64,000 bases of DNA from contig CACIED010000003.1 of the NCBI GenBank assembly GCA_902585605.1, positions 14,881-78,880 of the forward strand. The letters run 5' to 3'. The notes under the pieces are model-generated. The model was given only the letters and a program-made list of their open reading frames with translations, made no database searches and was not told the origin of the DNA. Of this stretch, positions 1 to 64,000 are shown piece by piece (the stretch's first letter is position 1; each line of letters starts with the position of its first letter). This DNA comes from an uncultured Alphaproteobacteria bacterium (GTDB taxonomy: Bacteria; Pseudomonadota; Alphaproteobacteria; HIMB59; GCA-002718135). A program made the position numbers and the translations under genes.

Positions 1-24
1 ATATAAGTAGTTTTTATAACTGTA

Positions 25-1014
25 ATGAAAAATATAGCATTTATTGGAACCTCTCATATTCATACACCAAATTTTATTTCTAAGGTACTTTCAAACATTA
101 AAATTAATTGTATTGGTGTTTGGGACAAAGACAAGAATAGGTCAAAAAGTGACTCTGAAAAACTAAAATGTAAAAATTATGATAACTATATTGATTTATT
201 GAAAGAACCTAATTTAGATGGTGTTATTGTATGTTCAGAAACTAATTTGCACTATGAATTAGTTAAAAAAATTACTGAGAATAAAAAACACTGTTTTATA
301 GAAAAACCTTTGGGGATAGGAAAAAAAGATTCCTTTGAAATGGCAAATTTAATTGAGTCATCAAAAATTATTTTCCAAACAGGCTATTTCATGAGAAGTA
401 ATCCTGTTTACATAAAGCTTAAAGAATTAATTACTGCCAATTATTTTGGTGATGTTTCAAGAATTCGACTGGTTAATTGTCACGATGGTATTATGAGGGA
501 TATTTTCAAAAACTATCAGTGGATGACAGATCTCAAAGCTGCAGGCGTTGGGGCTTTTGGTGATTTAGGAACACATGTTTTAGATCTTCTCTTGTGGTTT
601 TTTTCTGATGTTGAGTCAGTAAGTGCAACCTTCACAAAAGTATATAATCAATATCCAGGTTGTGAAGAGAGTGGAGAAGCATTAATAAAATTTAAAAGTG
701 GGTTGATAGCTAGTATTGCTGCGGGATGGATAGATGTAGCGCAGCCATACACTATTTTTGTAAGTGGCACAAAAGCTCACGCAAGAACAACGAATGAGCA
801 ATTAATTATAAACGAAAATAAGGAAGGTAAAAAAATAGAAAGAATAGAAGAAAATTTACCAGAAACATTACCACATGCATTTGATTTGTTTCTCAATTCA
901 TTAATTGATAACAATACTAAAAACCTAGTTACTCCTAAAGAAGCAGCATTGAGAAGTAGTATAATGGCATCAATTTACCAATCAGAAAAAGAAAAAAAAT
1001 GGATAAATATCTAA
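25..1014 (+). CDS. Gfo/Idh/MocA family oxidoreductase
   Basis: N-terminal Rossmann-like segment, EKP motif, GAFGDLGTH (DxxxH) catalytic motif. Confidence 0.85.
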   Translation: MKNIAFIGTSHIHTPNFISKVLSNIKINCIGVWDKDKNRSKSDSEKLKCKNYDNYIDLLKEPNLDGVIVCSETNLHYELVKKITENKKHCFIEKPLGIGKKDSFEMANLIESSKIIFQTGYFMRSNPVYIKLKELITANYFGDVSRIRLVNCHDGIMRDIFKNYQWMTDLKAAGVGAFGDLGTHVLDLLLWFFSDVESVSATFTKVYNQYPGCEESGEALIKFKSGLIASIAAGWIDVAQPYTIFVSGTKAHARTTNEQLIINENKEGKKIERIEENLPETLPHAFDLFLNSLIDNNTKNLVTPKEAALRSSIMASIYQSEKEKKWINI

Positions 1015-1030
1015 ATTAAAAAATATAAAT

Positions 1031-2089
1031 ATGAGTAAAATAAAAGTTGGTATTATTGGCGTTGGGGGTATTGCGAAGTTACATGTACCTGGTTGGCGCA
1101 TGTCAGAACATGCAGAATTAATAGCAGGTTCCGATATAAATAATTCTATTCTTGAAGATTGGGGCAATATAAATCAAATAAAAAAATTATATCTTGATCC
1201 CCTAGATATGATTAATGATCCAGATATAGATGTGATAGATATTTGTGCACCTAATAACTATCACTGTGATTTAGCAATTAAAGCAATGCAAGCTGGCAAA
1301 GATGTTTTATGTGAAAAACCCTTAGCTCCAAATGTCTCACAAATAAAAAAAATGATTGAAGTAAGAGATCAAACGAATAAAAAATTAATGTGTGCTCAAC
1401 ACTTTAGATTCAGAAAAGATTCTCAATTAATAAAAGAAGAATCCAATTCAATTGGTTCGATATATCATGCACGTTCTTGGATGCTTAGAAGAAATTTTTT
1501 ACCAGTCTCACTTGGTTTTTTAAAAAAAGAAAATTCAGGAGGAGGGCCTTGTATTGATATAGGGGTGCACGTATTAGATTTAACTCTTTGGTTTATGAAC
1601 AATCCAGAACCACTTTCTGTGACGGGTGTGTCAAAAACAGAATTAGCAAAGCAATCAAATTCTTTTAGTTACAATGGAGAGTACGATAAGGAAGCAATGA
1701 ACGTTGAAGATTTTGCAGCTGCGTTTGTTAGGTTTAAAAATGGTGCAACCTTGATGCTTGAAGTATCATGGATGCTTCATCATAAACTACCTGAAGATAA
1801 AATAGAAGATATGCAGGTATGGTTATACGGAAGAGAAGCTGGTTTGCATTGGCCTAATTGTGAGATTATAAAAAATGATATCAATTCTCAAACTCACATA
1901 ACTAAAAAAATTGAAGGAAATTTAAAAGACACTATTGAACCTCATGCCAAAGAATGTATCGAGTTTGCAGAGTTTGTTGCAAACGATCAACCAGTTACTA
2001 TTCCTGCTGAACACTCTCTACAAGTAATGAAAATTTTAGATGGAATTTATAAAAGTCAAGAAGCAGGAAAAGAAATTATTTTAGAATAA
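1031..2089 (+). CDS. Gfo/Idh/MocA family oxidoreductase
   Basis: GIIGVGGIA, CEKP, GGGPCIDIGVH motifs. Confidence 0.9.
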   Translation: MSKIKVGIIGVGGIAKLHVPGWRMSEHAELIAGSDINNSILEDWGNINQIKKLYLDPLDMINDPDIDVIDICAPNNYHCDLAIKAMQAGKDVLCEKPLAPNVSQIKKMIEVRDQTNKKLMCAQHFRFRKDSQLIKEESNSIGSIYHARSWMLRRNFLPVSLGFLKKENSGGGPCIDIGVHVLDLTLWFMNNPEPLSVTGVSKTELAKQSNSFSYNGEYDKEAMNVEDFAAAFVRFKNGATLMLEVSWMLHHKLPEDKIEDMQVWLYGREAGLHWPNCEIIKNDINSQTHITKKIEGNLKDTIEPHAKECIEFAEFVANDQPVTIPAEHSLQVMKILDGIYKSQEAGKEIILE

Positions 2090-2102
2090 TAGATTATGGT
2101 TA

Positions 2103-3002
2103 ATGAAAAATAATTTATTTTTAGCTGTTATATTATCACTTTCAGGTTTGTTTTTATTAGATTGTATGGGGATTGCGATAAAGTTTTTACGAAACGAATA
2201 TCCAGCAGCTCAACTTTCTGTTTTTAGAAATTTATTTGGAATGATCCCATGTTTTATTGCTTTATATTTTTCACATGATTGGCATCAAAACGGTAGACAA
2301 ATAAAAATAAAGCAATGGAAGTTAGGATTATTCCGTGGAGTATTTGTAGCATTGGCTCAATTATGTCTCTATACTTCTTATGCTTACTTACCTTTTGCTT
2401 TAGTCGCTACCATGGAATACACTGGGCCCATGATGGTCACCCTTCTTGCTATTCCTTTATTAGGTGAAAAATTTGGTTGGTATAAAATGAGTGCAGTAAT
2501 TTCTGGTTTTGTAGGTATCGTTTTAATTATGCAACCTTGGTCATCAGACTTTAATTATATGTTATTACTTCCTATACTTGCTGCTTTTGGATATTCATTA
2601 GCAAGGGTAACATCCTTAAGTTTTGAAGATCATGTTCCTTCACCACTTATCAACTTGTATGGTCAAACAGGGACAATCATAGTTGCATGTATGTTAGTAG
2701 TGTTTTTTGATATGTGGGAAAATTTCAAAAGTATAAATGATTTCTTAGTAGTTTGTGTAATGGGGATTGCAGGAGGATCTGGAACTTTACTTTTAATATA
2801 TGGTGCTAGAAAAGCAGAACTTAGTAAAATTATGCCATTTGATTACATTGAAATATTTTTTGCACTTATTTTAGGTTGGATATTTTTTGCAGAATGGCCA
2901 GTTGATCAACTCTTTCCAGGTACTTTTTTTATAGTTTTAGGTGGATTAATCATTTATCTTCAACAAAGAAAAAATAATTTTCAAAGATTGAGAAAAACAT
3001 AA
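2103..3002 (+). CDS. DMT/EamA family transporter
   Basis: About 10 hydrophobic helices in two EamA repeats (LLGEK, IFFAEWP). Confidence 0.85.
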   Translation: MKNNLFLAVILSLSGLFLLDCMGIAIKFLRNEYPAAQLSVFRNLFGMIPCFIALYFSHDWHQNGRQIKIKQWKLGLFRGVFVALAQLCLYTSYAYLPFALVATMEYTGPMMVTLLAIPLLGEKFGWYKMSAVISGFVGIVLIMQPWSSDFNYMLLLPILAAFGYSLARVTSLSFEDHVPSPLINLYGQTGTIIVACMLVVFFDMWENFKSINDFLVVCVMGIAGGSGTLLLIYGARKAELSKIMPFDYIEIFFALILGWIFFAEWPVDQLFPGTFFIVLGGLIIYLQQRKNNFQRLRKT

Positions 3003-4054
3003 TGGAATACAAAATTACCAAACTCCAAAATGATAAAGGTTTAGATATTGACATAGTTAATATTATTAATTCAAACAATTATAGTTTTAGTTTTTATACA
3101 TATGGTGGTTATATGAGCGAGGTTTGTATCCCAACTTCTTCAAATGTCTCTGAAACAGAGGATGTATTATTAGGTTATGGTAATTTAGATGATTGTCTGG
3201 AAGCCCATGGATATTTTAATTCAATTATTGGAAGAGTTTGTAATAGAATAGGAAACAGTAAATTTACTCTTAATGGGGAAGAATATAATTTATATTCTAA
3301 TACCAAACCTGATCATCTACATGGTGGAGAGGTAGGTTTTAATAAAAAGATTTGGAAAATAGCTGATATTAAAAAAACAAGTGAAAGTATAAAAGTAGAG
3401 CTCACATACCAATCTAAACATTTAGAAGAAAATTATCCAGGCAATTTAAATTGTAAAACTATTTACGAGCTTAATAACAATAACGAAATTCTAATTTCCT
3501 TTAATGCTACTTCTGACCAAGATACTATTGTTAATATGACTAATCATAATTATTGGAATTTCCATGGTCATAAAGATAATTACAAAAATATTACTGAGCA
3601 TGTTGTCAGAATATTATCTAATCAAATTTGTGAAACTGATGAGGGGTCAATTCCTACTGGTAAATTATTAGATGTTGTTAATACAAAATATGATCTTAAT
3701 AATTCATTTGAAATAAATAATACTTTTTTAGAAAGCGGGGGTATCGATCACAATTATGTTCTCAAAGATCATTATATTGATAAATCTATAGCTTCCATCT
3801 ATAGTAACATTACTGGTATGGGAGTTGAATACTCGACTGATCAACCTGGAATACAATTTTATACTGGGAATATGATGAAAGACTCATACGCTGGCAAACA
3901 TAATCGAAAATATGGCTTACAATACGGTATGTGTCTAGAGACTCAAATTTTTCCTGATGCTATTAATCAACCAAATTTTCCATCAACTATTTTAAAAGAA
4001 GGTGAAAAATATAATTCAAATACAAAAATAAAATTAAGAAATGATTTTAAATAA
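3002..4054 (+). CDS. galM: Aldose 1-epimerase (mutarotase)
   Basis: GRVCNRI, HLHGG, NMTNHNYWN, QFYTGN, CLETQ motifs. Confidence 0.9.
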   Translation: MEYKITKLQNDKGLDIDIVNIINSNNYSFSFYTYGGYMSEVCIPTSSNVSETEDVLLGYGNLDDCLEAHGYFNSIIGRVCNRIGNSKFTLNGEEYNLYSNTKPDHLHGGEVGFNKKIWKIADIKKTSESIKVELTYQSKHLEENYPGNLNCKTIYELNNNNEILISFNATSDQDTIVNMTNHNYWNFHGHKDNYKNITEHVVRILSNQICETDEGSIPTGKLLDVVNTKYDLNNSFEINNTFLESGGIDHNYVLKDHYIDKSIASIYSNITGMGVEYSTDQPGIQFYTGNMMKDSYAGKHNRKYGLQYGMCLETQIFPDAINQPNFPSTILKEGEKYNSNTKIKLRNDFK

Positions 4055-4100
4055 ATTAATTTATTGTTTTATAATTTTATATCTATAGACATCTGCATAA

Positions 4101-4601
4101 ATGAAAATCAGTAAAAAAATTATTGATAACTTAAAAAAAGGTGGAGTAGATTTTTATTTAAGTGTCCCGTGTAAGTTACTAGCTAACATGATTGACATTC
4201 TTGAAAATGATAAGGATGTTTATTATTCGGCTGTACCACGAGAGGAAGAAGGTATGGGTATATGTGCCGGAGCTTACTTAGGAAATAAATTTCCATGTAT
4301 AATGATGCAGAATACAGGAATTGGGAATTCAGTTAATGCAATTGTTTCTTTATTACAATTATACCAAATGCCCGTTGTTTTCCTAATTAGTTATAGAGGC
4401 ACACCAGGTGAGCCAGTAGGAGCACAAGGTGGAATGGCTAAAATAACTGAAAATATTTTACAAACTTTAAGAATTCCAATGTTGCATTGTTCTTCTGAAA
4501 AAGATTTAGATAGAATTACAACATTTAGCAAACATGCCAAAGTTGTTGAATCACCAGTTGCTATTTTATGTGATTTTAATTTAATGAAAGATGATAAATG
4601 A
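4101..4601 (+). CDS. comD: Sulfopyruvate decarboxylase alpha subunit
   Basis: SVPC, REEEGMGICAGAYL, MQNTGIGNSVNA; ThDP Pyr domain; overlaps the beta subunit gene (ATGA). Confidence 0.85.
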   Translation: MKISKKIIDNLKKGGVDFYLSVPCKLLANMIDILENDKDVYYSAVPREEEGMGICAGAYLGNKFPCIMMQNTGIGNSVNAIVSLLQLYQMPVVFLISYRGTPGEPVGAQGGMAKITENILQTLRIPMLHCSSEKDLDRITTFSKHAKVVESPVAILCDFNLMKDDK

Positions 4602-5167
4602 ACCGTTTTGAATTGTTAAATAAGATACAAAATATTCTTAAAGATAACTTAGTAATATGTAATATAGGCCTTCCATCTCAAGAATTGTATAAAATTAATG
4701 ATCAGCCAAATTTTTTTTATATGTTGGGTAGTATGGGCTTGTCGTCTTCAATAGGCCTAGGTTTGTCATTGTCTCAAACAAAACAAGTTATTAGTATTGA
4801 TGGTGATGGATCAGTATTAATGAATATGAATACTCTAGCAACTATTGGAAATAGAGCGCCTTCAAATTATACTTTATTAATAATTGATAATGGATCATAT
4901 GGTTCAACTGGAGATCAAAGAACATTCACAGATGAAAATACCTCTTTAAAAGACATTGCACTTGGTGCTGGCTGTAAAAAAGTAATCGAATGCTCAGGGG
5001 AAGAAACTTTAAATGAATTATCAAAAGCTATTGAAGACAAAAATAATTCTTATGTAATTATTTCAAAGATTAATTCAGGCAATGTTAAAATTGATCCTAT
5101 ACCTCTCAATCCCATAACCATAAGAGATAGGTTTAGAAAATTTATTGGTATAGTTAAATATCTATAA
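4598..5167 (+). CDS. comE: Sulfopyruvate decarboxylase beta subunit
   Basis: NIGLPSQEL, FYMLGSMGL, GDGS...DNGSYGSTG ThDP-binding motif; closely resembles archaeal ComE as recalled. Confidence 0.85.
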   Translation: MNRFELLNKIQNILKDNLVICNIGLPSQELYKINDQPNFFYMLGSMGLSSSIGLGLSLSQTKQVISIDGDGSVLMNMNTLATIGNRAPSNYTLLIIDNGSYGSTGDQRTFTDENTSLKDIALGAGCKKVIECSGEETLNELSKAIEDKNNSYVIISKINSGNVKIDPIPLNPITIRDRFRKFIGIVKYL

Positions 5168-5176
5168 AAGCCTTTT

Positions 5177-6085
5177 ATGATCATTTGTGCAGGATCTATA
5201 TTTGCAGACTACATAAGCAAAATAGACAAGTTTCCAAAAAAACCAATTAAGGTTTTATCAAGTGGTATTGATAGAAGACTAGGTGGATCAGCGGCGGTAT
5301 CAGCATTTACTGCTAAAAAATTAGGATTTAACTCAAAGTTTATTGGTAAATTTGGTGATGACGATTCATCAATTTTCTTAAGAAATGAATTTAAAAAATT
5401 TTCTATAAATATTGATAAATCAATTATTATAAAAAATTGTCAATCATCTCAAAGTTTTGTAATTGAAGATACTAAAGGTGAAAGATTGCTGGCAGCTTAT
5501 AATGATCCGAAGTTACTTAAATATAAAAAATTGCCGACTTTAGAGTTTAGAAAAAAGGATATTTATTCAATAGATATGAGATGGATTAATTTAGCTACTA
5601 AAATTGCTATCAACTCTAAGGAAAAAAATATTAAATGTGTTGCTGATTTGGATAACTTTAAAAACTCTTCAAGTATTTCAAAGATCATAAAAAATGCTTC
5701 CCATCCTATATTCTCTGAAGAGGGTTTGAAAACATATAAAAAAAATAAGAATTTTGAATCAGCTCTTTTTCAAATATTTAATGAAACAAAAAAATTCGTA
5801 GCTGTTACTATGGGATCAAGAGGCGTTTATTGGGTAGAAAATAATTCATTATATCACTGTAAAGTTCCTAAAGTAAAAACCGTTGAAACAAATTGTGCAG
5901 GAGATGTTTTTCATGGTGCTTTTGCATCAGCTTTATCACAAAACAACTCAAATTCTGAAAGTATTTTATTTGCTGCTGCAACAGCAACATTAAAGTGTAT
6001 GAAAACGGGTGGAATATACTCAATACCTAAAATGAGTATAGTAAAAAAATTTATAAAAAAATTAAAAATTACAAAAATTAAATGA
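5177..6085 (+). CDS. PfkB/ribokinase-family sugar kinase (candidate sulfofructose kinase, YihV-like)
   Basis: GGSAA, VAVTMGSRG, ETNCAGDVFHGAF PfkB signature; DMRW motif; substrate inferred from context. Confidence 0.8.
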   Translation: MIICAGSIFADYISKIDKFPKKPIKVLSSGIDRRLGGSAAVSAFTAKKLGFNSKFIGKFGDDDSSIFLRNEFKKFSINIDKSIIIKNCQSSQSFVIEDTKGERLLAAYNDPKLLKYKKLPTLEFRKKDIYSIDMRWINLATKIAINSKEKNIKCVADLDNFKNSSSISKIIKNASHPIFSEEGLKTYKKNKNFESALFQIFNETKKFVAVTMGSRGVYWVENNSLYHCKVPKVKTVETNCAGDVFHGAFASALSQNNSNSESILFAAATATLKCMKTGGIYSIPKMSIVKKFIKKLKITKIK

Positions 6086-7017
6086 TAAAAATATTAATTA
6101 CAGAATTTTTAAATCAAGAGGCTTTAAAAAATTTACATCAAGATTTTAACATTACATACAGATCTGAAGCCTGGTCAGATAAAGATTATTTAGAAAAAGA
6201 AATACCTAACTTTGATGGAATTATTGTAAGAAATAAAACAAAACTAGATAAGTTTCTTTTAGAAAAAGCTCTTAAATTAAAATTTATTGGAAGACTTGGT
6301 GTTGGCCTTGATAATATAGATACTGAATATTGCAAAAATAATAATATATTCGTGCAACCTGCAACAGGTATGAATGCTGATTCTGTTGCTGAATATGTAA
6401 TTAATTCATCACTAACGCTTTTAAAAAAAACTACAATTGTAAATGTACAAACTCAAAATGGAAAATGGCCAAGGACTACAATTAATACAATGGAAATAAG
6501 TGGTAAAACATTAGGACTTATAGGATTTGGAAATATATCAAAAAAAGTTCTAAAGCTTGCTAACGCTTTTGACGTTTCAACAATTACATTTGATCCATAT
6601 GTGTCTCTAGAAGAAACAAATTCACATAATGTCAGAAAGGTATCTTTTGAAGAAATTCTTAATTTTGCAGATATCATATCTATTCATGTTCCTCTTAATA
6701 ATGAAACAAAATACATGTTTAATAATGAGTCATTTATTAAAATGAAAAAAAAACCAATAATTATTAATTCTTCAAGAGGAGGTATAATAAACGAAACAGA
6801 CTTACTTAATGCTTATTTTAATAATAATATTTCTGGTTTTGCCTTAGATGTTTTTGAAAGCGAGCCTGTTAATGAAACATTTTTATCAAAGATAACAAAC
6901 GAAATGAATTGTATTCTAACACCACATAATGCAGGAGTAACTGAAGAATCTAATGAAAGGGTTAGTAAATTTATTATAAAAAAAACAAATGAATTTCTTC
7001 AAAATTTTAAAGATTAA
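6082..7017 (+). CDS. slcC: D-2-hydroxyacid dehydrogenase, SlcC-like (S)-sulfolactate dehydrogenase
   Basis: ILITEF, GRLGVGLDNID, PATGMNADSVAEY, GKWPR, TPHNAGVTEESNER resemble SlcC; next to comDE. Confidence 0.7.
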   Translation: MIKILITEFLNQEALKNLHQDFNITYRSEAWSDKDYLEKEIPNFDGIIVRNKTKLDKFLLEKALKLKFIGRLGVGLDNIDTEYCKNNNIFVQPATGMNADSVAEYVINSSLTLLKKTTIVNVQTQNGKWPRTTINTMEISGKTLGLIGFGNISKKVLKLANAFDVSTITFDPYVSLEETNSHNVRKVSFEEILNFADIISIHVPLNNETKYMFNNESFIKMKKKPIIINSSRGGIINETDLLNAYFNNNISGFALDVFESEPVNETFLSKITNEMNCILTPHNAGVTEESNERVSKFIIKKTNEFLQNFKD

Positions 7018-8095
7018 ATTCACTCATTTTAATTACACGATTTTCTTTTATCGATAGTTCTGCTGCTTGACCTATAGCAACGGACATTAAACCATCTTCG
7101 AGTGAAACATCAGGTAGTGTATTATTTTTAATAGCATCATAAAATGCCAAATGTTCAAAATATGTTGATCCATGATGGTGTCCTGCCATTAATATTTTTT
7201 TATCAACTTCCATATCATCAGTCATTATAGTAGAACTATTCCTCATTCCCATTTTTACTTGAGAGATATTTTTACCAGAATCGTGAGATGGAACAAATGC
7301 TTCAATTTTCCCTTTGTCTCCAACAGCTACTACTTCTTCCTGGTATTCAGAATTTTCTGCAAACATACATAAATCTAATAATCCTCTAACACCACTTTGA
7401 AAATCAATTATTACGTATCCATTATCAATAATATCTGGTACTTTACCACTGTATTTTTCATCAAGATGATTCACATCTTGACTGCCGCTTGCAAAAACTT
7501 GTTTAACTTCACTTTGAGTTATAAATCTCATCAAATCAAAAAAATGACAACATTTTTCAACCATTGTACCACCAGTGTTTGAATCAAATCTATTCCAATT
7601 ATCAACTTTTTTAAGAAATGGAAAACGATGTTCACGAATAGATATCATTTTTAATTTACCTAAAGTTTTATTATGAACTCTTTCAATTAATTTTTTAACA
7701 GGTGGCATATATCTGTATTCCATACCTACCCAAATCACTTTTGAATAATCTTTTGAAATTAATTGAAATTTTTTACAATCATCAATGGTTGTGCAAAGTG
7801 GCTTTTCTATTAAAAGATGTTTATTGGTTTTCAAAATTTTTTCTAAAACTTCAATATGAGTAAAATTTGGAGTGGCAATTATATATGCATCTGCATCATC
7901 GTTATTTATTAATTCATCTAAGTCCCTATATGAGTTAAAATCATTCGTAATAAGCGATGAAGATTGGTTTAATGAACCCTCGTTAGGATCACATATTGAT
8001 GTGACTTTAGCGTTATCTAATAAATTAACATTTTTAATATGTTCCTGACCCATAGTTCCTGCGCCAATGATTCCATACTTTATATAACTACTCAT
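7007..8095 (-). CDS. Gfo/Idh/MocA-fold protein, candidate NAD+-dependent sulfoquinovosidase (GH188/SqgA-like)
   Basis: EKPLCTT, EYRYMPPV, IREHRFPFL, NWNRF, GGTMVEKCCHFFDLM, DLCMFAE, HHGSTY: pattern of the bacterial/plant subfamily containing GH188; sulfonate gene context. Confidence 0.75.
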   Translation of the reverse strand: MSSYIKYGIIGAGTMGQEHIKNVNLLDNAKVTSICDPNEGSLNQSSSLITNDFNSYRDLDELINNDDADAYIIATPNFTHIEVLEKILKTNKHLLIEKPLCTTIDDCKKFQLISKDYSKVIWVGMEYRYMPPVKKLIERVHNKTLGKLKMISIREHRFPFLKKVDNWNRFDSNTGGTMVEKCCHFFDLMRFITQSEVKQVFASGSQDVNHLDEKYSGKVPDIIDNGYVIIDFQSGVRGLLDLCMFAENSEYQEEVVAVGDKGKIEAFVPSHDSGKNISQVKMGMRNSSTIMTDDMEVDKKILMAGHHHGSTYFEHLAFYDAIKNNTLPDVSLEDGLMSVAIGQAAELSIKENRVIKMSEFNL

Positions 8096-9465
8096 ATTGT
8101 ATATGTTGGTATTTGTAATTTAGTTCCTAAATTTTGTATATCTTTAAAAATATTTCCGTAAGTAAAAGCTAAATGATGTTCCAATCCACTTAAGAATATT
8201 TTTTTTATTTTTTTATTTGTATCTTTTCCTAAACTCACTACTCCAGAAGTACCGGAGAAAGATTTTTTTCTCTTAATAATTTCCCCTCTTGCTATAAAAA
8301 ATTTTAATTTGTTTTCAGATTTTGAAACTCTGAAGATAGTTATTTTACCTGGTTTTAAAGCAAAGTCATGCAGCAAGGGTTTTCTTCGATTTGAATGTAC
8401 AGTCACATTAGCCTTATTTTTTTCTGCCATACTTATAGGTGCAAGTCCACAATGCCAGAATACTGCAGTGTTGTCTTTTATATCTAAATCAACAATATCT
8501 ACCAGAAGTGAGGGCTTATTATTTAATTGATTTAAAATATTACAACTTAAACTTCCAAGAACATCTGCTTCACATGCAGAACTTATTTTTTTTTCGTTCA
8601 TCATCGCCATTGGAGCACACGAAGCACAACCATATTCAGTAAACATTTCCGGCCAACATCTCACTGCAAAAGCATCAAACTTTTCTTTTTTTTGAATTTT
8701 TTCTAGTCCATGAAATAATGAAATACTTTTTTCAACTTCAATTTGATTAAGATTTTTTAAATCTTTGAAATTTTTTCCAATATTTTTTTTAGTATTTATA
8801 ATTTCATTTTTCTCAATTTTACTAGAAATTTTAAATAATTTTTTTAAACTAATTTTAGAAACATTTGTATGAAGTTTATTTTTTAATTCACTCACTTCAT
8901 AGTCACATGTATCAAAACCATCTGGTCTTTTACCAACTAAAGCTATTTTAGGATTTGAGTAGGTAATCTGTTTAAAATTCTTTCCAGAGTTTTCAATTTT
9001 TTTTAAATAGCTTTTATCTAAATTGTCTTTATTATTAATAAACTCAACTATTTTTTTGTTGAAGTAATTAACTTCTTTATCAAAGATAACAAAATCAGAA
9101 TAAATTTTGTTTTTTATTAATGAATGTAATCCTAAATTAACTCCACAAAGAGAATTTAGTCTTAATCTGCCCCCCGTTCTTTTTTCTTTAAAAGATATAA
9201 AAAAAATTGGTTTTTTAAAAACTTTAGTGAATTTTTTAATAAATTTTGAGTCAGTAAATGTTGACTGAATAATTAAGTATTTCTTACATTTTTTTTGCTT
9301 AAAAAAAGACAATGCTTCTTCACTAATTACATCATTTGTAATTAATTTTTCAAAAAAAATAATGTTATAACTTAATTTTTTTAATCTTTGTTCTACTAAG
9401 CCTATTTTTTCATTTGCAAAATTTACATCAAATGTTTCCCTACCAAGACTAAGACAACCAATCAT
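8092..9465 (-). CDS. L-fucose/L-arabinose isomerase-fold protein, candidate sulfoquinovose isomerase (SqvD/SftI-like)
   Basis: GGRLRLNSLCG, VRCWPE, CEAD, WHCG, FSGTSG, GLEHH motifs; 4-bp overlap with the GH188-like gene. Confidence 0.7.
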   Translation of the reverse strand: MIGCLSLGRETFDVNFANEKIGLVEQRLKKLSYNIIFFEKLITNDVISEEALSFFKQKKCKKYLIIQSTFTDSKFIKKFTKVFKKPIFFISFKEKRTGGRLRLNSLCGVNLGLHSLIKNKIYSDFVIFDKEVNYFNKKIVEFINNKDNLDKSYLKKIENSGKNFKQITYSNPKIALVGKRPDGFDTCDYEVSELKNKLHTNVSKISLKKLFKISSKIEKNEIINTKKNIGKNFKDLKNLNQIEVEKSISLFHGLEKIQKKEKFDAFAVRCWPEMFTEYGCASCAPMAMMNEKKISSACEADVLGSLSCNILNQLNNKPSLLVDIVDLDIKDNTAVFWHCGLAPISMAEKNKANVTVHSNRRKPLLHDFALKPGKITIFRVSKSENKLKFFIARGEIIKRKKSFSGTSGVVSLGKDTNKKIKKIFLSGLEHHLAFTYGNIFKDIQNLGTKLQIPTYTI

Positions 9466-9634
9466 TTAAAGCTTCCTTATACGAAAATATCTTCTTTTTT
9501 TTATGATTATAACACTACCAAGTAAAAAACAAAAAAACAGAATATTTTTCCTTTTTATAATGGCTTTTATTATCAATTTCTCTTGTATAAATATTTACTA
9601 TATGTTTATGTTTAAACATTAAATTGGAGGAATA

Positions 9635-10891
9635 ATGATAAAATTAATTCTTAAAAAACTTTCAATTACTTTTATTGCAATCTCTTTTACTGTAATTTCT
9701 TCTGTAGCTTCTGCAGAAATAACAATAACTTGGCCGTCTATTTGGGTTGGAAAAGACTCAAAGACTACAGTTATTGGTGAGCTAATAGATGAATTTAATG
9801 CAGCAAATGCAGGTTCAATAAAAGTAGTGGTTGAAGAACAAACTGACTACGACATTTATGCTCAAAAACTAACTGCTCAGATAGCGACAGGTGAATTACC
9901 TGACATAATGACAGTTGGTGCTCAGCTTTTAGATGTTTTACATAGAAGTGGGAAAGCAATGGATCTTGCTCCTCATATAAATTCAGATCCACATTGGAAT
10001 AATGTATATCCAGAAAATGCACTTCAATCTGCTATGACTGATGGAGTTCTTTCTGCATTGCCATACGAACTTTTCGTAACTCCTGTTACTTATAATAAAA
10101 AAATATTAAAGGAAGCAGGTTATGATGAGTTCCCTGACAATTATGATGATTTTTTCAAAATGTGTGAAGCAGTTACTGCTAATGGCAAAGTTTGTACATC
10201 TCAAATGACTGGTAAAAATGGTTGGACATCAATGTTATGGTATTCACAAGCATTAGCTTCTGCTGGTGGACCAGATATTTATGAAAAAGGTCTCGATCAC
10301 CCAGCCTATGTCAAAGCTTTTGAAGTTATGGAAAAAATGTATCAATACACCACTAGTGATGCCATTGGTGCAGATGCAGGTGTTTCAGGAGGTCATTTCC
10401 TAAATGAAAGAACTGCAGTATTTATGAATGGTCCTTGGTTTATTGCTCGATACACTTCTGACGGTATACCTGGTCTACATGAAAATATAGGTGTCGCTGC
10501 TGCTCCCATGTTAATGGGTGGTGAAGGTTCACCTGGAGGTTATGTAGGTGGTAGACAATCATCATTAGCTGCAGGCAAACAATCTGATCCTGCAAAAGAA
10601 GAAGCAATAGTTAAGTTTTTAAAGTGGTTAACTATTCCTGAAAATGTTGCAAGGCTATCTTATAGTTCAGGTGCGATGTTCATTGTTAATGCTGATCTAC
10701 CTAATGATATGGATAGACTGTTCATAGAAATGAAACAGGGAATAAGTGACGCTCCTTATGTTGCTCCTATCTTTCAAAATGGAATTGGCTCTTTAGCGGT
10801 AGCTAGTGAATTTCCACAAGCATTGTCTGCTTTGGCTTTAGGTGATGTTACACCTGAAGGTGCAGTAGAAATGTTACAAGACGCTGAATAA
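9635..10891 (+). CDS. Carbohydrate ABC transporter substrate-binding protein
   Basis: Signal peptide (ASA-E), GELPDI, YNK, NGPW; GGAGG RBS upstream. Confidence 0.9.
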   Translation: MIKLILKKLSITFIAISFTVISSVASAEITITWPSIWVGKDSKTTVIGELIDEFNAANAGSIKVVVEEQTDYDIYAQKLTAQIATGELPDIMTVGAQLLDVLHRSGKAMDLAPHINSDPHWNNVYPENALQSAMTDGVLSALPYELFVTPVTYNKKILKEAGYDEFPDNYDDFFKMCEAVTANGKVCTSQMTGKNGWTSMLWYSQALASAGGPDIYEKGLDHPAYVKAFEVMEKMYQYTTSDAIGADAGVSGGHFLNERTAVFMNGPWFIARYTSDGIPGLHENIGVAAAPMLMGGEGSPGGYVGGRQSSLAAGKQSDPAKEEAIVKFLKWLTIPENVARLSYSSGAMFIVNADLPNDMDRLFIEMKQGISDAPYVAPIFQNGIGSLAVASEFPQALSALALGDVTPEGAVEMLQDAE

Positions 10892-10900
10892 TAACTTAAT

Positions 10901-10930
10901 AACTATGAGGTATTTTTATACCTCATAGTT
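10901..10930 (+). terminator. Stem-loop after the SBP gene (partial terminator or mRNA stabiliser)
   Basis: Perfect 13-bp inverted repeat AACTATGAGGTAT-tttt-ATACCTCATAGTT. Confidence 0.75.
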
Positions 10931-10939
10931 TATTTACCT

Positions 10940-11812
10940 ATGAAAATAAAAAAAGATGAGGTTGGTTGGTTATTATTATTTATTGCACCTACCTTAATTC
11001 TTTTCACACTTTTTTTTATTTTACCAATTTTATTTCTTTTAGCGAGTAGCTTTACAAATTGGGATGGTATTGATGCAGAATTTGTTGGGTTTGAAAACTA
11101 CATTAAATTATTTAATAAAAAAAGCTTTGTAAGGGCAATTACAAATAACCTATATTGGTGCATCACTGCAGCACTTATTACCGTTCCGTTAGGTCTTATT
11201 ATAGCATTACTCTTATCTCATCGATCAAGGGGATGGAAAGTTTTTAGAACAGTCCTATTTGTGCCACAAGTTGTATCATCAGCAGCCATAGCGATGCTTT
11301 GGGCAGCTGTTTTTAATGCTGAATATGGACTATTAAATTATATTTTAGATAACATAGGTTTATCTGATTATAAAAACCATAATTGGTTAGGAAATGTAAG
11401 AACTGCAAATGCTGCATTAATTGGGTTTTCTTTGTGCTACGTTGGTTATTTTATGGTTATCATGTTAGCAAAAACAGCAAGCATATCAGAAGATTATTAC
11501 GACGCCGCAAAGATAGATGGAGCAAGTCAAATTCAAAAAGATTTTTATATTACAGCTCCTTTAATTAAGAGCACATTTTTTCTTTGCATCATTTTAGCTG
11601 TAATCTTTAATTTAAGACAATTTGAATATGTTTATCTTATGACTGCTGGCGGTCCAGCAAATAAAACTCAAGTACTTGTAGTTTACATTTGGAATGAGTT
11701 AACTGTTCAAAGACTTGGAAGAGGAAGTGCCGCAGGAGTTATAATGATTGCATTGGGAGCTATGTTACTTCTTTTACTTCGTAGAATATTAAAAAGTGAG
11801 ACTTATAACTAA
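10940..11812 (+). CDS. Carbohydrate ABC transporter permease (MalF-like)
   Basis: FVGFENY, EAA loop DAAKIDGA, MTAGGP. Confidence 0.9.
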   Translation: MKIKKDEVGWLLLFIAPTLILFTLFFILPILFLLASSFTNWDGIDAEFVGFENYIKLFNKKSFVRAITNNLYWCITAALITVPLGLIIALLLSHRSRGWKVFRTVLFVPQVVSSAAIAMLWAAVFNAEYGLLNYILDNIGLSDYKNHNWLGNVRTANAALIGFSLCYVGYFMVIMLAKTASISEDYYDAAKIDGASQIQKDFYITAPLIKSTFFLCIILAVIFNLRQFEYVYLMTAGGPANKTQVLVVYIWNELTVQRLGRGSAAGVIMIALGAMLLLLLRRILKSETYN

Positions 11813-11813
11813 T

Positions 11814-12650
11814 ATGACTAAGGATAATTCTTTAAATTTTTATTCTATTTTTAAGTGGGTAATAATAATTTCTTTTGTTGTATATGCAGTATTCCCATTT
11901 CTTTGGTTGGTCCTTGCTTCCTTAAAAACAAATGCAGAGTTACTTGATAATCCATTTAAGTTACCAAAAGTTTTCCAATTTCAAAACTATTCAAATGCAA
12001 TTCAAGAAGCAGGTTTAATTCAACTAATAATTAATTCTTTAGTTATTAGCACCTGCGCTACTTTTTTAAATATCCTTTTTGCTTCCATGTGTGCTTTTGC
12101 TATAGCCCGACATATTTTTTGGTGGAAAAATGTATTATTTTTAATGATAACAGCTGGTATTTTAGTTCCTTTAAATGCATTAATTATCCCATACTACGCA
12201 ATTATCAATTTTTTAAATCTTTATGACACAAGGCTTGGTCTAATATTAGTTTACTGTGCAGTTGGATTACCAGTATCTACATTTATTTTAACAGAATTTT
12301 TTAAAGGAATTCCAAAAGAAATAGAAGAAGCATCATATTTAGATGGTTGTAATTTTGTAGCTCGATATTTTAGAATTATGTTGCCATTAGCTCTTCCTGG
12401 GTTAGCTACTGCAGGAACGTTTCAGTTCATTTTATGTTGGAATGAATTTATCTACGCAATGCTTTTAACTTCTTCAACTGAAATAAGAACAATCCAGTTT
12501 GGTATAAGTTATTTTACAAATGAATTTTTCTCTGATTACGTTGGAATGTTTGCAGCAGTAGTAGTTAGTATTTTGCCAAGCATTACGGTGTTTATACTTT
12601 TCCAAGAGAGAGTGATAACTGGCTTAACAGCTGGGTCAGTTAAGGGATAG
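11814..12650 (+). CDS. Carbohydrate ABC transporter permease (MalG-like)
   Basis: IPKEIEEASYLDG, WNEF, GLTAGSVKG; ATG at 11814 preferred over GTG 11796. Confidence 0.9.
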   Translation: MTKDNSLNFYSIFKWVIIISFVVYAVFPFLWLVLASLKTNAELLDNPFKLPKVFQFQNYSNAIQEAGLIQLIINSLVISTCATFLNILFASMCAFAIARHIFWWKNVLFLMITAGILVPLNALIIPYYAIINFLNLYDTRLGLILVYCAVGLPVSTFILTEFFKGIPKEIEEASYLDGCNFVARYFRIMLPLALPGLATAGTFQFILCWNEFIYAMLLTSSTEIRTIQFGISYFTNEFFSDYVGMFAAVVVSILPSITVFILFQERVITGLTAGSVKG

Positions 12651-12657
12651 ATATTTC

Positions 12658-13932
12658 TTGAAACATCCAAATATTATAAAGATTATTTGCCACGATATTG
12701 GAAGACACTTGGGTTGTTATGGAGTAAAATCTATCAATTCAAATGCTATAGATACACTAGCCAAAAACGGTATCTTATTTAAAAACTCATTTTCAACAAG
12801 CCCTGGTTGTAGCCCAAGTAGAGCTGCGATAGCTACTGGGATGTATCCTCACAATACAGGTGTATTGGGATTAGCACATGCACATTTTGGTTGGAGTCTT
12901 GATAAAAAAATTAATCACATCGCAAAATATTTTTCAAAAAATGGTTATAACTCAATACTTTTTGGATTACAGCATGTCACCTATCATGAGAAAACACTTG
13001 GTTTTAATAAAATTTTTCCAGAGAGACCGGCTGATGAAGTGTTAAAAAATATTACAAAGATTATTGATAGTAAAATTTTCAAAAAACCTTTTTATGCTGA
13101 AGTTAATTTCTTTGAACCCCATCGTCCTTTTGATTATGGAGGTGTTAAACCAGATAAATCTAAAGGTGTGTATATTCCAAAATATATACCAAAAAATATT
13201 TATAGCCGAAGAGAGTTTGCAGAAATGCAAGGAGCAATTAAAAAAATAGATGATACAGTTTTTAAAATAATAAACCTTCTAAAGAAGAAAAATCTTTATG
13301 AAAATACTATTATAGTTTTTACAACAGATCACGGGATCCCATTCCCCAGAGCAAAAGGAACTCTATATGACTCTGGCATTGAAACTTGTCTTATAATTTC
13401 TTATCCAAAATTAAACATAAAAAATAAAAAATTTAGCGAATTAATTACTAATATTGATATTCTACCAACACTTTTAGATTTCGCAAAAATTAAAATTCCA
13501 AAAGAAATACAAGGTAAAAGTTTTTATCCACTAATATTAAATAAAAAATATTCTGAGAATAATGAAATTTTTGCAGAAAAAACTTATCATGATCTATTTG
13601 ATCCAATGCGGTGTGTTCGAAATAAAAATTTCAAATTAATTATAAATTTTGATTCTGATAGAATTGTAAGAGTGCCAGGAGATATAATGATGGGAGATAC
13701 ATATAAAACTATGCTAGGGCAAATTATTAATATTCGAGAACGCTATGAATTATATGATATAAATAGAGATAAATTTGAAATAAAAAATTTAGCTAATAGC
13801 AAAAAATATAAAAGTATTAAAAGTGAACTATTGAGAAAAATTGTAAGATGGATGAAAAAAACTAAAGATCCTTTATTGAAAAAGCAAATACAATCACCTT
13901 TTTTTCATGATACACTAAAGCAACTAAAATAG
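12658..13932 (+). CDS. Formylglycine-dependent sulfatase (N-sulfoglucosamine sulfohydrolase-like)
   Basis: CSPSR motif, HD near N-terminus, EPHRPF, TDHGIPFPRAKGTLYD, ELYD; TTG start. Confidence 0.9.
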   Translation: MKHPNIIKIICHDIGRHLGCYGVKSINSNAIDTLAKNGILFKNSFSTSPGCSPSRAAIATGMYPHNTGVLGLAHAHFGWSLDKKINHIAKYFSKNGYNSILFGLQHVTYHEKTLGFNKIFPERPADEVLKNITKIIDSKIFKKPFYAEVNFFEPHRPFDYGGVKPDKSKGVYIPKYIPKNIYSRREFAEMQGAIKKIDDTVFKIINLLKKKNLYENTIIVFTTDHGIPFPRAKGTLYDSGIETCLIISYPKLNIKNKKFSELITNIDILPTLLDFAKIKIPKEIQGKSFYPLILNKKYSENNEIFAEKTYHDLFDPMRCVRNKNFKLIINFDSDRIVRVPGDIMMGDTYKTMLGQIINIRERYELYDINRDKFEIKNLANSKKYKSIKSELLRKIVRWMKKTKDPLLKKQIQSPFFHDTLKQLK

Positions 13933-13943
13933 ATTTTTAAAGT

Positions 13944-14636
13944 ATGAAATCATTTGTAAATAAAAAAATATTTATAGAATCAAATGAATATACTTATAGA
14001 GTTGAGCATTTAACACTTGAGGGTACATGCTCAACTGATCATGGTCCAAGAAATGTTAAAATTAAAAATTTGTTAGTTGATAAATATCCAGTAACTAATC
14101 AACAATATTCCTTTTTTTTAAAAAAAACTGGTTATCAGCCAAAAGATTCACAAAGATTTTTAGAACACAAACCAAATAAAAAAATATTTAATCTTCCTGT
14201 TGTGTTTGTTTCTCAAAATGATGCAATTGCATATGCTAAATGGGTTGGCGGACGGCTTCCAACTGATGAAGAATGGCAATATATTGCAGCTGGTCCAAAA
14301 TATCTAGACTGGCCGTGGGGTAACAAGTTTAATCCTTCATTATGTAATCATGATGGCAATAAACTGGAATCTGTTAATGCATATAGAAAAGGAGAAAGTT
14401 GGTGTGGTTGTGTAGATATGAGTGGGAATTGTTGGGAGTGGACTGCCGGCATTCATGACGATGGTAATCACCAATTTGCTTTATTAAGAGGAGGAAGTTA
14501 TTTCTATGCACATGATCATTGGCACGTTGGAGGAGGTGCGAGAAAAAATAATTATCATTGGAAATTACAAATATTAAATGAAGGAATGAACAGGGCTGCT
14601 ACCCTTGGTTTTAGATGTGTTTATGATGCAAAATAA
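13944..14636 (+). CDS. FGE-sulfatase (SUMF1/EgtB/PvdO) fold protein lacking catalytic cysteines
   Basis: PVTNQQY, RLPTDEEWQ, DMSGNCWEW, RGGS, GFRCV; no CxxxxC after RGGS. Confidence 0.85.
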   Translation: MKSFVNKKIFIESNEYTYRVEHLTLEGTCSTDHGPRNVKIKNLLVDKYPVTNQQYSFFLKKTGYQPKDSQRFLEHKPNKKIFNLPVVFVSQNDAIAYAKWVGGRLPTDEEWQYIAAGPKYLDWPWGNKFNPSLCNHDGNKLESVNAYRKGESWCGCVDMSGNCWEWTAGIHDDGNHQFALLRGGSYFYAHDHWHVGGGARKNNYHWKLQILNEGMNRAATLGFRCVYDAK

Positions 14637-16434
14637 ATTTAAAGATAAAAAAAAGTTTACAGATTTTTCATTAGGTAGTTTGAACTTATCCTTAGCTGTA
14701 GATAAAAACATTTTCTTAAAAGAATTAAGTTTTATAAAAAATATTAATAACGAACTATTTAGTATTCGAGTTGAAAATAAATTAATTCCAAGAAATAAGT
14801 ATAAAATAGAAAAAGTCTTTGAAAAAACCGATGTTAACTTCACCATCATTTCAATAGATTTTTCACAAAATTTTGGAAATGATTTCTTTAAAGGAAGAAT
14901 ATCTTTTGTTCAGAAGAAAAAAAATATTACTGACTTTATTTTTCAACTATCTGCTAGATGGCATAAAGATATTCCTAAGAAAGTACTTTTAAAATTTCCA
15001 TTTCTAATTAACATTCATAAAAATAAAAATTTCTTAAAGCCAGGCGATATTTTTGATGGAAAAAAAAGAATAAATAAAGGCGTTTGGAATTTACACGAAT
15101 ATCCACCCTCAATAATATCTGATAATTTAGGAAATCAATGTTTAGGTTTTGAATTTTACGATCAATTCCCTTGGCAGGCGAACTATAATCTTGGGATTAG
15201 TGAAGCTATATCAAATGAAAATTTTGAAAAGCTTGAAACTGAAGTTCAATTAACACGTGAATTAACAGATATCATTTTAATGAAAATTTATACAAGCTCT
15301 CAAGGAAGAGAAAAAATTTTCAGTCTTTGGAAAGAAAATACCAGAGAAAGATATGATCTGAGAAAATACCATGATAGTAAAAATAGATGGATAAAAAAAA
15401 ATTATCTACAACACTTTATGTTTGCTTATGGAGAAGAGGCTTTTGATTATAAAAAAATGGAATTTAAAATTATTCAAATCATTAAAGAAGGGAAAGAATT
15501 TGGTGGTTATGATTCAATTTTATTTTGGCACCAGTATCCGAGATTGGGTTTAGACGAAAGTAATCAATGGCAATTATATAAATATTTACCAAAAAATTAT
15601 GAAACTATAAAAAAAATTGTTGATATTTGTCATTCACATAATATTAAATTTTTTATTCCTTTTAAACCATGGGATATTAGATCTAATGAAAGCTTAGACA
15701 GTCACGCCAAATCTTTAGAAAGATTTATTAAAGCAACAAGTATCGATGGTTTTTTTCTTGATACAATGTCTTCTTTACCTGATTCATTTTTAAAAATTCA
15801 AAAAAAATTTCCCTCATTTGAATTTTGTTCAGAAGGTACACCTAGAGAGCAAAGGCAAATTGAAACCTTAACAAGTTCATGGGATCAAATTGGTGATATT
15901 AGAAGGAATTTTAAAGTGGAGATAAATTCAAATTTTTTTCGTTTTCTTTTTCCAGAACATCCGCTTAATCTTGTTTCTCGATGGAGTGTTGGATCAGACA
16001 AGGACTTATTAATTAAAAGAGCAGCTTTTAATGGAATGGGAATGGTTATTTGGCAAGATATTTTTGGTTGCTGGCTTCCATTTAGTATTGAACAAAAAAA
16101 GAAGATAAAATCATTAAAATATATTCTTAAAAAATATCATAAAATTTTTTTTGGGGATAATTCAATTCCATTAATACAAACTTTATCTAAAAAGATTATT
16201 TGTAATGAGTTTTCAAATTCAGTTTCAAAACAAAAAATCTATTCTATTTATAATTTTGGGTCAAATAAAATAAAAGGAAGAATTTTAAAACTTCCTTCAG
16301 CGGTAAAAGAGTTTAAACAAATTTATGGAAAAGATGTAAATATTAAAATTGAAAAAAAACAAAATATTTTTTATTTGTTAGCAAATCTAGATGTAGATGA
16401 TGTAATTCTAATTAATATTAAATTTGATATTTGA
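14623..16434 (+). CDS. Hypothetical protein with probable glycoside-hydrolase-like TIM barrel
   Basis: About 600-aa ORF coupled to the FGE-fold gene; FGGYDSILFWHQYPRLG, FKPWD, IDGFFLDTM, SEG. Confidence 0.6.
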   Translation: MMQNKFKDKKKFTDFSLGSLNLSLAVDKNIFLKELSFIKNINNELFSIRVENKLIPRNKYKIEKVFEKTDVNFTIISIDFSQNFGNDFFKGRISFVQKKKNITDFIFQLSARWHKDIPKKVLLKFPFLINIHKNKNFLKPGDIFDGKKRINKGVWNLHEYPPSIISDNLGNQCLGFEFYDQFPWQANYNLGISEAISNENFEKLETEVQLTRELTDIILMKIYTSSQGREKIFSLWKENTRERYDLRKYHDSKNRWIKKNYLQHFMFAYGEEAFDYKKMEFKIIQIIKEGKEFGGYDSILFWHQYPRLGLDESNQWQLYKYLPKNYETIKKIVDICHSHNIKFFIPFKPWDIRSNESLDSHAKSLERFIKATSIDGFFLDTMSSLPDSFLKIQKKFPSFEFCSEGTPREQRQIETLTSSWDQIGDIRRNFKVEINSNFFRFLFPEHPLNLVSRWSVGSDKDLLIKRAAFNGMGMVIWQDIFGCWLPFSIEQKKKIKSLKYILKKYHKIFFGDNSIPLIQTLSKKIICNEFSNSVSKQKIYSIYNFGSNKIKGRILKLPSAVKEFKQIYGKDVNIKIEKKQNIFYLLANLDVDDVILINIKFDI

Positions 16435-16441
16435 TAAAAAT

Positions 16442-17626
16442 TTAGCTTACTGCTTTTATGATACCTCTCAATTCTGATAGCCCCATCATTCTTCCAATTG
16501 CTGTATAACCAGGATTTATAGATTTTTTAAATTTATCATCTAGCAAACAATGTCCATGATCTGGTCTCATTGGAATTTCAACTTTTTTATTTTTACTTCT
16601 TCTTTTTTCTTCTTTTAAAATTAGTTTTATTAATTTGACAAAATCAACATCTCCACTCAGATGATTTGTCTCATAGAAACTTTTTCTATCTTTATCAATT
16701 TTTACATTTCTTAAATGAATAAAGTTTATTTTCTTTTTAAAAGTATCAAAAATTTCGTAAATATTATTATTAATGTTCGATGCTAGTGAACCTGAACAAA
16801 ATGCCATACCATTTGATAACGAATCATATGAATCTAAAATATACTTATAGTCTTTTAAATTAGAAGCAATTTTGGGTATTCCAAAAAGTGCTACTGGTGG
16901 ATCATCTGGATGAAGAGTCATATTTACTTTACATTCCTCAGCAACGGGTATGATTTCTCTTACAAAATCAATTAAATTTTCTTGTAATTCTTTTTTTTGG
17001 TAATTTTTATATGCATCAATCATATTTTTAAATTCATTTATAGAATATTTTTTTTCAGATGCTGGTAGTCCACCCATTACTGCAATCTTCAAATTTTGAA
17101 TGTCTTTTTTACTCATTTTCTTAAACATCATTTCAGCTTCTTTAATTTCTTTATAAGAAAATCTAGATTCAACATCATTCAATTTTAAAATAAAAACTTC
17201 AAATATAATGATGTGTTGATAATTAAATTTTAAAGCTAAACCTTCTGTTGGAAGTTTAAAGTCTAATTGTGTTCTTGTCCAATCAACTATTGGCATAAAA
17301 TTATAACAAATTGTTCTAATATTGTTTTTAGAGACATTTGATATAGAATCTTTATAGTTATTAATTAGTTTTCTAAAATTTTTATGTCTTAATTTAATGT
17401 CATTATGAACTGGAATACTTTCAACTACATTCCATTTTAGATTAATATTATTTGCATTATTATATTTATTTATAAAATCAATTCTCTTTCTAACATCATT
17501 TTTAGACCATTTTTCTCCATATGGAATTTGATGTAACGATGTTACAATATATTCAGCATTTGATTGCCTAATATCTGAAAGACTAACAGGGTCATCAGGT
17601 CCGTACCATCTAAAAGAATTTTGCAT
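16442..17626 (-). CDS. uxuA: Mannonate dehydratase
   Basis: FRWYGPDD, VVESIPVH, CYNFMP, HPDDPP, HLRN, MRPDHGH. Confidence 0.95.
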   Translation of the reverse strand: MQNSFRWYGPDDPVSLSDIRQSNAEYIVTSLHQIPYGEKWSKNDVRKRIDFINKYNNANNINLKWNVVESIPVHNDIKLRHKNFRKLINNYKDSISNVSKNNIRTICYNFMPIVDWTRTQLDFKLPTEGLALKFNYQHIIIFEVFILKLNDVESRFSYKEIKEAEMMFKKMSKKDIQNLKIAVMGGLPASEKKYSINEFKNMIDAYKNYQKKELQENLIDFVREIIPVAEECKVNMTLHPDDPPVALFGIPKIASNLKDYKYILDSYDSLSNGMAFCSGSLASNINNNIYEIFDTFKKKINFIHLRNVKIDKDRKSFYETNHLSGDVDFVKLIKLILKEEKRRSKNKKVEIPMRPDHGHCLLDDKFKKSINPGYTAIGRMMGLSELRGIIKAVS

Positions 17627-17676
17627 AAGACTTTTATATCTGATAAATTTACATTTAAAATAACTTCTTTGAAAAT

Positions 17677-18675
17677 ATGCAAAAAAGAAATTTAGGTAAT
17701 ACAGATATTCAGCTTACATCAATTGGATTTGGTGGAGCACCTCTTGGAAATTTATTTGAAGAACTTAACGAGCCTGAATGTTTTAATATTGTTAAAAAAT
17801 CCTATGAAATGAATATAAATCTTTTCGATACTTCACCTTTATATGGTTATGGTCTCAGTGAACATAGACTTGGAAATTTTCTAAAAAGTATTGATCCAGA
17901 TAAATACTATCTTTCTACAAAGGTAGGTAGATATCTCAGTCCAAAAAGAAATTATTTTAAGGAAGGAAAATTTAAAGGTCATATAAATTTTGAACCCAAT
18001 CTTGATTATTCATATGATGGAGTGATGAGATCATTTGATCAATCAATTCACCGCTTAGCAGTTTCTAAAATTGATATTTGTTTAATTCATGATGTAGATA
18101 GATATAATTTTGGTAAAGATGTAGATATATATTTCAAGCAAGCAATGGAAGGAGCATACAAAGCTTTAAACTCACTTAAAGAACAAAAAGTTATTAAAGC
18201 TATTGGAGTTGGATTAAACGATGCAGATATCTGTACAAAATTTGCTAATGAAGGAGATTTTGATTGTATGTTACTTGCAGGAAGATACACGCTCATAGAT
18301 CAAAGTGCTCTTGATGAATTTTTTCCAATAGCAAAAAAAAATAATATTGGAATAATTCTTGGAGGTGTATTTAATTCAGGCATATTAGCAAAGGGTATTG
18401 GAGATAATGTAACGTATTGGTATGATAAAATACCACCTGAAATTAAAGAAAAATACAAAAAAATTTCTCTCGTTTGTCAAAACCATGATGTCCCTGTACC
18501 TGCCGCAGCACTTCAATTTTCCTACTCTAATAAATTAATTTCATCTATGATATTAGGTATAGATAGAGTAGAACAATTAGAACAGAATTATAAGTATTTA
18601 AATTATCCAATTCCAAAGAAACTATGGAGTGATTTGATTAAAGAAAATCTTATTGATGAAAGATGTATGATTTAA
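17677..18675 (+). CDS. Aldo/keto reductase (D-threo-aldose/L-fucose dehydrogenase-like)
   Basis: GFGGAPLGN, FDTSPLYG, STKVGR, DYSYDGV, LAGRYTL, GGVFNSGILA. Confidence 0.85.
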   Translation: MQKRNLGNTDIQLTSIGFGGAPLGNLFEELNEPECFNIVKKSYEMNINLFDTSPLYGYGLSEHRLGNFLKSIDPDKYYLSTKVGRYLSPKRNYFKEGKFKGHINFEPNLDYSYDGVMRSFDQSIHRLAVSKIDICLIHDVDRYNFGKDVDIYFKQAMEGAYKALNSLKEQKVIKAIGVGLNDADICTKFANEGDFDCMLLAGRYTLIDQSALDEFFPIAKKNNIGIILGGVFNSGILAKGIGDNVTYWYDKIPPEIKEKYKKISLVCQNHDVPVPAAALQFSYSNKLISSMILGIDRVEQLEQNYKYLNYPIPKKLWSDLIKENLIDERCMI

Positions 18676-19613
18676 TTATTAACTTTTGTCATTGTACACA
18701 ACATTTCAAAAGCAACTGAAGCTGCAACTAAAGAAGTCATATTATTTACATCAAATGGTGGTGATACTTCTACAACATCCCCACCTACAAAATTGATTTT
18801 ATTTAGTGCTCTTATGATAGTCTGTGCCTCTCTCACATTAAAGCCTCCAACTTCGGGAGTTCCAGTACCAGGAGCAAAAGTTGGATCTATTCCATCTATA
18901 TCAAATGTAAAGTAAGTATCTGTTGTGGCTAGAACTTCATATATTTTTTTAATACATTTATTAAATCCCATTTCATAATAATCATCTATAGTAATTATAG
19001 TTACCCCCTGTTCTTTAGCCCATTTCATATCATCTGGATCATACAAAGATCCTCGAAGACCAAGGATTACATATTTTTTGGGATCTATAAGATTTTCTTC
19101 AATAGCTCTTCTAAAAGGTGTTCCATGCGTATATTTGAAGCCTCCAAAGTAAGTGTCCCATGTATCAGAATGAGAATCAAACTGAAATAAACCAATCGGT
19201 TTTTCTTTTGCAATACCTCTAAGAATTGGTAGGCTAATTAAATGATCACCTCCAATTGATAATGGTATTGTTTTGGAATTATAAATATTTGAGTAAAATT
19301 TTTCTATTTTATCTAAACTATCATTTAAGTCAGCTGGATTTACTGGGCAATCACCAATATCCGCAATATTAAATTTATCATAAGGACTTTTAAGTGATAC
19401 GGGATGATAAAGCCTTACAAGCGATGATGCATTTCTAATTTCTCTTGGCCCATGTCTTGCTCCAGGTCTATTAGTAGTTCCTCCATCCCATGGAACACCT
19501 GCAATACAGTATTCTAATTTACTTAAATCTTTAAATATAGGTAACCTAAAAAAAGTAGCAACATCAGCAAAGCGAGGAGTTTGCATACTAGATAAAGGTT
19601 TAATTTGAGTCAT
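18672..19613 (-). CDS. speB: Agmatinase/guanidinoacid ureohydrolase (arginase family)
   Basis: GGDH, DSHSD, HGTPFRRA, DIDGIDP, PGTGTPE; N-terminus resembles guanidinobutyrase/guanidinopropionase. Confidence 0.8.
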   Translation of the reverse strand: MTQIKPLSSMQTPRFADVATFFRLPIFKDLSKLEYCIAGVPWDGGTTNRPGARHGPREIRNASSLVRLYHPVSLKSPYDKFNIADIGDCPVNPADLNDSLDKIEKFYSNIYNSKTIPLSIGGDHLISLPILRGIAKEKPIGLFQFDSHSDTWDTYFGGFKYTHGTPFRRAIEENLIDPKKYVILGLRGSLYDPDDMKWAKEQGVTIITIDDYYEMGFNKCIKKIYEVLATTDTYFTFDIDGIDPTFAPGTGTPEVGGFNVREAQTIIRALNKINFVGGDVVEVSPPFDVNNMTSLVAASVAFEMLCTMTKVNN

Positions 19614-19661
19614 AAAAGTATCTTATGATATATAGAGTTAGATTATACAAGACAAATTAAT

Positions 19662-20204
19662 ATGGATTATAGCAAATTTCCTAAACCGCAAAATGATGGA
19701 AAAGCTGATCATCTTTTACATAAGTTTTTGCCAGATATTTCTCTTAAAAATCAACAGGGAAATCTATTAAAAATAAAAAGATCTGACACTTTTCGTTTAA
19801 TTTTATATTTTTATCCTATGACAGGTAATCCAAATGAAAGTTTGCCTAAAAATTGGAATCAAACACCAGGAGCTATTGGCTGTACTGTGGAGACCTGTAG
19901 TTTTAGAGATAACTATGAAGAATTAATTAAACTAAATGCGCTGCCTATAGGAATATCGACTCAAACAATAGATTACATTAAGGAAATGACAGATAGATTA
20001 CTAATCCCGTATGATGTTTTAAGCGATTCAGAAAATATTTTGCTCAATTCATTAAAAATGCCGCATTTTGAAATTGAAAACAAAATTTATTTTAAAAGAT
20101 TAACTCTTATTGTGGAAAAAAATATTGTTAAAAAAGTATTCTACCCTATTTTTCCTCCTAACAAACATATAAATGAAATTCTACAATGGCTAAAAGTAAA
20201 CTAA
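19662..20204 (+). CDS. Peroxiredoxin (BCP/PrxQ-like)
   Basis: YFYPMTG...PGAIGCTVETCSFRD, KRLTL, FYPIFPP. Confidence 0.85.
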   Translation: MDYSKFPKPQNDGKADHLLHKFLPDISLKNQQGNLLKIKRSDTFRLILYFYPMTGNPNESLPKNWNQTPGAIGCTVETCSFRDNYEELIKLNALPIGISTQTIDYIKEMTDRLLIPYDVLSDSENILLNSLKMPHFEIENKIYFKRLTLIVEKNIVKKVFYPIFPPNKHINEILQWLKVN

Positions 20205-20521
20205 CTATTTTTTTATTTTCTGTATTTTTGTTTTTTTCTAACCTATCAATAGCTAATCCAAATATAGATCAATGGTTAGAGTCAGAAAAATCTTATAAAG
20301 ATCTTATTAATGAGGGATTTGAAGTAAAGAGTTACGCTATAAGTGACATAGAGGTTGGAAATGATTTAACAATAATCTTATTTGTTACAGTTCTCCAAAA
20401 AGATAACGAATTATATGAGTGTCAGGAATATCAAACTATAGATAAAAATGTTGAGACTTTAGATATGAGCTTAATATGTAAAGAATTAGTTCAACCATAT
20501 GAAAGAGGTATAGGAACTTAG
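20186..20521 (+). CDS. Hypothetical exported protein
   Basis: Signal-peptide-like N-terminus, two Cys, fills the gap between flanking genes. Confidence 0.6.
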   Translation: MAKSKLTIFLFSVFLFFSNLSIANPNIDQWLESEKSYKDLINEGFEVKSYAISDIEVGNDLTIILFVTVLQKDNELYECQEYQTIDKNVETLDMSLICKELVQPYERGIGT

Positions 20522-21099
20522 GTTCGTTCAATGTTTAAAAAAAACCATTGTAATGCTATTAGTGTAAGCCCATTTAAAATTTCTTTTTTATTCATTTTTG
20601 TTTTTACTTCGTCAAAACTATAACTTTTAACTAATATATCTTCATTTTCATTCTCTAGACCTCTTATATTTTCTTTATCTGGAGCAATTACTTCACCTAA
20701 AAAAAGATTATAAAAAGATTCGGATGATCCTGGGGCAGGAAAGTAACCTTGTATAGATGTAAGATTGCTTACTTCACATCCAGTTTCTTCCAAGCATTCT
20801 CTCTTTGCGGTATCTTCTGGAGTTTCACCAGGGTCAATTATTCCAGCAACTATTTCATCTAAATAATTTTCACTATCCTTAGAAATTGTTCCTGGTCTGA
20901 ACTGTTGAATTAAAACAATTTTTTTATTTACAGGGTCATATGGTAAGACCGCAGATACTTGTGCACCACCAAATAATTCTCTTTTTATTTCATTACTCCA
21001 ATTTCCATCATATTTTTTGTATTTAAGAGTAACTTCATTCATTTTAAAGAAACCGTCGTGAATATTCTTTTTATCTAAAATTTTAAATTTTGGACTCAT
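20518..21099 (-). CDS. nudF: ADP-ribose pyrophosphatase (Nudix)
   Basis: Nudix box GIIDPGETPEDTAKRECLEETG, LPYDP, QQFRP, ENEDI. Confidence 0.85.
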   Translation of the reverse strand: MSPKFKILDKKNIHDGFFKMNEVTLKYKKYDGNWSNEIKRELFGGAQVSAVLPYDPVNKKIVLIQQFRPGTISKDSENYLDEIVAGIIDPGETPEDTAKRECLEETGCEVSNLTSIQGYFPAPGSSESFYNLFLGEVIAPDKENIRGLENENEDILVKSYSFDEVKTKMNKKEILNGLTLIALQWFFLNIERT

Positions 21100-21139
21100 A
21101 AAAATTGATATATTTTATATTACATATATATTTATAACT

Positions 21140-21601
21140 ATGGAAAAAGCATTATTTGGTGCAGGTTGTTTCTGGGGTGTGGAAGAAACATTTTCTAAAA
21201 CTCCAGGTGTAATAAATACCTTAGTTGGTTATTCTGGAGGCGATACTATTAACCCTTCGTATGAAAGTGTTTGCCAAGGAAATACGAATCATACTGAGGT
21301 TGTTTTAGTTGAATTTGATAATTCTAAAATATCTTATGAAGATCTTTTGAGGGTTTTCTGGAAGTGTCATGATCCTACCACTTTAAATAGACAAGGTCCC
21401 GATATTGGAACACAATATAGGTCAGCGATATATTATTATAACGAAGATCAAAAAAATAAATCTATTCATTCTAAAAATGAACACGCCAAAAGTTCAGGAT
21501 TAAATATCGTTACTGAAATAACAGAAGCTAAGGAATTCTATAAAGCTGAAGAATATCATCAAAAATATATCCAAAAAACAGGTTTACACTGCAATATATA
21601 G
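21140..21601 (+). CDS. msrA: Peptide methionine sulfoxide reductase A
   Basis: GCFWG, GYSGG, RQGPDIGTQYRS, AEEYHQKY. Confidence 0.95.
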   Translation: MEKALFGAGCFWGVEETFSKTPGVINTLVGYSGGDTINPSYESVCQGNTNHTEVVLVEFDNSKISYEDLLRVFWKCHDPTTLNRQGPDIGTQYRSAIYYYNEDQKNKSIHSKNEHAKSSGLNIVTEITEAKEFYKAEEYHQKYIQKTGLHCNI

Positions 21602-21624
21602 ATTAATCCTTTGAGGAATCACCC

Positions 21625-21807
21625 ATGTCTGTAGATTTTTATTACGCATTTTTAACAGGCTGGGTAATACTTTTATTATTTTGGAGTACTATTGTTTTCT
21701 TTATATATTTAAGAAAACCTCCTAAATCTAAATTAACCAAAAGTTTTATAATCAAATCCTATCTGTTTTTTTTGGCACTATTGTTTATAATCTTATTTTT
21801 TCGTTAA
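21625..21807 (+). CDS. Small hypothetical membrane protein (2 TM)
   Basis: GAGGA RBS upstream; two hydrophobic segments. Confidence 0.55.
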   Translation: MSVDFYYAFLTGWVILLLFWSTIVFFIYLRKPPKSKLTKSFIIKSYLFFLALLFIILFFR

Positions 21808-21834
21808 ACCGATTCGTTTTTCTTAGAAATTTTG

Positions 21835-21882
21835 TATCAACATATAGTAGGTCAAAAAGATTAAGATACTAACATATTGATA
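21835..21882. promoter_or_regulatory. Tandem NrdR-box-like motifs
   Basis: Cores CAACATATAG (21838) and TAACATATTG (21870), 32 bp apart; NrdR consensus core is CwAtATaTwG. Confidence 0.45.
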
Positions 21883-21961
21883 ATTAACATTTTTTTTATA
21901 TTTAATGTTGAATACTGGTTTTTTCATAAATATAAACTACCTCGAAATTAATAAAATTATT

Positions 21962-22186
21962 ATGTCTATATTAAAAAACTATTTTAAACAAAACAGTGTG
22001 ATGCACAGTTTCTCAAGTTGCCAATGGCCAATTGGAGATCCACAAGAGAAAGATTTTCATTTTTGTGAAGCTGATACCGTTGCTGGGAAGCCCTATTGTC
22101 AGAGTCACTGTGATGTTGCGTATATTGACGAAAAAGAGCTTAAAAAAGAAAAAGAAGCTCAAAAAAATCGTCGCATTGCTGCTTAA
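21962..22186 (+). CDS. GcrA-family protein, C-terminal domain only
   Basis: CQWPIGDP..DFHFC...GKPYC..HC..AY motif; no N-terminal HTH; ATG 21962 preferred to 21905. Confidence 0.8.
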   Translation: MSILKNYFKQNSVMHSFSSCQWPIGDPQEKDFHFCEADTVAGKPYCQSHCDVAYIDEKELKKEKEAQKNRRIAA

Positions 22187-22236
22187 GTCAATCTCTACAA
22201 ATTATTTTCTCATCAAATGTTAATAATTTAGAGTTA

Positions 22237-22264
22237 TTGACATAAGTGATGTTTTTCTTAAAAT
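22237..22264 (+). promoter_or_regulatory. Sigma70-type promoter for cfa
   Basis: TTGACA-N16-TAAAAT, 10 bp before the ATG. Confidence 0.55.
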
Positions 22265-22274
22265 AATAAAAACC

Positions 22275-23459
22275 ATGTTATTCAGTGTACTGAAAAAACT
22301 AAATTTTGATGGAACATTAGAAATAATAGATTCTAATGACAAGATTTATAAATTTGGAAATTCAAATCCTCATGTTCGTATAAGATTAAAAAACAAATCT
22401 ATTGAAAGAAAACTATTCTTAAACCCTAATCTTCATATAGGTGAAGCTTATATGAATGAGGATTTAGTAATAGAAAAAGGAACCATAGAAGAGTTTCTTA
22501 ATTTAATAACTAATTGTTATGATGATTTTATTTCAAATAATAAATTTTATAAATTTTATGAGTATTTATCTTCTATTTTTATGCCTCTTCAACAAATTAA
22601 TCAGCTTGTAAATTCAAAAAAAAATGTTGCGCACCACTACGATATAAATGAGGATTTATATAAGTTATTTCTCGATCAGGATATGCAATATTCTTGCGCA
22701 TATTTTCACAATCCCAATATTAGTTTGGACCAAGCACAGAAAGATAAAAAACAACATATTATTAAAAAACTACAAATTACAGAAAATATGGATGTTCTTG
22801 ATATTGGATGTGGTTGGGGTGGAATGGCAATTGAAATAGCAAAATCTACCGGAGCTAAAGTAAAGGGAATTACACTTTCAGAAAATCAATTTAAGACTGC
22901 TTCTCAAAGAGCACAAAAAGAGGGTTTGAGTGACAAAGTTTCTTTTGCATTACAAGATTATAGAAATGAGATTGAAAAATATGACCGTATAGTATCAGTT
23001 GGAATGTTTGAGCATGTTGGTGTCAAATATTTTAAAACTTATTTAAGTAAAGCTCATGATATTTTGAAAGAGAACGGAGTTTTCCTTTTACACACAATTG
23101 GTCAAAGAGGTAAACCAACTGCTACAAGTCCATGGATAAGAAAATATATTTTTCCTGGTGGTTATATTCCATCTCTATCTGAAGTAATGAAAGAAACACA
23201 AAAACTTAATATAAATGTCACTGATGTTGAAGTACTTAGACTACATTATGCTCACACACTTTCTAAATGGTATCAAAATGTTTTGGAAAATAAGGATAAA
23301 ATTATAAAGATGTTTGATCAACGTTTCTTTAGAATGTGGGAGTTTTATCTTTTGGCAAGTAAGTATTCCTTTGTTAATATGGGTAATGTTGTTTTTCAAA
23401 TACAAATAGCAAAGAATATTGACAATTTGCCTCTCACGAGAAATTATATCTACAATTAA
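22275..23459 (+). CDS. cfa: Cyclopropane-fatty-acyl-phospholipid synthase family methyltransferase
   Basis: AHHYD, YSCAYF, LDIGCGWG, SVGMFEHVG, YIFPGG, RMWEFYL. Confidence 0.9.
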   Translation: MLFSVLKKLNFDGTLEIIDSNDKIYKFGNSNPHVRIRLKNKSIERKLFLNPNLHIGEAYMNEDLVIEKGTIEEFLNLITNCYDDFISNNKFYKFYEYLSSIFMPLQQINQLVNSKKNVAHHYDINEDLYKLFLDQDMQYSCAYFHNPNISLDQAQKDKKQHIIKKLQITENMDVLDIGCGWGGMAIEIAKSTGAKVKGITLSENQFKTASQRAQKEGLSDKVSFALQDYRNEIEKYDRIVSVGMFEHVGVKYFKTYLSKAHDILKENGVFLLHTIGQRGKPTATSPWIRKYIFPGGYIPSLSEVMKETQKLNINVTDVEVLRLHYAHTLSKWYQNVLENKDKIIKMFDQRFFRMWEFYLLASKYSFVNMGNVVFQIQIAKNIDNLPLTRNYIYN

Positions 23460-23509
23460 CCTCTTTATATTTATTGAATTTCTAATACAGGTGATATAAT
23501 CCTCTAATT

Positions 23510-24535
23510 ATGGCACAATCACTTAACAATTATATTATTAGAGCATCAATATTTTTAGTCGCTACTTTTGTTATTGTTGTTTTATTATACCCAGTTTTAC
23601 AAAATGCTTTTTTATCAAATATCTTTATTAATATTATAATTTTATTAGCTTTATTAACTGGAATTGTATTTAATTTTTTTCATCTTATTAATTTAAATTA
23701 TAAGTATATAGCTTATTCCAACTTCAATATTACTAACTCTATAGAAGCATTTTCAACATTAAGTGGTCAGGACAAAAATATTTCTCTTGAATTAAAAAAT
23801 ATTGATGGAAAATTTCTTTTTAAAAGTTCATCAATAAATAGATTGATAGAAAATTCAGACATGACTTTAATTAGTATAAGAGAAACTTCTCGTTACTTAG
23901 TTGGACTGTTAGTCTTTTTAGGACTTCTTGGAACCTTTTGGGGTCTTCTTAAAACTATTGGATCTGTTGGTAATGTTATTAGTGGTTTAGGAATAGACGA
24001 TACAAATGTTGCAGGTTTTTTTAATTCTCTTAAAGATGGTTTAAATGCTCCACTAGAAGGAATGAGTATTGCCTTTAGTAGTTCATTGTTAGGTTTGGCT
24101 GGCTCTTTAATATTAGGATTGCTTGACCTAAATCTTGGTCAAGCACAAAATAAATTTAGTCAATACTTTGAGAAAATACTAAATTCTAACTCATCGCCAG
24201 ATTTTTCCAAAGTTGAAGATAAACCAACTGGTGAAGCAATTCAAAAAATTTATGATAATTTAGAAAATCTTTTAAATGCTTTTAAAAAATCATCTGAAAA
24301 TCAAACTAAAATTTCGAAAAATTTAGATAAATTTAATGAAACACTTAATAAAATAAATTCGAACTCATCCAATGTCGATAAACAATTATCAAATTTTTTA
24401 TCTTCCCAGTTAAACACACAGTCTTCTCTTATGAACTTAACAGAAGCGTTAAGTAAAAATGGAATATTAGAAGCAAAAAAAATTAAAGAGTATTTTCAGA
24501 ATATTGAAAAAGAATTAAAGAAAATTAAAAAATAA
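23510..24535 (+). CDS. MotA/TolQ/ExbB proton-channel family protein
   Basis: FLGLLGTFWGL, GMSIAFSSSLLGL; coiled-coil tail; extended -10 (TGATATAAT) at 23492-23500. Confidence 0.85.
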   Translation: MAQSLNNYIIRASIFLVATFVIVVLLYPVLQNAFLSNIFINIIILLALLTGIVFNFFHLINLNYKYIAYSNFNITNSIEAFSTLSGQDKNISLELKNIDGKFLFKSSSINRLIENSDMTLISIRETSRYLVGLLVFLGLLGTFWGLLKTIGSVGNVISGLGIDDTNVAGFFNSLKDGLNAPLEGMSIAFSSSLLGLAGSLILGLLDLNLGQAQNKFSQYFEKILNSNSSPDFSKVEDKPTGEAIQKIYDNLENLLNAFKKSSENQTKISKNLDKFNETLNKINSNSSNVDKQLSNFLSSQLNTQSSLMNLTEALSKNGILEAKKIKEYFQNIEKELKKIKK

Positions 24536-24537
24536 TA

Positions 24538-26304
24538 ATGTCTACTAGGTCTTTAAGAAATAGACTTGCTGATACAACAAATATTTGGCCAGGTTTTGTA
24601 GATGTTTTAGCTACATTATTAATTGTAATTATCTTTGTGTTAATGGTTTTTACAGTTTCACAAATATACTTAAGTGATGCTATATCAGGAAGAGATAAAG
24701 CACTCCAAGATTTAAGATCACAAATTAATGAACTTTCAAAAATATTAGTTATTGAAACTAAAGACAAAGAAGAAGCCCTTTCAGCTCTCTCAGAAACGGA
24801 GAAACAACTTGAAGATACGCAATCAAATTTACAAAGTGAACAGTTATTAAGTGAACAATTACAAACAGATGTAGCAAAAAAACGATCAGAAATATTTGTT
24901 CAAGAGCAGAATATCATTGCCTTATCAGAGCAAATTAGCAGTCTTCTAAAAGAGTTAAGGATAGTTGCAAATGCTTTAGAAACGTATGAAGGACAAGAAA
25001 TTGCTTTACTCGAAACCGAAGGCTTAGGTCAAAGGATTAATAGAGCACTAGCAACAAGGATTGATCAGCTTAAAATACTTAATCAAGAATTAGATAAAGC
25101 TAATTTTAAACTAATAGAAAGTGAAAAATCTCTTAAAGCAACAATTTCAGAATTAAATGAAAAGAATAATAATTTAATGGCAATCAACGAAAGTTTGGGT
25201 TTGGAGGATGGAGGAATTGAAGAGCAATTGTTAGCAATAAAAAACAAAAATGAGGAACTACTAAATTTAAATAACGAGTTAGAGAAAACAAATATTGAAT
25301 TATCTTTAAGAGATGAAGAATTACAAAATCAAATATCTCAATATCAACAATTAATGAATGATTTATTAGAAATTAATGATTCTCTTGGCTTAAAAGATGC
25401 ATCACTTAATGAACAACTTGATGCAATTAGATTTAAAAATGAAGAACTAGCAAGATTAAATAAAGACTTATTACAGAAAGATAATACTATTTTTAATCTT
25501 CGTGGAAAAATCTCTGAATTAAATAATGTACTTTCTTTGTCTGAAGAAAAACAAAAACAGCAACTTGAAAAACTTGAACTCCTCCAAAATGAAATTGTTT
25601 CATTAGAAGAAGAGAATCAAGCACAAAAAGAAACGTCACTTGAGGAAATTGCAAAAATGGAAATACAGGCTTCAAAAACATTAGAACAGGTAGAAATTCT
25701 TTCGGATCAAATTGATACTTTGCAAAAAGAAATAGCTTTACTTAATAGTGCTCTAGAAGCGAGTGAAAGTCAGGCTTTTATTAAGGATTTAGAAATTGAA
25801 GTACTAGGTGAAAAATTAAACAAAGCCCTTACATCTAAAGTATTTGAGCTCCAAAAATATAGATCTGAGTTTTTTGGAAAATTACAATCTATTTTAGGTG
25901 AGAGAAAAGATATTAAAATTGTAGGAGATAGATTTATTTTTGAATCAGAGCTATTATTTGATTCTGCTTCAGCAGATTTACAACTATCTGGTAAAGAAAA
26001 GTTAAGTGAAATTGGCCTTACTTTAAAAGAGACTACTAATGATATCCCATCAGATATTGACTGGATTATAATGGTAGAAGGACATACTGACAAACGACCT
26101 ATACAGACAATAAGATATCCATCTAACTGGGAACTATCTTCAGCTAGAGCTAATACAGTTCTAAAACTTCTTCTTGATCTTGGTTTTCCACCAAATAGAT
26201 TAGCATCGGCAGGATATGGAGAGTTTTACCCTATAAGTGAAGGAGAAACTGAGAGTGATCTGCAGCAAAATAGAAGGATTGAATTAAAACTCACTTCTCG
26301 CTAA
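24538..26304 (+). CDS. MotB/OmpA-domain peptidoglycan-binding protein with long coiled coil
   Basis: WPGFVD TM motif with the conserved Asp, long heptad region, VEGHTD, NWELSSARA, NRRIE. Confidence 0.85.
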   Translation: MSTRSLRNRLADTTNIWPGFVDVLATLLIVIIFVLMVFTVSQIYLSDAISGRDKALQDLRSQINELSKILVIETKDKEEALSALSETEKQLEDTQSNLQSEQLLSEQLQTDVAKKRSEIFVQEQNIIALSEQISSLLKELRIVANALETYEGQEIALLETEGLGQRINRALATRIDQLKILNQELDKANFKLIESEKSLKATISELNEKNNNLMAINESLGLEDGGIEEQLLAIKNKNEELLNLNNELEKTNIELSLRDEELQNQISQYQQLMNDLLEINDSLGLKDASLNEQLDAIRFKNEELARLNKDLLQKDNTIFNLRGKISELNNVLSLSEEKQKQQLEKLELLQNEIVSLEEENQAQKETSLEEIAKMEIQASKTLEQVEILSDQIDTLQKEIALLNSALEASESQAFIKDLEIEVLGEKLNKALTSKVFELQKYRSEFFGKLQSILGERKDIKIVGDRFIFESELLFDSASADLQLSGKEKLSEIGLTLKETTNDIPSDIDWIIMVEGHTDKRPIQTIRYPSNWELSSARANTVLKLLLDLGFPPNRLASAGYGEFYPISEGETESDLQQNRRIELKLTSR

Positions 26305-26345
26305 TTTGCCTTAAATTTAACATAAACTGATCATAAAAAATTGAT

Positions 26346-26849
26346 ATGAGATTATTAATTTTTTTTATTTTTAGTTTCTTCAGCTCATTATCTGTATTTG
26401 CTGCTTGTAGTGACCAGCCAGCAAATGAGGTCGATTGGACAAATTGTAATTTTGTAGAAAATCTAGATCTTTCTGGTACTGGTTTGGCAAACTCTCAAAT
26501 GTCAGGAGTTAATTTATCTTTATCTAATTTTGAAAAATCACAGCTTAACAACTCAAATCTATCTATTGGTAATTTTATCTTCTCAAATTTTAGTAACTCC
26601 AATTTATATGCTTCAAATTTACAAGGAGCAAATTGCAATAATGCTAATTTTGACAATGCAAATCTTGCGAAAGTAAACTTTGAAGGATCTAACCTTTTTG
26701 GAGCAACTTTTAAAGGTGCAAATCTCTATGAGGCAAACCTACTCGGTGCTAATATTTCAGGTGCAATGTTTGATGAAGCAAATTTGTCAAATACAGTTTG
26801 GGTAGATGGTAAAAAATGTGCTCTTGGATCTATAGGCAGTTGCCAATAA
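26346..26849 (+). CDS. Secreted pentapeptide-repeat protein
   Basis: Signal peptide; A(N/D)LXX repeats; Cys-containing caps (VDWTNC, WVDGKKC). Confidence 0.9.
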   Translation: MRLLIFFIFSFFSSLSVFAACSDQPANEVDWTNCNFVENLDLSGTGLANSQMSGVNLSLSNFEKSQLNNSNLSIGNFIFSNFSNSNLYASNLQGANCNNANFDNANLAKVNFEGSNLFGATFKGANLYEANLLGANISGAMFDEANLSNTVWVDGKKCALGSIGSCQ

Positions 26850-26977
26850 TTTTTCTGTTTCTTTTTTTAGCAAGTTGTAAAATGTCAACTGTGTCAGGAA
26901 TTCAAAAAAATGATGATAATAAAGTTAACTTTAAAATCTCAGGTAGCAAAGAAACAGGAATCCAAATAAATAACTAA
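26816..26977 (+). CDS. Putative small lipoprotein (53 aa; below the ORF-track cutoff)
   Basis: Hand translation MCSWIYRQLPIIFLFLFLASCKMSTVSGIQKNDDNKVNFKISGSKETGIQINN*; hydrophobic core then LASC lipobox. Confidence 0.5.
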   Translation: MCSWIYRQLPIIFLFLFLASCKMSTVSGIQKNDDNKVNFKISGSKETGIQINN

Positions 26978-27023
26978 AATATTAATTTACTTTTATTGTA
27001 TTTAATGATTTGACCTTTTAATA

Positions 27024-27926
27024 ATGAGTCAAAATACTTATTTGTATGCTTTTTGTGTAGTTTTTCTTGCTGGAATTTTTTGGAGTTTTGGAGCGTTGAC
27101 TGTAAGATATATGGTTGATGGTCATCAATATGTTTTTCAATATTTATTTTATAGAGGCTTAACTATTTCAATTATACTTCTTATATATTTATTTTTTCGG
27201 GAAGGATTTGCTTTTTATAAAAATTTTCTCAAAATAGGAATACCATCTATACTTGGAGGGTTATTCCTAGCAACAGCTTTTACTGGATTCATTTTTTCTA
27301 TTACTATGACGACCGCTGCTGTTACATTATTTATGTTAGCAGCCATGCCTTTCATTGCAGCCATTGTTGGTTATTTTGTCCTTGGCGAAATACTAAAAAG
27401 ATCAACATTAATTGCAATGGTTGTAGCATTTATAGGTGTGTGCGTAATGATTATAAATGACAGTATTTCTGGAACTGCTTTAGGTGCAATAATAGGATTT
27501 ATTTCTGCAACTGGTTTTGCGTTATACACGGTAACAATAAGATGGAAACCTGAAACACCAAAATTCACAACAGTTGTTTTAGCAGGAATATTTTGTACTA
27601 TATTTGCGTTCTTTATTTTAGGTTTCTCTTTTGAACCTTTTATTTTGATGCCTGAAATAAATAGTTATTTGAGTATACTTCATGGAATAATTGTTGCAGC
27701 AGGCTTAATACTTTACAGTCTTGGAGCAAAATATTTACCCTCAGCTGAGCTAGCACTTTTATCTTTAATGGAAGTTGTTGGAGGAGTTCTGTGGGTTTGG
27801 CTTCCTATTTTTGGAATAAATGAAGTACCAAGTACAACTGTAATAATTGGAGGTTTCATAATAACTTTAGCTGTAATTTATTATGGTTTTGCTGCTAGGC
27901 AGATTGATATAAATATTAAAACTTAA
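27024..27926 (+). CDS. DMT/EamA family transporter
   Basis: About 10 TM segments in two EamA repeats. Confidence 0.85.
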
Positions 27927-29158
27927 ATATTTGCCGTAACTTTATTAATATTTTTTCTTGGTAAATTATTTTTAGACCAAACTCTATCAAGAGCCTTAAT
28001 CATTTTTTCGATATGCTCTTTTCTATGTTTTGGGGTAACAGTTATTCTTAGTCTTTCTAAACCTTTTGGTACGGTTGGGTAAAAAATTGGTTGTGCATAA
28101 ATACCATAATCATCAATTAAATCTTTAGACACTTTTTTGCATAAAAAAGGATCATTAATTAATACTGCTACAATATGAGAATTTGTATCCAAATAAGGGA
28201 TTGCTAAGGAGTCTAAATTTTCTCTTATTAAAGATGCATTTTCTTTTATTCTTATTCTTAATTGTTCTGCCAGAGAAACAATATCTATTGCTTTAGCTGC
28301 TCCTGCGGCAATTGATGGGCAGATTGAAGTTGTAAAAATAAAACCTGGAGCGAAACTTCTAATATAATCAATTATTTCTGAACTAGCTGCAATATAACCA
28401 CCCATTTGACCATATGCTTTTGCTAAAGTTCCATTAATAATATCTATTTTATCTTCAACTCCCATTTCTACTGCAATACCTTTACCTTCTTCACCGTAAA
28501 GTCCAACTGAATGAACTTCATCTAGATATGTCATACAGTTATATTTTTTTGCTAACTCTACAATTTTAACTATAGGCGATCTTATACCTTCCATAGAGTA
28601 TAAACTTTCAAAAACGATTAACTTAGGATTATCTATATTTGACTCTTTTAGTAACTGTTCTAAATGATCAATGTCATTGTGTTTAAATATATGACACTTA
28701 GCTCCACTATTCTTAATACCTTGTATTAAAGAGGCGTGATTTAATTCATCAGAAAATATCTCAATATCTTTAATTTTTTTTCCTAAAGTCCATAAAGTAG
28801 ATTGGTTTGCTGTATAAGCAGAAGCAAAAACTAATGCCGACTCTTTATTATGAACATTTGCCAGTTTTTTTTCAAGTTCAGTATGATAGGTTGATGTACC
28901 AGAAATATTTCTTGTTCCACCCGAACCAGATCCATATTCAAGTAGTGTTTTTACAATTTCATTTACGACTTCTGGGTGCTGACTCATATTAAGATAGTCA
29001 TTAGAGCACCAAACCTCAACTTCTCTTTCTTTGTTTTTAAAACTTTCATCTGCATTTGGAAAACTTTTTATAGGTCTATCTATGTTTCTAAAGTCCCTAT
29101 ATAGACCTTGTTCTTTAAGATTTTTTAATTCAGATTTAAAGAATTTTTTATATTGCAT
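27923..29158 (-). CDS. hemA: 5-aminolevulinate synthase
   Basis: [46 protein letters not shown]. Confidence 0.95.
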
Positions 29159-29213
29159 ATTTATTAGATATCTTAGACAATGTTTAATTGTAAGTGTTTA
29201 ATTGAATGAATTG

Positions 29214-29792
29214 TCACACCTTATTTCTACTAAAAGACATTCGCTTCCAAACACCATATTTATCTTTAATTATGAATCGATGATACAACGCTGCTGCAAT
29301 ATGAAGTAAAAAAAGAGCTGTTAATATAAGTGCTGAGTAATAGTGTATAGCTAGAGCTTGAGGGTATAGAAAAAAATTCTCTTCGATTAAAGGTGGTATT
29401 TTAATTAATCCCAAGAGATAAACATCCTCTCCTCCAAGCCATGTCATAAAGGTACCTTGAATAGGAATAAGAATAACTAAACCATAAAGAACAAAATGGA
29501 CTAAATTCGAAACCAATTTATGAAATAAAGGTATATTTTCATATTTAGGATGAGTGTTAAATATGTATTTCCAGATTAATCTAAGCACAACTAAACTAAA
29601 AACTATGGTGCCAAAAAATTTATGAGTAATAATAAAACCCATTTTAAGTGGAGAAAATTCCATATTATGAAGGCTAATCCCTGTTGCAACTTGCCAAAAA
29701 AGCAGAAGTGCCAATGACCAATGAAAAAGTTTTGCAACTAAGCCCCAAGAAGATTTTGTACCTTTAAATTCAATCATTACTAATTTTATCAT
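29214..29792 (-). CDS. Cytochrome b561 family protein
   Basis: Four TM helices with heme His (FHW, HKFFG, IHY, LHIAAALYH); alternative start at 29777. Confidence 0.85.
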   Translation of the reverse strand: MIKLVMIEFKGTKSSWGLVAKLFHWSLALLLFWQVATGISLHNMEFSPLKMGFIITHKFFGTIVFSLVVLRLIWKYIFNTHPKYENIPLFHKLVSNLVHFVLYGLVILIPIQGTFMTWLGGEDVYLLGLIKIPPLIEENFFLYPQALAIHYYSALILTALFLLHIAAALYHRFIIKDKYGVWKRMSFSRNKV

Positions 29793-29819
29793 ATAGTGCT
29801 ATTTAAAATAATATAATCC

Positions 29820-31328
29820 ATGAAAATTAGAGTTTTATCGAGAAAAAGTGACTTGGCAATAATTCAAGCACGTGAATTTTCCGATTATATGCAATCAAAA
29901 CATCCTTTTGTAGAAATAGAATTTTTAACAAGAAGTACTTCAGGAGATAAAGATCTAAAAACACCTCTATCTGAAATGCCAACTGAGGGAGTTTTTACCA
30001 ATGATTTAAGGGATGAATTAATAAATAATAAATGTGATTTAATTGTTCACTCGTGGAAGGATCTTCCAATTGAAGTTGGTGATAAAACTAAAATAGCTGC
30101 AACATTAAAACGAGCCGACAAAAGAGATATATTATTTTTAAAAAAAAATAAAAAAATGGATAGTAAGAAAATTACTATTCTTTGTTCATCACCAAGAAGA
30201 CAATATAATTTAAAAAATTTTATTGAAAATTATCTTCCACAAAAGTTTGATAAAGTTTGCTTTGAAAATATAAGAGGTAACATACCTACTAGATTTAAAA
30301 AATTTTTGGAAAACCCTGACAGTGATGGTTTTATTGTTGCTAAAGCAGCAATTGATAGATTACTTTTGAATAATTATTCTGAATTCAATGAATTAAAAAT
30401 AACTCTAACAAAATATATTAACGAATGTCTATGGTCTGTTTTACCATTGTCTATAAACCCTTGTTCTCCTGGACAAGGAGCTCTAGCGATTGAAACAAGA
30501 ATTAAAGATAATAAACTTAACGAAATTTTAAATGAAATTAATATTTCCAAAGATTATTCCAATGTTATTCAAGAAAGGAATATTCTAAAAAATTATGGAG
30601 GAGGATGTCACCAAAAAATAGGAGTATCTTATATATCACATAAATTAGGATTAGTCGTATCTAAAAGAGGTGAAGATGAAAAAGGCAATCATTTTGAGAG
30701 CTGGGATTTTATCGATCCAAAAGATATAAGTTTTTCTAGTAATACAACAGATGAAATTTATCCTGAAAATTTAAAAAATTATAAAATATTTTCTAGAAAA
30801 CAATTAAATGAAAATGTTGATGATATAAATAATTTACAAAATAAATGTATTTATGTTTCACGAATTAGCTCAATCCCGGAAAATTCAAATATCCAATCAA
30901 ATAATGTTATTTGGACTAGTGGTTTAAGAACATGGAAAAATTTATCTGAAAGAGGTATTTGGGTTAATGGAACTTCAGATGGTTTGGGTGAGGATTTTGA
31001 TAAAGAAATTAATTCACTTACAAATAATCCTTGGGTTAAGTTAACTCATTCTCAATCTCCTGAAAGTTCGATAAAAAATAAAATTGAAACGTATCAATTG
31101 GAGTCTATTGATTTTGAAATAGATATAGAAAAGAAAAAGTACTTTTATTGGATGAGCAGTTCAGCTTTTAAGGCGAGTATTGATAAATATCCTAAAATTA
31201 TAGAAAAATATCATTTTTGTGGCCCAGGAAATACTTACAACGAGATTAGTAAAATATTAGGTAATGATAAAAATCTTTTTGTTGAGCTATCTTATGATAG
31301 TTGGAAGAAAAAATTACTAAAAGCCTAA
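29820..31328 (+). CDS. hemC: Hydroxymethylbilane synthase with C-terminal HemD-like extension
   Basis: SRKSDLA, VHSWKD, SSPRR, RGNIPTR, PGQGALA, GGCHQ; extra about 200 aa with FYWMSSSAF and CGPGNT. Confidence 0.85.
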   Translation: MKIRVLSRKSDLAIIQAREFSDYMQSKHPFVEIEFLTRSTSGDKDLKTPLSEMPTEGVFTNDLRDELINNKCDLIVHSWKDLPIEVGDKTKIAATLKRADKRDILFLKKNKKMDSKKITILCSSPRRQYNLKNFIENYLPQKFDKVCFENIRGNIPTRFKKFLENPDSDGFIVAKAAIDRLLLNNYSEFNELKITLTKYINECLWSVLPLSINPCSPGQGALAIETRIKDNKLNEILNEINISKDYSNVIQERNILKNYGGGCHQKIGVSYISHKLGLVVSKRGEDEKGNHFESWDFIDPKDISFSSNTTDEIYPENLKNYKIFSRKQLNENVDDINNLQNKCIYVSRISSIPENSNIQSNNVIWTSGLRTWKNLSERGIWVNGTSDGLGEDFDKEINSLTNNPWVKLTHSQSPESSIKNKIETYQLESIDFEIDIEKKKYFYWMSSSAFKASIDKYPKIIEKYHFCGPGNTYNEISKILGNDKNLFVELSYDSWKKKLLKA

Positions 31329-31330
31329 AA

Positions 31331-32329
31331 ATGACAAATATTTTATTCAAAAATGCACTCAAAAGAAATATTCAAAAAACACCACCCATTTGGTTCATGA
31401 GACAGGCTGGAAGGTACCATTCGCATTATCGCAAGCTCAAAGAAAAATATACTTTTGAACAACTTTGTAAAACTCCTGATCTAGCCGCAGAAGTCGCTTT
31501 TGGTCCAATACAAGAGTTTGATTACGATATTGCAATTTTATTTAGTGATATTTTATTTATCTTGGAGGGACTTGGTTTAGATTTAAAGTTTGACCCAGGG
31601 CCTAAATTTAATTCTTTTATAAATTCAAAAAACATTAATGATTATAGTAATATTGATCGTGGAATTGAGCATATGCAATTTCAATTTGAAGCAATAAAAA
31701 TAACAAAAGAGAAATTGCCAAATAATAAAAGTTTAATTGGATTTGTTGGTGGACCTTGGACATTATCAAAATATGCATTTGGAAATAATAACTCTGATTT
31801 AATCGACACTAAAATGAATTTAGAATTTATTTCAAAAATTCTTTTACCCCTTCTAAAGAAAAATATTCAATTACAATTAGATGCAGGTGTTGAACTAGTC
31901 ATGGTTTTCGATAGCTCCTTGTATGATTTAGATAAAATAAATTTTCATGAAATTTATTCCAAATTTTTGGAAGAGATTGCGATTTCTTTTCCAAACAAAG
32001 TTGGCTATTATTCAAGAGGTAAGAGTTTAACTGATCTAAATTCTACCATCAATTATCCCTTTGCTGGTTTTGGTTACGATCACACAATAGATCTTAAATT
32101 TATGTTTGAAAATCAAAAACAAGGATTTATTCAAGGAAATTTCAATGAAAAATTAATGTTAGGTGAAACAGATACATTTCTTAAAGATTTAAAAGATTTT
32201 ATTGAAAAAATGAAATCCATTGAAAATCTTAATGGCTGGATTTGCGGCCTTGGACATGGAATTAACAAAAATACTCCAGAAAAAAATGTTCATTTATTTA
32301 TAGAAAATATCAGAAAAGAATTTAGCTAA
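31331..32329 (+). CDS. hemE: Uroporphyrinogen decarboxylase
   Basis: PIWFMRQAGRY, AILFSDIL, GFVGGPWTL, QGN, LGHGI; ATG 31331. Confidence 0.95.
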   Translation: MTNILFKNALKRNIQKTPPIWFMRQAGRYHSHYRKLKEKYTFEQLCKTPDLAAEVAFGPIQEFDYDIAILFSDILFILEGLGLDLKFDPGPKFNSFINSKNINDYSNIDRGIEHMQFQFEAIKITKEKLPNNKSLIGFVGGPWTLSKYAFGNNNSDLIDTKMNLEFISKILLPLLKKNIQLQLDAGVELVMVFDSSLYDLDKINFHEIYSKFLEEIAISFPNKVGYYSRGKSLTDLNSTINYPFAGFGYDHTIDLKFMFENQKQGFIQGNFNEKLMLGETDTFLKDLKDFIEKMKSIENLNGWICGLGHGINKNTPEKNVHLFIENIRKEFS

Positions 32330-32334
32330 TAGAT

Positions 32335-33360
32335 ATGGTTAAATATATAGGTGAAAAAGATTATGAGCACGGGAGTAAAGAAAAAATTGGTGTTTTAATT
32401 ACTAACCTAGGCACTCCAGATGCTCCAAACAAAAAAGAACTAAAAGTTTATCTTAATCAATTTTTGTCAGACCCTAGAGTAATCGAATTACCTAAAATCT
32501 TATGGCAAATTATATTGAAGCTAGTAATTTTACAAATAAGACCATCAAAGTCAGCAGAAGCATACAAACAAATTTGGACTGATAAGGGTTCTCCACTTTT
32601 AGATATCGCAAAAAGACAACTAAATAAAATCCAATCATCTTTTTCTTCAAAAAATGAAAATATAGTATTTGAAGTTGGGATGCGTTATGGCAATCCATCT
32701 ATTCCAGATGCTTTGTTAAAACTTCAAAAAAAACAAGTAAGAAGATTATTAGTTCTGCCTTTGTATCCGCAATATTGTGCTGCAACAACAGGGAGTACAT
32801 TTGATGAAGTAACAAATGTATTGCAAAAATGGCGTTGGATACCTGAAATGCGTTTTATCAATCAGTACTTTGAAGAAAAAAATTATATTGAAGCTTTGTC
32901 AAATTCAATAAAGTCATTTTGGAAAAAAACTTCAAAACCACAAAAAATTATTTTTAGTTATCATGGTATACCAAAACGGTATTTGACTAATGGTGATCCG
33001 TATCATTGCTTTTGTCTTAAAACCACAAGACTGGTCAAAGAACATATGGGATTATCCGATGATGAGATAATGACTACTTTCCAAAGTAGATTTGGAAGAG
33101 AGGAATGGTTAAAGCCATATACAAGTGAAACATTAAAAGAATTACCAAAACAAGGGATTAAAAATATACATATAATATCTCCTGGTTTCAGTAGTGATTG
33201 TCTTGAAACACTTGAAGAACTTGAAGAAGAAAATAAAGAATATTTTATGGAGTCAGGTGGAGAAAATTATCATTATATACCTTGCTTGAATGATCACGAT
33301 GATCATATAGCCGTTTTTGTAAATCTGATAAAAAAACATACTCAAGGCTGGCCATTATGA
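32335..33360 (+). CDS. hemH: Ferrochelatase
   Basis: NLGTP, MRYGNPS, PLYPQY, SYHGIP, FQSRFG, DCLETLEE. Confidence 0.95.
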   Translation: MVKYIGEKDYEHGSKEKIGVLITNLGTPDAPNKKELKVYLNQFLSDPRVIELPKILWQIILKLVILQIRPSKSAEAYKQIWTDKGSPLLDIAKRQLNKIQSSFSSKNENIVFEVGMRYGNPSIPDALLKLQKKQVRRLLVLPLYPQYCAATTGSTFDEVTNVLQKWRWIPEMRFINQYFEEKNYIEALSNSIKSFWKKTSKPQKIIFSYHGIPKRYLTNGDPYHCFCLKTTRLVKEHMGLSDDEIMTTFQSRFGREEWLKPYTSETLKELPKQGIKNIHIISPGFSSDCLETLEELEEENKEYFMESGGENYHYIPCLNDHDDHIAVFVNLIKKHTQGWPL

Positions 33361-34167
33361 TTGCTGATCCCAAATTTAATACTGCAAAAGAATGGTTTGA
33401 AAAATTACGAGATAACTTAGTTGAAACTATTCAAAACATTGATGAAAATCAATTTGAAATAAGTAACTGGGATCACAAAGGTGATGGTGGTGGTAAAATG
33501 AGTAAAATTAAGGGTAATATTATTGAAAAAGGTGGAGTAAATATTTCTACCGTCTCTGGGACATTTAACGAAAATATGAGAGATGCTATTCCGGGTGCTA
33601 AAGAAGATCCAAATTATAATGCAACCGGCATCAGTGTTGTATTACATCCAGTTTCACCTAAAATTCCTTCTATGCATTTTAATACAAGATTTATTAAAAC
33701 CGCTCAGGAATGGTTTGGTGGAGGCATGGATATTACACCTTGTGTAATATTTGAGGATGAGAAAAAATATCATCGTGGTTTAGAAGTTTTGTGTAATAAA
33801 TATGATAAATCATATTATCCTAAATTTAAAAAAATGGTGTGATGACTATTTTTTTCTTAAACATAGAAACGAACCAAGAGGTGTTGGAGGAATATTTTTT
33901 GATTACCTTCAAACTGGCGATTGGGGAAAAGATTTTGAATTTGTCCAAGGCGTAGGTACTTATTTTCATCAGTTTATCAAAAATACTTTAATTGCACTTA
34001 AGGATGAGGAGTGGAATGAAGAGGAAAAAAAATTACAATTAGTTAAGCGTAGTCGCTATGCTGAATTTAACTTATTATATGATAGAGGTACAAAATTTGG
34101 TCTAGAGACTGGTGGGAATGTTGATGCTATATTAATGTCAATGCCTCCTCACGCGGTTTGGGAATAA
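33357..34167 (+). CDS. hemF: Oxygen-dependent coproporphyrinogen III oxidase, split by an apparent +1 frameshift
   Basis: EKGGVN, HFNTR, WFGGGMD in the first frame; WCDDYF, RGVGGIFFD, EFNLLYDRGTKFGL in the second; removing one A from A7 at 33828-33834 gives YPKFKKWCD. Confidence 0.9.
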
Positions 34168-34170
34168 ATA

Positions 34171-34590
34171 ATGTTATTTAATACTCTGAAAGTTATTCAT
34201 ATTTTTAGTATCATAGCTTGGATGGCTGGACTTTTATATCTGCCACGTTTGTTTGTAAATCATGCTAATCCTGAAATTACAAAAGAAACCTCAGAAACAT
34301 TCAAACTAATGGAAGGAAAATTGTACAGAATAATTATGTTTCCAGCTTTTATAGTGACGTGGATATCAGGTTTTACACTTACACATTATGTAGGTATTGA
34401 TACTTGGTTGGTTTTAAAAATTTTATTTGTAATTTTATTATCTGTCTATCATTTTTTTTGTTTAAAATGTCTTAATGATTTTAAAAATGATAAAAATAAA
34501 TATTCAACTAAGTTTTTTAGAATTACAAATGAAGTGCCAGCAGTAATATTGATTTTTATACTTATACTTGTTGTATTTCAGCCTTTTTAA
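34171..34590 (+). CDS. hemJ: Protoporphyrinogen oxidase HemJ
   Basis: HIFSIIAWMAGLLYLPRLFV, FRITNEVP. Confidence 0.9.
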   Translation: MLFNTLKVIHIFSIIAWMAGLLYLPRLFVNHANPEITKETSETFKLMEGKLYRIIMFPAFIVTWISGFTLTHYVGIDTWLVLKILFVILLSVYHFFCLKCLNDFKNDKNKYSTKFFRITNEVPAVILIFILILVVFQPF

Positions 34591-34593
34591 TTA

Positions 34594-35244
34594 CTACTTT
34601 TTTGTTTTAATAGGTGTTTTTCTCTTTGGATTACAAACCTTGCATATTTCACACTCCAAACCATAACAACTTCTTGCCTGACAAAACTCTCTTCCATAAA
34701 ATATTATTTGTAAATGAAGTTTGTTCCAAGATTTTTTTGGAAAAAGATATTTTAAATCTTTTTCTGTTTGGACAACATTTTTACCATTTGTTAAACCCCA
34801 ACGTTGAGCTAAACGATGAATGTGCGTATCAACCGGAAATGCTGGATGACCAAATCCTTGAGACATAACAACACTAGCTGTTTTGTGACCAACACCTGGT
34901 AACTTTTCTAATTCCTCAAAACTTTCTGGAACATTGCCTTTAAATTTTTTTACAAGAATTCTTGATAGTTCAAAAATTGCTTTTGATTTTTGAGGTGCTA
35001 AACCACAAGGACGAATAATATTATAAATTGTTTTTTTTGGTACTTTTGTCATTTTTATAGCTGTGTTTGCTTTTTTAAATAGTATTGGTGTAACTTGATT
35101 AACCCTTTCATCTGTACATTGAGCACTAAGAAGTACAGCTACAACTAATTCAAATTTATTTTTGTGGTTAAGAGGAATAGGTACTTTTCTGTATATACGG
35201 TTTAGTATTCTAGAGATCTCTTGTGCCTTCTCTATCTTTTTCAC
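34594..35244 (-). CDS. nth: Endonuclease III
   Basis: LSAQCTD, HhH LPGVGHKTA, VDTH, C-terminal 4-Cys FeS motif; GTG start with GGAGGAG RBS. Confidence 0.95.
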   Translation of the reverse strand: MKKIEKAQEISRILNRIYRKVPIPLNHKNKFELVVAVLLSAQCTDERVNQVTPILFKKANTAIKMTKVPKKTIYNIIRPCGLAPQKSKAIFELSRILVKKFKGNVPESFEELEKLPGVGHKTASVVMSQGFGHPAFPVDTHIHRLAQRWGLTNGKNVVQTEKDLKYLFPKKSWNKLHLQIIFYGREFCQARSCYGLECEICKVCNPKRKTPIKTKK

Positions 35245-35386
35245 TATATCGAGTCTCCTCCAAGGTTTATGTCTAAATTAATACTAATAATTATGACAAA
35301 ATATAGCACTTATTAATACTAATAATATTGAATATTTCCATTGAAGTAGTATGGATCTACCATCAAATTTCTATGGAGGAAATAAT

Positions 35387-36961
35387 ATGAAAAAAACTTT
35401 AAGCATTGTTTTGTCTTTGCTTTTCATGGGTATTTTCTCACCGGCATTCGCAAACACTATTAAATGGTCAATGCCTGGTGACTCTTTAACTCTTGATCCG
35501 CACGCACAAAACGAAGGACCAACTCACATGGTTTCGCGTCAAGTATATGAAGGTTTAGTAACTCCAGGTATTAATATGGAAATACTACCTCAGCTTGCTG
35601 AGTCATGGAAAACAACTGCTGATGACACTTGGATATTTACAATTCGTAAGGGTGTAAAATTTCATGATGGATCAGATTTAACAGCTAGTGATATTGCTTT
35701 TAGTATCAATAGAGCAAAAACCGCTCCGTCTGATATGGTAGATTTAATTAAAAGTATTAAATCAGCATCAGCATTAACTGATCACACAGTTCAGATTGTA
35801 ACAGATGGACCAAATCCAATTCTTTTAAATCAATTAACTCAGATATTTGTTATGTCTGAAGATTGGGCAAAAGCAAATGGTTGTGAAGTTTCATACAACT
35901 GGGATGCAGGTGAAACATCTTATTGTGCTTCTAATGCAAACGGAACTGGACCTTTCAAAATCACTTTTAGAGAACAGGACGTAAGAACTGTTTTTGAAAA
36001 AAATAATGATTGGTGGGGTGATGATAGTACTTTTAATGTAGATACTATTGAACTACTTCCAATTGCAAATGATGCAACAAGAGTTGCTGCACTTCTATCA
36101 GGAGAAATTGACTACACAAACGTTGTTCCAGTACAAGATATTGAGAGAATCAAATCTTCTGCTGCACATGGTGTAAAAATGACTCCTCAAAATAGAACAA
36201 TATTTTTTGGAATGGATCAAGGTTCTGCTGAATTAAATTCATCTAATATAAAAGGTAAAAATCCTTTTGCAGATAAAAGAGTTCGTTTAGCTATGTACCA
36301 TGCGTTAGATATGGAAGCTATTAAGGATAAGGTAATGAGAGGACAAAGTGTTCCTGCAGGAATTATCACTGCTCCTGGTGTAAACGGTCATACAGCTGCA
36401 CGTGACGAAAGATTACCTTATGATCCAGAGCTTTCAAAAAAACTATTAGCAGAAGCTGGTTATCCAGATGGATTTGAGGTTACGCTAGATTGTCCAAATG
36501 ATCGTTATATCAACGATGAAGCAATCTGTGTTGCTGCTATTGGTATGTTTGCTAAAATTGGAGTTGATGTAACTCTTGATGCAAAAACTAAAAGTCAACA
36601 CTTCTCAGAAGTTAAAGAAGGTGACGCAAATGGTATGACAAGTGACATGTACATGTTAGGTTGGGGAGTTCCAACTTTTGACAGTCATTACGTATACTCA
36701 TACTTATTTGATAGTGCTGGTAGCTGGAATAAAGTTAATTTCAGCAATGCTAGAGTTGATGAGTTAGTAGCAGCAATGGGTGTTGAAACTGATCAAGATA
36801 AAAGAAATGCTATGATTGCTGAAGCTTGGGATATTACTCAAGATGACGTAACATATCTTCCTTTACATCACCAAGTTGTTAACCAAGCATCAAAAAGTAA
36901 TGTCGATGTTCCAATTAGAATGAACAACGAACCATTATTTAGATTTGCAAACGTAAACTAA
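35387..36961 (+). CDS. ABC transporter substrate-binding protein, family 5 (peptide/nickel)
   Basis: GGAGG RBS before ATG 35387; signal peptide; TLDPH, GVKFHDG, GTGPF. Confidence 0.9.
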   Translation: MKKTLSIVLSLLFMGIFSPAFANTIKWSMPGDSLTLDPHAQNEGPTHMVSRQVYEGLVTPGINMEILPQLAESWKTTADDTWIFTIRKGVKFHDGSDLTASDIAFSINRAKTAPSDMVDLIKSIKSASALTDHTVQIVTDGPNPILLNQLTQIFVMSEDWAKANGCEVSYNWDAGETSYCASNANGTGPFKITFREQDVRTVFEKNNDWWGDDSTFNVDTIELLPIANDATRVAALLSGEIDYTNVVPVQDIERIKSSAAHGVKMTPQNRTIFFGMDQGSAELNSSNIKGKNPFADKRVRLAMYHALDMEAIKDKVMRGQSVPAGIITAPGVNGHTAARDERLPYDPELSKKLLAEAGYPDGFEVTLDCPNDRYINDEAICVAAIGMFAKIGVDVTLDAKTKSQHFSEVKEGDANGMTSDMYMLGWGVPTFDSHYVYSYLFDSAGSWNKVNFSNARVDELVAAMGVETDQDKRNAMIAEAWDITQDDVTYLPLHHQVVNQASKSNVDVPIRMNNEPLFRFANVN

Positions 36962-36973
36962 TAAATTTTGTAT

Positions 36974-36999
36974 TTTCTGGCCAGTAATCTGGCCAGAAA
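36974..36999 (+). terminator. Stem-loop after the SBP gene
   Basis: Perfect 11-bp inverted repeat TTTCTGGCCAG-taat-CTGGCCAGAAA. Confidence 0.75.
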
Positions 37000-37006
37000 T
37001 TAAACC

Positions 37007-37984
37007 ATGTTTAGCTATTTCTTTAAAAGACTCTTTCAATCTATTCTTGTAATGATTGTTGTCGCCTTTGTTTCATTTTCCTTATTTAATTTTGTTGGTG
37101 ATCCGGTAAATAGTATGACTGGAGAAGATGCTTCAGATGAAAGACGTGCTGAGGTTAGAGAAGTATTGGGTTTAAATGATCCTGTTTACATCCAATTTTC
37201 ACGTTTTATTGGCAATGTAATTCAAGGTGATTTTGGAATATCATACCAATTAAAAAGAGAAGTTTCAGACTTAATTGCAGAAAGAATGCCTGCTACTTTA
37301 GAGTTAGTATTTGTATCTGCTTTAATTGCAATTATCAGTGGTGTGATCTTGGGTGTATATACTGGTATTCATAGAGACAGTTATATTTCTAATATTATTC
37401 TTGTGATTTCTCTAGCAGGGGTTTCCTTACCAACATTCATTATAGGAATAATGTTAATTTATTTGTTCTCAGTAATTTTAGGAGTTCTACCATCTTTTGG
37501 AAGAGGTGAAGTTACACAATTAGGTTTTTGGACTACAGGATTTTTAACTACTTCAGGATTAAAAGCACTAATACTTCCATCTGTTACGTTAAGTTTATTT
37601 CAAATGACTTATGTTATTAGATTAGTTCGCGCAGAAATGATGGAAATTTTACAAACAGATTATATTAAATTTGCAAAAGCAAGAGGGATAAAAAGGAGTG
37701 CTATTAACTATAAGCATGCCTTAAAAAATGGATTAATTCCAGTTATTACTATTACAGGTATAAACATTGGAACTTTAATTGCTTTTTCAATTATTACGGA
37801 AACAGTTTTTCAATGGCCAGGCATGGGGTCATTGTTTATCAAAGCAGTATACTTTGTCGATATTCCAATTATGTCAGCATACATGATTATGGTAGCCTTT
37901 ATATTTGTTATGATAAATTTTATTGTAGATATCACATACTATTTTATTGATCCTAGAATTAGGCTTAAGGAAGAGGGTAGTTAG
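37007..37984 (+). CDS. Peptide ABC permease (DppB-like)
   Basis: GDFGIS, AKARG EAA loop, ETVFQWPG, DPRI. Confidence 0.9.
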   Translation: MFSYFFKRLFQSILVMIVVAFVSFSLFNFVGDPVNSMTGEDASDERRAEVREVLGLNDPVYIQFSRFIGNVIQGDFGISYQLKREVSDLIAERMPATLELVFVSALIAIISGVILGVYTGIHRDSYISNIILVISLAGVSLPTFIIGIMLIYLFSVILGVLPSFGRGEVTQLGFWTTGFLTTSGLKALILPSVTLSLFQMTYVIRLVRAEMMEILQTDYIKFAKARGIKRSAINYKHALKNGLIPVITITGINIGTLIAFSIITETVFQWPGMGSLFIKAVYFVDIPIMSAYMIMVAFIFVMINFIVDITYYFIDPRIRLKEEGS

Positions 37985-37986
37985 AA

Positions 37987-38910
37987 ATGCTACTTAAAAC
38001 ATATAATAAAATATATGATACTGATATTGGATACAGTTTCTTTAATTCTAAATTAGCAGTAATTTCTTCAACAATATTTTTTATTATACTTTTTTGTTCT
38101 GTTTTTGCCGGGTTAGTTGCTCCTTATAACCCTTTTGACCCAGCATCAGTTTCTTTAATGGATGCCTTTACCCCACCAGTATGGTCGGAGGGAGGAAGTT
38201 TTAGCTTTATTTTAGGTACTGATCAGCAGGGAAGAGATATGTTTTCAACAATGATTTATGGTTCAAGAATTTCTCTTATTGTTGGTTTTGCATCTATAAT
38301 TTTTGCTATGATACTTGGAGTATTCCTTGGAATAACAGCTGGATATATTGGTGGTAGATACGAGATTGTTGTAATGCGCCTTACAGATGTACAGTTAACT
38401 ATTCCTAGTATTTTAATGGCTTTACTTGTTGATGGAATTGCAAGGGCAATTATCTCACAATCAATGCATGATGAAATGGCAATTTATGTTTTGATTTTTG
38501 CAATTGGTATTTCTGAATGGCCTCAGTTTGCAAGAGTATCAAGAGCATCAACTCTAGTAGAAAAAAATAAAGAGTATGTTTCAGCTTCAAGAATTATTGG
38601 ACTATCAAATATTCTAATTATGTTTAAACACATATTACCAAATATTCTTAGACCTATATTAGTGATTGCTACAATTGGATTAGCACTTGCAATTATTACA
38701 GAGTCTACTCTAAGTTTTTTAGGCGTTGGCGTTCCACCAACAACACCCTCACTTGGTACTCTAATAAGATTCGGAAATAATTTTTTATTTTCAGGAGAAT
38801 GGTGGATTACTTTTTTTCCAGCAATTTTCTTAATTGTTCTGGCTTTATCAATTAACTTGTTAGGGGATTGGATGAGAGATGCTCTAAATCCAAAATTAAA
38901 AAAGAGATGA
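37987..38910 (+). CDS. Peptide ABC permease (DppC-like)
   Basis: LGTDQQGRD, HILPN, LSFLG, NLLGD. Confidence 0.9.
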   Translation: MLLKTYNKIYDTDIGYSFFNSKLAVISSTIFFIILFCSVFAGLVAPYNPFDPASVSLMDAFTPPVWSEGGSFSFILGTDQQGRDMFSTMIYGSRISLIVGFASIIFAMILGVFLGITAGYIGGRYEIVVMRLTDVQLTIPSILMALLVDGIARAIISQSMHDEMAIYVLIFAIGISEWPQFARVSRASTLVEKNKEYVSASRIIGLSNILIMFKHILPNILRPILVIATIGLALAIITESTLSFLGVGVPPTTPSLGTLIRFGNNFLFSGEWWITFFPAIFLIVLALSINLLGDWMRDALNPKLKKR

Positions 38911-40625
38911 GTTTTTTAGCAGTTAAAGATTTAAACATTAGTTATCCAACACGAAAGGAAACTATAGTTGCAAGTAAAAATGTAGAGTTTTATCTGGAGA
39001 GAGGGCAAATATTAGGAATTGTTGGTGAATCAGGATCTGGAAAATCTACAATTGCAAATGCGATAATTAACTTGATTGATCCTCCAGGTGAAATAACAGA
39101 TGGCTCAATAAAAATAGACAATATTGAATTGAGAGGTAACGAAGAGATAATTCAAAACATTAGAGGAAAAAAAATAGGATTTGTTTTTCAAGACCCTCAA
39201 ACTTCATTAAACCCTCTATTTAAAATAAAAGATCAATTAATCGAAACTATTCAGGCACATTTGAATTTAAGTTATCAAGATTCACTTACAAAATCAATTC
39301 AATTACTTAAAGAGGTTGGAATAGAGAATGCTGAAAAAAGAATTGAGGACTATCCACACCAATTTAGTGGAGGTATGCGTCAAAGAGTTGTGATAGCTTT
39401 AGCAATAAGTTGTGAACCTGACTTAATTATTGCAGATGAACCAACAACAGCTTTAGATGTAAGTATTCAATACCAAATATTAGAACTTCTTAAGGATCTC
39501 ACAAAGAAAAGAAATCTTGGTGTTATAATAATAACACATGACATGGGAGTAATAGCAGAAACTACTGATAAAGTTATTGTAATGCGATATGGACATATTG
39601 TAGAGCAAGGTGAAACTAAAGAATTGCTAACAAATCCAAAATCTACTGAAGCAAAAAGTTTAGTAATTTCAGTACCTCCTACTAATAAAAAAATTGATAG
39701 ATTTAAATTGATTAGCCCTGATGGAAAAGAAATTAAATCAAATTCTATAAATCTCACAAAAAATATTATTAAAACTTGGGGTGTAAGAGAAAATAAAAAC
39801 CAAAAACTATTAGAACTTAAAGATGTTACTAAAATATTTGATGATCAATCTTTAGGAAGTATTTTTCCATTTGGTTCTAGAAAAAAAATTGATGATCAAA
39901 TTGTCAAAGCAGTGGATAATGTATCTTTTGATCTTATTGAAGGCGAAACACTTGGATTGGTAGGTGAATCCGGCTCTGGTAAATCAACTATCGCAAAAAT
40001 CATTACAGGATTAGTTAATCCAAATAATGGATATATTAAATACAATAACGAGTCATTGTATAACTCGAATAACAAATATCAAATTCACAAAAGCAGAGGA
40101 CAAATTCAAATGATTTTTCAAGACCCTTATTCTTCTTTAAACCCAAGATTTAAGGTTAGAGATATAATTTCTGAACCAATAAAATTTTTTCAAAAAAATA
40201 TTAATAATAATGAACTAACAGAAAATATTCATGATTTAATTGATATTGTTGGCATGACACGACAATCTCTAGATCGATATCCACACGAGTTTTCTGGCGG
40301 ACAGAGACAAAGAATATCAATAGCTAGAGCTCTGGCGACAAGACCTCGTTTATTAATTTGTGATGAGCCCACTTCAGCTTTAGATGTTAGTATTCAAGCT
40401 CAAATTTTGAATTTATTGAAAGATATTCAAGATGAACTCCATCTAACAATGTTGTTTATAAGTCACGATCTTCCAGTAATACGTCAAATGTGTAATAGAA
40501 TTGTTGTTCTTAAAAATGGGTTAGTATGTGAAAGTAATGAAACTGAAAGTTTGTTTAATAATCCTCAACACGATTATACAAAACAATTAATTAAGTTAAT
40601 GCCAAAAATAGAATCACTTATTTAG
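38907..40625 (+). CDS. Peptide ABC ATP-binding protein (fused double domain)
   Basis: Two GESGSGKS Walker A motifs and two SGG signatures; ATGA overlap at 38907. Confidence 0.9.
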   Translation: MSFLAVKDLNISYPTRKETIVASKNVEFYLERGQILGIVGESGSGKSTIANAIINLIDPPGEITDGSIKIDNIELRGNEEIIQNIRGKKIGFVFQDPQTSLNPLFKIKDQLIETIQAHLNLSYQDSLTKSIQLLKEVGIENAEKRIEDYPHQFSGGMRQRVVIALAISCEPDLIIADEPTTALDVSIQYQILELLKDLTKKRNLGVIIITHDMGVIAETTDKVIVMRYGHIVEQGETKELLTNPKSTEAKSLVISVPPTNKKIDRFKLISPDGKEIKSNSINLTKNIIKTWGVRENKNQKLLELKDVTKIFDDQSLGSIFPFGSRKKIDDQIVKAVDNVSFDLIEGETLGLVGESGSGKSTIAKIITGLVNPNNGYIKYNNESLYNSNNKYQIHKSRGQIQMIFQDPYSSLNPRFKVRDIISEPIKFFQKNINNNELTENIHDLIDIVGMTRQSLDRYPHEFSGGQRQRISIARALATRPRLLICDEPTSALDVSIQAQILNLLKDIQDELHLTMLFISHDLPVIRQMCNRIVVLKNGLVCESNETESLFNNPQHDYTKQLIKLMPKIESLI

Positions 40626-41529
40626 TCGAGTCTAATGAATTATCAAATTCATTTTTTACTAAATTTATAAAGTCTTCAGTAAACTTCTTTAACTTTTGTT
40701 TCTTTGAAACAATAATTCCAACTTTATTATCTAAAAATATTTTGTGATTAACTTTTTTAAATACTAATTTTTTACTTTCTATTTCTTTTACTGACCCCGC
40801 ACTTGTAAAAAAAGTTAAATAATTGCTATCTTCAATTAGATAGTTTTTTATAAAAGAAAAAGAGTTTGAAATCAGATTTGGATTGATGGAGTATAATTTT
40901 TCTCCTACATCTCTTTGTATAGAATTCCAAAAGGTAGCTGTTCCTGGATGAAAAATTAGAGGAAATTTTAAACAATCCTCTAAAAGAATTTCTGACTTAC
41001 TTGATAAAATATGCTTAGAAGAACATAAAACCCCCATAGGAAAATTATACAAGTAAAGTACCTTTAATGTTTTAGGTAAGTCTTTTGTAAACGTAATTCC
41101 AAAATCTGTTTTATTTGTAATCAGATTGTCTAAAATTGTATCAGGCTGCCTTGAAGATATCTTTATTTTTATATCTGGATATTCTTTTCTAAATTTTGAA
41201 ATAATAGGTGACAAAAATTGAACAGCAAATGTTTCACCAGTAGAAATATTTATTTCTCCAGATGTAGAAGTTTTATTTTGTTTTAAATTTGATAAGAAAT
41301 TATGATTAGTCTCATTTTGAACTTTTAGATGATCAAATAATAATTTTCCTTCATTTGTTAATTCTAATCCTCTAGCATTTCTTATAAATAATTTTGTTTG
41401 AAGTCTGTCTTCTAATTTTTGGATCTGTCTTACTATAGCTGATGAATTAATATTTAAATTTTGAGAAGCTTTTCTAATAGAGCTATCAAGCGCAGATTGA
41501 TAAAAATATCTGTACTCAATTGACAACAT
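40618..41529 (-). CDS. LysR family transcriptional regulator
   Basis: SIRKAS...SSAIVRQIQKLE...LFIRNARGLELT HTH; ATG 41529 preferred; divergent from the 41.6-45.2 kb operon. Confidence 0.9.
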   Translation of the reverse strand: MLSIEYRYFYQSALDSSIRKASQNLNINSSAIVRQIQKLEDRLQTKLFIRNARGLELTNEGKLLFDHLKVQNETNHNFLSNLKQNKTSTSGEINISTGETFAVQFLSPIISKFRKEYPDIKIKISSRQPDTILDNLITNKTDFGITFTKDLPKTLKVLYLYNFPMGVLCSSKHILSSKSEILLEDCLKFPLIFHPGTATFWNSIQRDVGEKLYSINPNLISNSFSFIKNYLIEDSNYLTFFTSAGSVKEIESKKLVFKKVNHKIFLDNKVGIIVSKKQKLKKFTEDFINLVKNEFDNSLDSTK

Positions 41530-41621
41530 ATGAATATTATAAATAAGCGTTGAGAAATTGTCATCACAAAATTGATTATATTCTACTTTTGGCATGCAAA
41601 TTTCTCTGTTAAAAAATCATT

Positions 41622-42113
41622 ATGGACTACAGAGAAAGAGCTAGATTAAATCAGGACAAATCAATTCGTATAAAACATATGGCATTTGCAGTAAAAAGTG
41701 TAGATGAGGCTCTTGTAAATTATCAATCTTTATTATCTGTTTCTGAAAAAACTGAAAAGGTTATATGGGAGAAAGCAGAAACAAAAGTAGCAATTTTTTA
41801 TATTAACGATATCGAGTACCAACTATGTGAGTCTTTAAATAAAAATGGAAGATTCACAGAATGGATAGAGAAATATGGAGAGGGTCTCCATCATATTTGC
41901 TATGAAGTAGATAATATTGATAAAGCACTTGAACATGCTCAAAAACATAATGCTAAATTAAGAATTTGTGAGGCATGTAATGTTTATGGAAGTCATGCCC
42001 ATCCAGAGGGTTTTGTGGCTTTTCTTGATGATGAAGCCGCAGGAACTGAAATTGAATTTATGCAAGTATACACAGAAGAAGAATTAAAAAAATACAAAGT
42101 AACGGGAGTATAA
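41622..42113 (+). CDS. VOC-family protein (methylmalonyl-CoA epimerase-like)
   Basis: HMAFAV, GEGLHHICYEVDNI, IEFMQ. Confidence 0.75.
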   Translation: MDYRERARLNQDKSIRIKHMAFAVKSVDEALVNYQSLLSVSEKTEKVIWEKAETKVAIFYINDIEYQLCESLNKNGRFTEWIEKYGEGLHHICYEVDNIDKALEHAQKHNAKLRICEACNVYGSHAHPEGFVAFLDDEAAGTEIEFMQVYTEEELKKYKVTGV

Positions 42114-42115
42114 AA

Positions 42116-43099
42116 ATGTCTAAAAAAATTGAAATTGGATCAGCAATTGCTGAACCTGGAAGAATAGCAGAGGGAAATATTTTTGTAGAAAAATTAGCTG
42201 GTGGAAGCGAACTAACAATTCCAGTTACTATTATCAATGGTTCAAAACCTGGACCTTGTTTTTGGATAAACGGAGGTATTCATGGAGATGAACCTGAAGG
42301 TATTCTCACGTGCACACTATTAAAAGAAAAAATTAATCCAGATGATCTTTCAGGTTCAATTGTTATGATACCTGTTATGAATGTACCCGCGATGGAAGCA
42401 GCAGAACGCGGCAATCCATTAGATACCTTCTCATACGATATGAATAGAATTTATCCTGGAAAAAAAGATGGATACTTGAGTGAAAGGATTGCACATGTTC
42501 ATAAAGAATGGATGATTAAATATGCTGATATGGAAATCTCTATTCATTCAGGAGGCGCTCATTCTTATCTTGCAGAGGCTATGTTTGCAGCTAAAGATGA
42601 TAAAACGCAAGAACTTGCAAGAGCAATGGGCGAAGATTGGAAAGTATGTCTGTATTCTAATATAACATCGAAAAGTCCAATGGCAGTAATGGCTGAAAAT
42701 GGTAAACCAGCACTTACTGTTGAGCTAGGTGGACGATCTTCCACTGCTCCTGGAGCATTTCTCAAAGTAGGACAAACATTATTAAAAGCATGTATAAATA
42801 TTTTAACTCATTATAAAATGATTGAAGGCACACCGCATTATCCTGAAATAAGACATAAAGGCTTTCAGCAAGCTCTTTTAGCTCCTAAGAGTGGTGTATT
42901 TCTTCCTAATCCAAATATTAAATTTTTAACTATGATGAAAAAAAATGATGAGATAGCAAAAATCATTGATTATCAAGGTAAAGAATTATGTACATTAAAG
43001 GCACCAGAAGATGGAATGTTTTTTGGTTTGCGAGCTTTACCAAATGTTACAATAGGGGATTGGTGTTGTTTTTATGCTATAATCGAAGGCGAATGGTAA
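42116..43099 (+). CDS. Succinylglutamate desuccinylase/aspartoacylase (M14) family deacylase
   Basis: HGDE, DMNRIYPG, SIHSG, TVELGG, C-terminal barrel-sandwich. Confidence 0.85.
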   Translation: MSKKIEIGSAIAEPGRIAEGNIFVEKLAGGSELTIPVTIINGSKPGPCFWINGGIHGDEPEGILTCTLLKEKINPDDLSGSIVMIPVMNVPAMEAAERGNPLDTFSYDMNRIYPGKKDGYLSERIAHVHKEWMIKYADMEISIHSGGAHSYLAEAMFAAKDDKTQELARAMGEDWKVCLYSNITSKSPMAVMAENGKPALTVELGGRSSTAPGAFLKVGQTLLKACINILTHYKMIEGTPHYPEIRHKGFQQALLAPKSGVFLPNPNIKFLTMMKKNDEIAKIIDYQGKELCTLKAPEDGMFFGLRALPNVTIGDWCCFYAIIEGEW

Positions 43100-43108
43100 A
43101 AAAAATTA

Positions 43109-44014
43109 ATGAAATCTTTTGACAGAGACTTAGTAGGGTATGGTCAATCAAGTCCAAATCCTAGATGGCCAAAAAAATCAAAACTAGCTATCAATTTTAT
43201 AGTAAATGTAGAAGAAGGATCAGAGTATTCTCCTTTACTTGGAGATAAAAAATCTGAATCAGGTCTTTCAGAAGTTCCAGGCGGAAGACACAAAGAAAAT
43301 CAAAGAGATTTAGGAATTGAGTCAATTTATGAATATGGTTCAAGAGTAGGTTTTTGGAGATTAACCAGTCTTTTTGATAAATACAGGATTCCACACACCT
43401 ATTTTGTGTGTGCATTAACTTTACTTCAAAATAAAGAAATATGTAATTATATTAAAAAATCTCAAAATGATATTTGTTGTCATGGTTACCGGTGGGAAGA
43501 GCATTATAAATTAACTAAAAAAAAAGAAAAAAATCAAATTAGCAAAGCTTTTAATTTAATACAAAAATTGACAAATAAAGCTCCAAGAGGCTGGTATTGT
43601 AGATATGCCCCAAGTGAAAACACTCGAGAACTAATAGTGCAAAATGGAAACTTCTTATACGATAGCGATGCTTACAATGATGATTTGCCCTATTGGGTCA
43701 ATGTGAATAAGAAAAAACACTTAGTTGTACCTTATTCACTTGATACAAATGATGTTCATTTCAAACTTCCTTCTGGTTTTAGTGGATCAAATCAATTTTA
43801 TGAATATGTTTGTGATACTATAAATTATTTATACAAAGAAGGCGCTCATAAACCAAAAATGTTAAATATTGGCCTTCATCCAAGACTAATAGGACGACCT
43901 GGAAGAATTGTTGCAGTTGAAAAAATAATAAATCATATTAAAAAACTAGATAAGGTCTGGATTTGTAACAGAGAAGAAATAGCATCTCACTGGATTAAAA
44001 ACTTCAATGAATGA
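43109..44014 (+). CDS. PuuE-like allantoinase (polysaccharide deacetylase fold)
   Basis: RDLVGYG, NVEEGSE, YEYGSRVGFWR, HGYRW, YDSDAYNDDLPYW, GLHPRLIGRPGR. Confidence 0.8.
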   Translation: MKSFDRDLVGYGQSSPNPRWPKKSKLAINFIVNVEEGSEYSPLLGDKKSESGLSEVPGGRHKENQRDLGIESIYEYGSRVGFWRLTSLFDKYRIPHTYFVCALTLLQNKEICNYIKKSQNDICCHGYRWEEHYKLTKKKEKNQISKAFNLIQKLTNKAPRGWYCRYAPSENTRELIVQNGNFLYDSDAYNDDLPYWVNVNKKKHLVVPYSLDTNDVHFKLPSGFSGSNQFYEYVCDTINYLYKEGAHKPKMLNIGLHPRLIGRPGRIVAVEKIINHIKKLDKVWICNREEIASHWIKNFNE

Positions 44015-45254
44015 TACTCAGTACACAAAATATCTTTTTGATTCTGTAAAAAAAATCTCTTTTGCTAATCCTGGTGTAATAAGAGATACTTATGGAAAGG
44101 GCGAAAATTTAACACATGATTTTTTAATAAAAGAAGCAAATAAATTTACCAAAGATATTATTATTGATTATGGAGGTAACTTTCTAGCCACCTACCCTGG
44201 AAAATTGAAAAAAAAAATTGTCATTGGATCACATCTAGATAGTCAAAAACATGGTGGAAACTTTGATGGACTTACTGGTGTGATAATGGGTCTAGTATTA
44301 ATAAAATTCTTTTTTGAGAATAACATAAGACCAAAATATTCAATATCAGTGATGGGTATTAGAGGAGAGGAAAGTTGTTGGTTTCCATACAGTTATATCG
44401 GAAGTAAAATTGCAGTTGGAAAATTTGACAAGAAACTATTAGATTCTTTAAAAAGATCAGATACTAAAAAATCTCTTTCATATCATATAAACAAATCAGG
44501 TTTTAATGCTAAGAAAGTATCTAAAAAACAAATAAAATTCGATATTAAAAATTTTAAATTTTTTATTGAGCCTCATATAGAACAAGGTCCAGTGCTTGAA
44601 AAAAAGAAAATACCCCTAGGCATAGTTACAGGAATAAGAGGAAGTTTTAGATTCAGAGATGCTTTTTGTAAAGGTGAATATTTACATTCTGGAGCAACTC
44701 CTTATGATTATAGGAAAGATTCCGTTGTTGCAGTATCCAATTTAGTAAATGAAATGAATATTTTTTGGAAAGCACAACTAAAAAAAAATAAAGATTTAGT
44801 TATAACCTTTGGTCAATTTTTTACTGATAATGAGGAGCATTCTTTTGCAAAAAGCTCTGGTCTTGTTAATTTTTGTATAGATGTAAGAAGCAATTCAAAA
44901 AATACACTTGAATATACCAAAAAAAATTTAATCAAAAAAATTAAATTAATTGAAAAACAAACAAAGACAAAATTTTTTTTAGGTAAGGAAACAAATTCAG
45001 AACCAGCATTAATGGATAAAAAATTAATAAAAAAGTTTCAAATCTATTCCAAAATGATTTCGATGAAATTTGAAACTATGGCAAGTGGAGCAGGGCATGA
45101 TGCTAGTGTTTTTGCAAATCATGGTATACCTTCTTTAATGTTATTTATAAGAAATAAGAATGGGAGTCACAATCCAAAAGAATATATGAGTATTAAAAAT
45201 TTTGAAAAAGTTTTTAAAGTCTTAAAAGGTATTATTAAGGATAATTATATCTAA
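44007..45254 (+). CDS. Zn-dependent N-carbamoyl-amino acid/allantoate amidohydrolase (M20)
   Basis: GSHLDS, GGNFDG, EE, HIEQGP, HSGATP, SGAGHDA, SHNP. Confidence 0.85.
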   Translation: MNDTQYTKYLFDSVKKISFANPGVIRDTYGKGENLTHDFLIKEANKFTKDIIIDYGGNFLATYPGKLKKKIVIGSHLDSQKHGGNFDGLTGVIMGLVLIKFFFENNIRPKYSISVMGIRGEESCWFPYSYIGSKIAVGKFDKKLLDSLKRSDTKKSLSYHINKSGFNAKKVSKKQIKFDIKNFKFFIEPHIEQGPVLEKKKIPLGIVTGIRGSFRFRDAFCKGEYLHSGATPYDYRKDSVVAVSNLVNEMNIFWKAQLKKNKDLVITFGQFFTDNEEHSFAKSSGLVNFCIDVRSNSKNTLEYTKKNLIKKIKLIEKQTKTKFFLGKETNSEPALMDKKLIKKFQIYSKMISMKFETMASGAGHDASVFANHGIPSLMLFIRNKNGSHNPKEYMSIKNFEKVFKVLKGIIKDNYI

Positions 45255-47090
45255 TTACAATTAACACAACACTGGTCGACCCAATGTCCAGGTTCTATTT
45301 CAATCAAGCCCATTTCAATATTACCTCCTTTACAATCTATACCAGGGTTTGGACATCGTGTTCGAAAAACACAACCTGAAGGAGGATTAATAGGACTGGG
45401 AATATCACCTTTAATTAATATTTTTTCTTTATCTTTTCCTTTTACTTTTGGTACTGCAGATAAAAGTGCTCGAGTGTAAGAATGTTTAGGACTGTTAAAT
45501 AACTTTGATACTGGTGCTATCTCTACGATATGACCCAAATACATAACTGCAACTTTATCACAAAAAAATTCAATTACGCTTAAATCATGTGAAATAAAAA
45601 TCATTGTTAGATTATAAGTTTTTTTTAATTTTTCTAATAAATTTAAAACCTGTGCCTGAATAGAAACATCTAAAGCAGAGACAGGCTCATCAGCTACAAT
45701 AAATTCTGGCTTAAGTACTAAAGCCCTTGCAATACCAATTCTCTGTCTTTGTCCCCCAGAAAATTCATGAGGAAATCTTCTTAGACTTTCTATAGGCAAT
45801 CCTACGTCGTTAATTATTTCTTTAATATAATTAATAGCTTCATTTTTTTTCATTAAATTATGTACAAGTATGGGTTCAATCAATGTATCTAAAATATTTT
45901 TTCTTGGATTTAAACTTGCAAAAGGATCTTGAAAAATCATTTGCATTTTTTGTCTTATTTTAATCATTTGTTTATTTGAATATTCTGAAATATTTTCATT
46001 ATTAAAATAAATTTGACCTCTAGAGGGTTGTAATAATTTAATTATAGATTTACCTAAAGTTGATTTACCTGAACCTGATTCTCCAACTAAACCTAAAACT
46101 TCATTTTTCTTTACATTCAATGAAATATTCTGAACAGCTTTTACAGTTTCATTTGATTCTTTAAAAAAAACCTTTTTCTACAGGGAACTCTTTAAATAAA
46201 TTTTCTATTTTTAGTATTATTTCATTATCATCAACTTTAGTTTGTTTATTATCATCTTTTTTATTTAATTTGCGTTCTTCCAATTTAAATTCAGGTAATG
46301 ATTGAATAAGATTTCTAGTGTACGAATGTTTAGGATTATCAAATACTTCTTTAACTTGACCCTCTTCCACAATTTCACCATGATACATAACAATAACTCT
46401 ATCAGCTAATTCCCGAACGATACCAAGGTCATGTGTAATAAATAAAATACTAGTTTTAGATACAATTGAATTTTTTAACTTCATTAATAATTGTAATAAT
46501 TGAGCTTGAATGGTGACATCTAATGCAGATGTAGGCTCATCAGCAATTATCAGTTTAGGAGTACATGCTAGAGCAATTGAAATCATTACTCTTTGTCTCA
46601 TTCCACCAGAGAGTTGATGTGGATACTCCCTAGCTCTTTGAGTTGGATCAGGTATTTCAACTAGACCCAATAAATCAATCATTTCTTTAACTGCTTTGGT
46701 TTTAGAGATTTTTTTGTGATTTAAAATAACTTCAATTATTTGATCACCAATAGTCATAGTTGGATTAAGACATGTCATTGGTTCTTGGAAAACCATTGAA
46801 ATATCATTTCCTCTTATCAAGTTATGTTTATCATCAGTAAGTTTTAAAATATTTACTTGATTATTTTTTTTATCAATTAAATTTATATTACCTTCTTGAA
46901 TATAGGCATTGTTGGGTAGAAGGCCCATAATGGAGAGGCTGGTAACAGTTTTGCCTGAACCTGATTCTCCAACTAAAGCAAGAACTTCTCCTTCATTAAT
47001 CTTAAAGGAAATATTTTTTAAAGCTTGTTTTGATCCATAATCGGACTGAAAGGCAGTACTTAAATTTGAAACATTCAAAATTTCTACCAT
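45251..47090 (-). CDS. Peptide ABC ATP-binding protein (double domain), split by an apparent +1 frameshift
   Basis: ORFs 47090-46161 and 46120-45251 join as FPVEKGFFKESNETVKAVQNISLNV if one base of the A8 run at 46163-46170 is removed. Confidence 0.85.
45265..45414. repeat. Direct repeat copy 1 (ABC-ATPase 3' end)
   Basis: 138/150 identical to 56545-56694 by manual ungapped alignment. Confidence 0.9.
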
Positions 47091-47092
47091 AA

Positions 47093-47947
47093 CTACACTT
47101 TACCTTTATCTACTGATTGTCTCGCATCAAGTGCAATACTTAGCCTATCACCTAGTAAGTTAACCGACATAACAGTTAAAAATAAAAAAAGTCCTGGATA
47201 AATCATAGTCCAGGGCGCATATCGCATATACTCTCTTCCTGAACTCAACATGGCACCCCATTCGGGTTCAGGAGGTTGTGCACCTAATCCAAGAAAACTT
47301 AAGGATGCTATAGAAATTATAGCACCACCTAAATCCATAGTTGCAATAACTATGATTATTGGAAATATATTTGGGAGAATATGATTAAACATTATTCGTA
47401 TTTTTCCAAAACCCATATTTACACATGCTTCAATATAAGGTTGCTCTTTAACTTGTAGTGCCGCTGAACGAATAATTCTTGCAAAATGTGGAATACTTGC
47501 CAATCCTACTGCGAACACGACATTCCATAAACCAACACCAATTATTGCAACAACTAAAAGAGACAAAAGGAAGGATGGGAAACCAAACATAACATCAATT
47601 ATTCTTGACCCAATAATATCCACTCTACCACCGATATATGCTATTGTTATTCCAAAAATACTACCAGCAATTATACCAAATAAAACTGAAATAACACCCA
47701 CGCTTAAAGAATATCGCGCTCCATAAACAATTCTAGAAAATACATCTCTGCCATGAATATCTGTGCCAAATAAAAAATCCCAACTAGGTGGGGCTAATCT
47801 TGGCCCAGTATCAACTTCATTCCAATTATATGGGGCAATCAATGGTGCAAAAATAGCTCCAATAATTATAATTAAAAGAAATATTCCACCAAAAGCTGAT
47901 CCTTTATTTAATAAAAATCTTTTTAAAATAATTGAAAAATTTTTCAT
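47093..47947 (-). CDS. Peptide ABC permease (DppC-like)
   Basis: FGTDIHGRD, HILPN, LSFLGLG, PEWG. Confidence 0.9.
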   Translation of the reverse strand: MKNFSIILKRFLLNKGSAFGGIFLLIIIIGAIFAPLIAPYNWNEVDTGPRLAPPSWDFLFGTDIHGRDVFSRIVYGARYSLSVGVISVLFGIIAGSIFGITIAYIGGRVDIIGSRIIDVMFGFPSFLLSLLVVAIIGVGLWNVVFAVGLASIPHFARIIRSAALQVKEQPYIEACVNMGFGKIRIMFNHILPNIFPIIIVIATMDLGGAIISIASLSFLGLGAQPPEPEWGAMLSSGREYMRYAPWTMIYPGLFLFLTVMSVNLLGDRLSIALDARQSVDKGKV

Positions 47948-48876
47948 TACCCTCTATTTCTTTCTAGTCTGATTCTTGGATCAATAATTCCATAAGTAAA
48001 ATCTACTACCAAATTTAAAAAAATATACACAGCTGTCATATAAACAACTAGCGCTTGAACTAATGGTATATCTTTTGCCAAAATAGCTTGAAGCAATAAT
48101 TGACCAAGTCCTGGTCTTGCAAATACTTCTTCTGTAATTACAGCTCCCGTAATAAGTAACCCAAATTGTATACCAAGTAATGTTACTGGAGGTATCATTG
48201 CATTTCTTAATGAATGTCTTAATACTATTCTATATTTGGATATTCCTTTTGAACGTGCTGTTCTTATATAATCTTGATTTAATACATCTACTAAACTTGA
48301 TCTTGTTAATCTTGCCATTCCTCCAGCAAAAAATAAGCCGACTGTAATAGATGGTAAAATTAAAGAAACAAAGCCCTCACCTACAATTGGTACCCATCCC
48401 AAAGTTGTACCAAATATATAAATCAGCATCATCCCTATCCAAAAACTAGGAAGAGAAATGCCACAAAGAGCAATAATCATTGAAAAAGTATCACGCATTG
48501 AATTAGGTTTGGTTCCAGCAAATATTCCAAAAAAGACACCAAAAAAAACTCCAAATATTAAACCTCCTATAGAAAGTTCTATTGTAGGCATCATGTTTTC
48601 TTTAATCATTGTTGTTACAGGTTGCCTAGTGAGATATGATTTTCCTAAATCACCCTTAGTTGCATTAATTAAGAATGAGGTATATCTCTCAAAAACAGGT
48701 TTATCTAAACCTAAATTCTTCCTAACATTTTCTCTTACTTCATCTGATGCGGGTCGTCCGCCAAGCATTAAATTTACTGGATCTCCAGGAATAATATTTA
48801 GTGTTACAAAAACTACTGTCCAAGCAATGTACAGAGTGGGTATTACAATAAGGAGTTTTTTTATAAAAAAATTCAT
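47947..48876 (-). CDS. Peptide ABC permease (DppB-like)
   Basis: PGDP, GDLGKS, TARSKG, EEVFARPGLG, DPRI. Confidence 0.9.
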   Translation of the reverse strand: MNFFIKKLLIVIPTLYIAWTVVFVTLNIIPGDPVNLMLGGRPASDEVRENVRKNLGLDKPVFERYTSFLINATKGDLGKSYLTRQPVTTMIKENMMPTIELSIGGLIFGVFFGVFFGIFAGTKPNSMRDTFSMIIALCGISLPSFWIGMMLIYIFGTTLGWVPIVGEGFVSLILPSITVGLFFAGGMARLTRSSLVDVLNQDYIRTARSKGISKYRIVLRHSLRNAMIPPVTLLGIQFGLLITGAVITEEVFARPGLGQLLLQAILAKDIPLVQALVVYMTAVYIFLNLVVDFTYGIIDPRIRLERNRG

Positions 48877-48881
48877 AATTT

Positions 48882-48907
48882 TTTAGCCACCTTTAAAGGT
48901 GGCTAAA
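48882..48907 (-). terminator. Stem-loop after the SBP gene
   Basis: Perfect palindrome TTTAGCCACCTTTAAAGGTGGCTAAA between SBP and permease. Confidence 0.75.
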
Positions 48908-48920
48908 TTTAATCAATTAA

Positions 48921-50504
48921 TTATTTTTTTCGTACATCATACATACGCATTTGCCAATTACCATTGGCAAATCTCACACCCTCTAAATCAGGATTGTATG
49001 CAACTGTTTGTACTTGATCGTGAATTGCAAGAAAAATTGCTTGATCCATTATATGTTTTTGAATTTGCATATATAGATCATCTTTAACTTCCTGTGTTTC
49101 TGCACTTTCAGCATCTTCAAGAAGTTGATCAAGTTCTGCATTAGCATATCTAGCCCAGTTAAATTTGAATTTACCTGGTTGTGGAATATTTCTAGAGTGG
49201 AAAGGAATAATTAATACTCCTGGATCTAGAGAAACCCATCTAATAACTAGCATATCGTAACCGTTAGCAAAGATTAATTCATCTTGTCTTGCTTTCATTA
49301 CTACTTCAACATTAACATCAAATCCTACCTTGTTTGCATAGCCTTGTATTGCAACACAAGTGTCAGGTTCTAGTAAACATGGAAAAAATACAGTAAGTTT
49401 TTCACCATTTTTTTCTCTAACACCATCAGAACCCATTTTCCAACCTGCTTCATCTAATAAAGCAGCTGCACCTTCAGGGTTATAAGGATAATAATCTTCA
49501 TTACCACTCCAATAACTTGGTGTTGAGCTACTAATTGGACCAAATGCTGCTTCAGCATATCCAAAAAATAAATCACTTGTCATTTTTACTCTATCAAGTG
49601 AATGGAAAAATGCTTTTCTGACATTAACATCTTGGAAGACACCAGTAGTTGTGTTCAAGAAAGCTGAGTAAGGTAAACCAGATACCGTTCCTGTAACAGT
49701 ACTTAGATCTCCACTGGAATCAAATCTACGCATATCAAGCGGAGGTACTAATTCTGCGATATCAACTTCACCAGCCTCTAGAGCAGCAACTCTAGTACTA
49801 GTATCTTTAATCAATCTATATGTTAAATTTGCAACTTGAGAAGGGCCACTCCCATCCATATATTCAGGAGCCCAGTTATAATCAGGATTTCTAACTAACT
49901 CGACTTTTTTGTTAGCCTCCCAATTTTTAAACATAAATGGTCCAGTACCTACAGGAGCCATTCCAAATCCTTCATTACCTAGTTTGTCTAGCGCTGTTGG
50001 ACTAACAATTGATAACTCAGTTTCTGTAAATGCAGTTATTGCAGATCCATAACGTCTTTCAAAAACTACTTTTGCAGTAAAATCGTCTATAACAATTGTT
50101 TCCTTATAAGGCCCTAAAATATCTACTGCACCTTGTGATCCAGTTTCTGGATCTACAATGCTATCAAATGTTGCCTTAACAGCTGCAGCATTAAATTTTG
50201 TTCCATCATGGAAACTTACATCATCTCTTAAGCTGAATGTATATTCTAATCCATCACTAGAGACATCCCATGATGTTGCAAGACCAGGATATATATTTCC
50301 TTCTGAGTCAGCTGATATTAATTGATCAAACATATTTACAATTAACATCTCTTCATGTCTTGACTGTGTTATTCTTGGATCTAGTGTTCTCAAATCTGGT
50401 CTATCCTCTGCAAAAACAATATCCAATGCGTTTGCAGAATTAATAAAAGAAAGACTTGAGAATATAAAAGTTATACCAAGAGCAATTTTTAATAATATTC
50501 TCAT
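48921..50504 (-). CDS. ABC transporter substrate-binding protein, family 5
   Basis: Signal peptide, TLDP, FHDGT, PVGTGPF; AAAGGAG RBS. Confidence 0.9.
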   Translation of the reverse strand: MRILLKIALGITFIFSSLSFINSANALDIVFAEDRPDLRTLDPRITQSRHEEMLIVNMFDQLISADSEGNIYPGLATSWDVSSDGLEYTFSLRDDVSFHDGTKFNAAAVKATFDSIVDPETGSQGAVDILGPYKETIVIDDFTAKVVFERRYGSAITAFTETELSIVSPTALDKLGNEGFGMAPVGTGPFMFKNWEANKKVELVRNPDYNWAPEYMDGSGPSQVANLTYRLIKDTSTRVAALEAGEVDIAELVPPLDMRRFDSSGDLSTVTGTVSGLPYSAFLNTTTGVFQDVNVRKAFFHSLDRVKMTSDLFFGYAEAAFGPISSSTPSYWSGNEDYYPYNPEGAAALLDEAGWKMGSDGVREKNGEKLTVFFPCLLEPDTCVAIQGYANKVGFDVNVEVVMKARQDELIFANGYDMLVIRWVSLDPGVLIIPFHSRNIPQPGKFKFNWARYANAELDQLLEDAESAETQEVKDDLYMQIQKHIMDQAIFLAIHDQVQTVAYNPDLEGVRFANGNWQMRMYDVRKK

Positions 50505-50647
50505 ATTATCTCCTTTGTTAAGAAAATTAGAAATAGTTTAAATCATTTAGAAATTACAAAAAGTTTAAAATTAGCATTTTTGTAATGCTTTTTAGACATC
50601 ACTCAAAAAACCCTATTTTACAAGGTTTTTGAAAAAATTTATTAGAA

Positions 50648-51886
50648 TTAAATACTATTTTCTAATAGCTTACCGTCTTTAAAAACTTTTATATTTTTTC
50701 TATCGCTTAAAATTTTTATATTTTTTGAAGGATCACCTTTTATAACAAGGATATCTGCTTTTTGACCTTCTTCAATAGTACCCACATTTATTCCTAAAAG
50801 TTCACCACCAATTCTAGTTGCAGATATTATTGCTTCCATATTTGTCATACCTCCTTGAACCAAGTATTCTAATTCTCTGTAGTTCATTTCTCCATGCGGC
50901 AGCATAAAACCTGCATCTGTTCCAGTTGCTATTTTAATATTAGATTTAATCGCTTTTTTTAACGAAACCCATTTTGCCTCTCTAGATAATTCTAACCATT
51001 TCCAATTTTTAGAAGATTTAAATTTTTCGTTTTCTTTAAAATCAAAGTTTCTTTCATTGACTAAAAGTGTAGGAACATAAAAAGTATTATTTTTTTTCAT
51101 CAAATCAACAGTTTTATTATCAAGCCAATGCCCATGTTCAACTGAATGCAATCCACATTCAACTGCTTTTGTAATAGCAGAACCACCAGAAGTATGAGAT
51201 GCTACTTTAATATTTAACATTTTTGTAATTTTTGCGACTGCTTCAATTTCTTCGTTACTCATCTCTTGTTTATAAGGTTTTTTTAGATCATAAGTTGAAC
51301 TTACACATAGATTTGTTTTAATAAAATCAGCACCTGCTTTTAATTGAGTTCTAACACCTTTAATAAATTCATCAGGTCCATCACATGGATAAGTCATATC
51401 TTTAAAATTTACATGACTCCCCCATCCTGGTTGATCCATATGGCCACCGGTTACTGACAATCCTAGTCCACAGGCTAAAATATTAGGTCCTTTTAATTTA
51501 TTATTTTTAATCATGTTTCTAATATTAATTGCAACATTTCCTGGAGCATTCATATCTCTAATACTTGTGAATCCATAATTTAGATGATCTAATGCAAATG
51601 CATAACCTCTTAAAGCTTGAGCTCCATAATCAAGATCAGCAGACTCTGCTCTAAATGATCTATTATTTGTTATTCCTGAGAATGCCAAATGAACATGGAC
51701 ATCAACCATGCCAGGCATAACCACTTCTTTGTTAAAATTATAAACCTTGTCACCTTTTTTATCTTTAAAATTTTTTAAATCTAAAACTTTTGTAATTTTT
51801 CCATTTTCAATTATGATACATTTGTTTTCTAAAATTTTTTTACTTACACCATTTATTAGTTTTTTGGTTTTAATTATTTTCCTCAT
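50648..51886 (-). CDS. Metal-dependent amidohydrolase (Xaa-Pro dipeptidase-like subgroup)
   Basis: PGMVDVHVH, TGGH, GADFIK, SVEHG, GTDAG. Confidence 0.85.
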   Translation of the reverse strand: MRKIIKTKKLINGVSKKILENKCIIIENGKITKVLDLKNFKDKKGDKVYNFNKEVVMPGMVDVHVHLAFSGITNNRSFRAESADLDYGAQALRGYAFALDHLNYGFTSIRDMNAPGNVAINIRNMIKNNKLKGPNILACGLGLSVTGGHMDQPGWGSHVNFKDMTYPCDGPDEFIKGVRTQLKAGADFIKTNLCVSSTYDLKKPYKQEMSNEEIEAVAKITKMLNIKVASHTSGGSAITKAVECGLHSVEHGHWLDNKTVDLMKKNNTFYVPTLLVNERNFDFKENEKFKSSKNWKWLELSREAKWVSLKKAIKSNIKIATGTDAGFMLPHGEMNYRELEYLVQGGMTNMEAIISATRIGGELLGINVGTIEEGQKADILVIKGDPSKNIKILSDRKNIKVFKDGKLLENSI

Positions 51887-51893
51887 ATGTATG

Positions 51894-52640
51894 TTAAATC
51901 AATTTATATTTATGCTTAATTTTTTTTGTTAATTGCCAAGCATCAATATATTCATTATTTATAACACTTTTTGTTTGTACTCCCAAATGAAGAAACGCTG
52001 GTGAAATTAAATATGGATCTTTCCATATTTTTCTCTTTTCATCCGAATAAGTTTTTTTACTCATAGAAGTTTTAATAGGAGTTCCAGGAGTTATTGTATT
52101 TACAAATACATTATATTTTTTGCATTCTTCATATAGAGACCTACTTAATCCTTCAACCCCAAATTTTGAGGCACAGTATGCAGTTTCATCTAGTCCACCA
52201 AACTTAGCAGCTCTGCTAGATACATTTATAATGGAACCTTTTTTATTTTTTTTCATAGAAGGGGTAATGAGTTTACAGCTTATAAAAGTACCAGTTAAAT
52301 TTACATCGATAATTTTTTTCCAAAAATCAATTGTACTTTTTTCAATACTTTTAAAATCAATAATACCTGCACAATTAATAAGGACATCAATACTTTTAGA
52401 TTTTTTTAATATTTTTTTTACAATCAAACTCATTTTTTTGTAGTTCTGAACATTACAATTATGAAATTCAAAATTTTTAAATTGTAAATTTAAACTTTTA
52501 TTATTTTTATTATCAATACCATATACAATCGAACCTCTCTCTAAATATGCTTTGGATACTGCATTTCCAATCCCACTGGAAGTGCCTGTAATAAAAACTT
52601 TTAAATTTTTAAAAGTATTATGTTGCAGCTCTACCACCAT
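51894..52640 (-). CDS. Short-chain dehydrogenase/reductase
   Basis: TGTSSGIG, NCAG, YCASK. Confidence 0.9.
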   Translation of the reverse strand: MVVELQHNTFKNLKVFITGTSSGIGNAVSKAYLERGSIVYGIDNKNNKSLNLQFKNFEFHNCNVQNYKKMSLIVKKILKKSKSIDVLINCAGIIDFKSIEKSTIDFWKKIIDVNLTGTFISCKLITPSMKKNKKGSIINVSSRAAKFGGLDETAYCASKFGVEGLSRSLYEECKKYNVFVNTITPGTPIKTSMSKKTYSDEKRKIWKDPYLISPAFLHLGVQTKSVINNEYIDAWQLTKKIKHKYKLI

Positions 52641-53382
52641 CCACTAAAAGACCTACGCCTGTTATAAAAGATGACATATCAGATGAAAGAAAAAGAACAG
52701 TTTGGGCTAATTCATATGGACTCGCAACTCTTCCTAATGGTGTAATCGTTTTCCATTTACTAATAAGCTCTTTTTTATTTTTTGTTTTTTTTAAATTTCT
52801 TTCATTCATAGGAGTATCTATTACTCCAGGACAAACAGCATTTACTCTTATATTATTTTTTGCATACTCAATAGCCAAGACTCTTGTCAGTGACATCACT
52901 CCTCCTTTTGAAGCTGCATAACTAAGATTGCCACCTACATTCGCAAAAGCACTTATTGAACTATTATTCACAATTGAACCTTTTTTATTTTTTAACAAAA
53001 TAGGTAAGGCATGCTTACAGGATAAAAATATTCCCTTAAGATTTATATCAATAATTTTTTCAAATATTTTTGTATTTAATTTATGTGATGGAGTAACTGC
53101 TTGTTCTATACCAGCATTATTAAAAACAGTATCTAAAGTTTTAAAATTTTTAGTTACATATTTGTATAAATTAATAATATCTTTTTCCTTTGATACATCA
53201 GCTTTTACAAAATAAGTTTTCAGACCTTTTTTATGAAGCTCCTTTTGAGTTTTTTCACCCTCATTTTTGTTTACATCACAAAAAATAACTTTTGCACCCT
53301 GTAATGCAAATGTCTCTACTGTAGCTTTTCCAATACCAGTTGCTCCACCAGTTATTACTGATACTTTATCTTTTAAAATCAT
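52618..53382 (-). CDS. Short-chain dehydrogenase/reductase
   Basis: TGGATGIG, NNAG, YAASK, VDGG. Confidence 0.9.
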   Translation of the reverse strand: MILKDKVSVITGGATGIGKATVETFALQGAKVIFCDVNKNEGEKTQKELHKKGLKTYFVKADVSKEKDIINLYKYVTKNFKTLDTVFNNAGIEQAVTPSHKLNTKIFEKIIDINLKGIFLSCKHALPILLKNKKGSIVNNSSISAFANVGGNLSYAASKGGVMSLTRVLAIEYAKNNIRVNAVCPGVIDTPMNERNLKKTKNKKELISKWKTITPLGRVASPYELAQTVLFLSSDMSSFITGVGLLVDGGRAAT

Positions 53383-53525
53383 ATTAGTAAGTTAATTAAA
53401 ATTCAAAAATAAATAAATAAACAAATTGTATAGTTGTTGTTGACATTTTGTATACACTTTAAATCTATTAATATTATCTAATACTTTAAAAATATGTAAA
53501 AATAGTATTTAATTATTTTATATGT

Positions 53526-54623
53526 ATGACCTTAAAAAAACATTTTTTAGCTGATAAAAAAACTATCCTATCAAAGATTGAAAAAGTTCTAAGTAAAGGT
53601 ATTTTGGAGATGGGTGAGGAAGTTGAAAAATTTGAAGAGAATTTTAAGCAATATTGTAATGTACAGTATTGTGTAACTGTATCTTCTGGATCTATGGGGT
53701 TACTTTTAGCCCTTAAATCTCTAGATTTAAAAAAAAATGATGAAGTAATAACTGTATCTAATTCTGATATTCCAACAAGTCATGCAATAACTCTTATTGG
53801 AGCAAAGATTAAGTGGGTTGATATTAATGAAAATACATTAAATATTGATGAAAACAAAATTGAAAAAAATATTACAAAGAATACTAAAGCAATTTTACCT
53901 GTACATTTATTTGGAAATCCATGCAATATGGCGAAAATACTATCTATTGCAAAAAAATATAAATTAAAAATTATAGAAGATGCCTGTTTGGCAACTGGGG
54001 CTGAGTTTAAAAATAAAAAAATTGGCTCGTTAAGTGATTTGACTGTTTTTAGCACTAATCCCGGCAAAATATTAGATGGAATTGGTCCTGGCGGTATAAT
54101 AACAACTAATAATAAAAATTTGTATCTCAAATTACTTCAGCTTCGAGATTATGGAAGAAAAGAAAGACCTAAAAAATGGCCAGTAAAATCATATACAATA
54201 GGTTATAATTCTAAATTAAGTACAATTAGTGCTGCAATTTTAAATATTAGATTAAAAAATTTAGATGAATATATACAAATAAGAAATCATAATGCAACTT
54301 TATATAAAGAATATTTATTTTCAAAAAAAATAAAATTTCAATACACACTTAAAGATTCAAAATCTTCATGGAGAAATTTTCCTATCAGAATTAAAAATAG
54401 AAATAATATATATGATAAATTAAATTCTATTAACCCATTCGTTAAACTTAATTATTTACCACCAAATCATAAAGATGAATGTTATAAAAATTTCAAACAT
54501 AATTTTGATTTAAAAATTACTGAAAAAGTCAATTCGGAGATTCTTAATCTTCCATGCCATCAATATATGACAAAGAATGAAATTAAAACTTTATCAAATC
54601 AATTATTAAAGCTAATTAACTAA
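53526..54623 (+). CDS. DegT/DnrJ/EryC1/StrS sugar aminotransferase
   Basis: SSGS, PVHLFG, IEDAC, FSTNPGK (PLP Lys), GYNSKL, LPC; true start may be ATG 53522 (see findings). Confidence 0.85.
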   Translation: MTLKKHFLADKKTILSKIEKVLSKGILEMGEEVEKFEENFKQYCNVQYCVTVSSGSMGLLLALKSLDLKKNDEVITVSNSDIPTSHAITLIGAKIKWVDINENTLNIDENKIEKNITKNTKAILPVHLFGNPCNMAKILSIAKKYKLKIIEDACLATGAEFKNKKIGSLSDLTVFSTNPGKILDGIGPGGIITTNNKNLYLKLLQLRDYGRKERPKKWPVKSYTIGYNSKLSTISAAILNIRLKNLDEYIQIRNHNATLYKEYLFSKKIKFQYTLKDSKSSWRNFPIRIKNRNNIYDKLNSINPFVKLNYLPPNHKDECYKNFKHNFDLKITEKVNSEILNLPCHQYMTKNEIKTLSNQLLKLIN

Positions 54624-55615
54624 TATTTTATTTTAATTACTTTATTTTTCTTTATCGAGTTATAAATAGCATCTACTACTAAGACAGAATTTATTCCATC
54701 TTGTATACTAATGAAAGGTTGGGTTTTTTTCTTAAGTGTATCAACATATGACTTAGCCTGTGTATAAAAATTATAGTTTAGACCATTTTTTTGGTAATAA
54801 TTTGAATAATCATATATTGCTATTTTATTTTTTGATCTTAGCTCTAATCCTTTTCTAATATTAATATCTATTTGTCCAGAAGTGCCAAATATTTTTGTTT
54901 CCCATTTTGGAGTAGTCTCATATGGCACAAAAGTTGCTATTAACTGAGCAGTTATTTCATTTTTAAACTTTATTGAAATTGAAATTATATCTTCAACATC
55001 TATTTTGTTATTTATATTTATTTTTTTTGCATAAACCTCATGTATTTTAGATTTAGCTAAGTATGAAATCTTATCTAAACTATGAATTGCATTGTATAGT
55101 AAAACACCTCCACCAGAAAATTTCTTAATATCTATCCATTTTGGTAAAGATTGGTTTTTTTGAGAAATCATTGTTTCAGAAATAAATTTTATTTTCCCAA
55201 TTTTTGAATTCTGTATCAGTTTGTAAGCAGTAAAGACTTCTTTTCTGTATCGATGAACAAAACTAATTGTATGGGTAATATTTTTTTTTGATATATAGTT
55301 TTTTATAGTACTTAGCTCATTACTATTCAAAACTAATGGTTTTTCTATCAAAAGATTTATATTATTTTTACAACACTCTAATATTGGTTCTATTCTCAAA
55401 AAATGTGGTAATGCGATAACTATAAAATCAGGTTTTAACTTTATAAGTTCATTAATATTATTGAAATGCTCTATATTATTTAATTTTTTAAATTTATTAG
55501 CTTTTTTCAAATCATATTCTGTAAATCCAATTAATTTTAAATTTCTAATTTTTTTAAAAGCCTCAAAATGCCTTAAACCTGCTTGACCAATTCCTAGTAA
55601 ACCATATTTCATCAA
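54620..55615 (-). CDS. Gfo/Idh/MocA family oxidoreductase
   Basis: GIGQAG, IEKP, SGGGVLLYNAIH. Confidence 0.85.
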   Translation of the reverse strand: MMKYGLLGIGQAGLRHFEAFKKIRNLKLIGFTEYDLKKANKFKKLNNIEHFNNINELIKLKPDFIVIALPHFLRIEPILECCKNNINLLIEKPLVLNSNELSTIKNYISKKNITHTISFVHRYRKEVFTAYKLIQNSKIGKIKFISETMISQKNQSLPKWIDIKKFSGGGVLLYNAIHSLDKISYLAKSKIHEVYAKKININNKIDVEDIISISIKFKNEITAQLIATFVPYETTPKWETKIFGTSGQIDINIRKGLELRSKNKIAIYDYSNYYQKNGLNYNFYTQAKSYVDTLKKKTQPFISIQDGINSVLVVDAIYNSIKKNKVIKIKY

Positions 55616-56511
55616 TAATTTGAGATTAGTTTATCAACTTTTTTAGTTTTAAGTAAGCTATTATTATTAATCGCTTCTCTATAAGCTATAAAGAGAATTG
55701 ATGAGAATATTATAGAAGCTCCTATCCATGTCCAAATATCAGGCACTTCCATAAAAAAGAAATATCCAATTAAAGACAGCCAAATTAGTTTTGTAAATTG
55801 TATTGGCATTATAAAAGTTGTTTCAGCCATTTTTAAACATTGAGCAAAACTGAACTGTGTTATAAATCCCGCGATAGCAACAAATATAAGTAATAAAATT
55901 TGATTTATATTAATGCTTTCCCAAAAGAACAATGCAATAAAAAATGTCGGAGGAACCATGAAAGCCATTTGGTAAAATGCAGTCGTTAAACTTGAATCCT
56001 TTTCAGTAAGTTTTTTTACAATTATTATTACTATTGAAAAAGTAATTGCTGCTGTTAGAAGCCATAAAGCTCCACTCTCAAAAGGTATATACCCAGGCCT
56101 TATAACAACCAAAATTCCTATAAAGCCAACAATTAATGCAGTAATTCTTTGAATTCTAACTACTTCACCTAAAAAAATAATTGCAAGGATGGTAGTAAAT
56201 AGTGGAGTAGTAAAACCTATAGCTGCTGCTTTTTCTAGTTGTAATGTTCCTATAGCTGTAAACCAGCTTATCATTGAATAAACATTAATCGCAGATCTTA
56301 CAAACTGTAGTTTTATGTTATGTGTTTTCCAAGCTTCGGGGTAATTATAAATCATAAAAGGTAACATAACAATAACCCCAAATAGACATCTGTAAAATGC
56401 AATCATGAAAGGATTTAAATCTTGCGAAAGAAGTTTTATTCCTGAAACCATAATTGCTGCTGTTCCAGTACCGATTAAAGATAAAAAAATTACAAATAGT
56501 TTTTTATTCAT
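55612..56511 (-). CDS. DMT/EamA family transporter
   Basis: About 10 TM segments; FLGEVV, FFMEVPD; ATG 56511 preferred. Confidence 0.85.
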   Translation of the reverse strand: MNKKLFVIFLSLIGTGTAAIMVSGIKLLSQDLNPFMIAFYRCLFGVIVMLPFMIYNYPEAWKTHNIKLQFVRSAINVYSMISWFTAIGTLQLEKAAAIGFTTPLFTTILAIIFLGEVVRIQRITALIVGFIGILVVIRPGYIPFESGALWLLTAAITFSIVIIIVKKLTEKDSSLTTAFYQMAFMVPPTFFIALFFWESININQILLLIFVAIAGFITQFSFAQCLKMAETTFIMPIQFTKLIWLSLIGYFFFMEVPDIWTWIGASIIFSSILFIAYREAINNNSLLKTKKVDKLISNY

Positions 56512-56530
56512 TTTTAAAAATTTAATGAAG

Positions 56531-57497
56531 CTAAATGTTTTTAGCACAACATTGGTCAACCCAATGTCCAGGTTCTATTTCAACTAATGCCATTTCTACA
56601 TCTCCTCCTTTACAATCTATACCAGGGTTTGGGCATCGTGTTCGAAAAACACAACCTGAAGGAGGATTAATAGGACTAGGAATATCACCTTTAAGTATAG
56701 TTTTCTTTTTATTTTTTCTAAATATTTGTGGAGCTGTTTCAATAAGAGATTTTGTATACGGATGTTGAGGATTAGAAAATAATTTACTAGTATTTGCAAC
56801 CTCTACTAAATGACCTAAGTACATCACCATAACTCTATCTGCTATTTGATTTATTACTGAAAGGTCATGAGAAATAAAAAGAATAGTTAAAGAATATTTT
56901 TTTTTAAGCTCTAAAATTAAATTTAAAATTTGAGCTTGAATAGTTACATCTAAAGCTGACACTGGTTCATCAGCTATTATGAATTTTGGATTAAGAACCA
57001 ACGCTCTAGCTATACCTATGCGCTGTCTTTGCCCCCCTGAAAATTCATGAGGATACCTATTTAAATGTTCTTTTTGCAAACCAACATCTTGAATTATTTC
57101 CTCTACTTTTAGATTAATTGAATTTTTATCTATTTTTTCATGCACTTTGAGACCTTGAGAGATAATATCAAATACTTTCTTTCTTGGATCTAAACTGGCA
57201 TAAGGGTCTTGAAAAATTATTTGAAAATCTTTTCGCAATTTTCTCATTTCGCCATCTGAAAATTCTATAATATTTTTATTTTTGTAATAAATTTTTCCTT
57301 CAGTAGGTTCTATTAATCTAATTATTGCTCTTCCGAGCGTACTTTTTCCAGATCCAGATTCTCCGACAAGACCAAGAATTTCACCTTCAGGAATTTCAAA
57401 ACTAACATTTTCAACTGCTTTTACATCACCTGTTTTATTGTTAAAAAAATCCATCTTTTATTGGGAAATATTTTTTTAAATTTTCAACTTTAATCAT
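56531..57497 (-). CDS. Peptide ABC ATP-binding protein (DppF-like), apparent +1 frameshift near the 5' end
   Basis: ATG 57497 gives MIKVENLKKYFPIKDGFF*; removing one base of A7 at 57443-57449 joins it to NNKTGDVKAVE; Walker A, FSGGQRQR. Confidence 0.85.
56545..56694. repeat. Direct repeat copy 2 (ABC-ATPase 3' end)
   Basis: Same orientation as 45265-45414, offset 11280 bp. Confidence 0.9.
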
Positions 57498-57502
57498 ACT
57501 TA

Positions 57503-58480
57503 TTATTTAAAACAGCATTGATCTACCCAGTGTCCAGGTTTTGCTTCAATCAATCCCATTTCAATATCTCCTCCTTTACAATCTATTCCCGGGTTGGGAC
57601 ACCTAGTCCGGAAAACACAGCCAGAAGGTGGATTTGTCGGACTTGGAATTTCACCTCTTAATAACTTAATCTCTCTTTTCTGATTTGTAATTTGAGGAGC
57701 TATATCAATTAAAGACTTCGTATAAGAATGTAATGGATTATTAAATAATTCTGATGTTTCTGCAATTTCCATAACATTACCTAAATACATTACCATTACG
57801 TGATCCGATATTTCAGAAACAACTCCAAGATCATGAGTAATAAATATAATCGACATTCCAAGTTTTTTTTGCAGTTCTTGCATTAGATCTATGATTTGAG
57901 CTTGTATAGTAACGTCAAGAGCTGTTGTAGGTTCATCAGCAATTAAAATTTTTGGATTGCAACTCAAAGCCATAGCGATCATTGCCCTTTGTCTCATTCC
58001 ACCAGATAATTCATGAGGGTAGGAGTCAATTCTTTTTTGAGGTTCAGGTATGCCTACAAGATCTAGCATTTCAATAGCAATTTTTCTTGCTTGTTCTTTG
58101 CTTTTCTTTTGGTGAAGAATAATTGTCTCTGAAATCTGATAAGATAAATCATAAACTGGATTTAGACTTGTCATAGGTTCTTGAAAAATCATAGAGATTC
58201 TATTTCCTCTAATTTTTCTCATTTCATTTTCTTCAAGATCAATTAAGTTTTTATTATCAAATAATATTTCACCTCGTTCGGTTTGAGCTAAGTTATTCGG
58301 TAACAAGCCCATAATAGATAAAGCTGTAATTGATTTACCTGAACCTGATTCCCCAACTATCGCAAAAGTTTTTCCTGCCTCTAAATTAAAAGAAACACCA
58401 TCAACAGCTTTAACAACTGATTCACCAACACTAAAATGAGTTCTTAAATTTTTTATAGTTAATAAGTTTTCACTATCCAT
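57503..58480 (-). CDS. Peptide ABC ATP-binding protein (DppD-like)
   Basis: GESGSGKS, LSGGMRQR, ADEPTT, Cys-rich tail (third, more diverged repeat copy). Confidence 0.9.
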   Translation of the reverse strand: MDSENLLTIKNLRTHFSVGESVVKAVDGVSFNLEAGKTFAIVGESGSGKSITALSIMGLLPNNLAQTERGEILFDNKNLIDLEENEMRKIRGNRISMIFQEPMTSLNPVYDLSYQISETIILHQKKSKEQARKIAIEMLDLVGIPEPQKRIDSYPHELSGGMRQRAMIAMALSCNPKILIADEPTTALDVTIQAQIIDLMQELQKKLGMSIIFITHDLGVVSEISDHVMVMYLGNVMEIAETSELFNNPLHSYTKSLIDIAPQITNQKREIKLLRGEIPSPTNPPSGCVFRTRCPNPGIDCKGGDIEMGLIEAKPGHWVDQCCFK

Positions 58481-58481
58481 A

Positions 58482-59879
58482 TTAATTTTTTTTTATTGGA
58501 GATACAAAATTATTCATATTTCTATTCTTGTAAAATTTTTTTCCATCATAAACCACATTTCCATTAACTATAGTTTTATTTATACTTCCTTTTATTTTTT
58601 CCCCAAAATATAGATGAGCACAGTTTTTTCCTTTGGAAACAAGGGTATTTCTATCCACAGTCCATTTCTTATTCATATCTAAAATAACTATATCTGCATC
58701 AGATCCTCTTTTGATCAAACCTTTATTTGGAAAAATATTAAATCTTTTCGCTGGATTAATACACATTAGTTCAATCACTTTTTCTAATTTGATTTTTTTT
58801 TCTGAAACAGCTTTTAGCATAAGTGGTAACATTAATTCACCACTGGGAGCACCTGGAGGTGCTTCAAGAAAATTTGTTTTACCTTTTATTTTTTCCTTGA
58901 ATGAAAAAGAAGCATGATCAGAGGCTATAATATCAAGAGTTTTATTTTTAAGAGCTGACCATAATTTTTTTTGATCTTTTTGTTTCCTTATTGGTGGATT
59001 AATTTTTCCAAATGGACCTGATTTAATTACATCTCTTTCATTTTTAAATAAATAGTGTGGACATGTTTCTGCAGTTATACTCTGACCTTTACTTTTAAAT
59101 TTAGAAATTACTTCTAAAGATAATTCTGAAGTCACATGAGCAATATGAATTTTAGTTTTAACAATTGAATTCAACCTTAGTATCTTTTCAATTGCACTTG
59201 CTTCTACAACAGCAGGTCTCATAGCATTATGCATTGCTGGATTATTTTTCTTAAAATTTTTTTGATTTTTCTCAAAATGATCAAGTAAATTCTGATCTTC
59301 AGCATGAAAAATTGTCGTTAAATTTGATTTTTTTGCATGTATTAATGCTTTGAGAATATTTTTTTCTTCAGTAAAACACAATCCTTCAAATTCACTTTTT
59401 CTATCAAGTGGAGGAGCAATTGTAAAAACTTTAAAAGCAATAGCCCCACTATTTATTAATCCATTTAGATTTTTATCATTGAATTTTCCTAAAGCAGGAA
59501 TCATAGCAAAATTAATGTAAGTATTTTCATCAAAATGTTTTTTTCTATGGTTAAGCACTTTAGCATTTGACATGCACGGATTACTTATAGGCATTTCAAA
59601 AAGTGTAGTTATTCCACCCTTTGCGGCAGCTTTAGTTTCACTTTGAACTGTACCTCTTTGAGGAAATGATGGTGCTCTAACATGAAAATGAATATCAATT
59701 ATTCCAGGAATAACAATTTTTTTATCAGCATTGATAATTTTTTTGGACTTAAATGATTTTATATTATTTGTTAGCTTAAAAATTTTACCATCTTTGATTA
59801 CAATATGGTTTTTTTTAAATCTATTTTTCTCAAAAACTTTTCCATTTTTTATAATCAAGTCACAATTAATAATCATCAC
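58482..59879 (-). CDS. Cyclic amidohydrolase (dihydroorotase/allantoinase/hydantoinase family)
   Basis: PGIIDIHFH, AAAKGGITT, HAE, HIAH, ETCPHYL, NPPIR, SDHA. Confidence 0.85.
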   Translation of the reverse strand: MMIINCDLIIKNGKVFEKNRFKKNHIVIKDGKIFKLTNNIKSFKSKKIINADKKIVIPGIIDIHFHVRAPSFPQRGTVQSETKAAAKGGITTLFEMPISNPCMSNAKVLNHRKKHFDENTYINFAMIPALGKFNDKNLNGLINSGAIAFKVFTIAPPLDRKSEFEGLCFTEEKNILKALIHAKKSNLTTIFHAEDQNLLDHFEKNQKNFKKNNPAMHNAMRPAVVEASAIEKILRLNSIVKTKIHIAHVTSELSLEVISKFKSKGQSITAETCPHYLFKNERDVIKSGPFGKINPPIRKQKDQKKLWSALKNKTLDIIASDHASFSFKEKIKGKTNFLEAPPGAPSGELMLPLMLKAVSEKKIKLEKVIELMCINPAKRFNIFPNKGLIKRGSDADIVILDMNKKWTVDRNTLVSKGKNCAHLYFGEKIKGSINKTIVNGNVVYDGKKFYKNRNMNNFVSPIKKN

Positions 59880-61300
59880 TCAAAAATTTTCAGTTCTTTT
59901 AAAGCTTTTGCAACTCCATCAAGATTTGAAAGTTTCATAGATGCATAATTTGGTGACAACACTATCCCTTCTCCTCCAGCTTTATAAGTTGCTAAAACCG
60001 ATCTATATGCAATATCTGGTGTACAGATTGCTTGTTCTTTTGATGATCTTGGTGCATCGATACCAATGCCCATATATACTTTGGAGCCACCATCAACACC
60101 CCTGACTGCATCTGCACATTGAGTATAAATATATGTATCTGGATCTAATCCTCTTTCTATAAGATTGTCTAAGCTAGTTTCATTAATTCCTAAAATTTTA
60201 GAAAAAGATGAAACCAACTCAGAATTAGATAATTCATTTAAGATTGTTTTTCCAAATATATTTATTTCTCTATGAAATATTTCACCTGATTGATGCTGAT
60301 AAGTTATAGGTTTTACCCAATCAGAATAACCTACCTGTTCTTTCCAAGGCCACTGCACTTTTCTAATAAAATTAAAATGATTTCTATTCCATACATTTAA
60401 CCCAAAAGATAAATTAGGTTTTATCCATTTTACTAAACCATAAATTTCTTTGTCTAAATCTTTGTTCCTTTTAAGCCAAAATTTTTCCCACTCTAAAATT
60501 TCTGGTTTATCAAATAAAATTCTAAAAAATTCAATTAAGTTTCCATCAACAAAGTTCTTTCCATTTAAAGTTTCTTGAAAGAATTCATATAATTTCAAAA
60601 GTGAGGATCTAATTTTTTCAATATTTAAATTATGAGTTTTAGCTTCTATTAAAAAATCTTCAGAAAAGTCTCCAGGCTCATTTCCTTGAAATAATTGATC
60701 AAGAGGTGAATATCTTTCATTGCACCACATAACACCATCAATATCATAATTTGCAACTTGATCTTCGATCATTGATAAGATCCAATTTCTATAATTTTTA
60801 TTACTTGTGGAAGGTGATTTACCAATTTTTCCAAAAACATCTATTTCCATACATTGAACTAAATTTGGAATATCTACTCCAGTGGCAGATCCATGACCTG
60901 CATAATTGAAGAAGGGTTCCATTAATTCAATAAAAATTTTCATTCCTTTTTCCCTTGCTTTAGGAATAACCATTTTTAAAATATCTTTATTTTTCATTTC
61001 TTTGTCTTGGGCTTTAAAATTTTTTATGAAAGTTTTATTATAAAATTTAGGATCTGGATCAAAATATGCACCACCTTTCATTGAAAATGGTTCAGGAATT
61101 CCATGATCTGGCCAACCATCTATTTCCCAAGACACTGATCTTCCCGATTTTAATCCTAGCCATGAAACAGTCCCAATTAGTAGAACATTTACACCAACAC
61201 GTTTTTGTAATGTATCTAATACATTATCAATTCCTTCATCAATAAATGAAATCGGACTTATTTGAATTCCAACAAATTTATCTTTTCCATTTTTGATCAT
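59876..61300 (-). CDS. Hypothetical protein, possible glycoside-hydrolase-like TIM barrel
   Basis: 474-aa ORF with 4-bp overlaps on both sides; DEGIDNVLD, PDHG, YDIDGVMWCNE; no signal peptide. Confidence 0.55.
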   Translation of the reverse strand: MIKNGKDKFVGIQISPISFIDEGIDNVLDTLQKRVGVNVLLIGTVSWLGLKSGRSVSWEIDGWPDHGIPEPFSMKGGAYFDPDPKFYNKTFIKNFKAQDKEMKNKDILKMVIPKAREKGMKIFIELMEPFFNYAGHGSATGVDIPNLVQCMEIDVFGKIGKSPSTSNKNYRNWILSMIEDQVANYDIDGVMWCNERYSPLDQLFQGNEPGDFSEDFLIEAKTHNLNIEKIRSSLLKLYEFFQETLNGKNFVDGNLIEFFRILFDKPEILEWEKFWLKRNKDLDKEIYGLVKWIKPNLSFGLNVWNRNHFNFIRKVQWPWKEQVGYSDWVKPITYQHQSGEIFHREINIFGKTILNELSNSELVSSFSKILGINETSLDNLIERGLDPDTYIYTQCADAVRGVDGGSKVYMGIGIDAPRSSKEQAICTPDIAYRSVLATYKAGGEGIVLSPNYASMKLSNLDGVAKALKELKIFE

Positions 61301-62454
61301 TTTAAAAAATTATTTATCCTTGTCATCGACTCTTCTATTTTTTCAATAGGTTGTAAATAAGATAAGCGTATATACTTATCATCTTCATCACCGAACAAAA
61401 TACCAGGAAACATAAGAACACCAGTATTAACAAGTAATTCTCTGCAAAAATTTGAAGCAGTCATATTTGAATTTGATACATTTGTATAAATATAAAAAGC
61501 ACCTCCTGGATCACCATAAGTAAAACCAATATCACTTAAGGCTTTCATGCTAAACTTTCTTCTTTCATTATATTCATTTTTCATTTTATTAATCTCTTCT
61601 TGAGGACCATCTAAAGCAGCTAAAGCTCCATATTGAGAAAATGTACATGAATTTATTGATAAGGCATGTCTTATTTCTGTCATTTTATTTATAATATCTT
61701 TCGGACCTGCAATATATCCAACTCTCCAACCAGTCATAGCATAAGTTTTAGAAAAACCATTTAGTGTTAATGTTCTTTCCTTCATTTTTTCAAGTGAACC
61801 AATTGATAGATGTTCATGCGAATCATAAATTAAGTCAGCATAAATCTCATCTGATATTATAATTAAATTATTATCTATTGCTATCTGAGCTATTTTTTTA
61901 ATATTATTTGGAGGTGTTACAGCACCTGTAGGATTATTTGGTGAAACAAGAACAAGCAACTTAGTTTTTTTAGTAATTTTTTGCTCAATTAATTCTGGCA
62001 TTAATGCAAAATTATCTTTTTCGTATGTGTGAACAGGTACAGGTTTAGCATTACACATCCTTACTGTTAAATCATATGTAGTAAATCTTGGTGAGGTAAT
62101 TAAGACTTCATCATCTGCTTTTAATAATGAAATCATTGCGAGAGCAATACTTTCTTGAACACCAGCTGTGATAATTATTTCATCTTCAGAATAATCTAAA
62201 TTATATTTTAGCTCAAAATTTTTAGATATAGATTTTCTCAATTCTGGCAGTCCAGTTGGAGGTGTGTAATGATGTTTGTTTTCATCAAGGGCTTTTTTTG
62301 CAGCCTCAACTATATGTCGTGGTGTGTGAAAATCTGGATCTCCTCTTCCTAAAGCTATTACATTATCCATACCCGAAGCTATTTTTAAAAGATCTGATCT
62401 TAATGTCTCATCGTCTAGTGATATTTCTTTAGATTTATTAAAAACTATGCTCAC
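61297..62454 (-). CDS. PLP-dependent aminotransferase, class I/II
   Basis: GDPDF, SPNNPTG, SDEIY, GFSKTYAMTGWRVG, GAFY. Confidence 0.9.
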   Translation of the reverse strand: MSIVFNKSKEISLDDETLRSDLLKIASGMDNVIALGRGDPDFHTPRHIVEAAKKALDENKHHYTPPTGLPELRKSISKNFELKYNLDYSEDEIIITAGVQESIALAMISLLKADDEVLITSPRFTTYDLTVRMCNAKPVPVHTYEKDNFALMPELIEQKITKKTKLLVLVSPNNPTGAVTPPNNIKKIAQIAIDNNLIIISDEIYADLIYDSHEHLSIGSLEKMKERTLTLNGFSKTYAMTGWRVGYIAGPKDIINKMTEIRHALSINSCTFSQYGALAALDGPQEEINKMKNEYNERRKFSMKALSDIGFTYGDPGGAFYIYTNVSNSNMTASNFCRELLVNTGVLMFPGILFGDEDDKYIRLSYLQPIEKIEESMTRINNFLK

Positions 62455-63689
62455 TATATTAATCTACTTCCATGAATATAAACTTGTTTTACATTAGATA
62501 AGTCATCTATATTTTCATCAGGTTTGCCTTGTACAATAATAAGATCTGCATCTTTACCAATTTCAATTGATCCTAATTTGTCTTCAATTTTATTTACTTT
62601 TGCTGCTCTATAAGTAGCAGATTGAATAGCATCTAAATTATCTTTAACTACACCAAGATCAATCATAAACTTCATTTCAGGAACTATAGCATCATGTGGT
62701 ACAACTGGTGAACCTGCATCTGTTCCAAAAATTATGTCAATGCCTGCTTTACTTGCTTTAACAAGTGAATCAAATCTCGATTTATCTTTAACAATTTTTT
62801 GTCGTTCTTTTATTTTCCATTCAGGAATATTATACTGTCTTGCAATTTCTTCCTTACTTTGCATTACTACTGGAGAAAAAGTTGTACATATTGGAATATT
62901 TTTTTTTGCAACTTTTTCAATTGTTGCATCTGTCATAGGCCCCCCATGTTCAATACAATCTATTCCAAAATCAGTAACTCTATTAATTGCTGCATCAAAA
63001 GTAGCATGTGCGGTAATATATAATCCATTTCGATGAGTCTCATCGATAACTGCCTCTAATTCTTCATCAGTAAATTCAAGAGTATCATGGCACGCCATAA
63101 TTTTAATTAGATCTGCACCACTTCCAACTTGTTCTCGTACTGCTCTTCGCATTTCATCAGCTCCAGAAGCTTCACGACAACACCAATATGTATGTCCTGC
63201 AGTTTGTACTATAGCTTCTCCACATATTTTTAATCTTGGACCTGGATATATACCTTGTTCTATTGCTTGCTTAGCAAAAATATTAGACTTGTTCATTCCT
63301 AAATCTCTTACAAGAGTTACACCTGCCCTCAATGATTTCAACATATTTGCACAAGATTTATAAGCTGAAATTTCAGATGGATCATCAAGTGACTGCTGAG
63401 CTAAATCATGTGTTCCATCCCAAGCAAGATGGGCATGCGAATTCATTAGTCCAGGTAAAATTGTATGATCCTTAAGTTCTAAAACTTTTTTGGAATTTGC
63501 ACTACTGTCTAAATCAGATTGAGAACCTGCTTTTATTATTTTACCATTATCTATTTCGACAAATCCATTTTCGATTACTTTAAGAGATTTTGTTTCAATT
63601 ACCCTGCATTTAAATAATATGTTCTCTTTTTGTAAATCAAAAAGTGGTTTAATTATTTTTCTAAATTTCCAAGGTGCTGCTTCTGGCAT
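62454..63689 (-). CDS. Metal-dependent amidohydrolase (Xaa-Pro dipeptidase-like subgroup)
   Basis: PGLMNSHAH, GVTLVRDLG, GADLIK, IEHG, GTDAG. Confidence 0.85.
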   Translation of the reverse strand: MPEAAPWKFRKIIKPLFDLQKENILFKCRVIETKSLKVIENGFVEIDNGKIIKAGSQSDLDSSANSKKVLELKDHTILPGLMNSHAHLAWDGTHDLAQQSLDDPSEISAYKSCANMLKSLRAGVTLVRDLGMNKSNIFAKQAIEQGIYPGPRLKICGEAIVQTAGHTYWCCREASGADEMRRAVREQVGSGADLIKIMACHDTLEFTDEELEAVIDETHRNGLYITAHATFDAAINRVTDFGIDCIEHGGPMTDATIEKVAKKNIPICTTFSPVVMQSKEEIARQYNIPEWKIKERQKIVKDKSRFDSLVKASKAGIDIIFGTDAGSPVVPHDAIVPEMKFMIDLGVVKDNLDAIQSATYRAAKVNKIEDKLGSIEIGKDADLIIVQGKPDENIDDLSNVKQVYIHGSRLI

Positions 63690-63701
63690 AAATTTTATCC
63701 T

Positions 63702-64000
63702 TTAGTTTAAGTTTATAATTCTATGATCAATACTTTTATCTAAAAAGCTTGATATTTGTTTTCCATTATTTACGTCCACAATCATTGAGCTAATAGTTCT
63801 ATATCCATCAATATTAGGTCTATAAATACCTGGCTCATTTGAAAAAATCATATTTTTTTTTAATATGGTTTTATCTCCAGGCGATAACCAAGGAGCTTCA
63901 TGTCCTTCAAATCCCATACCATGCCCTATACGATGTCTCACAAATTCGAAATAACCACTTTGCTTGTATATTGCTGTTGCAATTTCATTAATATTTTCAC
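63702..64000 (-). CDS. M24 (pita-bread fold) peptidase/creatinase-like, 3' part only
   Basis: Frame open to the window edge; HRIGHGMG, HEAP, NEPGIY. Confidence 0.8.
   Translation of the reverse strand, partial: ENINEIATAIYKQSGYFEFVRHRIGHGMGFEGHEAPWLSPGDKTILKKNMIFSNEPGIYRPNIDGYRTISSMIVDVNNGKQISSFLDKSIDHRIINLN

Follow-up and report, generated by a model that had tools for sequence, protein, structure and literature searches.

The window analysed here is a 64,000-nucleotide stretch of contig CACIED010000003.1, from an uncultured pelagic alphaproteobacterium with an AT-rich genome of 1.46 Mb (assembly 91.7% complete). An initial annotation had described a sulfoquinovose (SQ) locus of two convergent gene sets. 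The listing of open reading frames bears out this layout, and all eight genes are in place:

2103..3002, + strand: EamA/DMT-family membrane transporter (PF00892, 85.6 bits)
3002..4054, + strand: aldose 1-epimerase (GalM type), proposed sulfoquinovose mutarotase (PF01263, 234 bits)
4101..4601, + strand: ComD, predicted sulfopyruvate decarboxylase alpha subunit (TIGR03845)
4598..5167, + strand: ComE, predicted sulfopyruvate decarboxylase beta subunit (TIGR03846)
5177..6085, + strand: predicted YihV-type (PfkB family) sulfofructose kinase (best PDB match 7AG6)
6082..7017, + strand: short (311 aa) D-2-hydroxyacid dehydrogenase, proposed sulfolactate dehydrogenase (SlcC-like; PF02826/PF00389)
7007..8095, - strand: predicted GH188 SqgA-type NAD+-dependent sulfoquinovosidase (Gfo/Idh/MocA; PDB 8qc3)
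8092..9465, - strand: aldose-ketose isomerase (Fucose_iso_C), proposed sulfoquinovose-sulfofructose isomerase (PF02952, 32 bits)
9466..9634, no strand: divergent AT-rich intergenic region between the isomerase and an ABC operon, read from the sequence

The genes are closely packed inside each set, abutting or overlapping by 1-4 nt, and the 3' ends of the + and - sets overlap by 11 nt (7007-7017). The cluster runs past 3002-9465 on both sides. The EamA gene overlaps the start of the epimerase gene and is conserved together with it. It is the first core gene, with 73-98% identity in relatives, where the epimerase always adjoins it. Its product may export sulfonate or sulfite, or take up sugar.

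The protein encoded at 7007-8095 had been assigned to GH188, and matches to proteins of solved structure confirm the family. Its best PDB matches are solved SqgA structures (8qc3, E 7.8e-106; 8qc2, 1.9e-104; 8zn9, 4e-101), with a 70-order gap to the next match (3ezy, 8.7e-35). Each of the eight positions named for catalysis or sulfonate binding is conserved, these being the equivalents of ArSqgA Lys107, Tyr136, Arg166, Leu170, Lys172, Glu189, His193, and His321 (numbering from PMC10755693). The protein is thereby predicted to be a GH188 SqgA-type NAD-dependent sulfoquinovosidase. It shares its family, its conserved residues, and a cluster without GH31 with the described SqgA enzymes (Kaur et al. 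2023, PMC10755693; RdSqgA in PMC12780224). The sulfo-SMO route, which is typical of Roseobacter, is not tied to this enzyme. It falls in a pelagic clade, has 46-47% identity (tblastn) to GH188 of roseobacter-type loci (L114, L118, and L122), and its gene adjoins the isomerase gene in 69 of 80 related loci.

The top PDB match of the kinase is the sulfofructose kinase 7AG6 (E 8.8e-44, 153 bits), followed by a runner-up at 96 bits and ribokinases at no more than 71 bits. E. coli YihV matches a single gene in the genome, this one, at 35% identity. The equivalents of YihV Lys27, Arg138, Asp244, Asp13, and Ser95 are kept, while Asn109 aligns to Ala. A kinase tree groups the protein with YihV in a clade of 25 rows (SH-aLRT 99) that excludes E. 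coli RbsK, PfkB, FruK, and PsuK. This is the grouping that the initial annotation had anticipated, and the protein is best read as a YihV-type sulfofructose kinase. The epimerase appears GalM-like rather than YihR-like: it scores 260 bits against TIGR02636 (below the cut-off of 398), its top PDB match is human aldose 1-epimerase (1snz, E 4e-59), and it has only 22% identity to E. coli YihR over 218 residues.

The isomerase is more divergent. Its sole NCBIfam match is NF048012 (SftI), at 277 bits against a 700-bit cut-off, and a PDB sequence search with it gave no match. An AF2 model (pLDDT 94.6) matched L-arabinose isomerases (E 5e-20) and L-fucose isomerases (1e-13) in Foldseek, and the protein is predicted from this model to have an L-arabinose/L-fucose isomerase fold. 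It had been called SqvD/SftI-like. That label holds insofar as SftI is its sole curated relative and the fold fits; the NCBI model rejects it as an SftI equivalog. Six further homologues, taken from SQ-type clusters of other proteobacteria, likewise reach only 250-323 bits against NF048012, so that the isomerase falls in a separate proteobacterial clade that this model does not name. SftI/SqvD of Firmicutes has the same PF02952 domain and the same position next to SQ genes, and differs in belonging to the clade that NF048012 describes.

ComD (160.4 bits against a TIGR03845 cut-off of 147.95) and ComE (222.0 bits against a TIGR03846 cut-off of 221.5, a margin of 0.5 bit) just clear their equivalog cut-offs and are predicted to be the two decarboxylase subunits. 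Against the phosphonopyruvate decarboxylase model, ComD scores 99.5 bits, below the cut-off of 312.5. The dehydrogenase at 6082-7017 scores 262 bits against TIGR01327, below the cut-off of 454. Its top PDB matches are type III phosphoglycerate dehydrogenases (1wwk, E 3e-53; 2ekl), and paralogues elsewhere in the genome have 36-39% identity to it. It is of the phosphoglycerate-dehydrogenase (SERA) type, and a sulfolactate dehydrogenase role is proposed. PMC6303947, which cites the SlcC of Chromohalobacter salexigens, puts SlcC within or next to the SERA clade. The claimed co-location with sulfolactate oxidation and sulfopyruvate decarboxylation stands, as this dehydrogenase and ComDE lie in the same gene set.

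Taken together, the locus probably codes for a sulfo-EMP-type route that breaks down SQ and is joined to a short mineralisation branch. The substrates and the order of steps are those that we infer from the gene families. SQ glycosides such as sulfoquinovosyl glycerol would be cut by the GH188 enzyme with NAD+, and the epimerase would interconvert the SQ anomers. The isomerase would convert SQ to sulfofructose, which the kinase would phosphorylate to sulfofructose-1-phosphate. The next step, an aldolase split into DHAP and sulfolactaldehyde, would need an enzyme that the locus does not encode, and so would the oxidation of sulfolactaldehyde to sulfolactate by an aldehyde dehydrogenase. The SlcC-like dehydrogenase would then form sulfopyruvate, and ComDE (4101-5167) sulfoacetaldehyde. 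Xsc and Pta are present in the genome outside the cluster and could carry the route on to acetyl-CoA and sulfite: Xsc is on contig C1 (953 bits, where the cut-off is 676), and the sole Pta match adjoins Tpa and Ald on the contig of the locus itself, 12 kb upstream. A tiny-genome marine alphaproteobacterium would in this way hold a compact cluster for plant and algal sulfoquinovose that leads its sulfur half towards sulfite, with the aldolase gene missing. Roseovarius nubinhibens degrades sulfolactate via sulfopyruvate, ComDE, and Xsc, and the proposed branch follows the same sequence from sulfolactate through sulfopyruvate and sulfoacetaldehyde to acetyl phosphate plus sulfite and acetyl-CoA. 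Here, unlike there, a sulfosugar cluster contains the genes for the dehydrogenase and ComDE, and Xsc and Pta lie elsewhere.

The initial annotation had overlooked both gaps in this route. The gene identities and the logic from GH188 through a SqvD/SftI-like isomerase to a YihV-type kinase hold up; two steps are lacking, since the locus is without a YihT-like aldolase and a sulfolactaldehyde dehydrogenase. E. coli YihT found no match in the assembled genome at E 1e-3, and the YihT-like aldolase of relatives found none there better than E 2.5; the latter occurs in only three of 35 same-genus genomes. The genome has housekeeping aldolases, among them a class II FBA on contig C9. Its only DeoC/LacD-family member, on contig C4, is a DeoC equivalog. 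The IolJ-like gene beside iolB on contig C7, which is the only short class II aldolase in the assembly, is equally close to FBP aldolases (135 bits) and SqiA (130 bits), and this iolB-adjacent gene is found in 19 of 24 sister-family genomes without the cluster. Mutants of E. coli in yihT are not known to grow on SQ, which would argue against a housekeeping aldolase substituting. The locus holds no aldehyde dehydrogenase of any kind. The best candidate for the sulfolactaldehyde step is a GabD-like gene on contig C2, with 49-52% identity to in-cluster dehydrogenases of four related loci (L097, L103, L114, and L118).

The genes co-occur in relatives, as the initial annotation had expected. The core order is the same in 10 of 10 same-genus loci and in most of 80 loci from a public genome collection, which argues that the arrangement is not chance. 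The isomerase gene is present in 22 of 35 same-genus genomes and in none of 24 sister-family genomes. Among 43 distant loci (34-39% isomerase identity), 35 have GH188 and 38 a YihV-like kinase. In MAGs of Rhizobiales and Rhodobacterales, related clusters also contain a YihT-like aldolase; some have a GabD-like dehydrogenase as well, and two have ComDE. L114 carries in one direction the kinase, aldolase, isomerase, GH188, epimerase, GabD-like dehydrogenase, D-2-hydroxyacid dehydrogenase, ComD, and ComE. Because these clusters supply the missing members, the proposed route is present whole elsewhere.

The locus might instead hold two independent modules side by side: an SQ entry (GH188, isomerase, kinase, and epimerase), and a dehydrogenase with ComDE that uses imported C3 sulfonates, namely sulfolactate or sulfopyruvate derived from cysteate or DHPS, so that SQ carbon does not enter ComDE. 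The gammaproteobacterial clusters lack ComDE, as do 41 of the 43 distant loci, and ComDE therefore seems accessory. Sulfur-compound genes are abundant nearby (Pta-Tpa-Ald, two sulfatases, and a formylglycine-generating enzyme), and the locus has no sulfolactaldehyde dehydrogenase joining the halves. However, the ComD and ComE genes stand inside one gene set, after the epimerase and before the kinase, with gaps of 10 nt and 47 nt. The D-2-hydroxyacid dehydrogenase accompanies the kinase and isomerase even without ComDE (31 of 37 pelagic and 21 of 43 distant loci), and in L097, L103, L114, and L118 the GabD-like gene directly precedes it. We regard such a division as unlikely.

It is a little harder still to see the fused pathway as decaying, with the aldolase lost, growth on SQ unsupported, and SQ at most detoxified or partly converted. 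The absence of the aldolase across the assembly does look like loss, because a sister lineage (L053-L055 and L096) has a YihT-like aldolase at the place matching 9466..9634 (L054:5306-6328), and the gammaproteobacterial clade and 36 of the 43 distant loci have one too. However, the assembly is incomplete, all eight genes are intact, and many species of the genus have clusters that lack the aldolase but whose reading frames are open. The genes are under purifying selection, with dN/dS of 0.03-0.27 between aldolase-less genomes (0.14-0.27 for kinase, isomerase, and GH188; 0.03-0.06 for ComE against near kin). Seawater RNA libraries yield contigs that agree, at 92% identity or more, with parts of the genes for GH188, the isomerase, ComD, and the binding protein of the neighbouring ABC operon; with DNA carry-over possible, they are weak evidence for the proposed SQ pathway.

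The combination had been thought undescribed, which was an overstatement because 'hybrid sulfo-EMP1/2' clusters are already published; PMC10665668 reports them in Proteobacteria and Actinobacteria, where a PF02952 isomerase of the sulfo-EMP2 and sulfo-TAL kind is combined with the YihV-type PF00294 kinase of sulfo-EMP1 and an aldolase of either class. These mosaics are repeated in a review (PMC12890257), and GH188 within sulfo-EMP clusters is also published (PMC10755693). The hybrids share with the present locus the conversion of SQ via sulfofructose to sulfofructose-1-phosphate and the PF02952 isomerase, PF00294 kinase, and PF01263 epimerase. Unlike them, the locus lacks an SFP aldolase of either class and YihU reductase or SlaB, has GH188 in place of GH31, carries the proposed sulfolactate dehydrogenase and ComDE in the same gene set, and belongs to a pelagic host with a 1.46-Mb AT-rich genome. 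The tandem sulfofucolytic-sulfolactate sulfolyase pathway of Paracoccus wurundjeri (PMC12421959) also unites sulfosugar cleavage and C3-sulfonate mineralisation in one cluster with an SlcC homologue; it is ED-type, acts on sulfofucose, and ends in ComC and SuyAB, whereas the route here would be EMP-type and end in ComDE and Xsc. In the literature searched, the cluster was not described in streamlined pelagic Alphaproteobacteria and Pseudothioglobaceae, nor was a ComDE module inside such a cluster or an aldolase-less form.

The genes on either side are more variable than the core:

25-1014 and 1031-2089, + strand: two Gfo/Idh/MocA oxidoreductase genes (Pfam PF01408/PF22725/PF02894)
9635-10891, + strand: CUT1-type sugar ABC importer binding protein (PF13416/PF01547)
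10940-11812 and 11796-12650, + strand: CUT1-type sugar ABC permeases (PF00528)
12658-13932, + strand: sulfatase (PF00884, 128 bits)
13944-14636, + strand: formylglycine-generating enzyme (FGE; PF03781, 118 bits)
14605-16434, + strand: 609-aa protein (no Pfam family)

On the left, the oxidoreductase pair (25..2089) is a variable insert between Opp-type ABC genes, which lie upstream of the window, and the cluster; it is present in four of nine relatives' loci reaching that point (L024, L025, L026, and L028) and absent in five. On the right lies the divergent sugar ABC/sulfatase/FGE operon (9635-16434). Its ABC genes are a variable flank, with other ABC systems in their place in other lineages of the genus, and its binding protein showed no likeness to a sulfoquinovosyl-glycerol binding protein (best PDB match 4g68, 68 bits). 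It is very improbable that the true substrate of the cluster is a neutral sugar or one with another modification, which is what the automated names imply (inositol dehydrogenase, fucose or arabinose isomerase, ribokinase, and galactose mutarotase), or a sulfated sugar, which the adjacent sulfatase might suggest. In favour of such a substrate, curated-family scores are below cut-off for all but ComDE, the epimerase is GalM-like, and the sulfatase/FGE operon and sugar importer abut the isomerase. Against it, the SqgA sulfonate-binding Arg/Leu/Lys and the YihV Lys/Arg are kept, the ComDE substrate is a C-sulfonate, and other lineages of the genus retain the core but carry different genes in place of the sulfatase flank. 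The sulfatase, FGE, and 609-aa protein genes, which share an operon with the ABC genes, are probably a separate sulfated-sugar module. The only atlas leads for the 609-aa protein are DUF6259 and GH123_N-like clusters (scores 0.94).

The locus between 2103 and 9465 probably encodes a catabolic route for sulfoquinovose (SQ). It lies on contig C3 of a 1.46 Mb assembly that comprises 33 contigs and is rated 91.7% complete, and the window is AT-rich, with a G+C content of 25-37% over its first 20 kb. The initial annotation had proposed a hybrid SQ route physically linked to sulfolactate oxidation and decarboxylation. The finding is real and this reading is correct in its main lines, and the ORF listing bears out the gene coordinates on which it was built. 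The genes of the locus and its surroundings are as follows.

L002 (contig C3 upstream of the window) 1517-8460: EamA, Pta, class-III aminotransferase, alanine dehydrogenase, MetE-like protein, 511-aa sulfatase
L002 8612-14886, ending at window base 6: Opp-type ABC importer with a 684-aa family-5 binding protein, two permeases and two ATPases
25-2089: two further Gfo/Idh/MocA genes, upstream of EamA
2103-3002, + strand: EamA transporter, first gene of a tightly packed set
3002-4054, + strand: aldose 1-epimerase, same set
4101-4601 and 4598-5167, + strand: two TPP-enzyme halves, ComD and ComE
5177-6085, + strand: PfkB kinase
6082-7017, + strand: 2-hydroxyacid dehydrogenase (2HADH), 311 aa
7007-8095, - strand: Gfo/Idh/MocA protein (GH188), converging on the + strand set
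8092-9465, - strand: Fucose_iso_C protein (isomerase)
9635-16434, divergent from the isomerase: ABC/sulfatase operon, in which a CUT1 sugar-binding protein and two permeases are followed by a sulfatase, a short formylglycine-generating enzyme and a protein of 609 aa

The proposed route would run from the GH188 enzyme through the epimerase, isomerase and kinase to an aldolase and an aldehyde dehydrogenase, and from there through 2HADH and ComDE to Xsc and Pta. The GH188, YihV-type and ComDE identities suggested in the initial annotation are all upheld by the comparisons below, and the SqvD-type isomerase is upheld in part.

The best PDB matches of 7007-8095 are the SqgA sulfoquinovosidases 8qc3 (357 bits, E 7.8e-106), 8qc2 (353 bits, E 1.9e-104) and 8zn9 (342 bits, E 4e-101). 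These lie far ahead of other Gfo/Idh/MocA proteins, the next structure being 3ezy with 124 bits (E 8.7e-35). The paper that defined GH188 describes Lys107, Tyr136, Glu189, His193 and His321 of ArSqgA as contacting SQ, and Arg166, Leu170 (through its backbone) and Lys172 as a sulfonate-binding triad (PMC10755693). The five catalytic positions are all identical in a HMMER alignment of 7007-8095 to 8qc3, for which an offset of 13 between ArSqgA and chain numbering was derived by counting. The sulfonate triad is also kept, in the motif R-F-P-F-L-K-K as compared with R-F-P-F-L-H-K of 8qc3. The predicted membership of 7007-8095 in GH188, as an NAD+-dependent enzyme of the SqgA type, is as well supported as sequence allows.

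The kinase scores 131 bits on PF00294. Its closest solved relative is the E. coli sulfofructose kinase YihV (7AG6, 153 bits, E 8.8e-44), followed by an uncharacterised sugar kinase (96 bits) and by ribokinases (71 bits or less). When E. coli YihV (K-12 record) was searched against the whole assembly, it matched only this kinase (35% identity, E 4e-35). YihV is reported to hold the sulfonate with a Lys27-Arg138-Asn109 (KRN) triad and to use Asp244 in catalysis (PMC8006165). Asp244 (in GXGD), the sugar-binding residues Asp13 and Ser95, and Lys27 and Arg138 are kept in the alignment to 7ag6. Asn109 aligns to Ala, and an Asn is found two residues downstream. In a quick maximum-likelihood tree of 29 rows, the kinase falls into a clade of 25 rows that includes E. 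coli YihV (SH-aLRT 99). This clade also holds the kinases of other SQ-type clusters, and E. coli RbsK, PsuK, PfkB and FruK fall outside it. Inside the YihV group the window's kinase belongs to a pelagic clade, which sits on a long branch (2.41). The placement of the genome's other PfkB protein in this tree is unreliable.

The only NCBIfam match of the isomerase is the SftI sulfoquinovose isomerase model NF048012 (E 2e-82), on which it scores 277.2 bits, below the equivalog cut-off of 700 bits. Six other proteobacterial homologues from SQ-type clusters likewise score 250-323 bits, and the proteobacterial isomerases therefore form clades that are left unnamed by this NCBI model, which is tuned to Firmicutes. 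The PF02952 domain is matched at 32.0 bits against 29.3. The search for a sequence match in the PDB returned none. An AlphaFold2 model built from 25 sequences (mean pLDDT 94.6) resembles, according to Foldseek, L-arabinose isomerases (E 5e-20, TM 0.56) and L-fucose isomerases (E 1e-13), which suggests the fold of this family. In a library of representatives at 50% identity, the protein matches its own cluster at 66% identity, after which values drop to 33-37%. Its genomic company is that of SQ genes: GH188 is found in 69 of 80 related loci and a YihV-type kinase in 67, several of these loci being short or cut off. We have filed the protein as one that would work like SqvD/SftI without being an equivalog.

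Both subunits of ComDE pass their equivalog cut-offs, ComD with 160.4 bits against 147.95 (TIGR03845) and ComE with 222.0 against 221.5 (TIGR03846), a margin of 0.5 bit. They score far lower on the model of phosphonopyruvate decarboxylase (Ppd; 99.5 and 136 bits against a cut-off of 312.5). The 2HADH is nearest to short type III phosphoglycerate dehydrogenases (1wwk, E 3e-53). The sulfolactate dehydrogenase SlcC has been placed within or beside the SERA (PGDH) clade of the 2HADH family, and sulfolactate is described as resembling 3-phosphoglycerate (PMC6303947). Other 2HADH paralogues with 36-39% identity are present in the genome, so 6082-7017 is an extra copy. Away from the locus, the genome also encodes Xsc (953 bits against a cut-off of 676), two TauE-family proteins and one sulfite-oxidase-type molybdoenzyme. 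The only Pta (PTA_PTB) match in the genome lies 12 kb upstream, beside Tpa and Ald. Because the cluster contains ComDE and the genome contains Xsc and Pta, these cells may release sulfite and not pass DHPS or sulfolactate to other bacteria. Such a release would change the cross-feeding that is expected from SQ degradation.

Of 35 species-level genomes from the same genus, all of them incomplete (55-89%), 22 gave an isomerase match, and the 24 sister-family genomes searched (81-99% complete) gave none. Synteny across relatives had been put forward as a check on the initial reading, and the order ComD-ComE-kinase-2HADH / GH188-isomerase is kept in all ten same-genus loci that were fetched, one of which ends inside ComD. 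A scan of public species-representative genomes gave 80 loci; several are short, so the gene counts that follow are lower bounds. The pelagic-clade isomerase (at least 52% identity) is present in 37 of them, accompanied by GH188 in 34, 2HADH in 31, the kinase in 29, ComDE in 22 and a YihT-like aldolase in 10. By record title, the hosts of these 37 loci are uncultured Alphaproteobacteria, Candidatus Thioglobus/Pseudothioglobus, Piscirickettsiaceae, Thiotrichales and one Dehalococcoidia MAG. The other 43 loci, from Rhizobiales, Rhodobacterales, SAR324, Desulfobacterales and others, carry a homologue of 34-39% identity. They hold a YihV-like kinase (38), a YihT-like aldolase (36), GH188 (35), 2HADH (21), GH31 (4), a GabD-like dehydrogenase (4) and ComDE (2). 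Locus L114, from a record titled uncultured Tropicimonas, contains in one direction the kinase, aldolase, isomerase, GH188, epimerase, GabD-like dehydrogenase, 2HADH, ComD and ComE. Other bacteria therefore encode, in a single cluster, the full route inferred in the initial annotation.

Two of the collected loci deserve separate mention. The contig of the Dehalococcoidia-titled MAG (L072) carries a cluster of the Pseudothioglobaceae type, and its row in the isomerase tree falls within theirs, which means either misbinning or a recent transfer. An uncultured alphaproteobacterial record (L123) combines a rhizobial-type kinase-aldolase-isomerase-2HADH set, with an isomerase 39% identical to that of the window, and a pelagic-type GH188 gene (61% identical) that lies 7 kb off on the other strand, a further mosaic.

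A dedicated sulfofructose-1-phosphate aldolase, of either the class I YihT or the class II SqiA type, was not found in the assembly, which is 91.7% complete. E. coli YihT matched nothing in it at E 1e-3, and the aldolase of relatives (L054:5306-6328) nothing better than E 2.5. The latter is a protein of 340 aa in the tagatose-1,6-diphosphate aldolase subfamily NF009498 (322 bits). In Pseudothioglobaceae-type loci and in the sister lineage, such a YihT/LacD-like class I aldolase gene is flanked by those of the binding protein and the isomerase (L054:5306-6328; also L053, L055, L096, L065, L068-L070, L072 and L074). An AT-rich spacer of 169 bp is all that the window has at the matching place. 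The cognate aldolase is present in 3 of the 35 genus genomes, and a paralogue of 28-31% identity in 4. A quick-search isomerase tree of 72 rows pairs the window's lineage with an aldolase-bearing sister lineage, and the gammaproteobacterial clade is also aldolase-bearing. Since both carry the gene, its loss is the simpler reading.

The missing aldolase poses a concrete biochemical question, namely which enzyme cleaves sulfofructose-1-phosphate. Candidate stand-ins are a class II fructose-bisphosphate aldolase (FBA, contig C9), an IolJ-like class II aldolase (C7) and a DeoC-like aldolase (C4), and none has a specific link to the cluster. The PF01791 match in the genome is DeoC, the PF01116 matches are the housekeeping FBA and an iolB-adjacent aldolase, and a PF00596 fuculose-phosphate-type class II aldolase was not found in the genome. 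The IolJ-like enzyme, which gives similar scores to FBA and SqiA structures, is only a candidate; its distribution, 24 of 35 genus and 19 of 24 sister-family genomes, is independent of the cluster. The DeoC-like gene, located beside an aldehyde dehydrogenase, occurs in 29 of 35 genus and 0 of 24 sister-family genomes. It is untied to the cluster, because it is found in all 13 genus genomes that have no isomerase match and in 16 of the 22 that have one. A second transaldolase (contig C21) was considered for a sulfo-TAL route and dropped, as it sits among heptose and nucleotide-sugar genes. Four genus genomes (G005, G008, G022 and G027), including the two nearest kin of the window, encode a module of Dak2, Dak1, a LacD-like aldolase and a YihU-like dehydrogenase (L135, G008:C12, 97-3316; same in L133, L134 and L136). 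This could be a second sulfosugar or ketose-phosphate module, whose aldehyde product would then be reduced. The module is absent from the window's assembly, flanks included.

Neither a YihU reductase nor a SlaB/GabD dehydrogenase was found in the locus. A GabD-like succinate semialdehyde dehydrogenase on contig C2 (TIGR01780, 726 bits) shares 49-52% identity with the dehydrogenases that lie inside the clusters of L097, L103, L114 and L118. Weak YihU-like matches lie on C8 and C15.

Many of these elements have been described. A 2026 review of aquatic SQ cycling covers the sulfo-EMP, EMP2, ED, TAL, TK, SMO and SDO pathways (PMC13436972). Hybrid sulfo-EMP1/2 clusters, in which PF01263/PF16161, PF07221/PF02952, PF00294/PF00365 and PF01791/PF01116 are mixed, have been reported from Proteobacteria and Actinobacteria (PMC10665668; PMC12890257), and a Vibrio hybrid was shown experimentally (PMC13372026). 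GH188 has already been published in sulfo-EMP clusters and in marine Roseobacter (PMC10755693; PMC12780224), and a tandem cluster for sulfosugar degradation plus mineralisation was published for sulfofucose (PMC12421959). Our search found no paper on SQ catabolism in SAR11-like, HIMB59/AEGEAN-169 or Thioglobus/SUP05 bacteria, and none on ComDE inside an SQ cluster; neither result is a proof of absence, and both may be overturned by supplements or subscription journals. The AEGEAN-169 paper leaves sulfo-compounds unmentioned. The initial description of the locus as an undescribed variant thus needs narrowing: its enzymes and the hybrid principle are known, and what appears to be unreported are the hosts, the ComDE-bearing architecture and the aldolase-less form.

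SQ represents one of the largest organosulfur fluxes. Its marine share is put at about 1.5 Pg C per year, and its principal marine consumers are reported to be Alteromonadaceae and Roseobacteraceae (PMC12780224). That study used identity cut-offs to the enzymes of these groups, 54% in the case of SqgA (PMC12780224). The window's GH188 gene is 46-47% identical to those of roseobacter-type loci. Given this value, the cluster in 22 of 35 genomes of a streamlined pelagic alphaproteobacterial genus and its Pseudothioglobaceae versions, there is possibly an uncounted SQ sink in oligotrophic water. We regard it as possible, and rather doubtful, that abundant plankton with streamlined genomes, namely this SAR11-like genus and the Pseudothioglobaceae (SUP05 relatives), carry a self-sufficient route from sulfolipid SQ to sulfite and acetyl-CoA, which in most species of the alphaproteobacterial genus would lack a dedicated aldolase and leave C-C cleavage to a housekeeping or moonlighting one. 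If so, an open-ocean SQ sink would have been missed by marker surveys based on Roseobacter and Alteromonas, and sulfo-EMP would have an aldolase-less genetic form.

Compared with one same-genus group, amino acid identity falls along the locus from OppF (97%) through ComDE (92-98%), the epimerase (91-95%), the kinase (78-83%) and 2HADH (70-72%) to GH188 (59-63%) and the isomerase (56-58%). Compared with locus L052, dS is 0.33-0.54 from EamA to ComE and 0.06-0.09 from the kinase to the binding protein. The graded identity (97% to 56%) and the dS step indicate that recombination swaps the isomerase-GH188 end together with the transporter flank. A sharp change in divergence spans window positions 2103-10891 in comparisons with L052 and L057. 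This flank differs between lineages: it is the ABC/sulfatase/formylglycine-generating enzyme operon, an ABC system with GH31, or an ABC system accompanied by a hydrolase gene and three Gfo genes. In the second kind, the flank past the isomerase encodes a GH31 glycosidase of 793 aa, 23-24% identical to E. coli YihQ, along with a different ABC importer (L028 1995-4376, genome G021; also L075 and L076). Some genus genomes may thus hold both a GH188 and a GH31 enzyme at the locus. The cluster is under purifying selection between aldolase-less genomes, with dN/dS against L051 and L052 of 0.19-0.22 for the kinase, 0.14-0.27 for the isomerase, 0.14-0.15 for GH188 and 0.03-0.06 for ComE. Four seawater RNA libraries, which come from three studies, contain contigs at least 92% identical to parts of the stretch, including GH188 (319 nt, 4 differences), the isomerase (217 nt, 2) and the binding protein (about 1 kb, 9-11). 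Because DNA can be present in such libraries, these matches are only a hint of expression and the covered parts are no proof of transcription; the uncovered parts are uninformative.

Upstream of the window, the contig carries the Pta-Tpa-alanine dehydrogenase genes, which are the classic taurine Tpa/Ald/Pta set, as well as a sulfatase gene and the Opp-type ABC system. Counted with these L002 genes, the SQ cluster is part of an organosulfur island that makes up the first 31 kb of contig C3. The Opp-type importer always lies directly upstream of the cluster within the genus (85-100% identity), and 6 of the 43 distant SQ-type loci (e.g., L116, L117, L127 and L089) also have Opp-type ABC genes no more than 10 kb from the isomerase. 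The Opp-type system may be the real importer of SQ or SQ-glycerol. The 9635-16434 operon has no ATPase gene of its own and looks like a module for uptake and desulfation of a sulfated sugar. Its 609-aa protein belongs to no Pfam family, and atlas leads point to DUF6259 and GH123_N-like clusters. Its binding protein (9635-10891) was considered as an SQ-glycerol binding protein and dropped, since no such PDB match was obtained. Scans for promoters and terminators predicted fewer sites here than in shuffled sequence, and Rfam gave no match within the window. The extra Gfo/Idh/MocA pair is inserted between OppF and EamA here, and likewise in four of the nine loci from relatives that extend this far; the genome encodes about 15 or more Gfo/Idh/MocA paralogues. 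A second adjacent Gfo/Idh/MocA and EamA pair, seen as tblastn paralogue matches only, lies at about 54640-56510 of the window (C3:69524-71391), with both genes on the - strand.
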